Shown here: one piece after another, positions 1-49,211 of the stretch | How positions within the stretch are numbered: the first letter of the stretch is position 1 | How the letters are laid out: each line of letters begins with the position of its first letter | IMG/VR virus record: IMGVR_UViG_3300023171_000018 | Span: 1 to 49,211 of that record | Origin: a virus | Taxonomy: Duplodnaviria > Caudoviricetes | Reading direction: 5' to 3' (one strand) | Length of the DNA stretch: 49,211 nt | Notes under the pieces: generated by a model | The model's input: the letters and a program-made list of their open reading frames with translations, nothing else | Told to the model about the DNA's origin: nothing | Databases searched by the model: none | Program-made: the position numbers and the translations under genes

Positions 1-147
1 CGAACTTGTCGTCTTCGTCATCGACTGAAGCCCTGTGAAAACGCGGCATCGAACGCGGCATCTAGACAGACAGTGCATAACTCCCATGTCCCCAATTCTT
101 CGTTGAAGATCGTTTCCTTATCCGACATGTCTTTATCGCAGCAGTTG
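1..147. repeat. Terminal overlap, copy 1 (circular assembly overlap)
   Basis: 1-147 matches 49063-49211 except for a 2-nt deletion (catc--gactg vs catcacgactg); it lies inside a gene. Confidence 0.9.
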
Positions 148-155
148 CACTTCAA
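18..155 (-). CDS. 5' part of a small Cys4 (zinc-finger-like) protein that spans the circular junction; frameshifted in this copy
   Basis: TTG start at 155 gives MKCNCCDKDMSDKE...ELCTVC; continues intact in 49001-49211. Confidence 0.65.
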   Translation of the reverse strand: MKCNCCDKDMSDKETIFNEELGTWELCTVCLDAAFDAAFSQGFSR

Positions 156-156
156 T

Positions 157-846
157 TTACCAGCCCTCCAAGGGAAAATCCATATAGACATTGACTTGCC
201 TACGAATCTCATTGTGGTGAGGTCGACCCTGACCGTAGCCAGCCTGATACGTCAACCTACCAAACCACCGCCAACCATCACCAACAGCACGAGTGCCCTG
301 ATGGAAAGCATTGCAATCAAAATGTACTAGCTGATTGGAAGGGACCTGCTCCCTAGTAAAGACACCATCTCGGATGTCCTCCTCTACTCGGTGAGTCCAA
401 TCAGCATAGACTTTGCCATCGACGTGAGGATAATCGGCACTCCCGACAGCGAACTCAGTAGGACAAATGTCACCGTTGACTAATGCTAGGATGTGCTTTG
501 CATGATACTCAGGCGTGTCATAGTTAGGCTGACCATCGCCACGGCTACGAGGGACATCGTCATGATGCCAACCCGGAATAGCAGGCCACCACCCCTTCAT
601 CAGCATATGAACTCGACTGTCAAAACAGAATGTACTGTCATAGCCGAAGTAAGGACTGTTCCATCCGAACTGAATAGGATCACCTAGTGCTGCCTGAAGA
701 AAGGCCCGAGTAATAGGTCCACCATACTCATAAGCGAAGGAGGGTTTGGAGGAGAAGAACATCGTCTCATTCTTTACCTCTGTCTGAGTAAAATCAGGCA
801 GCTTTTCACCAAGACGATACTGACTATTTATTGGATACATTTTCAT
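157..846 (-). CDS. 2OG-Fe(II) oxygenase-like protein
   Basis: PGWHHDD (HxD), distal FH and WRWFGR motifs of the double-stranded beta-helix fold; GGAGG RBS. Confidence 0.75.
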   Translation of the reverse strand: MKMYPINSQYRLGEKLPDFTQTEVKNETMFFSSKPSFAYEYGGPITRAFLQAALGDPIQFGWNSPYFGYDSTFCFDSRVHMLMKGWWPAIPGWHHDDVPRSRGDGQPNYDTPEYHAKHILALVNGDICPTEFAVGSADYPHVDGKVYADWTHRVEEDIRDGVFTREQVPSNQLVHFDCNAFHQGTRAVGDGWRWFGRLTYQAGYGQGRPHHNEIRRQVNVYMDFPLEGW

Positions 847-917
847 ATCAACCTCCCTCCTTAGGAGACACCTTAGGAAATAGAGAACAATTAATGATTA
901 ATCAATTTTAATCAATC

Positions 918-958
918 ATCCTTTGAACCTATTATAACAGATTTTAATTTGTTGTCAA
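918..958 (-). promoter_or_regulatory. sigma70-type promoter TTGACA-N16-TATAAT with extended -10 (TGn)
   Basis: -35 at 953-958, -10 at 931-936, followed by AGGTTCAAAGGAT; upstream of the oxygenase and replication genes. Confidence 0.85.
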
Positions 959-1131
959 CCCCCTTTGTACGACTCGATCCAATATCCTACGGCGTCATCC
1001 TCCAAAGCGAGGAAGGACATCGCCCCTCTCCGATCGATGTAAGGTACTCGTAGGACACTTCCGTCTTCATACTTGATACAGAGAGTCTTAGGTTCTCCGT
1101 GCTCTACTGCGGGTAGGACATCGATGTCCAC
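955..1131 (-). CDS. Hypothetical protein, 58 aa (not in ORF track)
   Basis: GTG start directly after the previous stop; MDIDVLPAVEHGEPKTLCIKYEDG...ESYKGG. Confidence 0.6.
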   Translation of the reverse strand: MDIDVLPAVEHGEPKTLCIKYEDGSVLRVPYIDRRGAMSFLALEDDAVGYWIESYKGG

Positions 1132-1194
1132 TTAGAGGTCCTTCGGCTTCGGACCAAGACCGTTGAGATATCGGATGTAATCTGCGTCGCTCAC
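1132..1194 (-). CDS. 20-aa peptide MSDADYIRYLNGLGPKPKDL
   Basis: AAGGAG RBS; GTGA overlap with the ATP-grasp stop codon. Confidence 0.55.
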   Translation of the reverse strand: MSDADYIRYLNGLGPKPKDL

Positions 1195-1976
1195 TGAATG
1201 TCTCCTTTGAAGAATTTGGCATAGTCCTCCACCGTCTGGCCTTCGAGACCGGGGGCGGTGTTGATTTCGAGGACATATGCACGATTCTGCTTTTCGTTAT
1301 AGATTACGTCGACTGCACCGAAGTCAAGACCGGACGCATCGAAGGATGAAATCGCCGACTCAATGACACACTGCGGTGCTTCAAAACCTTCTCGGGTATA
1401 GACAAAACCGTTGGAATGATTTCGAATTTCCCAATTAGGGTCGGTGCAATCGAGACGACGGGCTTTCCGCTGAACCGCGACAACAACCGTTGCTCCAGTG
1501 CCGTCAACGATCCGCTTCCCGAGATGGACACGATATTCATCCTTTTTCTTTTGATACTTCACATACAGTTGACACGGTACTACTTCTTCCGGAGTTCGCG
1601 CCAGTACGATACCAGCCCCAGAATGACCGCTAAGAATAGTACGGCATACGATAGGATAAGCGTCAGCCGGGATGTCTTCCGACGACGTCCAGAACTGGGG
1701 TATGACATTACTACACTCCTGTTGCATAACCTGAAAGAACGTAAGCTTGTCGCTGGCTTGACGAATACTGTTGGGAAGATTAAGAATCTGAGACGGATGT
1801 CCTACAGGCCAGTGAACCAACGACGGATTGCTGTTACCCCAGTTGATGACAATGTCACCTTCCCGGGGCTTATAACTGCTGCCCTCCAAACGGAGAATCT
1901 TACCTCCAAGCTTCTCGGCCAATGCCTTGGCGGACTTCGAACCCTGTTTGTAAGGGAGAATGCGATACCGTACCAT
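1191..1976 (-). CDS. ATP-grasp ligase (RimK/YheCD-like, phiEco32-type)
   Basis: INWG, GHSGAGI, EYRVH, LDFGAVDVI and VLEINTAPGL motifs. Confidence 0.9.
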   Translation of the reverse strand: MVRYRILPYKQGSKSAKALAEKLGGKILRLEGSSYKPREGDIVINWGNSNPSLVHWPVGHPSQILNLPNSIRQASDKLTFFQVMQQECSNVIPQFWTSSEDIPADAYPIVCRTILSGHSGAGIVLARTPEEVVPCQLYVKYQKKKDEYRVHLGKRIVDGTGATVVVAVQRKARRLDCTDPNWEIRNHSNGFVYTREGFEAPQCVIESAISSFDASGLDFGAVDVIYNEKQNRAYVLEINTAPGLEGQTVEDYAKFFKGDIQ

Positions 1977-1978
1977 GT

Positions 1979-3133
1979 TTATTCCTCTTCGTCTGGGTCG
2001 TAGTCTTCTTCGGGTTCGTAATCATCTTCGACCTCTTCCTCTTCAGGGGGAGTCTCAGCAAACGGATTAAGCCATGGCGTCGGCGTCGGTACTTGCGCTG
2101 CTGCCTGTGCCCAAGCTGTGTTCAGAGTCGGAGAGATATACTGAGCTTCGTCATAAATCATATGACTTGGCATAGGGGCACCGATGTTGGCATAAGCCTG
2201 CTGCAACGGGCTCATCTTCTTCTTATTACGACCGAAGGGATCAGTCGACCGAGTCACCGGCTTGTACCGACTCCAGTCACGACAGTAACAGAGGTCCTGT
2301 GCCAGCCGAATACCTTCGTACATCGACTGTCGAATGGCGTCGTCGTTCATCGAGACCGAGGCACGGACGGTATCATAGTGCTCACCAAGTACACCACGGA
2401 GGTAGTCGATGGGGTCATTACCGGAGAAATTCTCAGTGATACCACGGGGATCGGGATATTCGGCGGACAAATTGTAGATGCGTTCGAGGACACCTACCCA
2501 CTGTACGACTGTGCCGGGGTCAGTGACACCACGGAGGCTACGAATCTCCAGTGAACCGAACTTAATCAGCGCCTGAGTATTCATACCGCTATAATGAAGA
2601 CCCTCGGTCAGCTCAGTACGACCGTCGTTGACGATCCACTTCTTGATCTTCGAGACGATTGCCGGAGCATCCTTCGCACGGAGACAAAAGAGGTTGCCGA
2701 CACGGTGATCGCCACACCACTCAGTCAGGATCTCCTCAAGTGAGAAGTACAATGCGAGGAAGGACGTCAGCCGAGGAAGATGGAAGGTCTGGACGTTGAG
2801 GTGGACGTGAACCGAAGTCCGATTCGAGTCGTCGAGGACGGTACCGTAATCAGCGAGAGTCTTATACAAATCGAAGACGGCGTCCTTGACTTCCTTGAAT
2901 GCGATCGGAGATTTGAGGACGTATTCGGCATTGTCCTTACCCCTCAACGAACCGTCATGGGTATAGTTCCACAGCGGAGGGAGGAGATTGTTCTGCTTCG
3001 GAAACTTGTTCCCTTCACACTCAATCTCGATACCGATCTCACCCTTCGTCGGATGCTTGCCGAGAATGGTAAGGACGTCAAAGCCCTCTTGGTCATAGTT
3101 CAGATCGGGTACGAAGAACTTCTCGTTATGCAT
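1979..3133 (-). CDS. Putative amidoligase (COOH-NH2 ligase, glutamine-synthetase-like fold)
   Basis: GIEIECE, HDGSLRG..AEYV, SVHVHLN and GSLEIR motifs; ATG 3133 chosen on RBS; acidic C-terminal tail. Confidence 0.85.
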   Translation of the reverse strand: MHNEKFFVPDLNYDQEGFDVLTILGKHPTKGEIGIEIECEGNKFPKQNNLLPPLWNYTHDGSLRGKDNAEYVLKSPIAFKEVKDAVFDLYKTLADYGTVLDDSNRTSVHVHLNVQTFHLPRLTSFLALYFSLEEILTEWCGDHRVGNLFCLRAKDAPAIVSKIKKWIVNDGRTELTEGLHYSGMNTQALIKFGSLEIRSLRGVTDPGTVVQWVGVLERIYNLSAEYPDPRGITENFSGNDPIDYLRGVLGEHYDTVRASVSMNDDAIRQSMYEGIRLAQDLCYCRDWSRYKPVTRSTDPFGRNKKKMSPLQQAYANIGAPMPSHMIYDEAQYISPTLNTAWAQAAAQVPTPTPWLNPFAETPPEEEEVEDDYEPEEDYDPDEEE

Positions 3134-3152
3134 AAATCTATCCTTACTTCGA

Positions 3153-3932
3153 TTACTTGCCGCGAACCTTGATATCGCCGAAGACACCAAGCTCAGCAAC
3201 CGCTTCCTTGCAGTGATTAAAGTTGCGGCCAATAGTAATAAGACTGAGATCATGATTAGGAAGAGTGCCAATGACTTCAGCCTTGTATGCGACGAACATG
3301 ATGTCCAACGGTCCTCGCATGATAGCGAACTGCCGATGAAATGCAGCGCCTTCGTTAGCTACTCGGTCGTCTGCGAGAGCCTTGAGACATTCTTCAGGGG
3401 TCGGATAGTCGTTGACGATAGTCCGAGCGAGTTGGATACTGTCGAGGCTGCACGACTGACGCATCGGACGACCATCCTTCGGAAGGATCGAGACAGAGGA
3501 GACGTTGAGCATCTGCTGACCGAGCCCCTGAAGCGTATTCCGGGTCGGCTGACGCTCGACGTACATCACAGTCGATCCGACATTCACCATACCGAGGGGG
3601 AAGGGACGGAACTTGTTGAAGAGGGGGCTGTTCATCATCTTCCGGATGACACCGCAGTCGTCCTTCTGCTTCTCCAGCCACGCATCCATCTTGTCACCGA
3701 CCGACTCGCCCGGGCCTTCATCATGCCAATCATACGGCATACCGTGGATACGACGACGAGCACAGCCATCCTTGTGGAGAAGGTCGTCGAGGTACATACG
3801 GAAGATACCGTCACTCTTGTGGTCAGCGATACAGAGGACGTAATACGGCTTACCGTCATAGAGGATGACAGTGTTCTGGAGCCGCATCCGAGCCTCTTTG
3901 ATGGTCTCGTAGTAATTCGTAAAAGAAGGCAT
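3153..3932 (-). CDS. Hypothetical protein within the amide-ligase cluster
   Basis: 259-aa ORF with RBS, between the two ligases. Confidence 0.75.
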   Translation of the reverse strand: MPSFTNYYETIKEARMRLQNTVILYDGKPYYVLCIADHKSDGIFRMYLDDLLHKDGCARRRIHGMPYDWHDEGPGESVGDKMDAWLEKQKDDCGVIRKMMNSPLFNKFRPFPLGMVNVGSTVMYVERQPTRNTLQGLGQQMLNVSSVSILPKDGRPMRQSCSLDSIQLARTIVNDYPTPEECLKALADDRVANEGAAFHRQFAIMRGPLDIMFVAYKAEVIGTLPNHDLSLITIGRNFNHCKEAVAELGVFGDIKVRGK

Positions 3933-3942
3933 CTTTTATTCC

Positions 3943-4782
3943 TTAAAAAGAAATCATCTGGATCGGATTGAAGAAGTTGCTAGTGAGTTCGTCATGCAAC
4001 TTGCTCGTGTCAATCGACTGAATGAGGAGGTCGTTGAAGACAGCCGGTGCGCTCTCAGGGCGGAAGTTCGTCCGCATGTCATAGATTGCCTTCTGCATCC
4101 GGTTCCAGACCTGAAGCCGAGTAGCACCAGTCGAGAGCCAGAAGTTCGAGAGGACACGGTACTCGACACCATAGTCCTTGAACCGACATGCCCCGGCCTT
4201 GCCATAGAGGGTACGACGACGGGCGTCAGGGTCCTTGATGACCGACCACGCACCGAGATACCAATCCAGCTGTTTGACGAGGTCACGGGCGTTCTGGACG
4301 TACTCCATATCACTGACCTCGGCATCTTCCGTCCAACCGAAGTGGAGGTGACCTGAAGCAGTACGGAGACGCTCGTTACCTTCCGTGTTCGGCGGAGGAT
4401 TGATGGTCCCCGTCCATGCATTGAAGTCGGGGTTGCAGCCGAGAATCTTCGCGACGTCCGGTGCATCACCCCATGCCTTCTCGGAGAACTCGACAGCGGG
4501 GACAGCGGAGAGTTTGTAGCCACGAGGAAGCATTGCTCGAAGCTGGGCGAGGACCTGAGTGATGTTCCGATTGAAATCGCTGTAGTTCGTCACGGGATCG
4601 ATGTTGAACTCGGCTGCCATGCCATCGACTTGGACGGCACCGAAGTCGACCTTATAGGGACTTTCCTTCGTACCCGGGATCAACCCCTCGGCGGTGACAT
4701 ATTCACCATCGGGATTGAGGACGAAGAGTTCGGGATCGCAGCCGAACTTGAACCCGGGGAGTGCTTCAAGGACAGTAGTCAT
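3943..4782 (-). CDS. phiEco32-like COOH-NH2 ligase type 2
   Basis: GCDPELF, QVDGMAAEFN, GCNPDFNAW, RTASGHLHFG, RRTLYGKAG and GVEYRVLSNFW motifs. Confidence 0.9.
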   Translation of the reverse strand: MTTVLEALPGFKFGCDPELFVLNPDGEYVTAEGLIPGTKESPYKVDFGAVQVDGMAAEFNIDPVTNYSDFNRNITQVLAQLRAMLPRGYKLSAVPAVEFSEKAWGDAPDVAKILGCNPDFNAWTGTINPPPNTEGNERLRTASGHLHFGWTEDAEVSDMEYVQNARDLVKQLDWYLGAWSVIKDPDARRRTLYGKAGACRFKDYGVEYRVLSNFWLSTGATRLQVWNRMQKAIYDMRTNFRPESAPAVFNDLLIQSIDTSKLHDELTSNFFNPIQMISF

Positions 4783-4814
4783 GTTATTTCCTTCTTAGTC
4801 TTTAGGGAGTTGAA

Positions 4815-5999
4815 TTAGCAAACCTGCTGCTGGTTATGCCAAGGGAGCATCGGAAGAGGCTTCTCATCCTTCTTCTGCTCTTCAGCGAACTTCTGCATCT
4901 TAATCGGCGATGCATAGACACGGTTCGTATCGCGACTACTGCAGCACGATCCGATGACCTGTTCGTTGATCTCGAAGATAACGATACCCTTGTCCCGATA
5001 ACCTACGCTACGGGAACAGAACGAGCATCCGTAACGAGCCATCTGATTGAACGTACCTTCGTCGATGTAATCTCCGAATGGCTTAGCACCGGTCGTGTCT
5101 AGCTTCATCAGGACGGGAGTAACTGTAGAGGTCTTCGGTGGAGTCGTCGAGGTTGAGGTCGACGCCCCAGACACGTTCCCAGTAGTCTGCCGAGGAAAAT
5201 TTCCATAATTCCCACCACCATAGACTTTAACCGGGGCAGGCTCCTTTCCCTTCAGCTCCTTGACACGAGGCTTAGGACGACCTTCGAACCCCTTCTTCAG
5301 TTCGTCGAGAGAGTAGCGGTAATGCCAATCCTCGGTCGTCTGGAAGAACGAATAACCTTGTTCGTTGCAGAAGAGTTCGTACTTGTCCTTCTCCGGCGAA
5401 GCGGCACAGGCAGCACGGATCATCCAATGCTCCGAAGCCCACAGAAGGAGCTTGAAGTCCTTGTCGTAAGCGTACCAAAACGGACGCTCCTTGTTGCGGA
5501 GGAAGTTCAGCGTCCCCTCCTTCGCATCATGCCACACGAGAGCCCAAGCACCCTGTAGGAGCTTCACTGTGTCGTCGATGCCGATCTTCTCGATGCAGCC
5601 AAAGATTGCTTCGCTGTCAGTCCCGGTCTTCTCACCGAGGACCTTCTGAAGCTCGTCCCACGACTCCGTCGTCAGCGTCCCGTTATGAGCACCGGTGATG
5701 TGACCACGCTGATAGGGATGGGCGTTGACGTCGTTGACAGCACCCTTCGTGGCGGCGCGGTTGTGACCGATGAACGCCTTGCAGTTGTAGGCGTTGGCAG
5801 CGGCCTTGTACCGGAGGGTGTCGAAGAGGTTGATGGGATTACTGGCGATCTTTGCGATCTTGACTTCGGTGTTGTCGTCCTTGACACAGGCGATACCAGT
5901 CGAATCAGGACCACGGAAGTAGTCATTCATCAACAGTCGCTTCATCGTGTTCTCGTCGCGGAGCTTCAGGGCTCCTGCTAGACCTACGTGGCCGCACAT
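4815..5999 (-). CDS. Class II (Ntn) glutamine amidotransferase
   Basis: N-terminal MCG nucleophile; RGPDSTG, GHNRAAT, NAHPY, HNGTL and TDSE motifs. Confidence 0.92.
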   Translation of the reverse strand: MCGHVGLAGALKLRDENTMKRLLMNDYFRGPDSTGIACVKDDNTEVKIAKIASNPINLFDTLRYKAAANAYNCKAFIGHNRAATKGAVNDVNAHPYQRGHITGAHNGTLTTESWDELQKVLGEKTGTDSEAIFGCIEKIGIDDTVKLLQGAWALVWHDAKEGTLNFLRNKERPFWYAYDKDFKLLLWASEHWMIRAACAASPEKDKYELFCNEQGYSFFQTTEDWHYRYSLDELKKGFEGRPKPRVKELKGKEPAPVKVYGGGNYGNFPRQTTGNVSGASTSTSTTPPKTSTVTPVLMKLDTTGAKPFGDYIDEGTFNQMARYGCSFCSRSVGYRDKGIVIFEINEQVIGSCCSSRDTNRVYASPIKMQKFAEEQKKDEKPLPMLPWHNQQQVC

Positions 6000-6844
6000 T
6001 ACTTAGTCTCCTGCTTATTTTCGATGACAACTGCATCATCAATGACCATTGTCTTTGCGGCGATTTCAGCCCAATGTTCGTTACGGGCGTCGAGTACCGA
6101 GTCCTTGATACGACGGACACGGCCCTTGAGTGCGAGATCGGGGTTTTCGAGGAAGAACTCGTTCATCCGGTGCATCGTCCACTTCGCGAACTCACTGTAT
6201 CCACGGTACTCAGGATGACCCTGAACACCGAAGCAGCATGTATCACGATAGAAGTAGGCTTCGACGTCTGGACGGCACCCAGCGAGGCTCTGAGTCGGTG
6301 TCAGCCACCGGAAATCAGCCTTGCTGCTCGTAGCGATGACTTCCATGCCACCTTCAGGGTTTGCAATGCACGCCTGATGATGAACAGACGACACTTTCTC
6401 GATCAGCTTCCGACCCTTCAAATCGTACATCGAGTGGTCGCCGTTGTGGTTATTGATGTCCTGATACAGACGACCACCATTCATGACGTGAAGGAACTGA
6501 GCCCCACGGCAGACACCGAACATCGGAATGCCTTCGTCGATACACTGGGTGTAGACGTCAATATCCGCTGCGTCCCGTTCTTCGTCCCACTGTACCGAGG
6601 CATGGGGTTCTTGACCGTAGAGAGCGGGATTGACGTCCTGACCACCAGTGAAGATGACGACGTCAGCGTCCTCAGGGAGTTCGACACGAGTGCAGCGTGC
6701 AGGGACAAGCATCTCGGCGAAGTTACCGATCTCGTATTGGTCACCGACGATGCAGACTTCCAGCCACAACTCCGGTGTATCAGCACTCCGAGTGTCACGG
6801 ACGATCGTCATCGACTTCTTCATCTCCAGAACATTGTCAGTCAT
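5999..6844 (-). CDS. Class I glutamine amidotransferase / peptidase C26 (gamma-glutamyl hydrolase-like)
   Basis: FTGGQDVNPALYG, GVCRGAQ, SVHHQ and GVQGHPE; start uncertain (ATG 6844 or GTG 7090). Confidence 0.88.
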   Translation of the reverse strand: MTDNVLEMKKSMTIVRDTRSADTPELWLEVCIVGDQYEIGNFAEMLVPARCTRVELPEDADVVIFTGGQDVNPALYGQEPHASVQWDEERDAADIDVYTQCIDEGIPMFGVCRGAQFLHVMNGGRLYQDINNHNGDHSMYDLKGRKLIEKVSSVHHQACIANPEGGMEVIATSSKADFRWLTPTQSLAGCRPDVEAYFYRDTCCFGVQGHPEYRGYSEFAKWTMHRMNEFFLENPDLALKGRVRRIKDSVLDARNEHWAEIAAKTMVIDDAVVIENKQETK

Positions 6845-7241
6845 CTTTGAGCATCCATCCATTCCAAGGGTATTGGTCGAGCCCGGAGGCGTCTTCCCAG
6901 TCGATGTCTTTGACTGGTTCGAGGTAATCGTCGTCGGAGTCAGTGGCAACCCCGTCACCATCGAAACTGGCCCCTGCTTCGCTTCCCGCTGCATCCTTAC
7001 CGCTTCCGGTGACTCGGCGGACACAAGGACTGTTTCGCGGATCTTCGACGCATATTCCCGCCGACGCTTCTTTCGTTGTTTCCGAGACACTGAGGCCCCT
7101 TTCTCTTTCTTGCCGTTTGATAACAGCTTCCGTAAGTTCAGCGATAACCATCCGCGCATTTTCGTGCGCGCCCCAATAATTGAGGCAAAGGGCATCATAA
7201 AGGACGTCCTCTTCGGTTTCGACGTATCTACGCCTTGCCAT
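6837..7241 (-). CDS. Hypothetical acidic protein
   Basis: 134-aa ORF coupled by a TGATG overlap to the upstream gene. Confidence 0.55.
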   Translation of the reverse strand: MARRRYVETEEDVLYDALCLNYWGAHENARMVIAELTEAVIKRQERERGLSVSETTKEASAGICVEDPRNSPCVRRVTGSGKDAAGSEAGASFDGDGVATDSDDDYLEPVKDIDWEDASGLDQYPWNGWMLKDD

Positions 7242-8035
7242 CAGCCGTATTCTTCGTCGATGTAATCATCCTCTGGATTGTAGATTGCCGCGGGTGCAAT
7301 GGACACCGCCTTCCCGAATGGATCGATCGATGCCTTCTTCGGCTCACGAGCCAACCGTGCTTCCTTCGGCTCAGGGGCAGCACCCGGGAGACGACGACCA
7401 GCGAGAATGACAGGAGCACCAGCAGCCTTCAGCTGAGCCTCAGTCATGATCTTAGCAGGGCCAATGACTTCCCACTGCTTCAACTGGACTGCTTGGACGT
7501 TATCAGGCGACATATCACCGCTGTAGGGGTCAGGGAGGTCCGTCCATGCCTTCGGAGGCGTCAGCGTATCCTTGATCGCGCCCTTGCCGATGTTCCGGAA
7601 AAGACCGAAGAGGTAGTTCGGATGAGGACTTGTCTCTGCGAACGTACCCGGCTTCGTCACCGTCTTCGGTCCGGTATAGACACTGTTGTCGGTCGTCCGG
7701 ATGAACTCGAAGCCGTTCTCCTTCAGAATGGCAAGCCACTTCTTACCGTGACTGCCACTGATCTGTTCACTTGTGAGGACAGCGAGGAAGACATGGTTCG
7801 GCATATCCGATTCACTGAAGGTACCGATGCGGAGACGACTGTTGAAGATGTCACGGTAAGTGGGACCGACGAACGCTTCACCACCGCTTTTGATGATGGG
7901 GTTGCCACCGTCACCGCCTACGAGCTGGATGCTGGCCTTGGCATCGGGGTCGAACTTAAAGTTCTGGATGATGCACATCGCACAGCAGCCCCAGTAGCCA
8001 CCGGGGATCGAACTTCCGAACCTCAGGAACTCCAT
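7241..8035 (-). CDS. Hypothetical protein, possible GNAT-like fold
   Basis: GGYWGCC and EQ..KWLAILKENGF motifs shared with 8718-9179. Confidence 0.7.
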   Translation of the reverse strand: MEFLRFGSSIPGGYWGCCAMCIIQNFKFDPDAKASIQLVGGDGGNPIIKSGGEAFVGPTYRDIFNSRLRIGTFSESDMPNHVFLAVLTSEQISGSHGKKWLAILKENGFEFIRTTDNSVYTGPKTVTKPGTFAETSPHPNYLFGLFRNIGKGAIKDTLTPPKAWTDLPDPYSGDMSPDNVQAVQLKQWEVIGPAKIMTEAQLKAAGAPVILAGRRLPGAAPEPKEARLAREPKKASIDPFGKAVSIAPAAIYNPEDDYIDEEYG

Positions 8036-8229
8036 TACTTGTCTCCAAACTTGATGGTTGCAGGGGTCGAGGGTGGGACGTAGACACCCTTCACCGCTTC
8101 ATAGAACTCTACGTCATCGAAATCCACGTCACTGTAGTCGTCGGCAAGAGTCTCTAATAGCGCAGTAGACGTGTCACCAGTAGCGAGAACCTCGTCCCAC
8201 CGGATTGCAATGTAAATCTTCTTTGCCAT
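8035..8229 (-). CDS. Hypothetical protein
   Basis: 64 aa, GGAGG RBS, coupled to the next gene. Confidence 0.7.
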   Translation of the reverse strand: MAKKIYIAIRWDEVLATGDTSTALLETLADDYSDVDFDDVEFYEAVKGVYVPPSTPATIKFGDK

Positions 8230-8230
8230 A

Positions 8231-8593
8231 TCAAACCTCCTTCGTCGTAGTCATAACCTTAACGAACTTATCGGTGTCAATGAAAGACGATACGATCTTG
8301 GTGACCGGGACACCTCCTCTCATCAACTTGAACCCGCGCTTTTCAAGTTCGTCACGAGCAGCTCGTGCAACCTTCCACATATCACGGTATTCGGTGGCCA
8401 GCTCTTCGTCGGTCTTCTCCGCCGGAGACACCAGAGCCAGCTCTCCGGGGCTGAATTTCATTGACTCCAGATCCTGAAGATAGATCACTATCTCATTCCC
8501 GTGAGTCCGGATATCTTCGATACGAAGACCCGGCGAGTTCGCCCAACCGCTGTACTTCGGACGGACGATATCACCGACCTTAAACTGTGTCAT
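8231..8593 (-). CDS. Hypothetical protein (FKVGD N-terminus, SH3/KOW-like)
   Basis: 120 aa, AAGGAG RBS. Confidence 0.75.
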   Translation of the reverse strand: MTQFKVGDIVRPKYSGWANSPGLRIEDIRTHGNEIVIYLQDLESMKFSPGELALVSPAEKTDEELATEYRDMWKVARAARDELEKRGFKLMRGGVPVTKIVSSFIDTDKFVKVMTTTKEV

Positions 8594-8603
8594 GATTTTC
8601 TCC

Positions 8604-8644
8604 TTGACAATTATCAGAAAAGTGTTATAATAGGTTCAAAGGAT
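8604..8644 (+). promoter_or_regulatory. sigma70-type promoter, antisense to the surrounding genes
   Basis: TTGACA 8604-8609, N16, TATAAT 8626-8631; 22 nt identical to the 918-939 element. Confidence 0.8.
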
Positions 8645-8717
8645 AGTTCTTAGAAGATAATTGTTAATCATTAATACAAGAAATAACTATCTCCTAGGAA
8701 ATCTCCTAAGGAGGCGA

Positions 8718-9179
8718 CTACTCGTCTTCGTCGCAATCCTCGTCGTCGATAGCCTCAGCATCTTCCTTGCCGGGATAGTTTTCATCGACGTTGAGATGGA
8801 AGACGACACAAGTGTTGCCACTGTTCGAATTGAGATGACGATTGACCTCCTTGAACCCACGGCTGAGGAGTTCAGGTATCCACCGGCTTTGGTCGATCCA
8901 GCTATACTTTGAATTGATCGCGATGACGACTTCAAGGATGTTGCAAGGGCGACGACGCTTCATGTAGTCGATGTAACGGTCGAGGCGAGCCGTCCCCTTC
9001 TCCTCAGGGGCAGCTTCGTGGAAGAACCGAGTATCCGACGTCACCGACGAACCGTTTTGATCTCGGTCATCCTTCGCAATCTGCGGAATAGCGTAGTCTT
9101 TGCTGTCAGGGTTCGTACCCATACTGAAGATAGTCTTGATGCCGCAGCAGAGTCCGCCGTGGAATACGAGTTGCATCAC
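8718..9179 (-). CDS. Hypothetical protein, possible GNAT-like fold
   Basis: HGGLCCG and DQSRWIPELLSRGF..NSNSGN; acidic tail. Confidence 0.7.
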   Translation of the reverse strand: MMQLVFHGGLCCGIKTIFSMGTNPDSKDYAIPQIAKDDRDQNGSSVTSDTRFFHEAAPEEKGTARLDRYIDYMKRRRPCNILEVVIAINSKYSWIDQSRWIPELLSRGFKEVNRHLNSNSGNTCVVFHLNVDENYPGKEDAEAIDDEDCDEDE

Positions 9180-9331
9180 TCGACTCCTTCAAGGGCACGG
9201 ATGCACTGAGCGAGGTCCTCGATCTGATCACGCTTGGTTTCAAGCTGGCCGAGGAGGTTAGCGACCTCAACCTCCCGAAGTTTTTTCGAGTCTCGCATCT
9301 GTTTGAGATGCTGTTCACGATAGACACCCAT
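9176..9331 (-). CDS. Hypothetical coiled-coil protein, 51 aa (not in ORF track)
   Basis: MGVYREQHLKQMRDSKK...RALEGVE; GGAG RBS; overlaps both neighbours. Confidence 0.65.
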   Translation of the reverse strand: MGVYREQHLKQMRDSKKLREVEVANLLGQLETKRDQIEDLAQCIRALEGVE

Positions 9332-9711
9332 CAATAGTCTCCCGTAGCTAGCTCCGAGGCCGTTCCCCGGGCTTTCTTCGTATATTCGAGCCAGTCACCC
9401 GACTTAACCTCAGGACGACTGTTCATCGTGTCGTTATAGGTGTAGACGAAAAAGGGGCCGTTGCCGAAGTCTACCTCTTCCCGGAGATAGAGGGACGTCT
9501 CAGGACGATTGGAGTCGTACCCTTCGTACCTGTCGAGCTGACCGAGCTTCCTGTCATCGACCTCGATGATCTCGACAGACACTCCCGGCGACACTGAGCC
9601 GTCGAGGACGAGGCCGGGATACGAACCGAGGTCATAGATACGACCGGGGATGACAACGACCGGGAACGAACCGGGACGAAGGGTGCCATAGACGGCGACC
9701 TTGTGCTTCAC
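9331..9711 (-). CDS. Gamma-glutamylcyclotransferase (AIG2-like)
   Basis: VAVYGTLRPG, DLGSYPGL, LDRYEG, Y.R and SGDW motifs. Confidence 0.9.
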   Translation of the reverse strand: MKHKVAVYGTLRPGSFPVVVIPGRIYDLGSYPGLVLDGSVSPGVSVEIIEVDDRKLGQLDRYEGYDSNRPETSLYLREEVDFGNGPFFVYTYNDTMNSRPEVKSGDWLEYTKKARGTASELATGDY

Positions 9712-10166
9712 TTCTCGCCTCCCTTGTCATCACGGTACTTCTGCCCCTGATCCTTGGGCAACTGATCGTCGAGGTAGCCGTTGATAACGGCACGAATCTT
9801 CGTCATCTCAGGGGTCTTCAGAACCTGTTCACCGGCTTCACTGCCAGCGATGAGGTAGAATGTGTCCTTCGACGGCACGAGGAACGATGCACCCCAGAGT
9901 ATGAAGAAAAGCGGAGAGAAGTACCCGAGACGACGTAGGCTCAATCCGAGTCTATACACCGACGTATCCTCTTTCTCGACCTTGAGATACTTCTGTTCCG
10001 TACCGCTCCACCGCTCATCGATCTTAGCCGAGTCCTCTATCTTCGATATCCCACAAAAGAAGATGAAAGCGAATCCGACGAACAGTAGGAAGCTGAGAAT
10101 GCACAGCCACGTCGACACTTTCGGCAGGACATCAGCCCAATACAGGAGCCAAGAGAGCCGGTTCAC
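9708..10166 (-). CDS. Membrane protein (two TM segments)
   Basis: Two hydrophobic stretches; GTG 10166 overlaps the upstream stop. Confidence 0.7.
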   Translation of the reverse strand: MNRLSWLLYWADVLPKVSTWLCILSFLLFVGFAFIFFCGISKIEDSAKIDERWSGTEQKYLKVEKEDTSVYRLGLSLRRLGYFSPLFFILWGASFLVPSKDTFYLIAGSEAGEQVLKTPEMTKIRAVINGYLDDQLPKDQGQKYRDDKGGEK

Positions 10167-10333
10167 TGGTTCGCTCCAACGATCTGAGGCGACCAACCAC
10201 CTTCAGCCGATGTCCGGATCATGAGCTGAGGCTCGATCAAGGAATGGTGGCGTATGCGACCGAGACGGATGAGTCGGATGCGTTCACGGCGGGCCTGATC
10301 CTTTTCGGCGCGCTTCCAGAGATATTCGTTCAT
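10163..10333 (-). CDS. Hypothetical basic protein, 56 aa
   Basis: AAGGA RBS before ATG 10333 (MNEYLWKRAEKDQARRER...). Confidence 0.6.
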   Translation of the reverse strand: MNEYLWKRAEKDQARRERIRLIRLGRIRHHSLIEPQLMIRTSAEGGWSPQIVGANQ

Positions 10334-10343
10334 GCTGATTTCC

Positions 10344-10568
10344 TTAGAAAGAGAGTTCGAGGGTGTCACCCTCATAAATGGGAGTCCGGGCCGAATTCTC
10401 AGAGAGAACCTGTTCGAGGGACTTCGCCAGTTTCTGATCCTGTACGATCCCACTCGAATTGATGTAGGTCGTACCGTCACCGTTCTGGAGATAGTAGCCG
10501 CGATCGCCGCAGCCGACGACAGCTATGAGCTTACGGGGAGGACTTGCCTCCGTGATTTTGATCTTCAT
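10344..10568 (-). CDS. Hypothetical protein, 74 aa
   Basis: TGATG coupling with the glycosylase gene (MKIKITEASPPRK...). Confidence 0.6.
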   Translation of the reverse strand: MKIKITEASPPRKLIAVVGCGDRGYYLQNGDGTTYINSSGIVQDQKLAKSLEQVLSENSARTPIYEGDTLELSF

Positions 10569-11080
10569 CACAAATACTTTCTGATTTCGGAGTACCACGA
10601 CGGCTTGCCGCGATATGTCCACAAAGGTTTCCGTGAGTCGAGATTGACCCACTTATTCATAAGACAATACTGGTAGTTCGTGAAGACGTCACCACGTTGC
10701 TGCCCCGACGAATCGAAGGAGAAGACAGGCTTCGTTTCTGTTCCGGGGAAGCAGTCACCAAAGACGTGGAGGTGATTGAAGGCGAGTTCGATGACGTCCC
10801 GTGATTTGTGGTAGCGATCGAAACGGAATTGGTATTCATCCGTCAACGCCCTGCCGTGATCGACCAACCAAAGGAAGTTCGCGAGGTCCTTACGAGCCCA
10901 GACAGAGCAGGGATGGAAGACATGAGTCGAGCCATACAAACCCTTGGCGACATCCGGATATACGGTCCGGAGTGCCGTCGAAAGGAGTTGGGCTGTCTCC
11001 AAAGCCATCTTAATCACTCGCTTGTCGTCCTGAACCTGAGCACAGGCGACGGGATCATTGCTTGTGAGAAAGATGTTCAT
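10568..11080 (-). CDS. Pyrimidine dimer DNA glycosylase / endonuclease V family protein
   Basis: MNIF...DKRVIKMALETAQLLSTA, TH..HPCSVWAR and EY..RF..YHKS motifs. Confidence 0.8.
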   Translation of the reverse strand: MNIFLTSNDPVACAQVQDDKRVIKMALETAQLLSTALRTVYPDVAKGLYGSTHVFHPCSVWARKDLANFLWLVDHGRALTDEYQFRFDRYHKSRDVIELAFNHLHVFGDCFPGTETKPVFSFDSSGQQRGDVFTNYQYCLMNKWVNLDSRKPLWTYRGKPSWYSEIRKYL

Positions 11081-11223
11081 TAGAATGCTCCCGGGAAACG
11101 ACCCCTGAGTTCTTCAGAGATGCTGTCTAGCTCAGAGACATCCTGCGGTGTTCTCTGATCCTCAGGGATACCTTCAATAGTCCTGAGACGGCTATAAAGC
11201 CACTTGGCGTAGTCGTCCGTCAT
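11080..11223 (-). CDS. Hypothetical protein, 47 aa (not in ORF track)
   Basis: MTDDYAKWLYSRLRTIEG...FPGAF; GGAGG RBS; ATGA and TAATG overlaps. Confidence 0.7.
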   Translation of the reverse strand: MTDDYAKWLYSRLRTIEGIPEDQRTPQDVSELDSISEELRGRFPGAF

Positions 11224-11495
11224 GCGTCCTCCAATGGCGCTCCCACTTCTACCTTCTGGTCACCTTCGACGGTGACGACCTTCTCGAAGTTAGCGGCCAT
11301 GTAGCCATTATATACCATACCACCGGCTGTCTTACCGGTGTCAGGTATGCCAGTGACATAGACACAAGCCGTGGGTTCGTCGTTCGTTTCTGTCCCGTTA
11401 GGATTGACGAAAACTTCCTTCACCCACCCTTGGTGTCCTATGAAGAGGGAACCACGGACCTTCTTGACGTGGTCACCGACTTTGAAGTCAATCAC
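11220..11495 (-). CDS. Hypothetical protein (FKVGD N-terminus)
   Basis: 91-aa ORF with RBS. Confidence 0.7.
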   Translation of the reverse strand: MIDFKVGDHVKKVRGSLFIGHQGWVKEVFVNPNGTETNDEPTACVYVTGIPDTGKTAGGMVYNGYMAANFEKVVTVEGDQKVEVGAPLEDA

Positions 11496-11504
11496 GGGGA
11501 GTTC

Positions 11505-11633
11505 CTAGACTGGTATCGCCTGCGGCCCACATGAGACGCAGGAGAGTACGAGGACGAAGAAGATAAGGAAGAGCAGCGGGCTCTCCCACGGCGGAGGCGG
11601 GGAATGATCCCCTACGAGCCATTCGTTGGTCAC
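11505..11633 (-). CDS. Small membrane or lipoprotein-like peptide, 42 aa
   Basis: GTGA overlap; hydrophobic LLFLIFFVLVLSCVSC stretch. Confidence 0.5.
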   Translation of the reverse strand: MTNEWLVGDHSPPPPWESPLLFLIFFVLVLSCVSCGPQAIPV

Positions 11634-11770
11634 TTCCGCGAGATGCCGACGAGCTGACAGAACTGACGTTCGAAGCGGTTGCGCTCGTTGTAGTCCTGCC
11701 TCCGAAACTCGGAACCCTGCGGGACGGTGACGGTCTGACGGTTGCTGCCCGAGCCGATGGTGATACGCAT
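11630..11770 (-). CDS. Hypothetical protein, 46 aa (not in ORF track)
   Basis: GGAG RBS; MRITIGSGSNRQTVTVPQGSEFRRQDYNERNRFERQFCQLVGISRK. Confidence 0.65.
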   Translation of the reverse strand: MRITIGSGSNRQTVTVPQGSEFRRQDYNERNRFERQFCQLVGISRK

Positions 11771-11785
11771 CTAGATTCTCCAAAA

Positions 11786-11839
11786 GGGAGCCGATATCAA
11801 TGGCGATATCAAAGAGGACAATCACGAGGACTGTCCTCT
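11786..11839 (-). promoter_or_regulatory. Tandem intergenic hairpins (possible processing or pause site)
   Basis: AGAGGACAGUC/GAUUGUCCUCU stem followed by GAUAUC/GAUAUC stem, just upstream of an RBS. Confidence 0.45.
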
Positions 11840-11848
11840 CAGTTACCG

Positions 11849-12112
11849 TCAGTGAGTCATCGAGCCAGGCTTCGTGGCCCAATTCGCCTGCGACCCCTGA
11901 TGGCTGTCAGGCTGCTTGTGCCCCGGCCCCTGATCGCCGTCACGACGGGTGTGGAGACGACCGAGCGACCGACGAAGCGACCGACCACCGGGGTACGTCT
12001 TGCCGTCACGAGTACGGGCGGGCTCGGTGCCTTTACCAGATCCGACCGAATAACCAAGCTGACGTGCCTTCTCGGTGGTGATCTTCTGACCATTCAAGAA
12101 ATGGATGTTCAT
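11849..12112 (-). CDS. Hypothetical basic early protein, 87 aa
   Basis: GAGGAG RBS before ATG 12112 (MNIHFLNGQK...). Confidence 0.7.
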   Translation of the reverse strand: MNIHFLNGQKITTEKARQLGYSVGSGKGTEPARTRDGKTYPGGRSLRRSLGRLHTRRDGDQGPGHKQPDSHQGSQANWATKPGSMTH

Positions 12113-12125
12113 GGTACATACTCCT

Positions 12126-12209
12126 CTAGCGAGATTGCTAGGAAGGACAGCGAAGCCCACTCATCATAGCCGCGCTAGAATGGTGCCTCACTGTCCATCG
12201 TAACAATCT
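12126..12209 (-). promoter_or_regulatory. Internal-loop hairpin, copy A (RNase III-like processing signal)
   Basis: 9-bp and 12-bp stems around a CGAU/UUCC internal loop; same loop as 13310-13404. Confidence 0.7.
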
Positions 12210-12262
12210 AGTGGGAACTTACGGTCCCCAGTCGCCGGACGCTCACCCTCCGGTGGATAGAG

Positions 12263-12352
12263 CTAGAGTCTGTCTAAGATACTGGTGACGATATACGCCA
12301 CTATCGCAGGAACAATAACGTACCCTAGAATCCAGAGCAGGGCTTCTGTCAT
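12263..12352 (-). CDS. 29-aa single-TM peptide MTEALLWILGYVIVPAIVAYIVTSILDRL
   Basis: TAATG overlap with the upstream peptide; almost entirely hydrophobic. Confidence 0.6.
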   Translation of the reverse strand: MTEALLWILGYVIVPAIVAYIVTSILDRL

Positions 12353-12414
12353 TACGCGGTTGCCGCGAGTGCCGCTTCGAGGCTGGGATACCACTTGCCA
12401 TTGTACCAAGTCAT
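12352..12414 (-). CDS. 20-aa peptide MTWYNGKWYPSLEAALAATA
   Basis: AAGGAG RBS; ATGA overlap. Confidence 0.6.
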   Translation of the reverse strand: MTWYNGKWYPSLEAALAATA

Positions 12415-12557
12415 GCTGCTATCTCCTTCGTTCGCTGTTCATAGTACCACCCTGCCCGCCATTCACGGATAGAGACGGGAGAGTGATAGGGGTTGGTGTT
12501 GAGGAGACGGCCTTCTCGGAACGCCTCCCTGCCGATGCCGTATGGAGTCAGCGACAT
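12411..12557 (-). CDS. Rmf/CrpP-like small protein, 48 aa
   Basis: G..A...G...NPY......EW..GW pattern typical of ribosome modulation factor; AGGAG RBS. Confidence 0.65.
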   Translation of the reverse strand: MSLTPYGIGREAFREGRLLNTNPYHSPVSIREWRAGWYYEQRTKEIAA

Positions 12558-12721
12558 CACTTAACTCCTAAAGCATCCCGGATTTGCTTATTGACATAGA
12601 CAGTACCAGTGCCTGCATCATAAGCGGTGACATAAGCCCGGAGAGCAGCAGCCATCTTTGCATTGTCCTGTTGCAAGAGATAGATACTGAGATCCCCGGG
12701 CTTTTGCTGTGGCTTGTTCAT
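12557..12721 (-). CDS. Hypothetical protein, 54 aa (not in ORF track)
   Basis: ATGA overlap with 12718-13269; MNKPQQKPGDLSIYLLQQDN...DALGVK. Confidence 0.65.
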   Translation of the reverse strand: MNKPQQKPGDLSIYLLQQDNAKMAAALRAYVTAYDAGTGTVYVNKQIRDALGVK

Positions 12722-13269
12722 GCAGCCTTTTCTTCGCCGGGCTCCTTGTCGTCATTGGCGACGACCGCCGGACGCTCGACCTTCAGCCCCGACAGCGACC
12801 GAGCGATAGCCTGAATGTACGGAATGTCCGCTTCCTCGGCCTTGCCGTCGTCGATCGACTTCTCGGCACGCTTCACGAGACCTTCGATCATCTTGAGGAG
12901 GGCTTCGCCGGTCAGCGGTGCCTTCTCCTTATTCTCCTCCGCGAGCTTGTAGAAAGGGGTCGCCTTACCGGCTTCGAGGTCCCACGGGACGAACATCTTG
13001 CTGGCGGGCTTGTGCATCGCTGCGACGAACTTCGGATCGTTCTTGACGACGATAGGCGTGAACGTCTTGAACCAGAGGATGAGCATCTCACGACGCATGC
13101 TGGCTGGCATCGCCATCACGAGACCCTGAGCGGTGGAACAGTCGCCGTGTTCCTTGGCGTGCTCTGCGATCATCATCGCCGTGTCGTGGATATAGACGTT
13201 CAACTTGTCGGCATTGCTGGTCAGAGTCTTGAAACGATCCTGCATACGGGCATTGAAGGACTTCGCCAT
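12718..13269 (-). CDS. Phage early protein of unknown function
   Basis: 183 aa; the HGD..A..L...P...R...L..WF pattern resembles early proteins of other podoviruses. Confidence 0.75.
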   Translation of the reverse strand: MAKSFNARMQDRFKTLTSNADKLNVYIHDTAMMIAEHAKEHGDCSTAQGLVMAMPASMRREMLILWFKTFTPIVVKNDPKFVAAMHKPASKMFVPWDLEAGKATPFYKLAEENKEKAPLTGEALLKMIEGLVKRAEKSIDDGKAEEADIPYIQAIARSLSGLKVERPAVVANDDKEPGEEKAA

Positions 13270-13309
13270 GATAGTTACTCTCTCTTAATGCCCCATCATT
13301 GGAGACACT

Positions 13310-13404
13310 CTAGCAGTGCTAGGAAGAATAGTGACTGGATATTTTTGCTGATCCCCGGCCAGACTATGCACGTCCCGGTTGTCACTATTCATCGTAACAC
13401 TCTA
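13310..13404 (-). promoter_or_regulatory. Internal-loop hairpin, copy B (RNase III-like processing signal)
   Basis: AGUGUUA/UAGCACU and GAAUAGUGAC/GUCACUAUUC stems around CGAU/UUCC. Confidence 0.7.
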
Positions 13405-13407
13405 ATA

Positions 13408-13687
13408 CCTAGAGATAGCCCCTCGCATCGCTGGATTATCCAAGCGATTTCAGTAGGGAACGGAGACCGTTGAGACGTAGGAGATATGCGGCTTGGGTGG
13501 TTGCGTCACTAGCCTTCGTGGCTTCGTGGGCAATTTCACGGAGAGTTTGACGATACGCAGGACAAGCGAACGGTTGCCGCTTCCCTGTTCCGTTGAGATT
13601 GATATTTGCCTTCGGCTGATACGAAGCGCGGGCTGTGGAGATTGTCATGTCTTTTACTCGCGTGACTAGCGAGGGGCTATCTCTAGG
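13408..13687. repeat. Perfect 19-bp inverted repeat (13408-13426 / 13669-13687) enclosing one gene
   Basis: cctagagatagcccctcgc vs gcgaggggctatctctagg. Confidence 0.9.
13436..13648 (-). CDS. First early gene, hypothetical 70 aa
   Basis: First ORF after the non-coding leader. Confidence 0.65.
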   Translation of the reverse strand: MTISTARASYQPKANINLNGTGKRQPFACPAYRQTLREIAHEATKASDATTQAAYLLRLNGLRSLLKSLG

Positions 13688-13728
13688 GCGGACAATAGAG
13701 GGGAAATCCTCAAGCCGCCTTAGAGAGT

Positions 13729-14178
13729 GTTAGGGCACAACCGAGACCGCGACTAAACGGAATGATTGCTCAACCCTAACTGGGGACTGACAAGGCACTT
13801 ATCCACCGGCTGGTGTTTGGGTGCGTCCCCTTAATAGCCGTTCTGTACGACACCCTAGGCCATGCGTTTGGCACTACGGGGTCGTTAGTCCCGTAGCGGT
13901 GAAGTCCTATCGATCCCGGGCACTCTTGTGCCTCCGTGGACGTTATCCGCGTCGTTCTTAGCTATCGCAAGCTTAGACGATACCGATAGGCCGGTCCGCT
14001 GTCGATGACACTACGCCCCTTGATAGATTTAGCATTGAAACCCCTATTGGAGCGTTCATTGCGAACCGTAGGCGATGCCGTGTCACCGGCTGATATAGTT
14101 ACCACTCTTGAAGACTTATACTCCGGGATCTGGTCGCCCTAAGGTTCGCGTCCCATGCTGTCCGTCTGTCCGTGGTAG
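13729..14178 (-). ncRNA. Putative large structured leader / ncRNA (~450 nt)
   Basis: No RBS-supported ORF; many nested helices including a four-way junction; directly downstream of GGAAC-N16-CGTT. Confidence 0.55.
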
Positions 14179-14184
14179 TGGTAG

Positions 14185-14209
14185 AACGGTTCGGTTGCAC
14201 TATGGTTCC
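14185..14209 (-). promoter_or_regulatory. ECF (EcfG/sigmaT-type) promoter GGAAC-N16-CGTT
   Basis: GGAAC at 14205-14209, CGTT at 14185-14188, A7 tract upstream at 14223-14229. Confidence 0.65.
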
Positions 14210-14297
14210 CGGTCGTTCCACCTTTTTTTGCACCGTGGCTAGAAGCCCCTTGGAGCGCCCTTGGTGTAGGGCAGTTCGTCAGTCGGTACAACAGTAA

Positions 14298-14323
14298 GAC
14301 GCTTCAACCCCATTGTTGGTTCC
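14298..14323 (-). promoter_or_regulatory. Second ECF-type promoter GGAAC-N17-CGTC
   Basis: GGAAC at 14319-14323, CGTC at 14298-14301. Confidence 0.5.
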
Positions 14324-14496
14324 GTGTAATCTTCTGTCGTTGTTGCACCGTCCTTTGTACTATTGTTACAGGATCGCCCCTAGTCTGTGTCATTATGTTG
14401 CGTATGAGACGACATATCATTGTATTGTTGCGTCATTGGTGCATCCATTGATGTATTATTACTCATGTCCATTGATCTTTGTTACATTGTTGCGTC
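14311..14496. repeat. Array of short CATTG / TGTTGCGT motifs
   Basis: CATTG at 14311, 14418, 14434, 14446, 14470, 14485; TGTTGCGT at 14396, 14426, 14488. Confidence 0.6.
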
Positions 14497-14534
14497 CACG
14501 GAGGAGGGGGCCTGTGTTCTCTGTTTGTTCCGGT

Positions 14535-14585
14535 GGGGTGCCGGGGGTGGGGGAGCATGGAACGGGCGCGGGAGGGGTAGAGGGG
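14535..14585 (+). other. G-run cluster (G-quadruplex-capable), possibly near the packaging or terminus site
   Basis: Seven G3-G5 runs in 51 nt. Confidence 0.6.
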
Positions 14586-15031
14586 TCAGCCCACCTCATT
14601 TTCTCTATAAAAAATCCAAGGACCTTCTAAGCGATTTAAGCCCCTTACAGAAGAATTCCTAATTGAGAGCTACCCTCGTACCCCATTGACCCCTTTTTCT
14701 TCTCTATGGTGCCTATACGGGCCTTATTGGAGGCTTCCATTGACAACTCCACGGGCTCGCATGGCTCGCCCCATTGGAAATCCCCCTGGGATGAGACATA
14801 AAAATAAGGAATCCGGCCCCTCCTTTGGAGATTACTTAGAAACTCCTCAGAGAATCTCCTAGGATATATTCTCTTTTGTTTAATTCTCTTAGATATGTCT
14901 ACTCAGGATTATCCATAGTATATATCCTATATATATTACTTAGTATAACGTAGGTAGATTTCTGAAATTTCAAGGGGTCTTATAAAATAAATATTAATTT
15001 ACTTGTTTTTGTCTCTCTTGTACGATTTCTC

Positions 15032-15064
15032 TTGACTTTTGTCACTAAATCGAGTATAATAGGT
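15032..15064 (+). promoter_or_regulatory. sigma70-type late promoter TTGACT-N17-TATAATAGGT
   Basis: -35 at 15032-15037, -10 at 15055-15060; upstream of terS. Confidence 0.8.
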
Positions 15065-15086
15065 GTATAAGGGAAGGAGATGTCTC

Positions 15087-15626
15087 ATTTATCATAAACC
15101 AACAGATCCTAACGCCAATCCCAAGAAGCTTCCCGGTAAGAAATTGAAGGGAAAGATGGCGTTGTTTGTCGAAGAATATCTCGTCGACATGTCTCCCGTC
15201 AATGCCTTCAATCGAGCAGGATATAAGTCTCCTTCCCATAAAATCTCCTATATGCGAGCTACGGAAATGATGAGACATCCAGCTGTGAAGGCTGCGATTG
15301 ATGAACGAATGGTTGAACGAAGGGAACGTATGGAACTCTCAGTCGAATACGTCGTAAACAAACTCGTCAGCATCGTCGAAGAAAGTGACGAGAACCCTAC
15401 AGCCGCACTTCGTGGGCTGGAACTCCTCGGTCGCCACCTCGGAATGTACCGAGACAAACAAGAAATCAGCGGTCCTGACGGTTCTGCTATTCAGGTTCAG
15501 GAACAAAAGGTCCAAGCAGATGTCGCAGATTTCCGAAGCAGAATTGCTGGCCTCGCTACCCGAACAGGAACGGGAGACATTCTTAGCTTCCCTAAGCCCG
15601 GAAGCTCTGCAGAGTCTGAAGACTGA
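15087..15626 (+). CDS. terS: Terminase small subunit
   Basis: FVEEYLVD..A..RAGY and ALRGLELLGRHLGMY motifs; start is ATT 15087 (AAGGAG RBS) or ATG 15156. Confidence 0.85.
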   Translation: MYHKPTDPNANPKKLPGKKLKGKMALFVEEYLVDMSPVNAFNRAGYKSPSHKISYMRATEMMRHPAVKAAIDERMVERRERMELSVEYVVNKLVSIVEESDENPTAALRGLELLGRHLGMYRDKQEISGPDGSAIQVQEQKVQADVADFRSRIAGLATRTGTGDILSFPKPGSSAESED

Positions 15627-16947
15627 TTGGGGCTTTTGGTCCCGTCCTAACCAGCGACCACCGGAAGGTGACTGGAATACTTGGCTTGTCATGGCAGGGC
15701 GTGGCTTCGGTAAGACTCGGCTAGGCTCTGAGTGGATCAGGAAGATTGCTGAGGACAACCCCGGTTGTCGTATCGCGCTCCTCGCCGAGACCGCAGCAGA
15801 TGCGAGAGACGTCATGATCCTTGGAGACTCCGGTCTCATCGCTTGTGATCCTAACCTCACTCCTGATTCATGGTCTCCTACTAACAGGCGTCTCAGTTGG
15901 CCCAACGGCTCCACGGCTTGGTGCTACAACGCTACTGAACCTGACCAGCTCCGTGGCCCTCAGCATCACTTCGCTTGGGTCGATGAGCTTGCTAAGTTCA
16001 GGTACATTCAAGAGTCGTGGGACCAGCTCCAGTTCGGCCTCCGTCTTGGTCTCCACCCAAAAGTCCTCGTCACTACGACGCCTCAGCCTAAGAAGCTGAT
16101 CAAGCAACTCGTTGCTGACAAAGATACGGTGGTGACCCGTGGTTCAACGCTGGACAACAAAGCGAACCTCGCTAAGAACACGGTGAAGGCATTATACGAC
16201 CGCTACGGCCAGACTCGGCTGGGTCGTCAGGAGCTTGACGGTGAAATCCTCGGCGACATCCCCGGCGCTCTCTGGAACGCTACGATGATCGAAGAAAGCA
16301 GGATCCGAGAAGATGAACTCCCAGAGTTGGAGCGTATCATTGTCGCAGTTGATCCCGCCGCTAGCTCTAATGAAGGAAGCGATGAACACGGCATCTGTGT
16401 CGTTGGACTCGCTCGAAACGAAGATGGCTACGCTCAGGGATATGTCCTCGAAGATGCCTCATGCCGAGGCCGACCCGAGGAGTGGGCGAAGGTCGCAGTC
16501 CGTATGTATCGGAAGTGGCAAGCAGACAGGATCGTAGCCGAGAAGAATCAGGGTGGCGAGATGGTTGAGACGGTGATTAAGACCGCTGACCGATCAGTCC
16601 CAGTCAAGCTCGTCCACGCCTCACGAGGAAAGGTAGTCCGTGCAGAACCAATGTCCGCCCTTTACGAACAAGGTCGAATTCACCACGTCGGGCGTTTTGA
16701 TAAGCTCGAAGATCAGATGTGTTCCTTCTCTAGTGATGTCGTCCGGTCAGCTTCTGAAGGCTCCCCTGATAGGGTTGATGCCCTCGTCTGGGGGTTGACC
16801 GAACTCTTCGAGAAGATCGCTGGTCGCCGTCGTAAGCTCCCCACCACTGAAGGTCAACTGACTAAGTGGAAAGAAAAAGAAGACTGGCAGACACACGCTA
16901 CTGCCCCATCCGTCTCCTCTAATCCTCAGGGATGGATGAGCGCATAA
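15520..16947 (+). CDS. terL: Terminase large subunit
   Basis: AGRGFGKT Walker A, LRGPQ..WVDE Walker B, VTTTP, VAVDP and SPDRVDA; ATG 15520. Confidence 0.95.
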   Translation: MSQISEAELLASLPEQERETFLASLSPEALQSLKTDWGFWSRPNQRPPEGDWNTWLVMAGRGFGKTRLGSEWIRKIAEDNPGCRIALLAETAADARDVMILGDSGLIACDPNLTPDSWSPTNRRLSWPNGSTAWCYNATEPDQLRGPQHHFAWVDELAKFRYIQESWDQLQFGLRLGLHPKVLVTTTPQPKKLIKQLVADKDTVVTRGSTLDNKANLAKNTVKALYDRYGQTRLGRQELDGEILGDIPGALWNATMIEESRIREDELPELERIIVAVDPAASSNEGSDEHGICVVGLARNEDGYAQGYVLEDASCRGRPEEWAKVAVRMYRKWQADRIVAEKNQGGEMVETVIKTADRSVPVKLVHASRGKVVRAEPMSALYEQGRIHHVGRFDKLEDQMCSFSSDVVRSASEGSPDRVDALVWGLTELFEKIAGRRRKLPTTEGQLTKWKEKEDWQTHATAPSVSSNPQGWMSA

Positions 16948-16956
16948 AGGAATGAC

Positions 16957-19068
16957 ATGACGACTCCTGAACAGAAGAAGGATGGCACGCCGATTGATGT
17001 CATTCACATCGAGGGTCGTGTCGATAAAGACTATAAGCCTGAAGGGTTTGACTCCGAGGAAGACTTCCTCATTGAGATGCGGAAGCAGTATGCGGCTGAC
17101 GTCGAGTTCGATCGAGTTAATCGTGACGAAGCATTGGATGACAAACGGTTCGCTGCCGGTGAGCAGTGGGACCCTCAGGTCATCGAACAGCGCAAGGGTC
17201 TTCCCTGCCTCGTCATCAACTCCATTCCACAGTTCACTGCCCAGCTAGTCGGTGACTGGCGTCAGGGCCGGAAGGCTATCAAGGTCCTTCCTAACAACGA
17301 CGAGGACACTGATGTCGCATCTATCCGAGCCGATCTCATTCGATCCATTGAAGCTCAGTCAAGGGCAGATCGAGTGTACGATTCAGCCTTCGAATCCCTT
17401 GTACAGTGCGGTGATGGTGCTCTTCGAATTTCTGTTGAGTATGCAAGAGATGACGTCTTCGACCAAGACATCTTCATCCGGCCAATTGAGGACGCTCTCG
17501 CAGTTGTATGGGACAGGTTCGCCGTCGATCCCACCGGACGGGACGCTAAGCGAGTCTTCGTAGACGATCGTATTCCTAAGGACGAGTTCCAACGGAAGTG
17601 GCCTGATGCTACTCCTGACCAGCTCGACTCGGGTTTGACCGGCAACGCCTTCGGTGACATGAGGGCACAGGGCTGGATCGAAGACGACAGCTACCGTATC
17701 ACAGAGTATTGGCGTCTCATTGAACGTCAACGGCTGATGGGTATGTTCGGTGACGGCAAGATCTACGAAATCGATAACGAAAACCTCGAAACTCTCATCG
17801 AAGCTCACGGCCCTCCGGTTAAGACCCGGGTAGCTTGGGTCTCCTTTGCTCAGATGCATCTCGTCACTGGCTTCGCCATTCTCTCGGGACCATATGAGTA
17901 CAGGTTGAACCGTCTTCCTATCGTTCGTATGTCGGGTCGTGTAGTGAACATTTCAGGTCGTCGTATCCGCTACGGCCTCGTTCGCTTCATGAAAGACCCC
18001 GTCCGGTTGAAGAACTTCTGGCGCTCGATTGCTGCAGAGCAATTGGGTTACGCCCCGAAGGCACAGTGGATTGGTCCTGAGTCTGCATTTGAAGGACGTG
18101 AAGACGTTTTCCGCAAAGCTCACCTCTCCCGTGATCCGCTCCTCATCTACAACGACGGAGCAGAAGCACCACCTGAACGTGTCGATCCTCCTGCGCCACA
18201 GTCTGCTCTTCTCAACGAAGCTCAGGTCAACGCCCAGGACATGAAGGACGTCACAGGTATTCATGACGCCTCACTCGGTATCAAGTCCAATGAAACAAGT
18301 GGACGGGCTATCCAAGCAAGGCAGCGTGAAGGGGACGTCGCCTCTATTACCTTCTATGATAATGGCAATGCCACGGTCCTCGAAGCGGGAGACGTCATCA
18401 ACCAGCTCATCCCTCAGATCTATGACGGTACTCGCGTAGTCCGTGTCATAGGTGAGGATGAAACGGTGAAGTTCCAGAAGATCAACGATCCTATGGACCC
18501 CGGTGCAATCGATCTCTCAGTCGGTATGTTTGATGTCACGCTCAGCACTGGTACTAGTTATAGTACTCGTCGTGTCGAAGCGGCACAGTCGATGATGGAT
18601 GCCGTTCAGGTCTTCCCTCAGTTGATGACTGTCGCTGGTGACCTCATTGCTAAAGCTCAGGACTGGCCCGGTGCAGATAAGATCGCCGAGCGTATGGAGC
18701 AGCAGATGCAGCAGCAGATTGACCCTGCACAGCTCGCTCAGCTCCAGCAAGAATTCGCTAAGCTCCAACAGGAGAATGCGACGATGAAGGCTGATACTTC
18801 TCTCCAAGAGAAGAAGCTGGAAATCGACATCTATAACGCGGAAACTCAACGCATCAGGGCGCTGTCTGACAATGAAGTCGACGGCAACAAGATGGAGCAG
18901 GACGCGATTCAAGCTATCATTGACGCATCGACTAAGGTCGACGAACATGATCTCCGCAGGGAGGAATTGGAAGGGCGTCAAGCGATTGAGGAGAAGAAAT
19001 TGTCCTCTAAACCGACTCCGGGTAAAGCACAAAGCTCGGGTAGTAGTCGCAACAGTGCAGCCGGTTAA
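16957..19068 (+). CDS. Portal protein (P22 gp1-like)
   Basis: 703 aa after terL; GEQWD, LVIN, GLVRFMKDP, DASLG..SNETSGRAI; C-terminal coiled coil. Confidence 0.9.
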   Translation: MTTPEQKKDGTPIDVIHIEGRVDKDYKPEGFDSEEDFLIEMRKQYAADVEFDRVNRDEALDDKRFAAGEQWDPQVIEQRKGLPCLVINSIPQFTAQLVGDWRQGRKAIKVLPNNDEDTDVASIRADLIRSIEAQSRADRVYDSAFESLVQCGDGALRISVEYARDDVFDQDIFIRPIEDALAVVWDRFAVDPTGRDAKRVFVDDRIPKDEFQRKWPDATPDQLDSGLTGNAFGDMRAQGWIEDDSYRITEYWRLIERQRLMGMFGDGKIYEIDNENLETLIEAHGPPVKTRVAWVSFAQMHLVTGFAILSGPYEYRLNRLPIVRMSGRVVNISGRRIRYGLVRFMKDPVRLKNFWRSIAAEQLGYAPKAQWIGPESAFEGREDVFRKAHLSRDPLLIYNDGAEAPPERVDPPAPQSALLNEAQVNAQDMKDVTGIHDASLGIKSNETSGRAIQARQREGDVASITFYDNGNATVLEAGDVINQLIPQIYDGTRVVRVIGEDETVKFQKINDPMDPGAIDLSVGMFDVTLSTGTSYSTRRVEAAQSMMDAVQVFPQLMTVAGDLIAKAQDWPGADKIAERMEQQMQQQIDPAQLAQLQQEFAKLQQENATMKADTSLQEKKLEIDIYNAETQRIRALSDNEVDGNKMEQDAIQAIIDASTKVDEHDLRREELEGRQAIEEKKLSSKPTPGKAQSSGSSRNSAAG

Positions 19069-19082
19069 GGACCGTATTCCTA

Positions 19083-20105
19083 ATGAGTGATGACAACACC
19101 CCCCAGAACGACGTCTCCACTGAAAGCCAGTTGGATTTCGACGATCTCGATGCCTTTAGTTCTTCGTTCTTTGGCGAGAACAAGACTGCTGACGAGCCCG
19201 CCAAGGCCGCCGCTGAGGAAGAGATTGAAGAAGCCGTTGACGACGAAACCGTCGATGTCGAAGAAGGAGAAGATGTTACTGAATCGGATGATGACGCCGA
19301 TCAGGACGACGAAGACTCGGACGACGAGGAAGAGAAGCCTCAGAAGCCTGAGAAGAAACAGAGTCGTTTCCAAGAGCGCATCAATGAGCTGACGGAGGCC
19401 CGTCGACAGGCAGAGCGGCGTGAAGCTGATCTCCTCGATCGACTCAAGGCACTGGAAGCTCAGAAGGAAGGAAGCACCCCAGCCCCCTCCAAGACTGTCT
19501 CAACGAATGAGGCACCTACTCCTGCTGACACCAATGAAGACGGGACGGATAAGTACCCACTGGGTGAGTTCGATCCCAACTTCATTCGTGATCTTACTAA
19601 GCATACGATCAAGGAAGCACAGGCAGAAGCTGACGCCGAACGGCAGAAGACTGACAGCCAGCGTGAAGCTGAGAAGAATGCTCAGAAGATCCAGGGTGAG
19701 TGGCAGGAAAAGCAAGGTCCCGCACGGGAGCGTTATCCCGATTACGCAGAGAAGGTTGCATCACTTGAAGATGTCTTCTCTGGTATTGACCAGAGCTTTG
19801 GTGACTATTTGGCACAAACGGTGATGGAGATGGACAAGGGCGCTGATGTCCTTTACTATCTCGCCAATAACCCGGACGAGGCTAAGTCAATCGTAGAGAG
19901 TGGTGGTGTCAAGGCCGTCATTCGTCTCGGACGACTAGAGTCCCGTTTCTTAGAGCGAGAGACCCCACCCACACCTAAGCCGAAGGTATCAAGCGCACCT
20001 ACTCCTCCTCCTCAGAACAAAGGTTCTGCTGGCGGTAGACGAAGTGTCGCCCCCGATACTGACGACTTAGATGCTTTCGCAGCTCAATTCTTTAAGCGAA
20101 AGTAA
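19083..20105 (+). CDS. Capsid scaffolding protein
   Basis: Acidic, coiled-coil (RFQERINELT), YYLA.NP motif; between portal and capsid genes. Confidence 0.8.
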   Translation: MSDDNTPQNDVSTESQLDFDDLDAFSSSFFGENKTADEPAKAAAEEEIEEAVDDETVDVEEGEDVTESDDDADQDDEDSDDEEEKPQKPEKKQSRFQERINELTEARRQAERREADLLDRLKALEAQKEGSTPAPSKTVSTNEAPTPADTNEDGTDKYPLGEFDPNFIRDLTKHTIKEAQAEADAERQKTDSQREAEKNAQKIQGEWQEKQGPARERYPDYAEKVASLEDVFSGIDQSFGDYLAQTVMEMDKGADVLYYLANNPDEAKSIVESGGVKAVIRLGRLESRFLERETPPTPKPKVSSAPTPPPQNKGSAGGRRSVAPDTDDLDAFAAQFFKRK

Positions 20106-20120
20106 TTTAGGAAACCTTAA

Positions 20121-21410
20121 ATGGCTGTTACTGTTGATCAGGCAAAACTCGTACTTAATTCGTTTGCCGCTATTTTCCAAAATAACCTCGTCTCGAAGGA
20201 TCTCGTGACTTGGAAGAAGTTCGATTCCGAAATGAACGATCGAAACGGTCTCACCGTTGTCGAGCAGGTCGGTCCGCGCTTTAACGTCACCCGCACTACC
20301 TCCGGTGTACAGGACCTCAGCGCTGGCGTCCAAGACATGGTCTTTGGTTCGGAGCAGTACAAGCTTCAGGACACTTTCGGTAGCTCGATGGGCTACGGCG
20401 ACTTCGTCAAGATCCGTGATCTCGGCGACGCTCGTAATTCGGAAGCTCTGAAGAACGCTGCACTGAACCTCAGTGAGAAGATCGATGCCTACATCCTTGG
20501 TTATGCTGCACTCGCCTCCAATAACTGGACGGGTACTGCTGGTCAGTCGATTGCCAACTTCAATGACTTCGCCTCGGGTTATACTCGACTGAAGGAAGAG
20601 GGTATTCAGGATGTCGACGTCCGAGCAGTTCTCACTTACGGTGATTGGCAGGCTCTGGGTAACCAGATCACGCTGAACAACGCCTCTCTCACCGACCTCG
20701 GTGAAGGAACGTACCGTAATGGCTTCACTGGTCAGGTCGCCGGTATTCCGACGATGTTCACCCAGCAGCTCCCGACGCTCACCTCCGGCACTCGTACGAA
20801 TGGTACCGTTGCTGCTAACCAGAACGTGAACTACAAGGCTGTTGCGATCTCCCCGGCCCCGGGTCAGTATCTCAGCCAGCTTCTGAACGTCACCGGCCTT
20901 GGTGCTGCGGGTACGATCAAGGATGGTGAAACCTTTACCATCGCTGGTGTCTTCGCTTATGACAACCGTCTCGGTGCTTCGCTTGCACGTCTTCAGGAGT
21001 TCCGAGTCATCGGTGACTACACTGCAGATGGTGCTGGTGCTGCTTCGATCCGCGTCTTCCCGGCACTGATCGTCCCCGGTGCAGGTATCACGGGTGATGC
21101 TGCGGTCAACGCCGCTCATGCCACGGTTACTGCAGCCCCTGCAGGTGCCCTGACTTGGAAGGTTCCGGCTAACACTTCGGTGAAGCCGCGACTGCTCATG
21201 AACAAGGCTGCGGTCGTCATTGCTACGGCAGACCTCATCACTCCGGCAACCGGTACGAGCCAGCGCAAGAGTCTGACTCAGATCCCGCTGTCGGTTCGTA
21301 TGTGGACTGACTCGGTCTTCGCTACCGGCGAGCATCGTATCCGCTTTGACGTCGCACTGTCGGCTAACATCGTCGACCGTCGTCGCATCGCTCGTATCAA
21401 CGGCTCGTAA
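20121..21410 (+). CDS. Major capsid protein (P22 gp5-like with insertion domain)
   Basis: 429 aa; GTIKDGETFTIAGV I-domain-like segment and RIRFDV C-terminus; strong codon bias; followed by a terminator. Confidence 0.9.
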   Translation: MAVTVDQAKLVLNSFAAIFQNNLVSKDLVTWKKFDSEMNDRNGLTVVEQVGPRFNVTRTTSGVQDLSAGVQDMVFGSEQYKLQDTFGSSMGYGDFVKIRDLGDARNSEALKNAALNLSEKIDAYILGYAALASNNWTGTAGQSIANFNDFASGYTRLKEEGIQDVDVRAVLTYGDWQALGNQITLNNASLTDLGEGTYRNGFTGQVAGIPTMFTQQLPTLTSGTRTNGTVAANQNVNYKAVAISPAPGQYLSQLLNVTGLGAAGTIKDGETFTIAGVFAYDNRLGASLARLQEFRVIGDYTADGAGAASIRVFPALIVPGAGITGDAAVNAAHATVTAAPAGALTWKVPANTSVKPRLLMNKAAVVIATADLITPATGTSQRKSLTQIPLSVRMWTDSVFATGEHRIRFDVALSANIVDRRRIARINGS

Positions 21411-21417
21411 TCTACCG

Positions 21418-21451
21418 ACCGGGGAGGTCCTAGGGCTTCCCCGGTTTTTTA
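21418..21451 (+). terminator. Rho-independent terminator after the capsid gene
   Basis: ACCGGGGAGG...CTTCCCCGGT followed by a T tract. Confidence 0.9.
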
Positions 21452-21464
21452 TTAAGGAATAAAG

Positions 21465-22274
21465 ATGGCAGTTAATCCAAATACTCCAGTCTACGCCGAT
21501 CTCCAACCAGATGCCGCAGCTGCTGTCGTTGATGTAGATATCAAGTCGGCTACGTTTGACGGAGGTCGGACTACGGCTAAAGCACGAGTCGTCTATGTCG
21601 CTAATGGCGGAACAGGTGGCGGTGGTGCAGTCTATGGCCCAGATGCATCCGGTACGCCTGCGACTATGTCTCCTGTTCTTGTAGCAGGTTATGATGGCAC
21701 CAATACCCGATCAATTTCTGTCGGAACCTCCGGCGCCGTTCGTATTGGTATCAATGGCACTACGTCATGGACAGGAGGTACTGCCGCTGATGGCGTTGCC
21801 GCCGCCGCTGGTATGTACGTTAACAGTACACCAGTACTTTTTAATGGTACCAATACTGATCGCCAGCGTACTGCTGCAGCCTCTGATAAAACTACTGGCG
21901 TAGGACTTGCAGGCTCAGGTATTCTTGGTCAGTACTTGACGACTCTTCCGACCTATACGACTGGTCAGTTCGGTACGCTGGCGATGTCCGCTGATGGTAT
22001 CCTCTGGACTGTTCATCGTGGTGGCCAGACGATTGCTACTGGTCAGGCTGCTGTCGGTACAACTTCGACCCTCGTAGTTGCTGCCCGTAGTGGTCGACAG
22101 AAGGTTACGCTGACTCCGACGACTTCGACCGTGTATTACATCGGTGCCACTGGTGTCACTGCATCCACTGGGCTTTACGTCGCTGCCGGTGCTGCTATCA
22201 CCCTAGACACTGCTGCTGCAGTTTACGCCGTAGGTTCTGCTGCACTCACTGTTTCGTATATCGAATACTACTAA
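21465..22274 (+). CDS. Virion accessory / head decoration or fibre protein
   Basis: G/A/T-rich beta-type composition in the structural operon. Confidence 0.65.
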   Translation: MAVNPNTPVYADLQPDAAAAVVDVDIKSATFDGGRTTAKARVVYVANGGTGGGGAVYGPDASGTPATMSPVLVAGYDGTNTRSISVGTSGAVRIGINGTTSWTGGTAADGVAAAAGMYVNSTPVLFNGTNTDRQRTAAASDKTTGVGLAGSGILGQYLTTLPTYTTGQFGTLAMSADGILWTVHRGGQTIATGQAAVGTTSTLVVAARSGRQKVTLTPTTSTVYYIGATGVTASTGLYVAAGAAITLDTAAAVYAVGSAALTVSYIEYY

Positions 22275-22573
22275 TGGGTGATATCTCCTTTTCCCCAGCT
22301 ATGGCTGTACCTCTGGGAGATGTAACTGCTGCGTATCAAGCAGGTGTCGTGCTTGCTGCAGGAAATAGACAGCTATCTATCCCGCTGTCGTCGGTCAAGG
22401 CAGGAGACGTCCTCTCGGCTCGTCCTATCGGAGCAGTACCAGACGGATATGATATCGGTGCAGCTTATTGTGCCACAGACGGTACCCTTGTCGTTATCAT
22501 AAGTCATCCGCCGCTGTCTCTTCTCCAAACCTTTTCCGTCCCTCTTCGTATCTTTCGTATAACTTCTCAGTAA
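22274..22573 (+). CDS. Hypothetical structural protein
   Basis: 99 aa, TAATG coupling. Confidence 0.65.
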   Translation: MGDISFSPAMAVPLGDVTAAYQAGVVLAAGNRQLSIPLSSVKAGDVLSARPIGAVPDGYDIGAAYCATDGTLVVIISHPPLSLLQTFSVPLRIFRITSQ

Positions 22574-22581
22574 GGAATGAC

Positions 22582-23352
22582 ATGCCTCAAGTCAATAACA
22601 ACTCAGTCATTATAGATCGAGAATACGGCAAGGGCATGTCTCCCTCTGACTTCTTCCCGAGCGGTAGTATCAGGAGTCTGAACATTCCTATCACCGCCGT
22701 CTGGGATGCAGAAGAGATGGCAGCAGGGGACGTCTCGAATGGATCAGTTCTTGCATGGACTGATCTCATCAGCGGCTATAGACCAAGTCAGAGTACTGTC
22801 TCAGCCCAGCCCGCTTACTCTCCCACAGGATTTAATGGGCGACCTGCTGTCCTCTTCGATGGCGTCGGAGACTATCTCGGTCTAGAAACTGTCCCGTTTT
22901 ATTCTGGTACCGGCCAGCAGTTTGAAGTCTGGCTCCTTGCCGGACAGACTAGGATCGCTACTGATATCGCTGTCGTCCGTGCCTTCTCTTTCGGTGGTGG
23001 TACGGGTGCTACAGCATTCCGTGTCGGCTCTGTCAACGTCGGAGGTAATAAGCGTGTCGCTGATGCCCGTGTCGTACAGGACGCAGCTACTGACTACCTC
23101 GGTAACAATCTCGTCAGAACTGTTACGACGGCAACTACAGTTGCTATGACAGTCGGTACTGGGGCTACTACCACGGCTACTACAGCAACGAGTATTGGTA
23201 CGTCTCGGCTTCGCATCGGTGGCTCTGATAACGTCGTCGCTGATAGTCCGTGGCAGGGTCCGATCTCTGCTATCGTAGTCACTCCGTTGCTTACATCGGC
23301 ACAGGCAGCTCTACTGTCACAGTATCTTCGGTCACGTGGTGGACTGCCGTAA
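22582..23352 (+). CDS. Virion protein with possible LamG/concanavalin-like lectin fold
   Basis: W.D..SG, FNGRPAVLFDGVGDYL, LRIGG..WQGPI; ATG 22582 after AAGGA. Confidence 0.65.
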   Translation: MPQVNNNSVIIDREYGKGMSPSDFFPSGSIRSLNIPITAVWDAEEMAAGDVSNGSVLAWTDLISGYRPSQSTVSAQPAYSPTGFNGRPAVLFDGVGDYLGLETVPFYSGTGQQFEVWLLAGQTRIATDIAVVRAFSFGGGTGATAFRVGSVNVGGNKRVADARVVQDAATDYLGNNLVRTVTTATTVAMTVGTGATTTATTATSIGTSRLRIGGSDNVVADSPWQGPISAIVVTPLLTSAQAALLSQYLRSRGGLP

Positions 23353-23367
23353 CATTTAAGGAATAAG

Positions 23368-24072
23368 ATGGCTACTCTTGTAAGTGATATCATCCGAGAC
23401 GCATACCGCGAGAGTAACCTCATCTCCATCGGTACCGAGCCAAGCGGGGCGCAGAGGGATGAAGGTATCCGGTTCATCAACCGACTCATCCCAAGTGTCC
23501 TAGGGTATGAAGGAGGTGAGAACCTCTCTTCTATCTATGACATCGACTCAGACAGTTATGACTACCGGTGGTATCGCAGTGTACTCAGTAATGGTCGTAT
23601 CGTGATCGGACCTGATACGGTGAGAGACATCACACTCCCCGACTCTTTGACGGATGGCAGTAGATTTGCTGTCATCGACCCACTAAACCTCCTCCCTGCT
23701 AAACCTCTCACTCTTCGTGGTGGTAGGAATACGGTAGGAGGTGCTGTCACTTTATCTGTAACGGATGACATCCAGTTCCTCTACCGAGCCGATCTCGGTA
23801 ATTGGCAGAAGGTTACTCCTGTCGTTGAAACTGATGTCTGGCCCTTCCCGGCTGAGTTCGATGACATGTTCATCATCACTCTTGCCTTCCGATTGAACCC
23901 CAGGTATAACATCGCGAGTCAGTCTGAATCATTGATGATGCTGAAACGAAGCGAGGGGCAGTTCCGGAGTCGGTATCGTCAGAGCCGAGAGATGCCGAGT
24001 GACCTTGGCCTCCTGAACCTCCGTAATGCTCCGACTTATAACTTCAATAACTTTGATAGAGGAAGCTGGTAA
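23368..24072 (+). CDS. Head-tail adaptor (P22 gp4-like)
   Basis: DIIRDAYRE N-terminus and LAFRLNPRY; position before the gp10-like gene. Confidence 0.7.
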   Translation: MATLVSDIIRDAYRESNLISIGTEPSGAQRDEGIRFINRLIPSVLGYEGGENLSSIYDIDSDSYDYRWYRSVLSNGRIVIGPDTVRDITLPDSLTDGSRFAVIDPLNLLPAKPLTLRGGRNTVGGAVTLSVTDDIQFLYRADLGNWQKVTPVVETDVWPFPAEFDDMFIITLAFRLNPRYNIASQSESLMMLKRSEGQFRSRYRQSREMPSDLGLLNLRNAPTYNFNNFDRGSW

Positions 24073-25463
24073 TGGTAACGATCCCGTTGGGAACGCTTGA
24101 TTGGGAAAGCCCCAGTGAGAACGTCCCTCGGGTTCGTCTCCACAATATGTATCTCAGTGAGAACGTCACTTCTCCAGATGGAGTCTCTCGTGTCTCTCGT
24201 CCGACCTTGAAGCGAGTCACTAGTTTCGGCTCTGGCCCTATCTCTTCGATGTGGCGTCAGGATGGTTGTTTTAATGGTGACTGGTTCGTCGTCTCAGGTA
24301 CTGAACTCTATCGTGTCAATCGAGTTACGAAGGTAGAGACTAAGATCGCTAACCTTCCGGGGACTGAGCGAGCTAAGTTTGCTGGTACTAGTGACCGAGT
24401 CATTATCATCAGGAACGGTGTCGCTTACTCCTATACTCCGTCTTTCACGGTCATCGCCTTTCCTGACGATATCCCGGGAGCACCCCCGGTGCCGTTGATT
24501 CAGGGTGTCGTTGTCATCAATGGCATCTTCATTCTTACAGTAAAGAATACTCAGCGGTTCTACTGGCTCAATCCAGGTGACGTCGATCCCGATCCTCTGA
24601 ACTTTGCTTCAGCTGAACGCCGACCAGATGACATTGAAGCCGTAGCAATTAACGGTGATGAAATCTGGTTCATTGGCCCTCAGGGTCCTGAAGTCTGGTC
24701 CCCTGCTAATGATCCTGATCTTCCATTCCAACGTATCAACGGTCGAGTCTACAGCGACGGGAACAGTAATGTCGATACCGTAGTCTCCTGTGTCTTCAAT
24801 AACCTACCCTGTCTCCTATGGACTACCCCTGAAGGGGCTGTCGTCATCGCTCAGGGCTCGGTTAAGAAGATCAGTAACGAAGCCATTGAGGAGTTCCTGA
24901 AGACTGCGACTAATACTCGGGCGTGGTCATTTCGTATGAACCGTCACGACTTCTATATCCTCTCCAGTGATCAAGGGACTTTCGCCTTTGATCTCGGTCG
25001 TGGTGAATGGAGTCGGTGGGATACTTACGGAAAGGAATATTGGATCGCTCATATCGGTATCCAAGACGGTATCTTCGTATACGCCGGTAGTGATGCAGAC
25101 AGTCGTATCTTCGTCCTTGAAGAAGGGTTTGATGATGACGGTCTCCCTGTAGTACGTGAAGTCTCAGGGTTGGTTGCTAATCCCGGTAAGCCTACTCAGT
25201 GTGCTTCCGTCTCCGTCCGAGTAAACGCCGGTTGGAGCGACAGCTATGATCAAGAGCCTCAGCTCGAACTTCGATGGAGTGACGACCAAGCAGCGACATG
25301 GAGTGACTACGTCTTCATCGGCCTCGGTACTAAAGGCAATTACACGGCAGATACGATCTTCCGTAGTCTTGGTCTTATCCCTCGTCCGGGACGTGTTTTC
25401 GAGTTCAGGTTTGCTGGTCGCAGCAGGTTTCGTCTTGACTACGCAACTATGAACGAGGCATAA
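24072..25463 (+). CDS. Tail hub / packaged-DNA stabilization protein (P22 gp10-like)
   Basis: 463 aa; FASAERRPD, LRWSDD...W and GNY....FRSLG..RVFEFR motifs. Confidence 0.8.
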   Translation: MVTIPLGTLDWESPSENVPRVRLHNMYLSENVTSPDGVSRVSRPTLKRVTSFGSGPISSMWRQDGCFNGDWFVVSGTELYRVNRVTKVETKIANLPGTERAKFAGTSDRVIIIRNGVAYSYTPSFTVIAFPDDIPGAPPVPLIQGVVVINGIFILTVKNTQRFYWLNPGDVDPDPLNFASAERRPDDIEAVAINGDEIWFIGPQGPEVWSPANDPDLPFQRINGRVYSDGNSNVDTVVSCVFNNLPCLLWTTPEGAVVIAQGSVKKISNEAIEEFLKTATNTRAWSFRMNRHDFYILSSDQGTFAFDLGRGEWSRWDTYGKEYWIAHIGIQDGIFVYAGSDADSRIFVLEEGFDDDGLPVVREVSGLVANPGKPTQCASVSVRVNAGWSDSYDQEPQLELRWSDDQAATWSDYVFIGLGTKGNYTADTIFRSLGLIPRPGRVFEFRFAGRSRFRLDYATMNEA

Positions 25464-26117
25464 ATGCCAGTAATTAAAACGATCCGGCTACCACGCCTTC
25501 CTAGTAATCTGGCAGAACAGCCCCAGCTTCTTGAACGATACTGGGACGAGGCAATGACCGCCATTGAGAAAACTCTTAATGCAGTTCTTGCTATCCCTGA
25601 GATTCAAGCAGGGTTGGCAGAGATCGATGGAAAGGTAGACGTAGCTCAAGCTGCTGCGGTATCCGCTCAAGCCGCTGCTGAAGCTGCCCAGACTGCTGCA
25701 GAGACTGCACAGGGGTCAGCTGACGGTGCTCAGGCTCAGACAGAAGCTCAGAGGAAAGAGTCTTCTATTTCTCAGAGCTATGTCACAGGTTACACTGGCT
25801 CAATCATCTCAGCTACGGCTGCGGGGTTGATCGCTATTGCAGCTCATCAGCGAGTCTATGGCGATCCTACCCTCGATCCCTCGGTCGCTGTCAACGGCGC
25901 TACCTTTTCTTCAGGGGCAAATCCCGGAGATGTAGTCCGAGTCTATTACGTCGATGCCACGCGGACTGGAGGTGCAGTGACGTATCAGTTCACGATCGAT
26001 CCTGCAAACCCCCCAGTACAGACAGGGAATACTCATTCCGTAGGCGCTGTCACAATTCCCGTAACCGGTACTAAGCCAGGAAACGGCATTCGACCCCCGG
26101 GGTACGTCGAACCATAA
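25464..26117 (+). CDS. Tail needle-like protein (P22 gp26 position)
   Basis: Ala/Gln heptad coiled coil followed by a beta-rich tip; synteny. Confidence 0.6.
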   Translation: MPVIKTIRLPRLPSNLAEQPQLLERYWDEAMTAIEKTLNAVLAIPEIQAGLAEIDGKVDVAQAAAVSAQAAAEAAQTAAETAQGSADGAQAQTEAQRKESSISQSYVTGYTGSIISATAAGLIAIAAHQRVYGDPTLDPSVAVNGATFSSGANPGDVVRVYYVDATRTGGAVTYQFTIDPANPPVQTGNTHSVGAVTIPVTGTKPGNGIRPPGYVEP

Positions 26118-26127
26118 AGGAAAAGAA

Positions 26128-27750
26128 ATGGCAGCTCAAGTTTATTACTCTCCGTTTATCCCTGCCTTCAATGGTAACGGAGCGCCAGTTCCGGGGGCTA
26201 AGCTCTACTTCTTCTACACGAATACGAATAACAAGGCTCCGATCTACTCCGACGAAGGGTTGACGATTACTCTCGGCAATCCTGTCTCGGCTGATCTAGC
26301 GGGTAAGTTCCCGAATGTCTACCTCAACGACTCCATTACTTATCGAGTTCGTATCACTGATCCCGGGGATATCCCACTTGGTGCAGACATCGACCCTTAT
26401 GTCCCGGGTACGGCACTGAAGGGTGAGGCAGGTCCTCCGGGTGTAGGTGGTAATACCTTCCTTACTCTTTCGAGTATGAAGGCGCTCAACCCTGTTCAGT
26501 TCGCTTCTGCTATTCTTGCAGACGGTACGAAGCCCCCGATCCCCTACGCCTATGTCACTGGTAACTTTACTTCCCGAGCCAATGACCCGAACATCGTCAA
26601 GCTAGACTCTACTCCTTTAAGCGTAGGTGCCTTGGTTGCAGGTGGTACGGTCTCTGGTCTTCAGCCAGTGACTAATAAGTTTGTTGTCAATATCGATGGC
26701 GCTGTCCGTAACGCTCTTGGTGATCGAGTTTTCATGGGCGGTGCTGTCGGATATGATGGTAATTATCCAAACGATGACCCGGCCCATCAAGACTGGTACA
26801 CGACTTACGAACGACTACAGGGCCGAGGTAATGGCATCATCGTCTCGAGTCAGACGGCAATCCTTACTAACAATAACAACGGTGCCGCTGTAGGGTTGAC
26901 GGTCGCTGCAAGGACTTCGAACTTCCATCCTGCGGTCGGTGGCGCTGTCGGCCTTGAAGCTCACGTCGTAAATGACAACACTGCTTCTTCTCATGACGCT
27001 TGGGCTATCTATTCCGAAGCTACGAGAGACAGTGATGCCGTAGGTGCTATCATTACTTATGAGGCTGACTCCCGTAACAAAGGAGCGTTCCACGCCATTA
27101 CTCCGTATCTTCAGAGTGCGAAACAGTCTGTCGTTCTTCAGGTAGCTAGTGGCGGTGCCCTCACCGGTGTCGGCTGTGAAGATGTCTCTGCTGGTATTAA
27201 CTTCCGTCACAATCCGACGAAGTTTGGTGCCGGTATCGTCTTCGGTAATTCGTCCATCCGTGGTACTGATGGCAATGGTGTCGGGATTGGTAATGCAATC
27301 CTCTTCGCTCGTGGTCACCAGATGGCATGGTGTAACGCAGCCGGGGATCAGACGTCATTCATCTATGGTGCTGGTGCGACTGGTACGAGTAAGATGAGCA
27401 TCAGCTTCCTTGATCTCGGTATGACCATTGGTGGTCCTAGTGACACTAGTGTTGCGATCTTCCGTCCTGTTGGTGCCGCTGTCAATTACCTAGACTTCAG
27501 TGGTGCTATCATCAACGAACAGCCGGTTATTGCTGTTAATGGGTTCAACGCCAACATCGATCTGAAGTTGACGCCTAAGGGTGGTGGTACTCTCGCAATT
27601 GGTAACGCCTCTAACTTCGTTGCAAAGGGGACAGGAACTCCTGTCTTCACCAGCACTCTCCCCTCTGGTATCAGCCCGACAGTTAAAGAGTGGTGGGCCA
27701 TCCACAACGCCAACGGCGAGTTCCGTCTAATTCCTCTATTTGGAGTGTAA
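26128..27750 (+). CDS. Tailspike / tail fibre
   Basis: NG.PV.GAKLYF...IYSD...NPV head-binding-like N-terminus; Gly-rich beta-repeat body. Confidence 0.8.
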   Translation: MAAQVYYSPFIPAFNGNGAPVPGAKLYFFYTNTNNKAPIYSDEGLTITLGNPVSADLAGKFPNVYLNDSITYRVRITDPGDIPLGADIDPYVPGTALKGEAGPPGVGGNTFLTLSSMKALNPVQFASAILADGTKPPIPYAYVTGNFTSRANDPNIVKLDSTPLSVGALVAGGTVSGLQPVTNKFVVNIDGAVRNALGDRVFMGGAVGYDGNYPNDDPAHQDWYTTYERLQGRGNGIIVSSQTAILTNNNNGAAVGLTVAARTSNFHPAVGGAVGLEAHVVNDNTASSHDAWAIYSEATRDSDAVGAIITYEADSRNKGAFHAITPYLQSAKQSVVLQVASGGALTGVGCEDVSAGINFRHNPTKFGAGIVFGNSSIRGTDGNGVGIGNAILFARGHQMAWCNAAGDQTSFIYGAGATGTSKMSISFLDLGMTIGGPSDTSVAIFRPVGAAVNYLDFSGAIINEQPVIAVNGFNANIDLKLTPKGGGTLAIGNASNFVAKGTGTPVFTSTLPSGISPTVKEWWAIHNANGEFRLIPLFGV

Positions 27751-27751
27751 C

Positions 27752-27943
27752 ATGATTAAAGATGATTTCATTGCAGCTAATAAGACGGTTGACGCTATCG
27801 TAGGCGCTACTCGTCATGGTAAGGAAGGGGGCGCTGTCCTTATCCTTACTGACTACCGGTCCTTTGACCTCTCTGCGGTAGACATCCTATCCCTCCCGGC
27901 AGGATATCCTAAGTGGGTCAACGGTACTGAAAATTACATTTAA
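27752..27943 (+). CDS. Hypothetical protein (possible tail chaperone)
   Basis: ATG 27752 after GGAG RBS. Confidence 0.6.
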   Translation: MIKDDFIAANKTVDAIVGATRHGKEGGAVLILTDYRSFDLSAVDILSLPAGYPKWVNGTENYI

Positions 27944-27952
27944 GGAATAGAT

Positions 27953-28138
27953 ATGCAGATCGATGGTCACGTCCTAATCAATAATCTTAAGCTTCAGCGG
28001 AACTCTGCCCTTGATGCTCTTGCTGAGGCCGATGCTCAGCGTCATGCCCTTCAGCTGGAAGTCGATGACCTCCGAGCGAGGTTGGATGCTGCAGAAAATC
28101 CAGGGCCTGCCCCGGTAGAGGTAAAAGCTAAGAAGTAA
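27953..28138 (+). CDS. Small coiled-coil protein
   Basis: QRNSALD..A..A coiled coil; AAGGA RBS. Confidence 0.65.
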   Translation: MQIDGHVLINNLKLQRNSALDALAEADAQRHALQLEVDDLRARLDAAENPGPAPVEVKAKK

Positions 28139-28518
28139 TGAAACGAAGTACAGACCCCAACGATCTCAGAGATTTGATGCCAGAAGGAAGTCTAGGGTTT
28201 GATCCCGAGACTATTCTCAGTAACGGTTTCTGTCTCATAGAAGGTGATGACAAAGCACTCTTCGAGAAGAAGGGCGGGGTCTGCTTCGGACATTACTTCC
28301 TCAAGAGTCGAGGAAGGGAAGCAGTGGACGTCTCCACGGCATTCCTCAAAGAAGCATTCAAAGAGTGTTCTGTCATTGCTGGCCTTACCCCTATAGAGAA
28401 TAAGGCGGCACTGTGGATGACTCGAAGGCTGGGGTTTACAATGACAGACGTCCTTGATAGTGACGTAGGCAAGATGCAGCTGAGTATGCTGACGAAAAAG
28501 GATTTCATGAATGAGTAA
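28138..28518 (+). CDS. GNAT-like virion assembly protein (P22 gp14 position)
   Basis: SRGREA, TPIENKAALWMTRRLGF motifs. Confidence 0.65.
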   Translation: MKRSTDPNDLRDLMPEGSLGFDPETILSNGFCLIEGDDKALFEKKGGVCFGHYFLKSRGREAVDVSTAFLKEAFKECSVIAGLTPIENKAALWMTRRLGFTMTDVLDSDVGKMQLSMLTKKDFMNE

Positions 28519-29254
28519 GATTTTCGGAGGCAGCAAGAGTAAGTCGGTCAGCCAGAGTACGCAGTCAAGCACTGCGGTTTCTAACTCAGGTAATCAGGCC
28601 TACGCCCCACTCTCTGCTGCTTACATGCCCGCTGTCAATCAAGGCAATGCAGCTGTCAGCCAGATCGGGGCTCTCCTTGGACTCGGTGGTGATACTGCCG
28701 CAGCGAATACTGCGTTTGATAACTACCGTGGTTCGACTGATTACCAGTTCACTCTCGATCAGGGTAACAAGGCGATTAATAATAACGCCGCTATCAGTGG
28801 TCAAGTCGGCAGCGGTAAGACATTGAAAGCTATTCAGGGCTTCGGTCAGAATACGGCGAATAAGTATCTCGGTGACTACATCTCGAAGCTTCTCGGCATC
28901 GGTACCTATGGTACTCAGGCCGGTGGTCTCATTGCAGGTGCAGGTCAGCAGAGCAACAGCAACAGTTCTTCGATTGGTCAGAGTACTGGTCAGTCTTCGT
29001 CCTCGACGAATGAAGGCATTGCCAAGACGCTGGGTGCTGCTGCTAGCATGGCTGCTGCAAGTGATCGACGGTTGAAGAAGGACATCGTTCTTGTAGATCG
29101 CCTCGATGACGGACTCGGTGTCTATGACTGGACTTACATCTCCGGTGGTCCACGATACCGTGGTCACATGGCAGATGAAATCGAAGCCATCCGTCCTTGG
29201 GCGCTTGGTCCAACCATTGATGGTTATCAGACCGTCGATTACGCAAAGGTCTAA
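28511..29254 (+). CDS. DNA ejection/pilot protein (gp7-like) with C-terminal peptidase S74 chaperone-like domain
   Basis: YQF..DQG..AI...AA..G...SG.TLKA; SDRRLKKDI...GHMADE...VDY. Confidence 0.75.
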   Translation: MSKIFGGSKSKSVSQSTQSSTAVSNSGNQAYAPLSAAYMPAVNQGNAAVSQIGALLGLGGDTAAANTAFDNYRGSTDYQFTLDQGNKAINNNAAISGQVGSGKTLKAIQGFGQNTANKYLGDYISKLLGIGTYGTQAGGLIAGAGQQSNSNSSSIGQSTGQSSSSTNEGIAKTLGAAASMAAASDRRLKKDIVLVDRLDDGLGVYDWTYISGGPRYRGHMADEIEAIRPWALGPTIDGYQTVDYAKV

Positions 29255-29256
29255 GT

Positions 29257-30252
29257 ATGAACATTCTAGACCTCATTCAATCGAGCGGGGCTATTTCGGG
29301 TCAGACTCCGGGATTCGGTGACGCATTCAAGCCTGACCAAGGTCCTGATATCCAAGTCATGGCCGAACCTAAGAGGCAGATCGAAGAGGACGACCGGGTC
29401 GAACCTAACGTCCGGAAAACTGACGAACTCATTCCCCGGAAGGGTATGTTTGGAGTCAAGGGTACTCTTCGTGACGTCCTCGGGTTGATTGGTGACTCGT
29501 TGCTCGTAGGTGGTGGGAAGCAGGCTATCTATCGTCCTGTCCGTGAACAGGAGAAGCTCGGCTCCGCTATCTACGGGTATAACGCCAACCCTCAGGCTGC
29601 TATCGATCGTGCTGCTATTGTCAACCCCGAGGCTGCTATGGATCTCCAGAAGCAGTATGGTCAGGACAAACGTACCGACCAATTGATTGCTCAGCAGGTG
29701 CTCGGTGCTCAGCAGAAAGCTAGGACTACACTAGGTTCTATGGCACAGGGGTTGATGAAGAACCCTCAGTTGTATGCTCAGTACCGCCCTCAGCTTCAGG
29801 CTCTTAGTGACAAGTACGAACTCGGTCATACCTTTGGTGACACGCTCAACCCTGAGGATCTTGATATGCTGGCTCGTAGCGGTCTGACTCCGGATCAGGG
29901 ATTCGATAACGACCGACAGGATATGACTGCTGCAGATATGCAGGAGTATCGCAATGGCCAGCTCGGTGTCTCTCGTCAGCGTGCTGCTGAACAGCGTCGG
30001 CACAATACGAAGATGGAGAACCGTCCTCAGGCAAGTCGTGTTGATCACGGCCCGGGGGCTAGCAACATTGATGCTCAGGTTCTTCAGAGTATTCAGAACG
30101 GGTCTGCAACTCCAGCACAGCAGCGTTACTACGACCAGCGACTGAAGAGGGCAGGGCCTAAGCCTTCGCTACTCGATAGTCTCCGTGGTGGCTCGGGCGG
30201 TAAGGGTCCTCCTCCGCCCCCTAACGGTGGTTCGTTCCGTAAAGTTAAGTAA
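29257..30252 (+). CDS. DNA ejection protein (gp20 position)
   Basis: Helical, Gln/Ala-rich, between the pilot protein and the large internal protein. Confidence 0.6.
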   Translation: MNILDLIQSSGAISGQTPGFGDAFKPDQGPDIQVMAEPKRQIEEDDRVEPNVRKTDELIPRKGMFGVKGTLRDVLGLIGDSLLVGGGKQAIYRPVREQEKLGSAIYGYNANPQAAIDRAAIVNPEAAMDLQKQYGQDKRTDQLIAQQVLGAQQKARTTLGSMAQGLMKNPQLYAQYRPQLQALSDKYELGHTFGDTLNPEDLDMLARSGLTPDQGFDNDRQDMTAADMQEYRNGQLGVSRQRAAEQRRHNTKMENRPQASRVDHGPGASNIDAQVLQSIQNGSATPAQQRYYDQRLKRAGPKPSLLDSLRGGSGGKGPPPPPNGGSFRKVK

Positions 30253-30276
30253 TAAGTAACAAAGAAGGAATCAGTA

Positions 30277-33200
30277 ATGGCCAATAAGCCTGCTTGGGTC
30301 CAAGACCCGTCTAACCCTGCCCGTATGACGTATACTGATACGGATGGGTCTGTCTATGAATCTGTCTCAGACGCTCCTCAGGAGGTCGTAGAGAACCAAG
30401 AAGATTACACGGACCCAGAGGTAGCTCCCGAACAGGAAGCCCCTGTAGCACAGGCCGAGGCGGCCCCTGCGGCTCCTCAGTGGGTTAAAGACCCAAGCAA
30501 TCCTAACCGGATGACCTTTACTGATACCGATGGCAGCGTCTATGAAAGTGTCGCTGACTCAGCTCCCGGGGTAACTCAGGGGTCGAATAATGGTGTCCAG
30601 TCGGGAGACAATGGCGTCCCGTTCATGGGTCGTCCGGGTGAGACCATCGCACCTGCCAAGGCTCCTGAGCAGCAGGACCGTTTCAGCGAGAAGATTGATC
30701 GTCAAGGTGGTTGGGGTATCAGCCGTGATACTCGTGACTTCTTCGGGGGTGAGACGTCTCCGATCGCTGGTGCAGCGGACCTCGGCTTCCGTGCATTGCA
30801 GGGATTACAGGCTGTTACTGAAGTTGCAGCCGAGGGTGTCGATGACGCATTTGATAAGTCGGGCTTCGCCGATCTCCCCCGCGCTTTCGGTAGCGAACTG
30901 AAGATTCATCCCGGTGAAGCTGCTATGGCTTTGATGGAAGCATTCCCTGCTGGTGGTGCTGAAGTCGGCATGATGCCACAGGGTCGTGTCGCTGCTCCTG
31001 CGATGGACGCCCAAGAAGTGTTCAACGCCGAAGTCAAAGCACGGATCAAGGCGGGTGCTACTCGTGAAGAGCTTGACGCCTTTGCCGCTGAGACGGGTCG
31101 TCCTGCATTTGGTCCCGACCTCGAACCAGTGCTGAAGGCACGAGATACTAACCGTCCTTTTGATGTCGCATCGTTCCGGAAGCAGACTGAAGAGAAGGCG
31201 GTCAAGGCTGCTGTAAAGGCAGACCCCGAGAACCCTGCTGCTGCACTTTCTGCTGCTGGTCATGATCCTGCTATCCTCGATAAGACTCCGTTTACTCCGA
31301 TGAAGGACCGCGCCGCTGTAAAAGCACAGGCAAAGGTCGATGATCTTAGTCAGCGTATCTCGGTGATTACTGAAGATTGGAAGAACGCTCCTGAGTTCGA
31401 GGTCATCAATCGTGTAGACGACATCGAAGATGAAGCAATCAAGATTTCTGCTAAAGAGAATCAGGCTGACGGAGCCCTCGGCTTCCTTGGTCCTGATGGC
31501 AAAGTCCGGGTCATTGCAGAGAACATCGAGAATCCCTCGGAGCTTCACTCTGTTGTCTACCACGAAGCACTCGGCCACTACGGACTGGCTCAGAAGTTTG
31601 GTGACGATCTTACTAAGACACTCAACGACTTCTATGAGAACGGCTCCGGTGACTTCCGTTCGAAGGTCGATGACTGGATGGAGAAGAACCCGGAGTACTA
31701 CAAGGGTCAGGACAATCCTCATCTCCTCGCTGCTGAGGAAGTCCTCGCCGAGATGTCTGAGCGTGGCGCTATCCCTGCTGAACTGAAGGACCGTGTCGTC
31801 AATCAGATCAAGGGCTATGGCCGTCAGATCGGCATCAATTTGAAATACAGCGACCGAGAGATCAATACTATTCTTGGTATGTCGCATGACGCAGTCCTAA
31901 ACGGCATGGGTCGTGACGTAGCAGCCAATGGCTTCCGCTTCGCTCGTGTCTACCACGGCAGTCCTCATGACTTCGACCAGTTCTCGAACGACTTCGAGGG
32001 CTCAGGTTCGGGTGCCCAGATGCTGGGTCACGGGACTTACATGACGATGGACAAGGAGTACGCCAAGGCTTATCGTGGGGGCAAAGACGGCAAGCTTTAT
32101 GAAGTCGAAATCCCTGATCGTGGCTGGCTTGACTGGGACAAGAAGGTCTCTGAACAGCCTGACGTCCTTCATGCATTTCAGAAGGCAGGGTTCGAAGTTC
32201 GTAACAAGAACTGGACCGCGGGTGAAATCTACAAAGACGTCTCGTTTGAGCATGGTCAGCAAGCTGTCTCGGAGGCTCTCAGCAAGGAGGGCATCACTGG
32301 TAACGCATTCAAGGATTATGACGGTACTCAGAACTTTGTAGTCTATGACCCGAAGAATGCCGAGATCGTCAACAAGTACATGCGTCGTCGAGCTAAACCC
32401 GGTGATGACGTAGACAATCCTTCGGGTGCGATGATGGCGGGGAATATCAACCTCGACCGTATCGCTACTTCGCGTGATGTCTCCGGTGTCCTCGATGACC
32501 TCGCTAAGAATGCTCCACTCGAAAGGAAGACTTGGGATCAGGTCAAGAATGAGGCTCGTGAACTGGGACTGAACCCCGGTAAGGTCCAGAAGGATACGAA
32601 GGGTGTCGGCAACTTGTCGGCGAAGCTCTTTGCTTATCGTCAGGTTCAGACTGATGTCCTCGAACGTGTAGCAGAGTTGAGTGAACGGTTAGATGTCAAC
32701 TACAACGAAGTCGACCACGCCAACTATCTCGCTAAGCTAGGCCAGCTCACTGCTGTTCATGCCCGTGTCTCCAATGATACGGCAGAGATCGCTCGGGCAC
32801 TAGGTAGTCTTCGTATGACTGCTCAGTCGAGTAAGAGATCGTCGGAGATTCTGGAGGCACTGGCTCAGTCCGGTCTTCCGATGTCTTCTCTCGCTGATCG
32901 AGATGTCTTTATGCGGTTTATGAAGTCGGTTCAGGCTCTGCAGCAGTCGGGGAATCCTCAGGGTGCAGCGGCGTTGATGAACAAGGTCGTCAAACCTTAT
33001 TGGGAAGATTATGTCCTCTCCGGTCGTCACAGTCTGATGCTCTCGGGTCTCGGTACTCACTACAAGAATATTCGAGACAACCTCAATATGATTGGTCGTG
33101 AGTACATCGAAGCTGCCTCCGGTGTCCCCTTCGGTGGTATTGCTAAAGAAGAGATGGCGGGTCGTACCTATGGTTTGATCCGTGCCGCCCTAGACAGTAC

Positions 33201-34710
33201 GACCTATAAAGATACGTGGACTGCATTCAAGGACGGTGTCGGCAACACTCAGCTGAATACGAAGACTGAACTTCAGTCGGCTCGTATCCCAGTACTGTCG
33301 AAGGTCGGTGACGCACTGAACGCTGAAGATACCTTCTTCCGTAAGTTCATGGAGACTAGCAATTTGTACGCCGTAGGTGTCCGTGAAGCAAAGAAGCAGG
33401 GCTTCAGTGGTCCTCAGTTGTTCGCACAGGGTAGCCATCTCGCTCAGAACCCTACTGAGGCGATGCTTAAGGAAGCTCGGAGCATGGCTGATGTCTCTCT
33501 CCTCGTCAGTGAGCCTAGTAAGCTTGCTAAGGGTATTGAGACGATCAAGGCAAGGAAGGTAGAGATGACTGCCGGTGAACGTACCGGTCGTTTCATTGCC
33601 CACCTCGCCTTCCCATTCCTGCGTACCACTGAGAACCTCCTCTTCCAGCAGCTCCGTCGTTCTCCGTTGTCCTTCATGGATGGTCAAACTCGTGCTGACT
33701 TCGCAGCAGGGGGCGCTCGGAGGAGTACTGCTGTCTCTAGGACTGTGATGGGTACTACGATTATCGGGTATTACATCTATGCCGCTCAGAAAGGCGATGT
33801 CACTGGCGGAGAGAAGGACTTCAAGAAGGTCGCTGCTCTCGAACCCGGTGGGTACAAGGCTAATAGTGTCGTCTCTAAAGACAAGTACACTGATGCCACT
33901 GCTTTGAATACGTCCTTCCCTAATCCTTTTGGGCTAGACAATGCCACGGCAGCTAACGTCGCAACACTGGTTAATACCTATAACGGCATGGTTGAGACTG
34001 GTAAGAGTAAGGGCGAGGCATTCGGTGCGACAGTGAAGGCTTTCATCAAGGTCATCGGTGCCGCTTCGTTTGCTGAGAACATGCGTCCTTATCTCGATCT
34101 CATGGGTGCTCGACAGGAAGAGACTGGTAAGACTGCAGCTGCGGCTGGTGGTCTCGCTAGTCAGTTCGTTCCTGCTCTTGGTCGTCAGATTAACAACGCC
34201 TTGGTTGATACTAAGAAGAGGGATTACACCGGAGACCAGTCCTTTACTGATCGTGTCAAGGGTCGTGTCGAAAGTGGCATCCCCGGGCTCAGTGATAACT
34301 ATCCTTTGAAGTACGATGTCTACGGACAAGAGGTCGATAAGGGTGTTGGTATCACTGGTGTCGGTGCCAGTAAGAACAAGCCAAGTGATGCTACGATCAA
34401 GGAGATGCAGCGAGTAGAACGGAGTCTAACGAAGCCGGTGATCACTGCTGCTCCTCGTGATCTCACTATCGAAGGTCAGAAGACTAAACTCATCGGTGAA
34501 GACTACGCCCAGTATCAGAAGCTCGTTGGTACCCACCTCCGAGAAATCATGGGTGAAGTCATTCAGTCTCCGGGGTACAAACGGTTGACCGATAAGGATA
34601 AGCGAGATGTCCTCCGGGAGGCTCAGACGGAAGCAAGGAAGGCTGCTAAGATGGAGATACTGCCACGGTTGAAAATAGAGGACTTCAAAGATCCAGATGA
34701 GGACAAGTAA
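30277..34710 (+). CDS. Large internal virion/ejection protein with zincin-like and ADP-ribosyltransferase-like domains
   Basis: HEALGHYG...AAEEVLAE; YHGSPHDF...GTYMT...LYEVEI...NFVVYD. Confidence 0.75.
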   Translation: MANKPAWVQDPSNPARMTYTDTDGSVYESVSDAPQEVVENQEDYTDPEVAPEQEAPVAQAEAAPAAPQWVKDPSNPNRMTFTDTDGSVYESVADSAPGVTQGSNNGVQSGDNGVPFMGRPGETIAPAKAPEQQDRFSEKIDRQGGWGISRDTRDFFGGETSPIAGAADLGFRALQGLQAVTEVAAEGVDDAFDKSGFADLPRAFGSELKIHPGEAAMALMEAFPAGGAEVGMMPQGRVAAPAMDAQEVFNAEVKARIKAGATREELDAFAAETGRPAFGPDLEPVLKARDTNRPFDVASFRKQTEEKAVKAAVKADPENPAAALSAAGHDPAILDKTPFTPMKDRAAVKAQAKVDDLSQRISVITEDWKNAPEFEVINRVDDIEDEAIKISAKENQADGALGFLGPDGKVRVIAENIENPSELHSVVYHEALGHYGLAQKFGDDLTKTLNDFYENGSGDFRSKVDDWMEKNPEYYKGQDNPHLLAAEEVLAEMSERGAIPAELKDRVVNQIKGYGRQIGINLKYSDREINTILGMSHDAVLNGMGRDVAANGFRFARVYHGSPHDFDQFSNDFEGSGSGAQMLGHGTYMTMDKEYAKAYRGGKDGKLYEVEIPDRGWLDWDKKVSEQPDVLHAFQKAGFEVRNKNWTAGEIYKDVSFEHGQQAVSEALSKEGITGNAFKDYDGTQNFVVYDPKNAEIVNKYMRRRAKPGDDVDNPSGAMMAGNINLDRIATSRDVSGVLDDLAKNAPLERKTWDQVKNEARELGLNPGKVQKDTKGVGNLSAKLFAYRQVQTDVLERVAELSERLDVNYNEVDHANYLAKLGQLTAVHARVSNDTAEIARALGSLRMTAQSSKRSSEILEALAQSGLPMSSLADRDVFMRFMKSVQALQQSGNPQGAAALMNKVVKPYWEDYVLSGRHSLMLSGLGTHYKNIRDNLNMIGREYIEAASGVPFGGIAKEEMAGRTYGLIRAALDSTTYKDTWTAFKDGVGNTQLNTKTELQSARIPVLSKVGDALNAEDTFFRKFMETSNLYAVGVREAKKQGFSGPQLFAQGSHLAQNPTEAMLKEARSMADVSLLVSEPSKLAKGIETIKARKVEMTAGERTGRFIAHLAFPFLRTTENLLFQQLRRSPLSFMDGQTRADFAAGGARRSTAVSRTVMGTTIIGYYIYAAQKGDVTGGEKDFKKVAALEPGGYKANSVVSKDKYTDATALNTSFPNPFGLDNATAANVATLVNTYNGMVETGKSKGEAFGATVKAFIKVIGAASFAENMRPYLDLMGARQEETGKTAAAAGGLASQFVPALGRQINNALVDTKKRDYTGDQSFTDRVKGRVESGIPGLSDNYPLKYDVYGQEVDKGVGITGVGASKNKPSDATIKEMQRVERSLTKPVITAAPRDLTIEGQKTKLIGEDYAQYQKLVGTHLREIMGEVIQSPGYKRLTDKDKRDVLREAQTEARKAAKMEILPRLKIEDFKDPDEDK

Positions 34711-34919
34711 TGGTTGAAAATGATCACGTAAGGCTAGCTCTTCTTGAGCATAAGGTTTCAAACATCGAGATGAAAATAGAAGCCTTGAACACTAAGATGG
34801 ATGAACTCCTGGCCTTGCGTAGTAAAGGGATGGGGGCGTTCTGGGTAGCGTCCCTCCTCTTCGGTACCGGTATCTTCGGCTTCGTCATGACGATGTTGTC
34901 GTGGATGAAACCTCACTAA
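34710..34919 (+). CDS. Small single-TM protein (holin or antiholin-like)
   Basis: Coiled coil plus C-terminal TM segment, just before the endolysin. Confidence 0.6.
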   Translation: MVENDHVRLALLEHKVSNIEMKIEALNTKMDELLALRSKGMGAFWVASLLFGTGIFGFVMTMLSWMKPH

Positions 34920-34945
34920 TATAAGCTCTGCTTAAAGGAATTGAT

Positions 34946-35473
34946 ATGATTGACGAACTCATCAAAGGAGTCCTCGCACGAGAGGGCGGCTATGTAAACG
35001 ACCCTCGGGACTCCGGAGGTGAGACCAATCTCGGTATCACTGTCGCTGTCGCCCGGGCCAATGGCTACAGTGGTAGTATGAAGGAGTTGACTAAGGAGAA
35101 GGCTGCTGACATCTATAAACGTCAGTACTTCATTCGCCCGAAGTTTGACGAAGTCTCGAAGCGTTATCCGAAGGTCGCTGACGAACTTTTTGATACTGGT
35201 ATTAATATGGGTCCGGGGGTAGCTGCAAAGTTTCTCCAACGCTGTCTCAATGTCCAAGACGGTATCACGATTGGTGTCGACGGAGCCATCGGCCAAGGCA
35301 CTCTCGCGGCTCTAGATACGTTCAAAGCGAAGCGTGGTGCTGCTGGAGAAGGTTGGCTACTGAAGGCGCTTGATGCTCTTCAAGGTGCGAGGTACATTGA
35401 ACTCGCTGAAAACTCGGTGAAGAACGAAGCCTTTGTCTATGGCTGGATTGCGAATCGACTTGGTAATGCCTAA
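34946..35473 (+). CDS. Endolysin, glycoside hydrolase family 108 with peptidoglycan-binding domain
   Basis: EGGYVNDPRDSGGETNLGIT, FDTGINMG, DGAIGQGT and F.YGW..NR motifs. Confidence 0.93.
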   Translation: MIDELIKGVLAREGGYVNDPRDSGGETNLGITVAVARANGYSGSMKELTKEKAADIYKRQYFIRPKFDEVSKRYPKVADELFDTGINMGPGVAAKFLQRCLNVQDGITIGVDGAIGQGTLAALDTFKAKRGAAGEGWLLKALDALQGARYIELAENSVKNEAFVYGWIANRLGNA

Positions 35474-35744
35474 TCAGATACCACACCAGAAGGTAGTTAT
35501 CTGGTTTAGCGTCCTCGGTGTCCTCGGCTACGCAGCGTTCTCGGTATGGACGTTTGCTTGGTTGAAAGATGCTACTATGGTCGGTGACGTCATTGGTACG
35601 TGGAAGAGCTTTGCTGTCCTCGCCTTTGGCTTCTGGCTAGGTAGCAGCAGTGGGGGCAAGGCTATCCTCAACGGTCCTACGGATGTCAAGGTCGTCAATA
35701 AAGACGATGATCCAGTGAAGACGGAGTCTCAGGATGGAAAGTAA
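35466..35744 (+). CDS. Holin (two TM segments)
   Basis: Two hydrophobic helices and GFWLGSSSG motif. Confidence 0.7.
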   Translation: MPNQIPHQKVVIWFSVLGVLGYAAFSVWTFAWLKDATMVGDVIGTWKSFAVLAFGFWLGSSSGGKAILNGPTDVKVVNKDDDPVKTESQDGK

Positions 35745-36126
35745 ATTAGAAATCTTCTTCGGTAAGTTCGCGATCTATATCATTGGTGTCCTAGTTCTCG
35801 CTATAGCTACGACTAGCATCGGATGGTATGTCTCGACTTACCGATATCAGGCTGCTGTTGAGCACAGTGAAAAGGTTGAGACACAGTTGGAAGTCAGCAA
35901 CGCCAGTTACGGCTCCATCCGTGACCAGTTCGCACTACTGACTAAGACACTCGAAGCCAACCAAGACAAGGCATTGGCTAGCCATGCTCTCCTTCAGGAG
36001 AAACTCAGTGGCATTATCGCTAGTGACAAAGCTCAGGTCATTGTCGAAGGCGAACTTCTGAGCCGAACCCCACAGGGACAGTGTGTGACACCAAAGGATC
36101 TTGCAGATGCGTATGATAAGTTATAA
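35734..36126 (+). CDS. Inner-membrane spanin (Rz-like)
   Basis: N-terminal TM, periplasmic coiled coil, C-terminal Cys. Confidence 0.75.
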   Translation: MESKLEIFFGKFAIYIIGVLVLAIATTSIGWYVSTYRYQAAVEHSEKVETQLEVSNASYGSIRDQFALLTKTLEANQDKALASHALLQEKLSGIIASDKAQVIVEGELLSRTPQGQCVTPKDLADAYDKL

Positions 36127-36382
36127 ACTGATTCCGTGGTTGCTGCTGCTTAGTGCATGTGCAACTCACCAGACTCCGGGGATCAAGGTCGAATATGTAG
36201 AGAAGCCGGTCATAGTCCAGAAGGCTTGTCTCCAATCTAAAGACATCCCGATAGTCCCTAACCGCCTCGGAGCGGCACCGACAAACATCGAGACTGCTCT
36301 CGCTACAGCGCTGGCTAAGGTAAGTGAATGGATGCGGTATGGTAATCGTGCTGATCCTATTATGAAGAGTTGTTCGCAGTAG
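36113..36382 (+). CDS. Outer-membrane spanin lipoprotein (Rz1-like)
   Basis: LLLLSAC lipobox; overlaps the i-spanin end; Pro-containing. Confidence 0.75.
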   Translation: MISYKLIPWLLLLSACATHQTPGIKVEYVEKPVIVQKACLQSKDIPIVPNRLGAAPTNIETALATALAKVSEWMRYGNRADPIMKSCSQ

Positions 36383-36387
36383 ATACA

Positions 36388-36430
36388 AAGAAGGGGCCTC
36401 CGGCATTGCGCTGGAGAGCCCCTTTTTGTT
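36388..36430. terminator. Bidirectional terminator between the convergent arms
   Basis: AAGAAGGGGC-CTCCGGC...GCTGGAG-AGCCCCTTTTT hairpin with T tracts on both strands. Confidence 0.8.
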
Positions 36431-36648
36431 TATCCGTCGAAGAGTTCACTATCAACAAAGATTACGGCATTGACGAGACGATTCAAATCCTCTCCATGAA
36501 TGCTGTCCCACTTTACAAGAAGCAAGCTGAGGATTCGTTCTCGTCGTTGATTCTGTTCGATCTCTCGAAAACGCTTTGTATAATCAAGTGCCTCAATACG
36601 AGGCAGATCGTTCATCTTCCTGTCGTCGTCGTAAACTTCGTTATCCAT
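36430..36648 (-). CDS. Hypothetical protein
   Basis: 72-aa ORF overlapping the RNR stop. Confidence 0.65.
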   Translation of the reverse strand: MDNEVYDDDRKMNDLPRIEALDYTKRFREIEQNQRRERILSLLLVKWDSIHGEDLNRLVNAVIFVDSELFDG

Positions 36649-38566
36649 CTAACTGTACCTTTCCAATTTCAATTATGTCGCATACGCCACCAGCACAGGC
36701 AAGTTCCTGTGAACCAGTAGTCATGTCCTCAGTCTCGAAGAGAGAGAGGTCGTTCCAGTCAATGTCAGGTAGAGGATGGTCTACAAGCCACTGCTCATAA
36801 GCCTCTTCTGTAATCTCCTGATACGGAGCCTGAGCATACGTCCCACCATCATAAGGAAGGAACGCAACTCCGGAGAGTTTGTCGAAGTTCTTCCAGACCC
36901 ATGCACCTACCTCAGGCCACTCCTCTTCCTTGACGTTGATAGTCGCACTCGGCTTGTGCTCACACCAATTATCTTGGAGGTTCTCCCACAAATTGAGCAT
37001 GTCGATAGCTGACATATCCTTCCTTGTGACAGCACCCTCAGGAGACTTGATAGCGAAGTAGAAGACCGAAGTGTTACCGGTCTTGTCCATGACGTCTACT
37101 TCCCAGTAAACTCCTCGGTCCTTGAGGAACTGGGTCAACGGGTCTTTGTTATCCGCACGAACAGTTCGGAGGTAGTAAGGAGAATGCCGAGTGTGCAATC
37201 CACTACTACTATTAACGCGCTGGCTAACAGTACCACTAGGCTTAACGCAAGTAGTCGCAGTGCTCTGGGGAATACCAAGGCGATCTGCCCACTCCTTGTT
37301 CGTTTCAACCACGACTTCCTTGAGTGCCAGTAGAACTTCGGGTCTTCCAAGTACTGAGAGGTTATCGCAAATACCTGTGAGTGAGACTCCGAGAAGACGT
37401 TCTTCATTACATGTATCCTGCCATTTCTTCCTCAGGTATTTGAAGTTAGTGAAGGTGCTTTGAATCGTACCAAGGATCGCAGCAACCTTTGCTTTGCGCT
37501 TAAGAGATTCGAGTGTATCGCCGGATCGGACAACAATCTCTGTAAGGTTACAGAATTGGAAGGGTCGGAGAATAATTTCCGAACACGGGTTAGTTCCGAA
37601 ATCATGGTTCCGATCGCGTCTACCGCTTCGTCCTGCAATAGCTTGGCAAGCATATCGCGAGAATAAACCGGGCTCTCCGGATTGGCTAGCATAGAGTTCA
37701 TTCCATTTCTCCATGAAGAAGCCGACATCAGGTCGACGGTTTTCGTAGACACCGCTGTTGTTAGCCAACCGGCGATGACCTGACTTCTCCCACCACGCTC
37801 CACTCTTGCTACGACTCATACGGTCATCAGTACAGTCGAAGAGCGAGATCATTGCAGATCGACGGACACCACCTACTACGACGATGTCAGCGACCTTGCA
37901 CATCAAGTCATGGCATTCTAGGCTTGTTAGGCGTCGTCCTGCTGCATTCCTAAAGAGCGAAACAGCGAACTCAAAAAGGTCAACCAAAGGTTGGGGCCCT
38001 GAAGCACGTCCTCCAAAAGTTTTAAGTCGCGCTCCGGAAGGTCGAACGTTTGAGACGTCCCATCCGGGAACTTGACCTGCAATGAGGAGACTGACGAGTT
38101 CTCGGAAAGACTTAGCCCATCCTTCTTTACTGTCTGCCACTCGAATGATTGTGTCTGTTGCATCAAATGTCTCACTAATCCTTGGGAGTTGGTCGATGTA
38201 CTTCTTCTCGACGGAGTACCCTACGCCAGTACCGCACATGAGGATGTACATAGCTTCATCGAAGCTACGAGGGCTGTCGACAGGGAGGTAGGCGCAGTTG
38301 TAAGCAGGAACATGACAACGGTCAAGGGTAGGCCCTGCCGTCATCAATGCCCGCATACTGGGCATGACTTCTAGGTCATGGATCGCTGTGTAAATCTCTT
38401 CACAAGTATCAATATCAACCTTACCATCAGTGGCCTTTTCATAATATGATACTAGTCGACTTACTGTCTCGTCCCAATTCTCTCGGCGGTTCTCTTCTTC
38501 AAGCCATCGGGCGTACCTACTTTTATAGATGAAGGATGTAAAGAGGTCTTCACTTGGCGCGGGCAA
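36641..38566 (-). CDS. nrdJ: Class II (adenosylcobalamin-dependent) ribonucleotide reductase
   Basis: VVVGGVRRSA, GTNPCSEI, TCVKPSGT, C-terminal CAGGVC; no small-subunit gene seen; TTG start with GGAG RBS. Confidence 0.88.
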   Translation of the reverse strand: MPAPSEDLFTSFIYKSRYARWLEEENRRENWDETVSRLVSYYEKATDGKVDIDTCEEIYTAIHDLEVMPSMRALMTAGPTLDRCHVPAYNCAYLPVDSPRSFDEAMYILMCGTGVGYSVEKKYIDQLPRISETFDATDTIIRVADSKEGWAKSFRELVSLLIAGQVPGWDVSNVRPSGARLKTFGGRASGPQPLVDLFEFAVSLFRNAAGRRLTSLECHDLMCKVADIVVVGGVRRSAMISLFDCTDDRMSRSKSGAWWEKSGHRRLANNSGVYENRRPDVGFFMEKWNELYASQSGEPGLFSRYACQAIAGRSGRRDRNHDFGTNPCSEIILRPFQFCNLTEIVVRSGDTLESLKRKAKVAAILGTIQSTFTNFKYLRKKWQDTCNEERLLGVSLTGICDNLSVLGRPEVLLALKEVVVETNKEWADRLGIPQSTATTCVKPSGTVSQRVNSSSGLHTRHSPYYLRTVRADNKDPLTQFLKDRGVYWEVDVMDKTGNTSVFYFAIKSPEGAVTRKDMSAIDMLNLWENLQDNWCEHKPSATINVKEEEWPEVGAWVWKNFDKLSGVAFLPYDGGTYAQAPYQEITEEAYEQWLVDHPLPDIDWNDLSLFETEDMTTGSQELACAGGVCDIIEIGKVQLDG

Positions 38567-39020
38567 TAAGCTTCTCCAATGTTTTGTTCTGTCCGTTCAT
38601 TGCCCGATGAGCAACCATTACTGAAACTTCTAAAGTGTCGGCGATCTTCTGATAAGACATACCTTGATTACGAAGCTCAGTTGCAGCTATCAGCATTTCA
38701 GGGGTAAACTTCAGCAGCTTCTCACCCTGAAGTTTGTTAAAAGCCGGGTCGAACGTATCTATAAGGTCTTGCTCAATCACGCAAGCAGCACCCTTGGTTA
38801 GACCTCGCTCAATAATTCTGACCCAGTCTGCAGGTAAATAGCCCTGAGACACAAGACTGTTCATATACTCTGCATGATTTTCTGACCGGAAAGGCACGTC
38901 AAACATCCAAGCCCGGGCACCACATCCGTGACCTACATAAATAACCTTCTCGGTTACAGGACAGAAGTGAGAATAGACATAGTACTTATGTTCAAAGAGT
39001 CCTTCGTTGAACTTAGTGAT
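38550..39020 (-). CDS. GIY-YIG endonuclease with C-terminal HTH (probable ATC start)
   Basis: Frame extends upstream of ATG 38906 through YYVYSH...VIYVGHG..AR; GMSYQKIADTLEVS HTH. Confidence 0.75.
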   Translation of the reverse strand: MTKFNEGLFEHKYYVYSHFCPVTEKVIYVGHGCGARAWMFDVPFRSENHAEYMNSLVSQGYLPADWVRIIERGLTKGAACVIEQDLIDTFDPAFNKLQGEKLLKFTPEMLIAATELRNQGMSYQKIADTLEVSVMVAHRAMNGQNKTLEKLIARAK

Positions 39021-39240
39021 GAGTCACCTCTTTCTCTACTGGGATAAGCGGAGTCGGCAACTGCTGTGGAGTTGAAGCAAAGAACTTGTCTCCGCAAGTT
39101 ACGACTACGACGCTATGTGTTACGAGGTCACCGCTATCTCGAATGAACTCGGCATGGATGTCGGCACGAGAGAGGAGGTTGTACATCTCTTCAAGGACCT
39201 TCTTATCGGACATCTTCTCAATCTTACTCAACTTACTCAT
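39013..39240 (-). CDS. Hypothetical protein
   Basis: 75 aa, AAGGA RBS. Confidence 0.7.
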   Translation of the reverse strand: MSKLSKIEKMSDKKVLEEMYNLLSRADIHAEFIRDSGDLVTHSVVVVTCGDKFFASTPQQLPTPLIPVEKEVTHH

Positions 39241-39259
39241 AGTGTCCTTTCAAGTAGGG

Positions 39260-39290
39260 AAAAAGAAACCCCCGAGTTTCCCCGGGGGTC
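39260..39290 (-). terminator. Rho-independent terminator
   Basis: ACCCCCG-GGGAAACT-CGGGGGT followed by TTCTTTTT on the minus strand. Confidence 0.8.
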
Positions 39291-39329
39291 CGTAGTTTAC
39301 TTAGATCTGAGTTCCCCCGTCACCAAGCA

Positions 39330-39857
39330 TTACTTAGCTTCAGTCTTGTTCTCGTGCTTAGCACGGTAGTTCTTATCGAGGTCCTTGGCCTTAGCCTTCG
39401 GATTACCCGACTCGAACTTTGCTTCCTGTGCTTCACGCTCTTCTGCGTTAGCCGTCTCAGTCCGGACATTGCGAGGATCATCAGCCGGGATTTCACCGTC
39501 CGTGTCTGCGTTATCCTTCTGAAGCGATTGAGCAGCTACGAGAGCTTCATCCTTCTCTTCCGAACCTGCTGGCTCCGAAGAGATTGGATTGGCAGCTTCA
39601 GCCCACTTCCGGTCGTCGATGACGTTCAAGACCTTGACACCATCCTCACTTGGAACGACACCAAGGATAGCGTTACTAGCCCGTGGGTGATCGAAGGGGA
39701 GGATGTCAATGAGTCCATGCTCCTGCATCACCTTCACAGTATGCGTCTCAGCTTCACTGAGTGCTACACCCTGTCGAGCAGCGAGGAGGAAGGCGACTTC
39801 GTCGTCACCAAGGACTTCGTCCAGTAGTTCGGTAGCCTTGAAGATATTAATAGCCAT
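39330..39857 (-). CDS. Hypothetical acidic protein
   Basis: 175 aa with RBS; followed by a terminator. Confidence 0.75.
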   Translation of the reverse strand: MAINIFKATELLDEVLGDDEVAFLLAARQGVALSEAETHTVKVMQEHGLIDILPFDHPRASNAILGVVPSEDGVKVLNVIDDRKWAEAANPISSEPAGSEEKDEALVAAQSLQKDNADTDGEIPADDPRNVRTETANAEEREAQEAKFESGNPKAKAKDLDKNYRAKHENKTEAK

Positions 39858-39870
39858 TCAGTTGTTTCCT

Positions 39871-40413
39871 TTAGTAGAGTTCACGGTAACGCTGTAGAAA
39901 TTCTTTCTTCGCACGACTTGGCTTCCAACCTTTGAGGTCTACCAAGTCCTTGAGATGTTCTACTTCGATGCCGTCGTAGTGAGGCCAATACGAATTATCC
40001 TTCTTGACATAAGTCTTTTCGAGGATGAGCATTTCCGTATCAGCCTGCTTGACTTCAGCAGGGTACGGATACTGGAAGTCAAACTTCTTGGACATAGCCG
40101 ACTCGATCTTTACTTCAAGTTCTTTGAAGATAGGCAGCGCCCATTTCAAGGGGGTCGGAATATCATTCGTGAAGGCTTCACTAGTGTCGTGCATCAATGC
40201 CGTAAAAGCATATTCAGGAGGGACGATACGACTAGTGTTAACCAAGTGCTGGGCCACAGAGTAGAACGTAGGTAGATGACCACTGAAGCGACAGATGTTA
40301 CTCAACGCTGAAGCGAGATCATCTAACGTGACGTCGCTCTCTTCCGGCTTATTGTAATTGAACTGACCTCCACTGAGTAGGCCAATCCATTGATCGTCAA
40401 GCGCTGGGGTCAA
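39871..40413 (-). CDS. HD-domain 5'-deoxynucleotidase-like hydrolase
   Basis: RFSGH..FYSVAQH, ALMHDTSEA..DIPTPLK and VKQAD motifs. Confidence 0.85.
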   Translation of the reverse strand: MTPALDDQWIGLLSGGQFNYNKPEESDVTLDDLASALSNICRFSGHLPTFYSVAQHLVNTSRIVPPEYAFTALMHDTSEAFTNDIPTPLKWALPIFKELEVKIESAMSKKFDFQYPYPAEVKQADTEMLILEKTYVKKDNSYWPHYDGIEVEHLKDLVDLKGWKPSRAKKEFLQRYRELY

Positions 40414-40792
40414 GACCTTGTTCCTTTCGAAGCAATAGTTCTAGTCGAGCAAGTGCATTCCACGCGGCATGGGCAGCATGGAGAAGTCCAGAATCATTAT
40501 CCACAACCTCTCCTTCTGCTTCGTATCCAAGGTGTCGTACCAATGCATCAGAGTACCGATTGTATCCGTCACTGACACCCTGCCATCCGTTCCAAGCATA
40601 CTTACTTGCTCCGAAACCGCTGACGGCAGACACTGCAGAAATTGCTCGCGGGAAATAACCAAGCCCGCCCCGATAGATTGGAGCCTTGCCTCCGTCGTAC
40701 TTGATTGCACCTGCCGAGACGCTTTCAACCGGGTCATTAGTAAACTCCTTCTTACCAGCTACTTCCGTAACTAACTTACCCATACCAATCAT
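40397..40792 (-). CDS. DUF5664-type dATP/dGTP diphosphohydrolase-like protein
   Basis: KYDGGK, FGASKY..NGW, ALVRHL and DSGLLHAAHAAWN motifs. Confidence 0.8.
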   Translation of the reverse strand: MIGMGKLVTEVAGKKEFTNDPVESVSAGAIKYDGGKAPIYRGGLGYFPRAISAVSAVSGFGASKYAWNGWQGVSDGYNRYSDALVRHLGYEAEGEVVDNDSGLLHAAHAAWNALARLELLLRKEQGLDPSA

Positions 40793-40953
40793 TCACCATC
40801 CCTCATATAGTCACGGAGCATGTCTTCGTTGTCTGCAATGACGTCGTCAAAGGCGTAGATGACGGACTCCACTGTGATGTCGTCATCGAAGAGTTCGACG
40901 AGTTCAGCAGCACTGAAGTAATCCTTCAACTGTTCAATAAATTCACGGTCCAT
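40789..40953 (-). CDS. Small acidic protein
   Basis: MDREFIEQLKDYFSAAELVELF...; ATG 40953. Confidence 0.65.
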   Translation of the reverse strand: MDREFIEQLKDYFSAAELVELFDDDITVESVIYAFDDVIADNEDMLRDYMRDGE

Positions 40954-40954
40954 C

Positions 40955-41050
40955 TTAGTCCCAACTATCATAACGGCTAGGAGCAGACAACCTGCCAACA
41001 ATGAGGCAGATAAAACCTACTACAATTACAAGTACTGCGCTGTCGCTCAT
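40955..41050 (-). CDS. 31-aa single-TM peptide (not in ORF track)
   Basis: MSDSAVLVIVVGFICLIVGRLSAPSRYDSWD; ATGA overlap. Confidence 0.55.
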   Translation of the reverse strand: MSDSAVLVIVVGFICLIVGRLSAPSRYDSWD

Positions 41051-41763
41051 ACCTTAGTCCTCGTACCATCTTGCCACGCACCGCAGTTCTGACACTGAAG
41101 ACGCTGGATAATGAATGACTTAGTCCGTCGAACACCGCGCTTCTGTACTGGACCCTTGCCACAGGAACCACAGTCATGCTTCTTCGTACCAAGGAAGGGA
41201 TGATTAGGAATGAACGCCTTGATCTTTTCGTAGAGCTTCACGAGCATCCTCACATCTTGAATACAGTATTTAGTCATAACCTTCTGTGCCTTTGGATCGC
41301 CGTCGAGCACTTCCTTCCACAGTTTGAATCCCTGATGCTTTACCTTACCACCAGCACCGAGCAGCGGTCCGATATAAGCGAGACGATTCATCATAAACCC
41401 AAATCGCTTAACAGCTTTAAGGCAATCAATACTAGTGGGGATAGGAGGAGGACTAAGCCCAGCAAGCAAAATTTCGCCTCGGAGCTTGGGGATGTCATAC
41501 TTGTCTCCATTATAAGTTATGATAGCATCAGCATCCGTCATGAGATCGAGAGCAGCCTGAGCCATTCCCTTCCGTCCGTCCGTCCATTCACTGAAGAATA
41601 GGAACTCTTTCGATCCTACCCATGTCGCACAGAAGCACAGCATATGTCCGTGGTCGATGATCTGGTCGGGGCCGATGTTCTCGTCCCAAGCTCGCCACAC
41701 ATACGCCTTCGTAGGTGCCCACTCAATGTCAAGTGCTAGTAATTTTCTTGTTGGATCGTTCAT
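41047..41763 (-). CDS. RNase H-like (DEDD) 3'-5' exonuclease with C-terminal Zn ribbon
   Basis: LDIE, YNGDKYD, YCIQDV; CGSCG...CQNCG. Confidence 0.85.
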   Translation of the reverse strand: MNDPTRKLLALDIEWAPTKAYVWRAWDENIGPDQIIDHGHMLCFCATWVGSKEFLFFSEWTDGRKGMAQAALDLMTDADAIITYNGDKYDIPKLRGEILLAGLSPPPIPTSIDCLKAVKRFGFMMNRLAYIGPLLGAGGKVKHQGFKLWKEVLDGDPKAQKVMTKYCIQDVRMLVKLYEKIKAFIPNHPFLGTKKHDCGSCGKGPVQKRGVRRTKSFIIQRLQCQNCGAWQDGTRTKV

Positions 41764-42110
41764 AGTGTAGCCTTATTGGGCCGTTTCTTAGTGGGCCTTC
41801 GTTGAGGTCGTTTTCGAGCTGGGACAAACCACCCAGTCCCTTGGTCGATGTAGTCTGCGATCTTCCTAAGGAGTGCTGCGTCTCTGTGTCTGCCGATGAG
41901 TCGACGATTACAATACGTGCAGGCAAGTCCTCTGATCTCCCCTGTGACGTGGTTGTGGTCAACTGCCAGCCGGACCTTAAACAGTGACTTATCTCTGCCG
42001 CAGATGGCACAGGCATGTCCTTGCTTCTCCAGCAATTCGTCGTACTGTTCAGGGGTGATCCCGAACTTCAACCGAAGGTGACTAGCCCGGGCACGTTCTG
42101 CTTTATCCAC
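41760..42110 (-). CDS. Endonuclease VII-like resolvase
   Basis: GITPEQY...QGHACAIC, LAVDHNH.TGEIRGLAC..CN motifs. Confidence 0.9.
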   Translation of the reverse strand: MDKAERARASHLRLKFGITPEQYDELLEKQGHACAICGRDKSLFKVRLAVDHNHVTGEIRGLACTYCNRRLIGRHRDAALLRKIADYIDQGTGWFVPARKRPQRRPTKKRPNKATL

Positions 42111-42340
42111 TACGCAAGGATCATCGGCTCTTCGTCACACTCAATGACAAGCCTAGCACCACAGCTTAGGAGAGGAGCATGAGGGGAATAAATAATACGA
42201 CTGCCAGCAGGAAGCCGTATGTCATTCCCGTAAAGAACGTTGCCGGAGCGTCCTCTTCGGACAGCCACCGGGGCCACAGGATGTTCCGCATGAATGTTCT
42301 TCCTTATCTTGTGTTGGTTGACGTGTACATACCACTTCAT
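42110..42340 (-). CDS. Hypothetical phage protein
   Basis: HVNQH.IR.N...PLLSCGARLVIE pattern. Confidence 0.7.
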   Translation of the reverse strand: MKWYVHVNQHKIRKNIHAEHPVAPVAVRRGRSGNVLYGNDIRLPAGSRIIYSPHAPLLSCGARLVIECDEEPMILA

Positions 42341-43206
42341 TCTGGAATCATCCTTGGGTCTACCTCGATCACGTCCGGAGTCTTAGCCACAGTTGTGAGA
42401 AACCGAGGACCAGTGCTATAAAGGAAGACACGAACACTAGGGTGACAACGGTATTTATGAGAACAGTAGCTACATGCCGTAGGAAGTTTCTCATTTCCGC
42501 TCTTTCCGTCTGGTATCGGGACGTAACACAAAGGGGGGGGCTCCGCAGAAGTAATAACCTCTTGGAGTTCCGCGATGCGATCTGCCGGTTGATGATGTTT
42601 AATGACTGTCTTGCTTAGAGTCGAGACACAGATGTCACCTGAGACCTTGTCCATAGCGAGCCATGCTGCATCCTCACCCGGCGTCAAGACGTTGGCGTAT
42701 CCGGCTAACTGATCGACGTACCCGAATGGGTCGTCTTCAGTAACCGTGCCGTCCTTGAACTTCTTGTACCCGAAGGGAGAAGCGGACTTGACATCGACGA
42801 TTACGCCATCGATCTTGGCATCGATGTGACCCTTCACCCCTGCAACTTCAACTTCGGCCTGTTCAAGAGAGACGTCGTGACCAGCCTCCTTAGTAAGGAA
42901 GAGAAGGACGGCTTCGATGACGTCGCCATAGAGGAACTTCATCGCAGTTCGACCAGTGATAGCCTCCTTGCCACCATCTACTGGATGATTGTCATACCAT
43001 ACCTGCCGGTTAGGACGACCTAGAGCAGAGAAGCGAAGGCCACTACTACTATGAGTACTCCGATGTAGACGCATCCGTAGAACGTCCGCGAGTGACTCAA
43101 CGAATGAAAGGAGATTGTCTTCATTGACTTCGTGGTCTGTCTCCGGGTCGAGTAAATTATAGATGTCGTCAGGGATCGAGGAAATTTCTTTAGGCACTTT
43201 CTTCAT
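42337..43206 (-). CDS. PD-(D/E)XK exonuclease (Cas4/RecB-like)
   Basis: LRFSALG, KFLYGD, GHID, VDVKSAS, DDPFGY..QL and C..C...C motifs. Confidence 0.85.
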   Translation of the reverse strand: MKKVPKEISSIPDDIYNLLDPETDHEVNEDNLLSFVESLADVLRMRLHRSTHSSSGLRFSALGRPNRQVWYDNHPVDGGKEAITGRTAMKFLYGDVIEAVLLFLTKEAGHDVSLEQAEVEVAGVKGHIDAKIDGVIVDVKSASPFGYKKFKDGTVTEDDPFGYVDQLAGYANVLTPGEDAAWLAMDKVSGDICVSTLSKTVIKHHQPADRIAELQEVITSAEPPPLCYVPIPDGKSGNEKLPTACSYCSHKYRCHPSVRVFLYSTGPRFLTTVAKTPDVIEVDPRMIPE

Positions 43207-43426
43207 CCTCTGACATCAACTGAAGCGTGTCACTGTCGACCGATTGTCGGTCATCAACGACCATGAACGGTACAGAATGGGACCACTGCTCAGTATTGTT
43301 TGGGTAGTCAGCAAGGAAGTCCCTTGCAATTTCATAGGCGTGATCGATGCTGGAAGCTCGGACCTTCAATGACATCGAGTCAAGGACAGTCCGCTTCAAT
43401 ACAGCCGACATCAGAAATGCTTTCAT
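43190..43426 (-). CDS. Hypothetical protein, 78 aa
   Basis: ATG 43426 after AAGGA RBS. Confidence 0.65.
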   Translation of the reverse strand: MKAFLMSAVLKRTVLDSMSLKVRASSIDHAYEIARDFLADYPNNTEQWSHSVPFMVVDDRQSVDSDTLQLMSEDEESA

Positions 43427-43433
43427 ACTGTTC

Positions 43434-43716
43434 CTTAGTTGAGACCCTAAGAGCTGGACTCTCACCGGGTTTTTCGGGGTTACTCGTTTGGTCTCGGTAC
43501 TATTAACCCTTGTTCCCAATTCTTTAGGGCACCCCGGCCATCAGACCCTTATTGCCCATTCCATGCCGAACCGGCACAGGGATAATGTGTGGGCGTTTTG
43601 TCGCTCTTACTTAGGGTTGCCCACCCATCCTAAGGTCAGCCGGGTATGAGGACTCGTACTCTAAGAGTAGAGATTACTTTTTACTCCTTATACCACCCGG
43701 TCTACCTCGTACGCCC
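43434..43716 (-). ncRNA. Putative structured intergenic RNA (~280 nt)
   Basis: ORF-free gap with several helices, a T-loop-like GGUGAGAGUCC and a possible pseudoknot. Confidence 0.45.
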
Positions 43717-44304
43717 TTAGAAGGGCATGTCGTCGTCGAGATCATCCAGCTTCGGATCAGCCTTAGCTGCAGTCTTCGGTGGAGCCTTAGCCCGGGGCTT
43801 ACTCGGACTCTTCGGGGCACTGCCGTCGAAGTCACTGAAGCCATTACCACCACTCGAACCACCCTCGTGAGGGACAAGCTCCTCGACACGGATAGCGTTG
43901 GTCCAGATCGCCTTCTTCTTACCACGACCGAAGTCTGCAATAGTGAGCTTAGCGACTACCCGGCTGCCATTACCAATGAGGGTCGAGTCGTCCCAGTCTT
44001 CGTTCTCGGAGTTGTAAATCGTGATCGGCTCATTCGCCGCACCATCCTTCGTAAACTCAGGCTTCTTCAGCATGAGATAATCACCCTTGTCAGGGTTCTT
44101 TTCGTCAGCCTTATCCTTCAGTCGATCGAGCAACCGGTGTTCCTTGAGAAAGCCGACATCATCAGGCACCAATTCATATGCCCACTGCCGACCGGGGAAC
44201 TCGCCACCGAACTGCTTATCATAGTTGTCGTGAAGGGCCTTCATGCCCACAATCTTAGGCCAATAGACTTTGCCAGTTACGAAAACAGTTGTGTACTCAG
44301 CCAT
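43717..44304 (-). CDS. Single-stranded DNA-binding protein (T7 gp2.5-like)
   Basis: LIGNGS.V motif; acidic tail ending DDLDDDMPF. Confidence 0.8.
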   Translation of the reverse strand: MAEYTTVFVTGKVYWPKIVGMKALHDNYDKQFGGEFPGRQWAYELVPDDVGFLKEHRLLDRLKDKADEKNPDKGDYLMLKKPEFTKDGAANEPITIYNSENEDWDDSTLIGNGSRVVAKLTIADFGRGKKKAIWTNAIRVEELVPHEGGSSGGNGFSDFDGSAPKSPSKPRAKAPPKTAAKADPKLDDLDDDMPF

Positions 44305-44356
44305 TCTTTTTCCTTTTGTTTCGGTGAAGAAGAGGGACGAACTCCCTACCTCTTAC

Positions 44357-44388
44357 ACCTATTATAGCATAATTCTCTTGAATGTCAA
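44357..44388 (-). promoter_or_regulatory. sigma70-type promoter TTGACA-N16-TATAATAGGT
   Basis: -35 at 44383-44388, extended -10 TGC-TATAAT at 44361-44369; upstream of the SSB gene. Confidence 0.85.
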
Positions 44389-44930
44389 GAGTTATTTTTC
44401 AGCCCATGTCGTTCAAGTACAACGTCCAGTAGGATAGGCTTAAAGTCTGTCTGTTCTACTGAGACACAGTCATATCGGTCATCTCGAATACCCGGAGTTC
44501 CGTCCAGCATAATGCTATTCGAGTGAAGATGGCCGTGGATATTCACTACCCATCGAGAAAGAGACTGGGGGTGAATAGGAATGTGCGTCAGAATGAAACC
44601 CTTTTTGACTACACACGCCCGGACGTCATCGAAGAGTTCGTTATACATCTCCTTCTTACCGTCTGGGTCGTGGTTACCCTTCACCAGTACCTTACGTCCC
44701 TTCAACCGACTGACAGAAGAACGCATCTTACTGGTACTGAAGGCGACATCACCGAGGATATAGACTCGGTCACCGTCATCGACGACTTCATTGTACATCT
44801 TGATGAGATCTTCGGTCATCTCATTCGCATCATCCCACGGTCGGACCTTACTCCCGTCGTAGTTAGTAAAGCGACAGATGTTGTCGTGGTAAAAATGTGG
44901 GTCGGCATACAGCCAAGTTCGTCCGCTCAT
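44385..44930 (-). CDS. Calcineurin-like metallophosphoesterase
   Basis: DPHFYH, LGDV, GNHD, THIP and HGHLH motifs. Confidence 0.9.
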   Translation of the reverse strand: MSGRTWLYADPHFYHDNICRFTNYDGSKVRPWDDANEMTEDLIKMYNEVVDDGDRVYILGDVAFSTSKMRSSVSRLKGRKVLVKGNHDPDGKKEMYNELFDDVRACVVKKGFILTHIPIHPQSLSRWVVNIHGHLHSNSIMLDGTPGIRDDRYDCVSVEQTDFKPILLDVVLERHGLKNNS

Positions 44931-44940
44931 GTCTTCTCCT

Positions 44941-46773
44941 TTAGTGCGTTTGAGCCCATGTCAATCCTTTCTTTGCTTCTCCATCCAACGGGACAGTGAG
45001 ACTGAGTTCCACTCCTGCTGCTCGGATAGCTTCGACACTAAGTCTGGCATGGGTATCGGCGTCTCTAGGATCGCAGTCATACTGCCATTCGTCGTGGATA
45101 TCCCCAACTTTAAGCGAGTCAAGTCCATTACGCTGGATATTTCTTTCAAGATCAATGCTAGCTGCTGCCATGACTCTAGCCCCCCCACCTTGTAGCTTGT
45201 AGTTGAGAGCCGCGTGAGGGGATGGGCAGACGACTTGAGATCCATCAAGTAGGGATACGCGTCCTCGTTCTTGTTCTGAGATACACTCATCAATCAATTC
45301 CTTCAAACCCAACCTTTCGAGAAACATGTTCCTGATCTTTGCTCCTTCACGAATAGGAACACCCAGAGTCTTTGCGATCTTAGGTGCAGCTGCCCCGTAC
45401 ATAATGGCATAGATCAACGTCTTAGCCTGAGGCCGAGTAATCCCTACGACGTCAGCATTGTACTGATGTGGATCACCCTCGACTACCTGCTTAGTGAAAT
45501 CTGGACGGTTAAGGTAATGAGCGAGCATCCGGAGTTCAAGCCCTGCTGCATCAGTTCCAACAAGAACTCTTCCGGGTCTTGCACACCACAAATCTCTAGC
45601 TTCATAAGTGTAGTAGCCTGCTTCGTGTAAGAGAACTGCACCAGTTTTGTCTGTCCGAACCGCCGGGATATTTGCAGTATTGGGTGCTTGGTGTCTGCAA
45701 CGGAGGGTATCCGCCAAGTACAACTTACCGTGTATCTTTCCATCTTCTTCGTCCCAGTTGTCAAGCCATGTATTGATCATGTTGGCTCGGCCGTTAAACG
45801 CCATCCACTTCGCCATCATAGCGACTTCAGGCGTCGGAGTACCCTCAAGAAAGCGTTCCAGTGACGGAGACATGACACCCTTCTCGAATGGTTTGGGGTT
45901 ACCCCCACCCCCCTTCTCGGTCTTCGGAGTGAACTCCTCTGGAACCCAGCCTAACTCTAGAAGCTTCTCAGTTCTTTGTTGAGGGCTTCCAATTGAGAAA
46001 GGGATGTCTTCATAAGCTTTGTAGCTTTCTTCATCTTCCCCGGGTTCAAGTATGTATCGCGCCTGATCCTTGAGATAGATAGCTGTAGGCTCACCGTCTC
46101 GTCTCTTATACGATCGTACAGCAACAAGCCGTCGTTCAGCCGGGAAGACTCGTCTGATTTGTTCTTCAAGATCGGCCTCCTTAGCCCGGATCGTAGTGTA
46201 TAGTTGTAGTGCTCGTTGACCGTCGAACTCAAACCCGTTCTTACGCTGTCGTTCGAGGATGACAGTGAACCGATGCTGAATCCAGCAACTCTTTTCAGAG
46301 AAGCCAATGGAGTTCAGCGTCTTAACCAACCGGAGGTAGAGTTTCGCAGTGACGAGGACGTCCTGATGACAGTACGTTACCATCTCAGGAGACAGCCTAC
46401 TCCAGTCGGAGAAGTGCCCTTTCGGTTCGCCCATCCTCTCTCCCCACGCTTCTAACGAATGGCCGCCTCCCAGATTGGGTGAATATAGGGAAGCAAGTAC
46501 GAGAGTGTCGATACAATTACCCACACTGAGACGGACATTAAGCAGACGTACAAGAGACGGAGCATCGTACTTGAGGATATTGTGGCCGATATAAACGGCA
46601 CCTTTCGTCGCATCAAAGAACGCCTTTACTGAGTCATGGGATAGGCACTCGCCTTTCTCCCCGGTTTTGAGGTTTAGCCAACACAGACACCACACCAATG
46701 ATGGGTATAAACTGTCTGCTTCAATATCGATTACGTAATAGTCTCGGGTGTCGTCTTTCCAATCAAGATACAT
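44941..46773 (-). CDS. polA: Family A DNA polymerase with 3'-5' exonuclease (T7-like)
   Basis: DIEAD, GHNILKYD, YCHQDV; DAAGLELR, KTLIYAIMYG, IHDEWQ. Confidence 0.95.
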   Translation of the reverse strand: MYLDWKDDTRDYYVIDIEADSLYPSLVWCLCWLNLKTGEKGECLSHDSVKAFFDATKGAVYIGHNILKYDAPSLVRLLNVRLSVGNCIDTLVLASLYSPNLGGGHSLEAWGERMGEPKGHFSDWSRLSPEMVTYCHQDVLVTAKLYLRLVKTLNSIGFSEKSCWIQHRFTVILERQRKNGFEFDGQRALQLYTTIRAKEADLEEQIRRVFPAERRLVAVRSYKRRDGEPTAIYLKDQARYILEPGEDEESYKAYEDIPFSIGSPQQRTEKLLELGWVPEEFTPKTEKGGGGNPKPFEKGVMSPSLERFLEGTPTPEVAMMAKWMAFNGRANMINTWLDNWDEEDGKIHGKLYLADTLRCRHQAPNTANIPAVRTDKTGAVLLHEAGYYTYEARDLWCARPGRVLVGTDAAGLELRMLAHYLNRPDFTKQVVEGDPHQYNADVVGITRPQAKTLIYAIMYGAAAPKIAKTLGVPIREGAKIRNMFLERLGLKELIDECISEQERGRVSLLDGSQVVCPSPHAALNYKLQGGGARVMAAASIDLERNIQRNGLDSLKVGDIHDEWQYDCDPRDADTHARLSVEAIRAAGVELSLTVPLDGEAKKGLTWAQTH

Positions 46774-46932
46774 TTAATCTCCCAACAAAATCAGCTCATC
46801 ATATACTCTCTTAGCAATACTTGTTTCCCACTCTTCTTTGAAAGTTGTCATAGGAGAACAAGCTGAGGTGTAACTCCCCCACCCTTCCTCAAAAGCATGT
46901 AGAATCTCATACGCAATTGATCGATTATCCAT
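46774..46932 (-). CDS. Hypothetical protein, 52 aa
   Basis: ATG 46932 overlapping the helicase end. Confidence 0.55.
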   Translation of the reverse strand: MDNRSIAYEILHAFEEGWGSYTSACSPMTTFKEEWETSIAKRVYDELILLGD

Positions 46933-48553
46933 TTTGACCGAACTGATCGAACTCGTGTCCTGCTCCTGAGCCACCGGCTTCATACTCCTCTGCTAATTCA
47001 CGATTAAGTTCTTCAAGCCTACCAGTCATCTCGTTGTAAAAGAGATAGCAAGCTGGGCCTGTCCGTCCGAACTCTCGGTTCTTTTCGACAGTAATACGAG
47101 TGACATTCCGACGCCATTCGTTGACGTCTTTCTTATCACGCTCCAGCCGGATGACAGCGTTACTCACCTGCTCCGGACCTGCGGAACCACGGACCTGACC
47201 CTGCCGGTTGATGTGGATGACACAGACACAGCAGATGTCAAGATTCATGGTCAAAGTCTTCAGCTTCGTAGTGATCTCGTCTAGCTGTTTCCGTTCATCA
47301 CCGCTTTGATCAGATACAATAATACTAAGATGGTCGACAAAGACGTAGCGGCAGCCAAGTGCGGCCATATGTCGGATCTTCGCGAGTACGGAATCGATAG
47401 AACTACTGCCGAAGTGGTCATAGATAACCACGCGATCGGTATCAAGTACAGCACGGTAAGCATCTGAAAGCTCCTGTGGTGTCCGCTCCACGTCGGGGAA
47501 GTGGTACGGTTTGTTGTTGTGGATGGACATCAAACCCAAAGCTGTCTTACGCTTAGGTTCCTCGAAGTGAAGGAAACCTACGCCAGCTTTTTCCTCAATA
47601 AGCTCAGGATCAGTGAGGAGCTTATACTGGATTTCTTTGATGAAACTCGTCTTACCGACACCGGTGTCAGCTGTGATGAGAACAAACTCAGAAGTCCTAA
47701 GTCCGTAGAGGAGACCATTGAGCCCCTCCCACGGGTAAGGTACACTTTTGGGCTCAGTGTAAGTAAGGATTTCTTCCAATAGCCTCGGATCAGTTCCAAG
47801 CTGGAGACCGTCGGGCATGAAAGCAGGTGCTCGGAACCATTCATGGATGTATTCACTCTGCCACCCCTTCTTGAGATAGTCATTAGCGTCCTTCGCTTTA
47901 CTTAGTTCGAGGATACGAACCTTCCCGGGCTCGAAGAGCGAGGCGATTTCCTCCGCTGCCTTCTTACCGGGGTCGTCGTTGTCGAAATTGATGACGATCT
48001 TGTTGAAGCCGTTGAGATATTCGAAATTGTCAATGACTTGCTTCTTCGCTGACGAAGCCGACGTGACACCGACGTTAGCATACCGGGCACCAGTGAGATG
48101 CCAAGCACTCATGGCGTCATAGTACCCCTCGGTGAGGGTCACAGATCCCTTAGGATCGACAGGGAACAGTGGTTGACCGAAGAGCTTGGCTCCTTGGACG
48201 ATGCCTTCGAACTTAAACTTCTTGTCAGGAAAGCGGAGCTGGTTCGCTACGTGTTTATCTTCTTGGTCGAAGAGGGGGAAGACAGCTTCGTATGTCGGAT
48301 TGTCGCTCGTTACCTGATACTTCTTCACTGCACTAGCAGGAATGGCTCGGTCACGGATAGGTGACGGGTTGCCCTCCAACAACGGATTGAAAGAGAACGT
48401 CCTTCGTGCGGGTTCGTGGTCTATCGTATTATCTCCCTTGCTTGGTGTGTTACAGGCGAAGCAGAACGTATGACCATCTGTGTATAACGAATTACCGTCC
48501 GACGATCCACACGCTTCGCAGGGTATGTGTCGGACAAATTCGCTGTCACTCAC
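46925..48553 (-). CDS. DNA primase-helicase (T7 gp4-like)
   Basis: CEACGSSD Zn finger, TEGYYDA/FDND TOPRIM, ADTGVGKT, VDHLS and RGS motifs. Confidence 0.95.
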   Translation of the reverse strand: MSDSEFVRHIPCEACGSSDGNSLYTDGHTFCFACNTPSKGDNTIDHEPARRTFSFNPLLEGNPSPIRDRAIPASAVKKYQVTSDNPTYEAVFPLFDQEDKHVANQLRFPDKKFKFEGIVQGAKLFGQPLFPVDPKGSVTLTEGYYDAMSAWHLTGARYANVGVTSASSAKKQVIDNFEYLNGFNKIVINFDNDDPGKKAAEEIASLFEPGKVRILELSKAKDANDYLKKGWQSEYIHEWFRAPAFMPDGLQLGTDPRLLEEILTYTEPKSVPYPWEGLNGLLYGLRTSEFVLITADTGVGKTSFIKEIQYKLLTDPELIEEKAGVGFLHFEEPKRKTALGLMSIHNNKPYHFPDVERTPQELSDAYRAVLDTDRVVIYDHFGSSSIDSVLAKIRHMAALGCRYVFVDHLSIIVSDQSGDERKQLDEITTKLKTLTMNLDICCVCVIHINRQGQVRGSAGPEQVSNAVIRLERDKKDVNEWRRNVTRITVEKNREFGRTGPACYLFYNEMTGRLEELNRELAEEYEAGGSGAGHEFDQFGQNG

Positions 48554-48866
48554 CGAGTTCTTTCTTCAGTGCCTCTAGTTGACGACGCTTATAAGCCCGC
48601 AACTGCTCAGTGTGAGCGGCGGACTGTGCTAGACGTAGCTTCTCTTCTTCGTCAGTTTCAGGACGAAGGTAAAACAGTGTCGTATAAGTGTAGCTGCTGT
48701 CGTAGTCACTCTCTACATGGATCTCGATATTGTCCCAATACTCGATAGGTACATGCTCACGAACTGCCGTCAACTGCTTCAATAGATCATCGAGCTTGGT
48801 CGTACCGTCGATATCAATCGAGACCTCATTGATAGGAATGCTTTTATTGTACTTAACCATCTTCAT
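48546..48866 (-). CDS. Hypothetical protein
   Basis: R.ETDEE...R coiled-coil pattern common in phage proteins. Confidence 0.7.
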   Translation of the reverse strand: MKMVKYNKSIPINEVSIDIDGTTKLDDLLKQLTAVREHVPIEYWDNIEIHVESDYDSSYTYTTLFYLRPETDEEEKLRLAQSAAHTEQLRAYKRRQLEALKKELGE

Positions 48867-49008
48867 ACTCCTTCATAGCTTTCTCTCCCTTCGGTGTCAC
48901 GAACCCAAGCGGATCGACCCAACCGTTTTCGTAGCACGACATACCAGAGTCATAAAAGGTGTCACCTGTGTGGTCACCCGTCATGAAACGGTATTCATCG
49001 TCAGTCAT
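48853..49008 (-). CDS. Hypothetical protein, 51 aa
   Basis: ATG 49008 overlapping the upstream stop. Confidence 0.55.
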   Translation of the reverse strand: MTDDEYRFMTGDHTGDTFYDSGMSCYENGWVDPLGFVTPKGEKAMKEYEDG

Positions 49009-49211
49009 AGACAGGTTCACGTCGTACTTCCTCAGGGTAGTCGTAGTCGTCATCGAGTATTACGAACTTGTCGTCTTCGTCATCACGACTGAAGCCCTGT
49101 GAAAACGCGGCATCGAACGCGGCATCTAGACAGACAGTGCATAACTCCCATGTCCCCAATTCTTCGTTGAAGATCGTTTCCTTATCCGACATGTCTTTAT
49201 CGCAGCAGTTG
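49001..49211 (-). CDS. 3' part of the junction-spanning Cys4 small protein
   Basis: Intact frame ...ELCTVCLDAAFDAAFSQGFSRDDEDD...VYD. Confidence 0.65.
   Translation of the reverse strand, partial: NCCDKDMSDKETIFNEELGTWELCTVCLDAAFDAAFSQGFSRDDEDDKFVILDDDYDYPEEVRREPVYD
49063..49211. repeat. Terminal overlap, copy 2
   Basis: Matches 1-147 with 2 extra nt. Confidence 0.9.

Follow-up and report, generated by a model that had tools for sequence, protein, structure and literature searches.

A conserved nine-gene amide-ligase and gamma-glutamyl hydrolase cassette of an uncultured phage, with a half-GNAT gene pair and a predicted amidoligase subunit

Which genes make up the block of amide-forming and gamma-glutamyl-cleaving enzymes in this uncultured phage, and what might they do together? 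An earlier note on the window (the whole stretch of 49,211 nucleotides) had named a co-oriented run of such genes covering nearly a fifth of the genome. All of the named genes are present and co-oriented on the minus strand, and the span 157-9711 is indeed 19.5% of the genome, or 17.4% once the oxygenase at its end is excluded. We recognise nine conserved, tightly packed genes at 1191-9711: GGCT, two paralogous half-GNAT-fold genes, class I and class II glutamine amidotransferases (GATases), a COOH.NH2 ligase, the orphan U3, an amidoligase and a RimK-like ATP-grasp ligase. Four small interleaved ORFs correct the earlier note. The features are as follows.

9331..9711, minus strand: gamma-glutamyl cyclotransferase (GGCT/AIG2-like), 126 aa (PF06094, E 4e-15)
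9176..9331, minus strand: 51-aa coiled-coil-like accessory ORF, judged from its sequence, with a single relative (locus L057)
8718..9179, minus strand: short half-GNAT-like protein (g153) with a CC motif, from Atlas structure matches; paralogue of g264
8604..8714, plus strand: perfect sigma70-type promoter with an A+T-rich hairpin leader, running antisense to the cassette and repeating the 846-958 element in inverted form
8231..8593, minus strand: 120-aa ORF of no known family, a variable insertion with relatives in a few close loci
8035..8229, minus strand: 64-aa ORF of no known family, a variable insertion by profile searches and locus comparison
7241..8035, minus strand: long half-GNAT-like protein (g264) with a C-terminal extension (AF2 pLDDT 86.5)
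6837..7241, minus strand: 134-aa ORF of no known family, variable by locus comparison
5999..6844, minus strand: class I GATase / peptidase C26, PuuD-like gamma-glutamyl hydrolase (PF07722, E 1e-23)
4815..5999, minus strand: class II (Ntn) GATase with a C-terminal four-cysteine, Zn-ribbon-like motif (PF13522, E 5e-17)
3943..4782, minus strand: type-2 COOH.NH2 ligase, glutamine-synthetase-like fold (PF14395, phrog_3815)
3153..3932, minus strand: U3, orphan with an N-terminal SH3/Tudor-like barrel, predicted amidoligase subunit (phrog_11055; AF2 pLDDT 94.5)
1979..3133, minus strand: Amidoligase_2, glutamine-synthetase-like carboxylate-amine ligase (PF12224, E 1e-4, just above cut-off; phrog_7469, 2e-60)
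1191..1976, minus strand: RimK-like ATP-grasp ligase (phrog_2599, E 1e-69)
846..958, minus strand: perfect sigma70-type promoter and leader, read from the sequence, starting the next transcription unit
157..846, minus strand: putative 2OG-Fe(II)/PhyH-like oxygenase, outside the cassette (phrog_1843)

The catalytic residues, whose absence would have undone the earlier reading, are intact in all six enzymes and are at least 95% conserved across 51-81 homologues per enzyme. They comprise Y8-G9, L11 and E63 of GGCT (at least 95%, 51 homologues), the triad C112-H210-E212 of the class I GATase (81), C2, R29, R81, N106, G107 and D128 of the class II GATase (78), E18, E58, H145, H147, R200, E207 and R209 of the COOH.NH2 ligase (76), E36, E38, E40, E70, H109, H111, E196 and R198 of the amidoligase (70), and K77, R112, E237 and N239 of the ATP-grasp enzyme (63). 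The class I gene most likely starts at 6844 rather than 7198, and the amidoligase gene at 3133. The C26 enzyme matches PuuD and gamma-glutamyl-CDP-amidate hydrolase, with PDB 3fij, 7d4r and PuuD 6vtv among its structure-database matches, and the cysteine motif of the class II enzyme is kept in 57 of 60 full-length relatives. The COOH.NH2 ligase scored above the PF14395 cut-off (30.1 bits against 25, E 4e-7; phrog_3815, 2e-75). For the ATP-grasp enzyme, the best NCBIfam matches (MptN, 4e-6; RimK family, 2e-5) all fall below cut-off (TIGR00768, 24 bits against 143; PF08443, 18.9 against 21), and PDB RimK was matched at E 0.008. RimK/MptN glutamate ligases outrank D-Ala-D-Ala ligase among its matches, suggesting an enzyme that works like a RimK alpha-L-glutamate ligase while lying outside that family by score; with all family scores below cut-off, its amino-acid specificity is a guess.

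Judged by family matches and gene neighbourhood, this enzyme set, GGCT included, is the published 'peptidoglycan-modification' cassette of phiEco32, LUZ24 and RIO-1, which bears out the link to phiEco32-type phages drawn earlier. Iyer et al. 2009, according to papers that cite it, reportedly predicted the amidoligase module of phiEco32/Kuravirus and LUZ24/PaP3/tf (Bruynoghevirus). As in the published cassette, the ATP-grasp, class II GATase, GGCT and class I GATase genes lie in one co-oriented block, the Amidoligase_2 gene is preceded by a U3-type gene, and the cassette, in a podovirus-like genome, has early genes on one side and the primase/helicase-polymerase block on the other; here the primase/helicase (46925-48553) comes next across a 126-nt end repeat. 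The earlier description of the cluster as expanded holds only for the half-GNAT pair; the three ligases, two amidotransferases and GGCT are already annotated in Salinivibrio phage CW02, and GGCT is named in published cassette descriptions, in the parts accessible to us. Our literature search found no paper identifying a product, and the earlier note likewise knew of none. The cassette is among the larger conserved phage enzyme blocks without one, at a cost to lytic phages of up to a sixth of a 49-kb genome.

We then asked how firmly the nine genes hold together. Among 125 loci examined, all 34 that hold the nine genes have them in identical order, and co-occurrence, on which the earlier proposal depended, is far above chance; the loci include near-duplicates, so these counts overstate independence. 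Seeding by g264 alone recovered a core gene in 40 of 40 loci with at least 2.5 kb downstream and all six core genes in 22 of 22 with at least 7.5 kb. GGCT, class I GATase and GNAT-like genes were undetected in many distant copies and are therefore non-core. The cassette ligase is matched by 319 phage records; among cellular-genome contigs a single one carries a relative, and that contig looks viral. No RNA holder was listed for the region.

The oxygenase had been put forward as a tailoring enzyme of the cluster, a role that we reject. Its gene carries HxD...H-type motifs, with HHDD, FHQG and WFGR identical in both of two aligned relatives; an Atlas feature hit to a PhyH-bearing cluster (0.86) is a lead only, and Pfam, NCBIfam and PDB gave no match. 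Of 57 loci, a single one has it after the ATP-grasp gene, and of 44 a single one has it before GGCT. It matches 471 phage records, chiefly of T4-like phages and actinobacteriophages, its neighbours in T4-like JS10 are unrelated, and a scan of viral contigs with the oxygenase as seed confirmed no relative. GC3 is 0.45 in this gene as against 0.52-0.70 in the cassette genes. The 846-958 promoter heads a unit of the oxygenase followed by replication genes across the genome end, and in many relatives a sense promoter scoring 11-12 of 12 follows the ATP-grasp gene. With its own promoter, 1/57 linkage and frequent occurrence in unrelated phages, the oxygenase, on this promoter and linkage evidence, is part of the next transcription unit, and its removal narrows the chemistry to look for. 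The inverted repeat formed by 846-958 and 8604-8714 was considered as an invertible segment and rejected, because the two are copies of a promoter type that the phage also carries at 15032 and 44388.

Next to the amidoligase gene, U3 adjoins it in all 58 pairs. The predicted complex of the two proteins gave an ipSAE of 0.75, as against 0.01 for the best of three controls; of 157 solved complexes 116 reach the mark for this score, as do 2 of 215 mismatched pairs, a yardstick that applies roughly here since our own alignments were used. Runs share at least 95% of contacts, with partner pLDDT of at least 86. The predicted interface comprises R127, R131 and G136 (three of the five invariant residues of U3) with L113, P129 and Q135 on one side, and the invariant F149 and Y181 with G146, L148, L151, D155 and A156 of the amidoligase on the other. 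Neither protein has a significant sequence relative in the PDB, so recall of a solved complex is unlikely. The model thus predicts that U3 is a subunit that binds the amidoligase through residues invariant in both families, and this heterodimer prediction appears to be new. It offers a practical handle, in that an assay probably needs the ligase co-expressed with its upstream orphan, a point that covers at least the Zobellviridae-type copies, cultured phages included.

No whole-protein fold match was listed for U3 (VIA Z below 5, in a comparison chiefly covering residues to about 141). Mimicry of EF-P was considered and rejected: weak EFP_N matches in 4 of 31 members (best E 0.03) and HEX-1/EF-P Foldseek matches with E of at least 0.1 reflect a generic SH3/KOW barrel, and the loop lysine is unconserved in distant members.

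Two GNAT-like paralogues had been noted previously, and profiles built from relatives do join g153 and g264, for which direct BLAST was non-significant; both point to a GNAT-like fold. The Atlas structure matches of g153 are GNATs throughout (TM by query 0.44-0.49, from a low-confidence model). Residues 1-150 of g264 resemble the C-terminal half of the GNAT fold rather than the whole, with VIA Z of 7.1-4.7 to NUDT6/7 N-domains, GNATs, antizyme and AcrVA5 and Foldseek E of about 0.1. A motif-B-like helix ending L-x-x-x-G-F occurs in 32 of 33 short and 121 of 121 long members, and the CC motif, found in 153 of 154, is family-specific. The acetyl-CoA loop R/Q-x-x-G-x-G/A is absent at its expected place between strand 4 and helix 3; the pattern occurs anywhere in 1 of 33 short members (after strand 5) and 16 of 121 long ones (before the CC motif). 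Given a middling match, non-catalytic top hits and the missing loop, acylation is doubtful. The family had no PDB sequence match and no tblastn match among 50,697 phage records. Additional look-alikes in distant cassettes (L023 6085-6540, L035, L040, L041) did not stay above reversed-sequence decoys and were not counted. With g153 upstream of g264 in 36 of 37 loci, the pair, judged from gene order, is a fixed operon member in a large uncultured clade, newly described here and absent from current cassette descriptions.

Altogether, the cassette holds two glutamine-synthetase-fold (GS-fold) ligases, one RimK-like ATP-grasp ligase and three gamma-glutamyl- or glutamine-cleaving enzymes in fixed order, and no cassette protein has a hydrophobic segment (maximum KD19 1.2). 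We tentatively propose that the nine genes form a cytoplasmic writer/eraser of gamma-glutamyl amides that, early in infection, makes a small amide product containing glutamate and possibly an acyl group. The earlier suggestion of a small peptide metabolite or of reversible glutamylation would be in keeping with this chemistry. A GS-fold ligase would attach glutamate through its gamma-carboxyl to an amine, or alternatively amidate a carboxyl with ammonia supplied by the class II enzyme; the ATP-grasp enzyme would then add an alpha-linked residue, most likely glutamate, and the C26 hydrolase and GGCT would remove the gamma-glutamyl group, in protection and deprotection or in turnover. The half-GNAT pair might acylate or bind the amine of the same substrate, and U3, as a predicted non-catalytic subunit, could select the acceptor with its SH3/Tudor-like barrel. 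As acceptor we favour a small amine of the cytoplasm, whether a polyamine, an amino acid or a cofactor; lysines in proteins and peptidoglycan precursors seem to us less likely. A Tudor-like partner subunit would suit a macromolecular target equally well, a point against a small product.

A protein acceptor is possible, if doubtful. The cassette would then tag a protein of the host or the phage by glutamylating (and acetylating) its lysines or C-terminus; U3 would direct the ligase to that target, and the hydrolases would take the marks off again. Precedents are PafA/Dop, which are GS-fold ligases acting on proteins, and phage GNATs that acetylate proteins, with Rac among the entries listed. 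The ATP-grasp enzyme is RimK-like, the amidoligase has a predicted SH3/Tudor-bearing subunit, and the fold matches include the minimal phage GNAT AcrVA5 (Z 4.7). However, no conserved small tag or precursor gene was found, as the small cassette ORFs vary between relatives, and hosts as broad as Proteobacteria, a cyanobacterium and a crAss-like lineage would require a very conserved target. Peptidoglycan remodelling, in which stem peptides would be altered on cytoplasmic precursors, blocking superinfection or preparing lysis, seems unlikely to us. Such precursors do offer a gamma-glutamyl bond and a free amine. GGCT and glutamine-type sites, however, require a free alpha-amino group, and stem-peptide glutamate, which has none, should be unsuited to them; moreover, the nine genes include no membrane or exported component, and the ATP-grasp enzyme is nearer to glutamate ligases than to D-Ala-D-Ala ligase. 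This function was proposed for the cassette in PMC5498523, PMC11945000 and PMC10580990, which in their accessible parts put it forward as a hypothesis, without muropeptide or superinfection data; in its favour, the PSA-HP1 copy is expressed early, immediately after infection, according to the accessible part of PMC7082346.

A role in auxiliary nitrogen metabolism was suggested for phage ZRK32, whose addition raised the growth of a Pseudomonas on ammonium, in tests that, in the part of PMC10945688 available to us, were of whole phage rather than of cassette genes. Glutamate and ammonia would be scavenged from glutathione or gamma-glutamyl pools for phage synthesis, as three hydrolases would allow, but three ATP-consuming ligases and a dedicated partner subunit would be superfluous, and we consider this very improbable. 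DNA modification by 2OG-Fe(II) oxygenases and by GNAT-fold proteins occurs in other phages, and the cassette lies just upstream of replication genes; it is nevertheless hardly credible that the cassette hypermodifies the bases of the phage genome and that the oxygenase and the GNAT-like proteins do the tailoring. The oxygenase is unlinked to the cassette, no base-modification families occur among 51 proteins scanned, and 24 of 64 6-bp palindromes occur at below half of expectation, as against 0.6% of other 6-mers. Such strong avoidance is expected of restriction-exposed DNA and therefore disfavours modification.

A bolder form of the writer/eraser proposal, which we offer as speculation that is probably wrong, is a tag-free ubiquitin-like logic in hundreds of unrelated lytic phages: a GS-fold ligase of two subunits, with target choice left to the SH3/Tudor partner, would work with a RimK-like elongating enzyme, three erasers and a half-GNAT that reads or acylates the amine in question. 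Such a system would serve, within the first minutes after infection, to neutralise or rewrite either an amine signal of the host's anti-phage defence, such as polyamines, or a conserved host protein. Phage replication in Pseudomonas is inhibited by accumulating polyamines; the accessible part of the polyamine paper contained no test with a phage that bears the cassette.

The closest relatives of the cassette are the Zobellviridae copies (PA11, CW02, Klyazma, KZY1 and RIO-1/PSA-HP1), which share the order class I GATase, class II GATase, COOH.NH2 ligase, U3, amidoligase, ATP-grasp and a position just upstream of replication genes; identity to PA11 proteins is 27-50%, and CW02 and PSA-HP1 also have GGCT. 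Unlike those copies, ours has GGCT at the front followed by the fixed half-GNAT pair, which was not detected in stretches of four Zobellviridae phages (those of PA11 and CW02 begin at the record's first base). The phiEco32/LUZ24-type cassettes have the COOH.NH2 ligase, amidoligase, class II GATase, ATP-grasp and GGCT in common with ours, and the gene at the U3 position is weakly like U3 (hhalign E 0.017 and 0.003). They differ in gene order, and their class I GATase is unannotated in the stretches shown. In place of an in-operon pair, LUZ24-like phages have a single, more distant half-GNAT relative about 3-4 kb upstream, annotated as an N-acetyltransferase in Ka1.

Like g264, AcrVA5, ornithine decarboxylase antizyme and the NUDT6/NUDT7 N-terminal domain are truncated GNAT-fold domains. 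Residues 1-150 of g264 align with these and with the C-terminal half of full GNATs over 80-98 residues (Z 7.1, 6.8, 6.3 and 4.7; rmsd 2.6-4.0). It differs from the truncated GNATs in its 7-12% identity (all Z below 8), its CC motif and in having no canonical acetyl-CoA loop beyond that motif. Finally, bacterial gamma-glutamyl protect/deprotect pathways, namely Puu (PuuA/PuuD), ergothioneine (EgtA/EgtC) and butirosin (BtrJ/BtrG), similarly pair a GS/GCS-fold or ATP-grasp ligase with a C26, Ntn or GGCT remover, and PuuD and EgtC are among the cassette matches, far below family cut-offs. Unlike these pathways, the phage cassette has no linked transporter or oxidoreductase, and it combines three ligases with three removers, here in a lytic phage.

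The cluster occupies the minus strand from 9711 down to 1191, where the genes are closely spaced and most have ribosome-binding sites. It begins with GGCT, a 51-aa ORF, the short half-GNAT-like protein g153 (8718..9179), two small ORFs, the long half-GNAT-like protein g264 (7241..8035) and a 134-aa ORF, followed by the genes for a class I GATase (C26), a class II GATase, a type-2 COOH.NH2 ligase, the orphan protein U3, Amidoligase_2 and an ATP-grasp enzyme. We aligned the window proteins with 51–81 distinct relatives taken from the retrieved loci. The window enzymes keep the residues that catalysis is expected to need in these families, at least 95% conserved in the alignments, so the residues on which the earlier note had made its biosynthetic reading depend are in place.

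Conserved residues of the window enzymes
GGCT: Y8-G9, E63
Class I GATase: C112-H210-E212
Class II GATase, 4815-5999 (-): C2, R29, R81, N106, G107, D128
COOH.NH2 ligase (GS-fold): E18, E58, H145, H147, R200, E207, R209
Amidoligase (GS-fold), 1979..3133 (-): E36, E38, E40, E70, H109, H111, E196, R198
ATP-grasp: K77, R112, E237, N239

The family scores of the ATP-grasp protein (MptN 4e-6, RimK 2e-5, D-Ala-D-Ala ligase 1.5e-3) all fell below cut-off, and no membrane segment was found in any cassette protein. After its GATase domain, the class II GATase carries a C-terminal four-cysteine Zn-ribbon-like motif, present in 57 of 60 full-length relatives.

Linkage was counted in two sets of loci. Among 48 loci with the COOH.NH2 ligase (46 seeded by the ligase, plus PA11 and KZY1; several end at contig edges), tblastn found ATP-grasp in 46, class II GATase in 45, amidoligase and class I GATase in 41 each, U3 in 28, GGCT in 26, g153 and g264 in 17 each, and the oxygenase encoded at 157..846 in 1. 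The reverse set was seeded by g264 in metagenomes: 93 loci were confirmed, the best 80 were kept and, minus the window's own contig, 79 were examined. All 40 loci that extend 2.5 kb or more downstream contain a core gene (one of the six from class I GATase to ATP-grasp), and all 22 that extend 7.5 kb or more contain the full six; where at least 2 kb lay upstream, g153 was found in 36 of 37 and GGCT in 30 of 37. With both sets pooled, 34 of 125 loci carried all nine genes, invariably in the window's order (34/34), although these counts include near-duplicate contigs. The co-occurrence across phages that the earlier note had made a condition of its reading is thereby borne out for these nine genes.

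In 58 of 58 distinct pairs, U3 (3153..3932, minus strand) precedes the amidoligase by no more than about 170 bases; it stands alone in three loci, at contig ends, and five loci have an amidoligase and no detected U3. Its model (pLDDT 94.5) has an N-terminal SH3/Tudor-like barrel matched at Z <5, and no whole-protein fold match was found. Folded together with amidoligase residues 1–305, U3 gave an ipSAE of 0.75 vs 0.01 for the best control; in calibration, 116 of 157 solved complexes attained the ipSAE mark, as did 2 of 215 mismatched pairs, figures that apply only roughly with our own alignments. At least 95% of contacts agreed between runs, with partner pLDDT of at least 86. On the U3 side the interface takes in 3 of 5 invariant and 3 of 8 near-invariant residues; the amidoligase contributes two that are invariant and five that are near-invariant. 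Together, the complex score and the conserved interface residues support binding of U3 to the amidoligase as a predicted heterodimer.

Direct BLAST between g153 and g264 was not significant, and profiles link the two. We found 166 half-GNAT relatives, with no Pfam domain in the 120 listed; neither g153 nor g264 matches any phage record. A tree of 37 rows separates the 14 long forms at a starred branch (99/98) and the 14 short forms at a weaker one (92/83), a pattern that, with long branches as a caveat, fits an old duplication. Residues 1–150 of the g264 model (pLDDT 86.5) align with truncated GNAT-like domains and, in full GNATs, with the C-terminal half. Its best structure match was AtNUDT7 (Z 7.1, rmsd 2.8, 87 residues), followed by NUDT6 (Z 6.8), the GNAT 1yvo (6.8), antizyme (6.3) and AcrVA5 (4.7); all were at Z <8, with Foldseek E only about 0.1. 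The g153 Atlas model was poor (pLDDT 0.48), and ten of ten structure rows were GNATs. Of 154 members, 153 have a CC motif and 153 have L-x-x-x-G-F; at the place where the usual acetyl-CoA loop would be expected, this set lacks it. From these fold matches and motifs, the earlier description of two GNAT-like paralogues appears to hold for fold and for kinship by profile, but since the loop is not in place, acetyltransferase activity is doubtful.

A remote half-GNAT relative within the cassette of L023, one of the related loci, has matches in 99 phage records, almost all of them LUZ24-like; in Ka1, where the L023-type relative lies about 3.2 kb upstream from the ligase, it is annotated as an N-acetyltransferase. 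The two families are linked by hhalign (probability 93.8, E 1.8e-7), with the caveat that L023 was initially chosen by the same profile at weak E. The g264 model independently finds UFV-P2 and tf proteins at E 0.07–0.09. A profile survey of 56 loci detected at least one half-GNAT member in 24 and two or more in 19, most of the positive loci, including three LUZ24-type ones, being profile seeds. Tandem ORFs of half-GNAT appearance (L023 6085-6540; L035 9042-9497 and 9529-9984; L041 3974-4420 and 4411-5046; L040 2081-2404) show the pattern CC/CG ... N-x-x-Q ... L-x-x-x-G-F in these distant cassettes; their scores were not above decoys.

The putative oxygenase gene at 157..846 (-), which the earlier note had included in the cluster, does not belong there. 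Of 57 loci, 1 has it after the ATP-grasp gene, and of 44 loci, 1 has it ahead of GGCT. It is preceded by its own 12/12 sigma70-type promoter at 958-931, has the lowest GC3 in the region, and matches 471 phage records, chiefly T4-like phages and actinobacteriophages; its relative in JS10 has unrelated neighbour genes. In many relatives a promoter of this type lies 3' of the ATP-grasp gene, and the type also stands at the head of the replication genes. Judged by this genomic context, the gene is a mobile passenger outside the cassette. Its assignment as an oxygenase is no more than a lead; the family, phrog_1843, is unannotated and oxygenase-like, with a strongly conserved GWHHDDVPR motif. An inverted copy of 846-958 lies at 8604-8714 (+), a perfect sigma70-type promoter and A+T-rich hairpin leader directed antisense into g153 and GGCT, with a Shine-Dalgarno-like end and no start codon after it. 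It could give rise to an antisense RNA that silences the cassette's 5' part, or be what is left of a mobile gene. Antisense 12/12 promoters also occur within the cassette at differing gene junctions in six relatives, some followed by short ORF starts that by eye resemble HNH homing-endonuclease N-termini.

Antisense 12/12 promoters in related loci
L006: 6642 and 11020
L007: 7662
L015: 7104
L017: 3926
L018: 4104
L019: 6388 and 6947

The window is a complete phage genome: a single contig of 49,211 bases, scored at completeness 100, whose ends carry a 126-base repeat. By Pfam and PHROG it codes for a P22-like portal and coat, a T7-like polymerase, a primase/helicase and ribonucleotide reductase; the best matches to the polymerase, at 33% identity, are pelagiphage HTVC103P, roseophage SIO1 and ICBM1. 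Genome content, and a cassette order in common with four phages labelled Zobellviridae, suggest a Zobellviridae-like podovirus. A membrane-protein gene at 9708-10196 (-) (phrog_3878, KD19 2.7) overlaps the GGCT start by 4 nt, and its location is not constant among close relatives; a pyrimidine-dimer glycosylase-like gene lies at 10568-11080 (-) (PF03013 E 4e-4; phrog_624). CCWGG is strongly avoided (9 sites; CCAGG observed/expected 0.13).

We tentatively suggest, at somewhat less than even confidence, that the cassette makes a small amide product. The GS-fold ligases would form gamma-glutamyl amides, the RimK-like ATP-grasp enzyme would extend them, and the C26 (PuuD-like), Ntn and GGCT enzymes would provide ammonia or take the glutamyl group off. 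Polyamines are no more than a motivated candidate substrate, because they inhibit several Pseudomonas phages (PMC9992862) and another phage raises them (PMC11898732). Tagging of proteins by the same enzymes is rather unlikely. Action on peptidoglycan precursors, which we consider unlikely, goes back to PMC5498523, where seven genes, including those for two amidoligases, an ATP-grasp enzyme, GGCT and an amidotransferase, are described as a ‘peptidoglycan modification cassette’; the idea is restated or cited as a hypothesis in PMC11945000, PMC10580990 and PMC4819975. Nitrogen scavenging was suggested from whole-phage tests (PMC10945688) and seems to us very improbable here. We give scarcely any credence to DNA as the target: 6-bp palindromes are strongly depleted in the window (24 of 64 at less than half of expectation vs 0.6% of other 6-mers), an avoidance that argues against a protective DNA modification.

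No paper that identifies a product of the cassette was found in the literature searched. Expression of the cassette is reported as immediate in PSA-HP1 (PMC7082346), and PMC6209634, PMC3890496 and PMC9960094 contribute annotation only. An amidoligase and GATase are described in a virus assigned to archaea (PMC11706807); we give the host assignment no weight because the same virus encodes an amidase and holins. In the Leptolyngbya phage Lbo-JY46 (L051 3739-7948), genes annotated as PncB and PrsA, for NAD salvage, stand immediately ahead of the cassette. L136 (6399-13603), a contig in a Saccharibacteria genome bin and probably a misbinned phage, holds a reshuffled cassette that has two class II GATase-like genes and adjoins a DNA polymerase.

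Of 50,697 phage records, 319 have a match to the COOH.NH2 ligase. PA11, KZY1, CW02 and Klyazma have a six-gene order identical to that of the window, and CW02 additionally carries GGCT, as the window does; in PaP4 and EcoN5 the genes in the U3 position are weakly similar to U3. Kuravirus, LUZ24-like phages, a Leptolyngbya phage and a crAss-like phage carry versions reshuffled relative to the window. Iyer 2009 and Hardies 2013 may already describe additional components; what we add to the known cassette is U3 as a predicted subunit of the ligase, a half-GNAT family and the removal of the oxygenase from the set. The window's cluster is real, a clade-specific variant of a known cassette.

Follow-up and report, generated by a model that had tools for sequence, protein, structure and literature searches.

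Few large phage RNAs have an assigned function. The best-known antiterminator that consists of RNA only, put of phage HK022, is just about 70 nt long and folds into two stem-loops, and a copy lies at each early promoter and the activity is independent of tethering (PMC9378689). Cleavage of early RNA is known from phage T7, the early transcript of which is processed by RNase III (PMC4858673). The catalogue of viral structured RNAs by Fremin et al. holds 10,006 models of 29-151 nt, each from at least three IMG/VR regions; four contig identifiers from our set were absent from the part of its supplement that was searched, and a fragment of the leader described here could sit in the remainder (PMC10690425). 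The ncRNA candidates published for LUZ24 and LUZ19 are not at the left end of the genome in the portion of the source consulted (PMC10914365). The literature search, the coverage of which left most subscription journals outside, found no paper on this leader RNA or on the leader of Caulobacter phage Cd1.

The window, the whole stretch of DNA analysed here, is the entire record of an uncultured virus (IMGVR_UViG_3300023171_000018; 49,211 bases). Packaging and virion genes lie on its plus strand from about 15,200, early and replication genes lie on the minus strand from 13,648, and the leader stands at the head of the early arm, about 400 nt from a conserved putative genome end. The host is likely to be a sphingomonad (Sphingomonadaceae). 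Sphingomonad names (Sphingomonas, Sphingomicrobium, Hephaestia or Allosphingosinicella) are carried by all nine organism-named relatives of the endolysin among the 120 relatives listed, and of four terminase relatives in cellular genomes two were in Novosphingobium and Allosphingosinicella and two closer ones in unrelated metagenome bins. Elsewhere on the minus strand (1191-7198) there is a gene cluster with ATP-grasp, amidoligase, COOH-NH2 ligase and two glutamine amidotransferase genes. An inverted duplicate module of a perfect sigma-70 promoter and an AT-rich hairpin occurs at 8594-8717 (plus) and 847-965 (minus); its sigma-70 copy at 8604-8631 is directed against the early operon and is without counterpart among the four consensus sites of the related phage G035. 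The features of the leader and of the first early genes are as follows, in the order of transcription; L083 is the corresponding leader of G035, and X2 and X3 are runs that gave partial contigs of relatives.

14298-14323, minus strand: second, weaker copy of the EcfG-type promoter motif (consensus match)
14185-14209, minus strand: EcfG-type promoter motif, GGAAC-N17-GTT (consensus match)
14001-14178, minus strand: variable 5' domain of the leader (z -0.69; aligns poorly to L083)
13903-13992, minus strand: four-way junction domain, core part 1 (covariation in L083; identity in X2)
13859-13897, minus strand: two small hairpins of variable sequence (L083 counterparts by eye)
13782-13850, minus strand: hairpin and linker, both conserved, followed by a nested stem that has a conserved 5x5 internal loop (compensatory pairs)
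13729-13780, minus strand: long hairpin at the 3' end, its 3-nt bulge conserved (covariation in L083)
13669-13687, minus strand: 5' arm of the 19-bp stem around g70, a predicted target of RNase III (perfect inverted repeat)
13436-13648, minus strand: first early ORF, g70, 70 aa, inside the loop of the bracketing stem (ORF and 17 aligned homologues)
13408-13426, minus strand: 3' arm of the 19-bp bracketing stem (perfect inverted repeat)
13310-13401, minus strand: long hairpin that has an internal loop and finishes with a CTAGC..GCTAG element; the second site where processing is predicted (inverted repeat and fold)
12718-13269, minus strand: 183-aa early gene g183 (phrog_1448, unknown function), anchor gene of the leader slot (PHROGs)

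The sequence-only reading had described 13729-14178 as an ORF-free stretch that gives a densely folded RNA of about 450 nt. The absence of ORFs was borne out, as no ORF of at least 50 aa lies between 13669 and 14139 and all six frames hold 4-14 stops each. The structured RNA was found as well, but its extent was not, the conserved core covering only about 280 nt (13720-14000, minus strand). When the minus strand of the 450 nt was compared with shuffles, as that reading had proposed, the fold was better than expected (z -2.71; 0 of 100 shuffles as good); the plus strand of the same stretch gave z -2.63 and was better than 100 of 100 shuffles, and energy by itself therefore cannot tell the strand. 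The lowest z of 197 segments of 200 nt from positions 1-39,400 was that of 13601-13800 (-5.76), followed along the leader by -2.80 in 13801-14000 and only -0.69 in 14001-14200. The 5' 180 nt of the leader are variable and fold no better than chance. This domain is swapped for 242 other letters in an X2 contig and has few changes in X3, and the loop of its tetraloop hairpin at 14040-14053 differs among the window, X3 and L083. The long 5' stem proposed earlier (14134-14149/14061-14075) falls within the region that is replaced in the X2 contig and has no clear counterpart in L083.

Relatives were gathered using the terminase and g183 as search queries, the latter having 113 relatives, and the sole full homologue of the leader was L083, in which the counterpart of 13724-13981 matched at 65% identity. 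Phage G035 is colinear with the window phage, and most of their proteins are 50-80% identical. Helices were predicted from the window alone and then mapped through a sequence-only alignment to L083, where 38 of the 84 pairs were changed; pairing was kept in 22 of these 38, compared with 12.3 expected. Among pairs changed on both sides 18 of 22 were kept, and controls with slid partners kept 1-3. The failures were grouped in two places, the outermost stem and an alternative hairpin, and the alternative long hairpin of the single-sequence fold had 8 of its 15 pairs broken. The reverse test from L083 to the window was marginal (P 0.049), and with one full homologue and otherwise partial contigs the statistics rest on two sequences and one alignment made by the authors. 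X3 differs from the window by 15 listed substitutions in 13742-14178, four further differences near contig ends being left out of the list: six fall where the base is paired and its partner is covered, and pairing survives in each of them (two lie in a small 5' hairpin that was defined after the variants were seen), three have an uncovered partner and six are unpaired. Taken together, the comparison indicates that the core is an RNA fold kept by compensatory base changes, and we regard the structure as secure.

Two further traits point to an element that acts as RNA on the minus strand, namely one-sided changes that pass through G-U pairs on that strand (four in L083, two in X3) and loops that swap among AAUA, GCAA and UUCG. 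Unpaired positions of the core are 76% identical between the window and L083 (81 of 107) compared with 40% of the four-fold codon sites in nine orthologous genes (524 of 1309), suggesting that the loop sequence is selected beyond what stability or pairing would explain.

All the helices named in the sequence-only reading are present in the window sequence, and the relatives separate them. The four-way junction (13982-13990/13906-13914) was supported, with six of the nine pairs of the closing stem changed on both sides in L083 and all of them kept; 13903-13996 is identical in an X2 contig that has differing flanks, so the junction domain behaves as a module. Compensatory change was likewise seen in the hairpin given as 13729-13735/13774-13780 (here 13729-13736/13773-13780), and along the whole 3' terminal hairpin 5 of 18 pairs were changed on both sides in L083, 5 of 5 being kept, with pairing probabilities of 0.98-0.99. 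The hairpin 13873-13880/13890-13897 has an L083 counterpart, seen by eye only. The GGGGAC/GUCCCC pairing (13825-13830/13782-13787) is a helix with compensatory change but not the suspected pseudoknot, since it is nested. Compensatory pairs at 13822/13797 and 13814/13805 occur in L083 and X3 alike, and the first of them speaks against the proposed helix 13819-13826/13847-13855, which is broken in X3 by the change at 13822 that compensates with 13797 in the competing helix. The long-range GACUAA/UUAGUC pairing (13885-13890/13751-13756) was absent from the helices of at least five pairs open to both the window and L083 and is not supported. Within the L083 counterpart of 13782-13850 a UUCG hairpin is inserted, and the junction topology is kept.

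The leader matches no catalogued family among those compared. That no tRNA or tmRNA had been recognised in it agrees with ARAGORN, which found 0 genes in the window, and that no RNase P, 6S or riboswitch had been recognised agrees with Rfam 15, which was run against models that took in GOLLD, ROOL, OLE, RNase P, 6S, riboswitches, ribozymes and CRISPR repeats and gave 0 matches at the gathering threshold. The only matches in the window below threshold (E 1.4 and 5.3) were both outside the leader RNA, and neither the L083 leader nor G035 had a match in Rfam. RNase P-like, group I-like and CsrB-like readings were rejected, as Rfam gave no match and the motifs were not conserved in L083. With no match to Rfam, CRISPR repeats included, and no internal repeats, the leader mimics no catalogued host RNA. 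A model of the leader (R1) matched 0 of 101 genomes of the Novosphingobium family, and one candidate host copy, in G041 (27.6 bits), was rejected because it lay inside an ORF and had many broken pairs. In searches for further homologues, blastn of the leader gave no match in cultured phages, pattern scans of IMG/VR recovered only the L083 contig (one match; 1 of 19 in the second scan), which is the one IMG/VR member of the family found besides the window, a genome scan with the g183 alignment found nothing, and the six matches of a metagenome scan were the L083 contig, the window's own contig and four chance matches. The proposal of an undescribed large structured phage RNA is supported by covariation, by loop conservation and by the lack of an Rfam match.

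The ECF-type promoter that had been noticed just upstream is present as a motif, GGAAC-N17-GTT at 14185-14209, which fits the EcfG consensus of Sphingomonas, GGAAC-N17-20-GTT (PMC6599016). The motif alone is weak, with 18 sites at one mismatch compared with 11.4 expected. X3 retains both boxes and a single one of the tandem GGAAC units, with changes at five spacer positions and none in the 95 nt that follow; L083 has an exact consensus (L083:2481-2505) together with an overlapping TTGACA-type site. Among the 28 leaders of the clade, the limits of which were set by hand, five have the EcfG-type motif at the start (the window, L083, L087:2724-2748, L091:2689-2714 and L092:2718-2743), three of these starts having been set using the motif itself, and several others have TTGACA-type sites instead. 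We infer that the leader is transcribed from the motif at 14209-14185 in a host of the Sphingomonadaceae. If true, a lytic phage that relies on a general-stress sigma factor would be worth attention.

Downstream of the core, g70 is enclosed by a 19-bp stem (13669-13687/13408-13426) that has compensatory changes in L083. Bracketing stems of at least 15 bp were found in 15 of 32 regions of the clade, compared with 1 of 40 shuffles of the window's region, and in the other 17 of the 32 the stem is short or missing. Where it is present, the long stem, of freely covarying sequence, encloses the first early gene or genes. Processing stems of rRNA likewise bracket a whole gene. Long double-stranded stems between early cistrons, as in T7, are found here as the 19-bp stem and a hairpin with 21-nt arms, and since the T7 early transcript is processed by RNase III, the same processing is predicted for the bracketing stem. 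The g70 product itself had no credible match in PHROG or PDB. The CTAGC..GCTAG element precedes the homologous gene in many loci of the clade and also in Caulobacter phage Cd1 and the Brevundimonas phages BC and Babayka. Next to another relative's g183 homologue, just downstream of it, L082:4125-4174 (plus strand) holds a hammerhead-like element with core motifs and a predicted three-way fold, below the Rfam threshold (E 0.54).

The position of the leader is shared more widely than its sequence. All 28 leaders are ORF-poor with z below 0, and z is below -2 in 19 of 28 compared with 15 of 47 coding controls (P 9e-5), some of which include downstream hairpins. Models of the two domains of the window core matched the window and L083 only, among 60 sources; most clade leaders differ in sequence from the core, sharing the slot while the sequence turns over fast between lineages. 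Five leader pairs kept pairing in 48 of 55 two-sided changes compared with 13 of 24 in six coding controls, and the two-sided share of changed pairs was 55 of 101 compared with 24 of 223; two of the six coding controls also had P below 0.02, so that the P values of leader pairs are inflated and should not be taken literally, and the reverse test from L013 to L007 fails (P 0.53). Three further leader families, each with two-sided covariation and unrelated to the window by sequence, are L087/L091, L056/L057 and L007/L013. For eight leaders sharing short motifs a joint alignment gave no common fold. Twelve relatives open the early arm with an arginine-rich ORF of 73-120 aa upstream of the structured leader (e.g. 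L056:2058-2348, L020:8294-8605, L055:7760-8044), a family absent from the window and L083.

Cultured phages have a leader in the same place. Cd1, BC, AA and Babayka carry a conserved and covarying ORF-poor leader of about 580 nt (L142:912-1510, L143:850-1419, L147:295-790), unannotated in their records, with the last early promoter on one side and a phrog_1448 gene on the other. Two-sided changes occur in 27 of its 159 pairs, about 150 nt are nearly invariant in Cd1, BC and Babayka, and Rfam gave no match in the Cd1 and BC records. This leader had no detectable homology to the window core or the clade leaders, and a link from L092 to the Cd1 leader (nhmmer, E 2e-4) was weak, and model R3 did not confirm it. 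Podophage genomes commonly have a long left end that is free of ORFs and carries several promoters, and Yersinia phage phi80-18 has a 570-nt ORF-free gap (L146:1290-1845; z -4.5) before its phrog_1448 gene.

The evidence fixes the anatomy of the leader and not its function. Our main reading, to which we give a probability of roughly 40%, is that 13720-14000 is a multi-domain fold which is transcribed first by the host RNA polymerase, freed by RNase III and used during takeover as a decoy that binds a host protein. The observations at hand are covariation, loop conservation, no coding capacity, a constant place where the early arm starts, and a bracketing stem found clade-wide. Under the decoy reading the host polymerase would transcribe the leader before anything else from the EcfG-type motif, RNase III would cut the 13669-13687/13408-13426 stem and so yield a free RNA of about 500 nt, with g70 on a message of its own, and the conserved loops of the free RNA would be presented to a host protein, either one of defence or one that binds RNA, which is the least secure step. 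Such a decoy needs no translation and would thus be the fastest product of infection. That each lineage keeps a fold of its own in one slot would be the trace of an arms race in which the host targets vary. The decoy is favoured because conserved loops suggest a binding partner, the bracketing stem suggests release, and turnover together with module swapping suggests that the partner is variable. Against it, the leader is always promoter-proximal and never found elsewhere, which is the signature of a cis element.

The main rival takes up that cis signature. As the sequence-only reading had also proposed, the RNA may act like put, loading onto the host RNA polymerase while it is made and allowing read-through of the 13-kb early operon, and although we consider this unlikely, several observations agree with it: the leader always lies directly behind an early promoter motif with one copy per genome, no RNA polymerase or sigma factor was found among the 49 proteins scanned with PHROGs or the 31 scanned with Pfam (sets that do not include all of the smallest ORFs), and the next perfect sigma-70 site on the early strand is at 958, about 13 kb beyond the leader. 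The twelve relatives with an arginine-rich ORF upstream, which the window lacks, recall lambda N versus HK022 put, but these ORFs have no known or N-like family match in Pfam, PHROGs or PDB. As put works untethered, release by RNase III would be compatible with antitermination (PMC9378689). However, the core, at about 280 nt, is four times as long as put and occurs once, and an RNA that recognises a conserved surface of the polymerase should itself be conserved, yet the clade leaders do not match the window models. Terminators with a U-tract are also few on the early strand, where positions 1-15400 hold five terminator-like sites; U-tracts are absent from most intergenic hairpins of the early operon, which look more like RNase III sites than terminators.

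Less probable again, and in our view quite unlikely, is a housekeeping leader that keeps Rho and nucleases off the untranslated stretch and governs both processing and translation of the first early genes without a specific partner. The fast turnover of sequence between lineages and the commonness of long ORF-free left ends with several promoters in podophages fit this, but it leaves unexplained why conservation in loops and bulges far exceeds that of neutral sites. Nor does it account for the junction topology that is kept in L083 while a hairpin is inserted elsewhere, for an RNA core that lies clear of the g70 ribosome site, about 70 nt downstream and without overlap, or for the nearly invariant stretch of the Cd1 group. 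Very unlikely is action as DNA (hairpins in the first-injected DNA, an origin or a packaging signal) or as antisense RNA against phage or host messages, which would suit the nearness to the putative genome end, the equally well folding plus strand and one 16-nt, 88% complement at 12244-12259, but is opposed by the RNA traits of G-U changes on the minus strand and tetraloop swaps, by the finding of no complement of at least 11 nt common to the window and G035 and by four X3 changes in the stretch that would pair with 12244-12259.

More broadly, alphaproteobacterial podophages could begin infection by deploying an RNA made for attack: the place directly after their first promoter, which in some is of the general-stress EcfG type, would hold lineage-specific folds of 300-600 nt that are freed by a gene-bracketing RNase III stem and hit a host machine, a defence protein or the RNA polymerase, before any phage protein is made. 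We regard this generalisation as possible but doubtful. If true, these would form a new functional class among the large RNAs of phages, one that could be tested in Caulobacter phage Cd1, as in the cultured Caulobacter and Brevundimonas phages the same gene family is preceded by a conserved leader of a different kind. A covarying RNA of this size with conserved loops, in a slot common to 28 leaders and cultured Caulobacter phages, would suggest an overlooked RNA layer of early host takeover, and the 'empty' left end of podophage genomes becomes a testable object in a model host. Should the fold merely protect an untranslated leader, it would still be a new RNA family, of modest interest.

Compared with HK022 put, the leader is similarly a structured RNA directly behind an early promoter motif in a phage reliant on the host polymerase, but instead of two stem-loops in two copies it has a four-way junction and five further stems, with one copy in the window and one in G035 (model R2). 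Lambda relies on the N protein and nut, and in the window phage no gene for an arginine-rich protein of the N family was found. In T7 the host polymerase makes a long early RNA with double-stranded stems between genes, and the same is predicted for the window phage, with release of the leader; here, in contrast, no phage RNA polymerase was found, the leader has a covarying multi-domain fold and the stem brackets a whole gene. The T7 leader has no known structured function. RNA anti-CRISPRs and pseudo-ToxI, the phage RNA decoys, are short repeat mimics; the proposed mode is the same, a phage RNA binding a host defence protein, but the leader has no repeats and no CRISPR-repeat match. GOLLD, ROOL and OLE are likewise long, multi-helix, covarying and of unknown function, although, going by the parts of the sources used, the leader is smaller, is without an Rfam match, has no tRNA in its genome and occupies a fixed early-leader position (10.1101/2024.12.08.627333, PMC5737381). 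A further likeness is to the leader of Cd1, BC, AA and Babayka, which belong to Autographiviridae and whose leader is not detectably homologous to the window core, but is also ORF-poor, covarying, placed before a phrog_1448 gene and ended by the same short hairpin element. On these comparisons we rate the leader as a new RNA family in a known setting.
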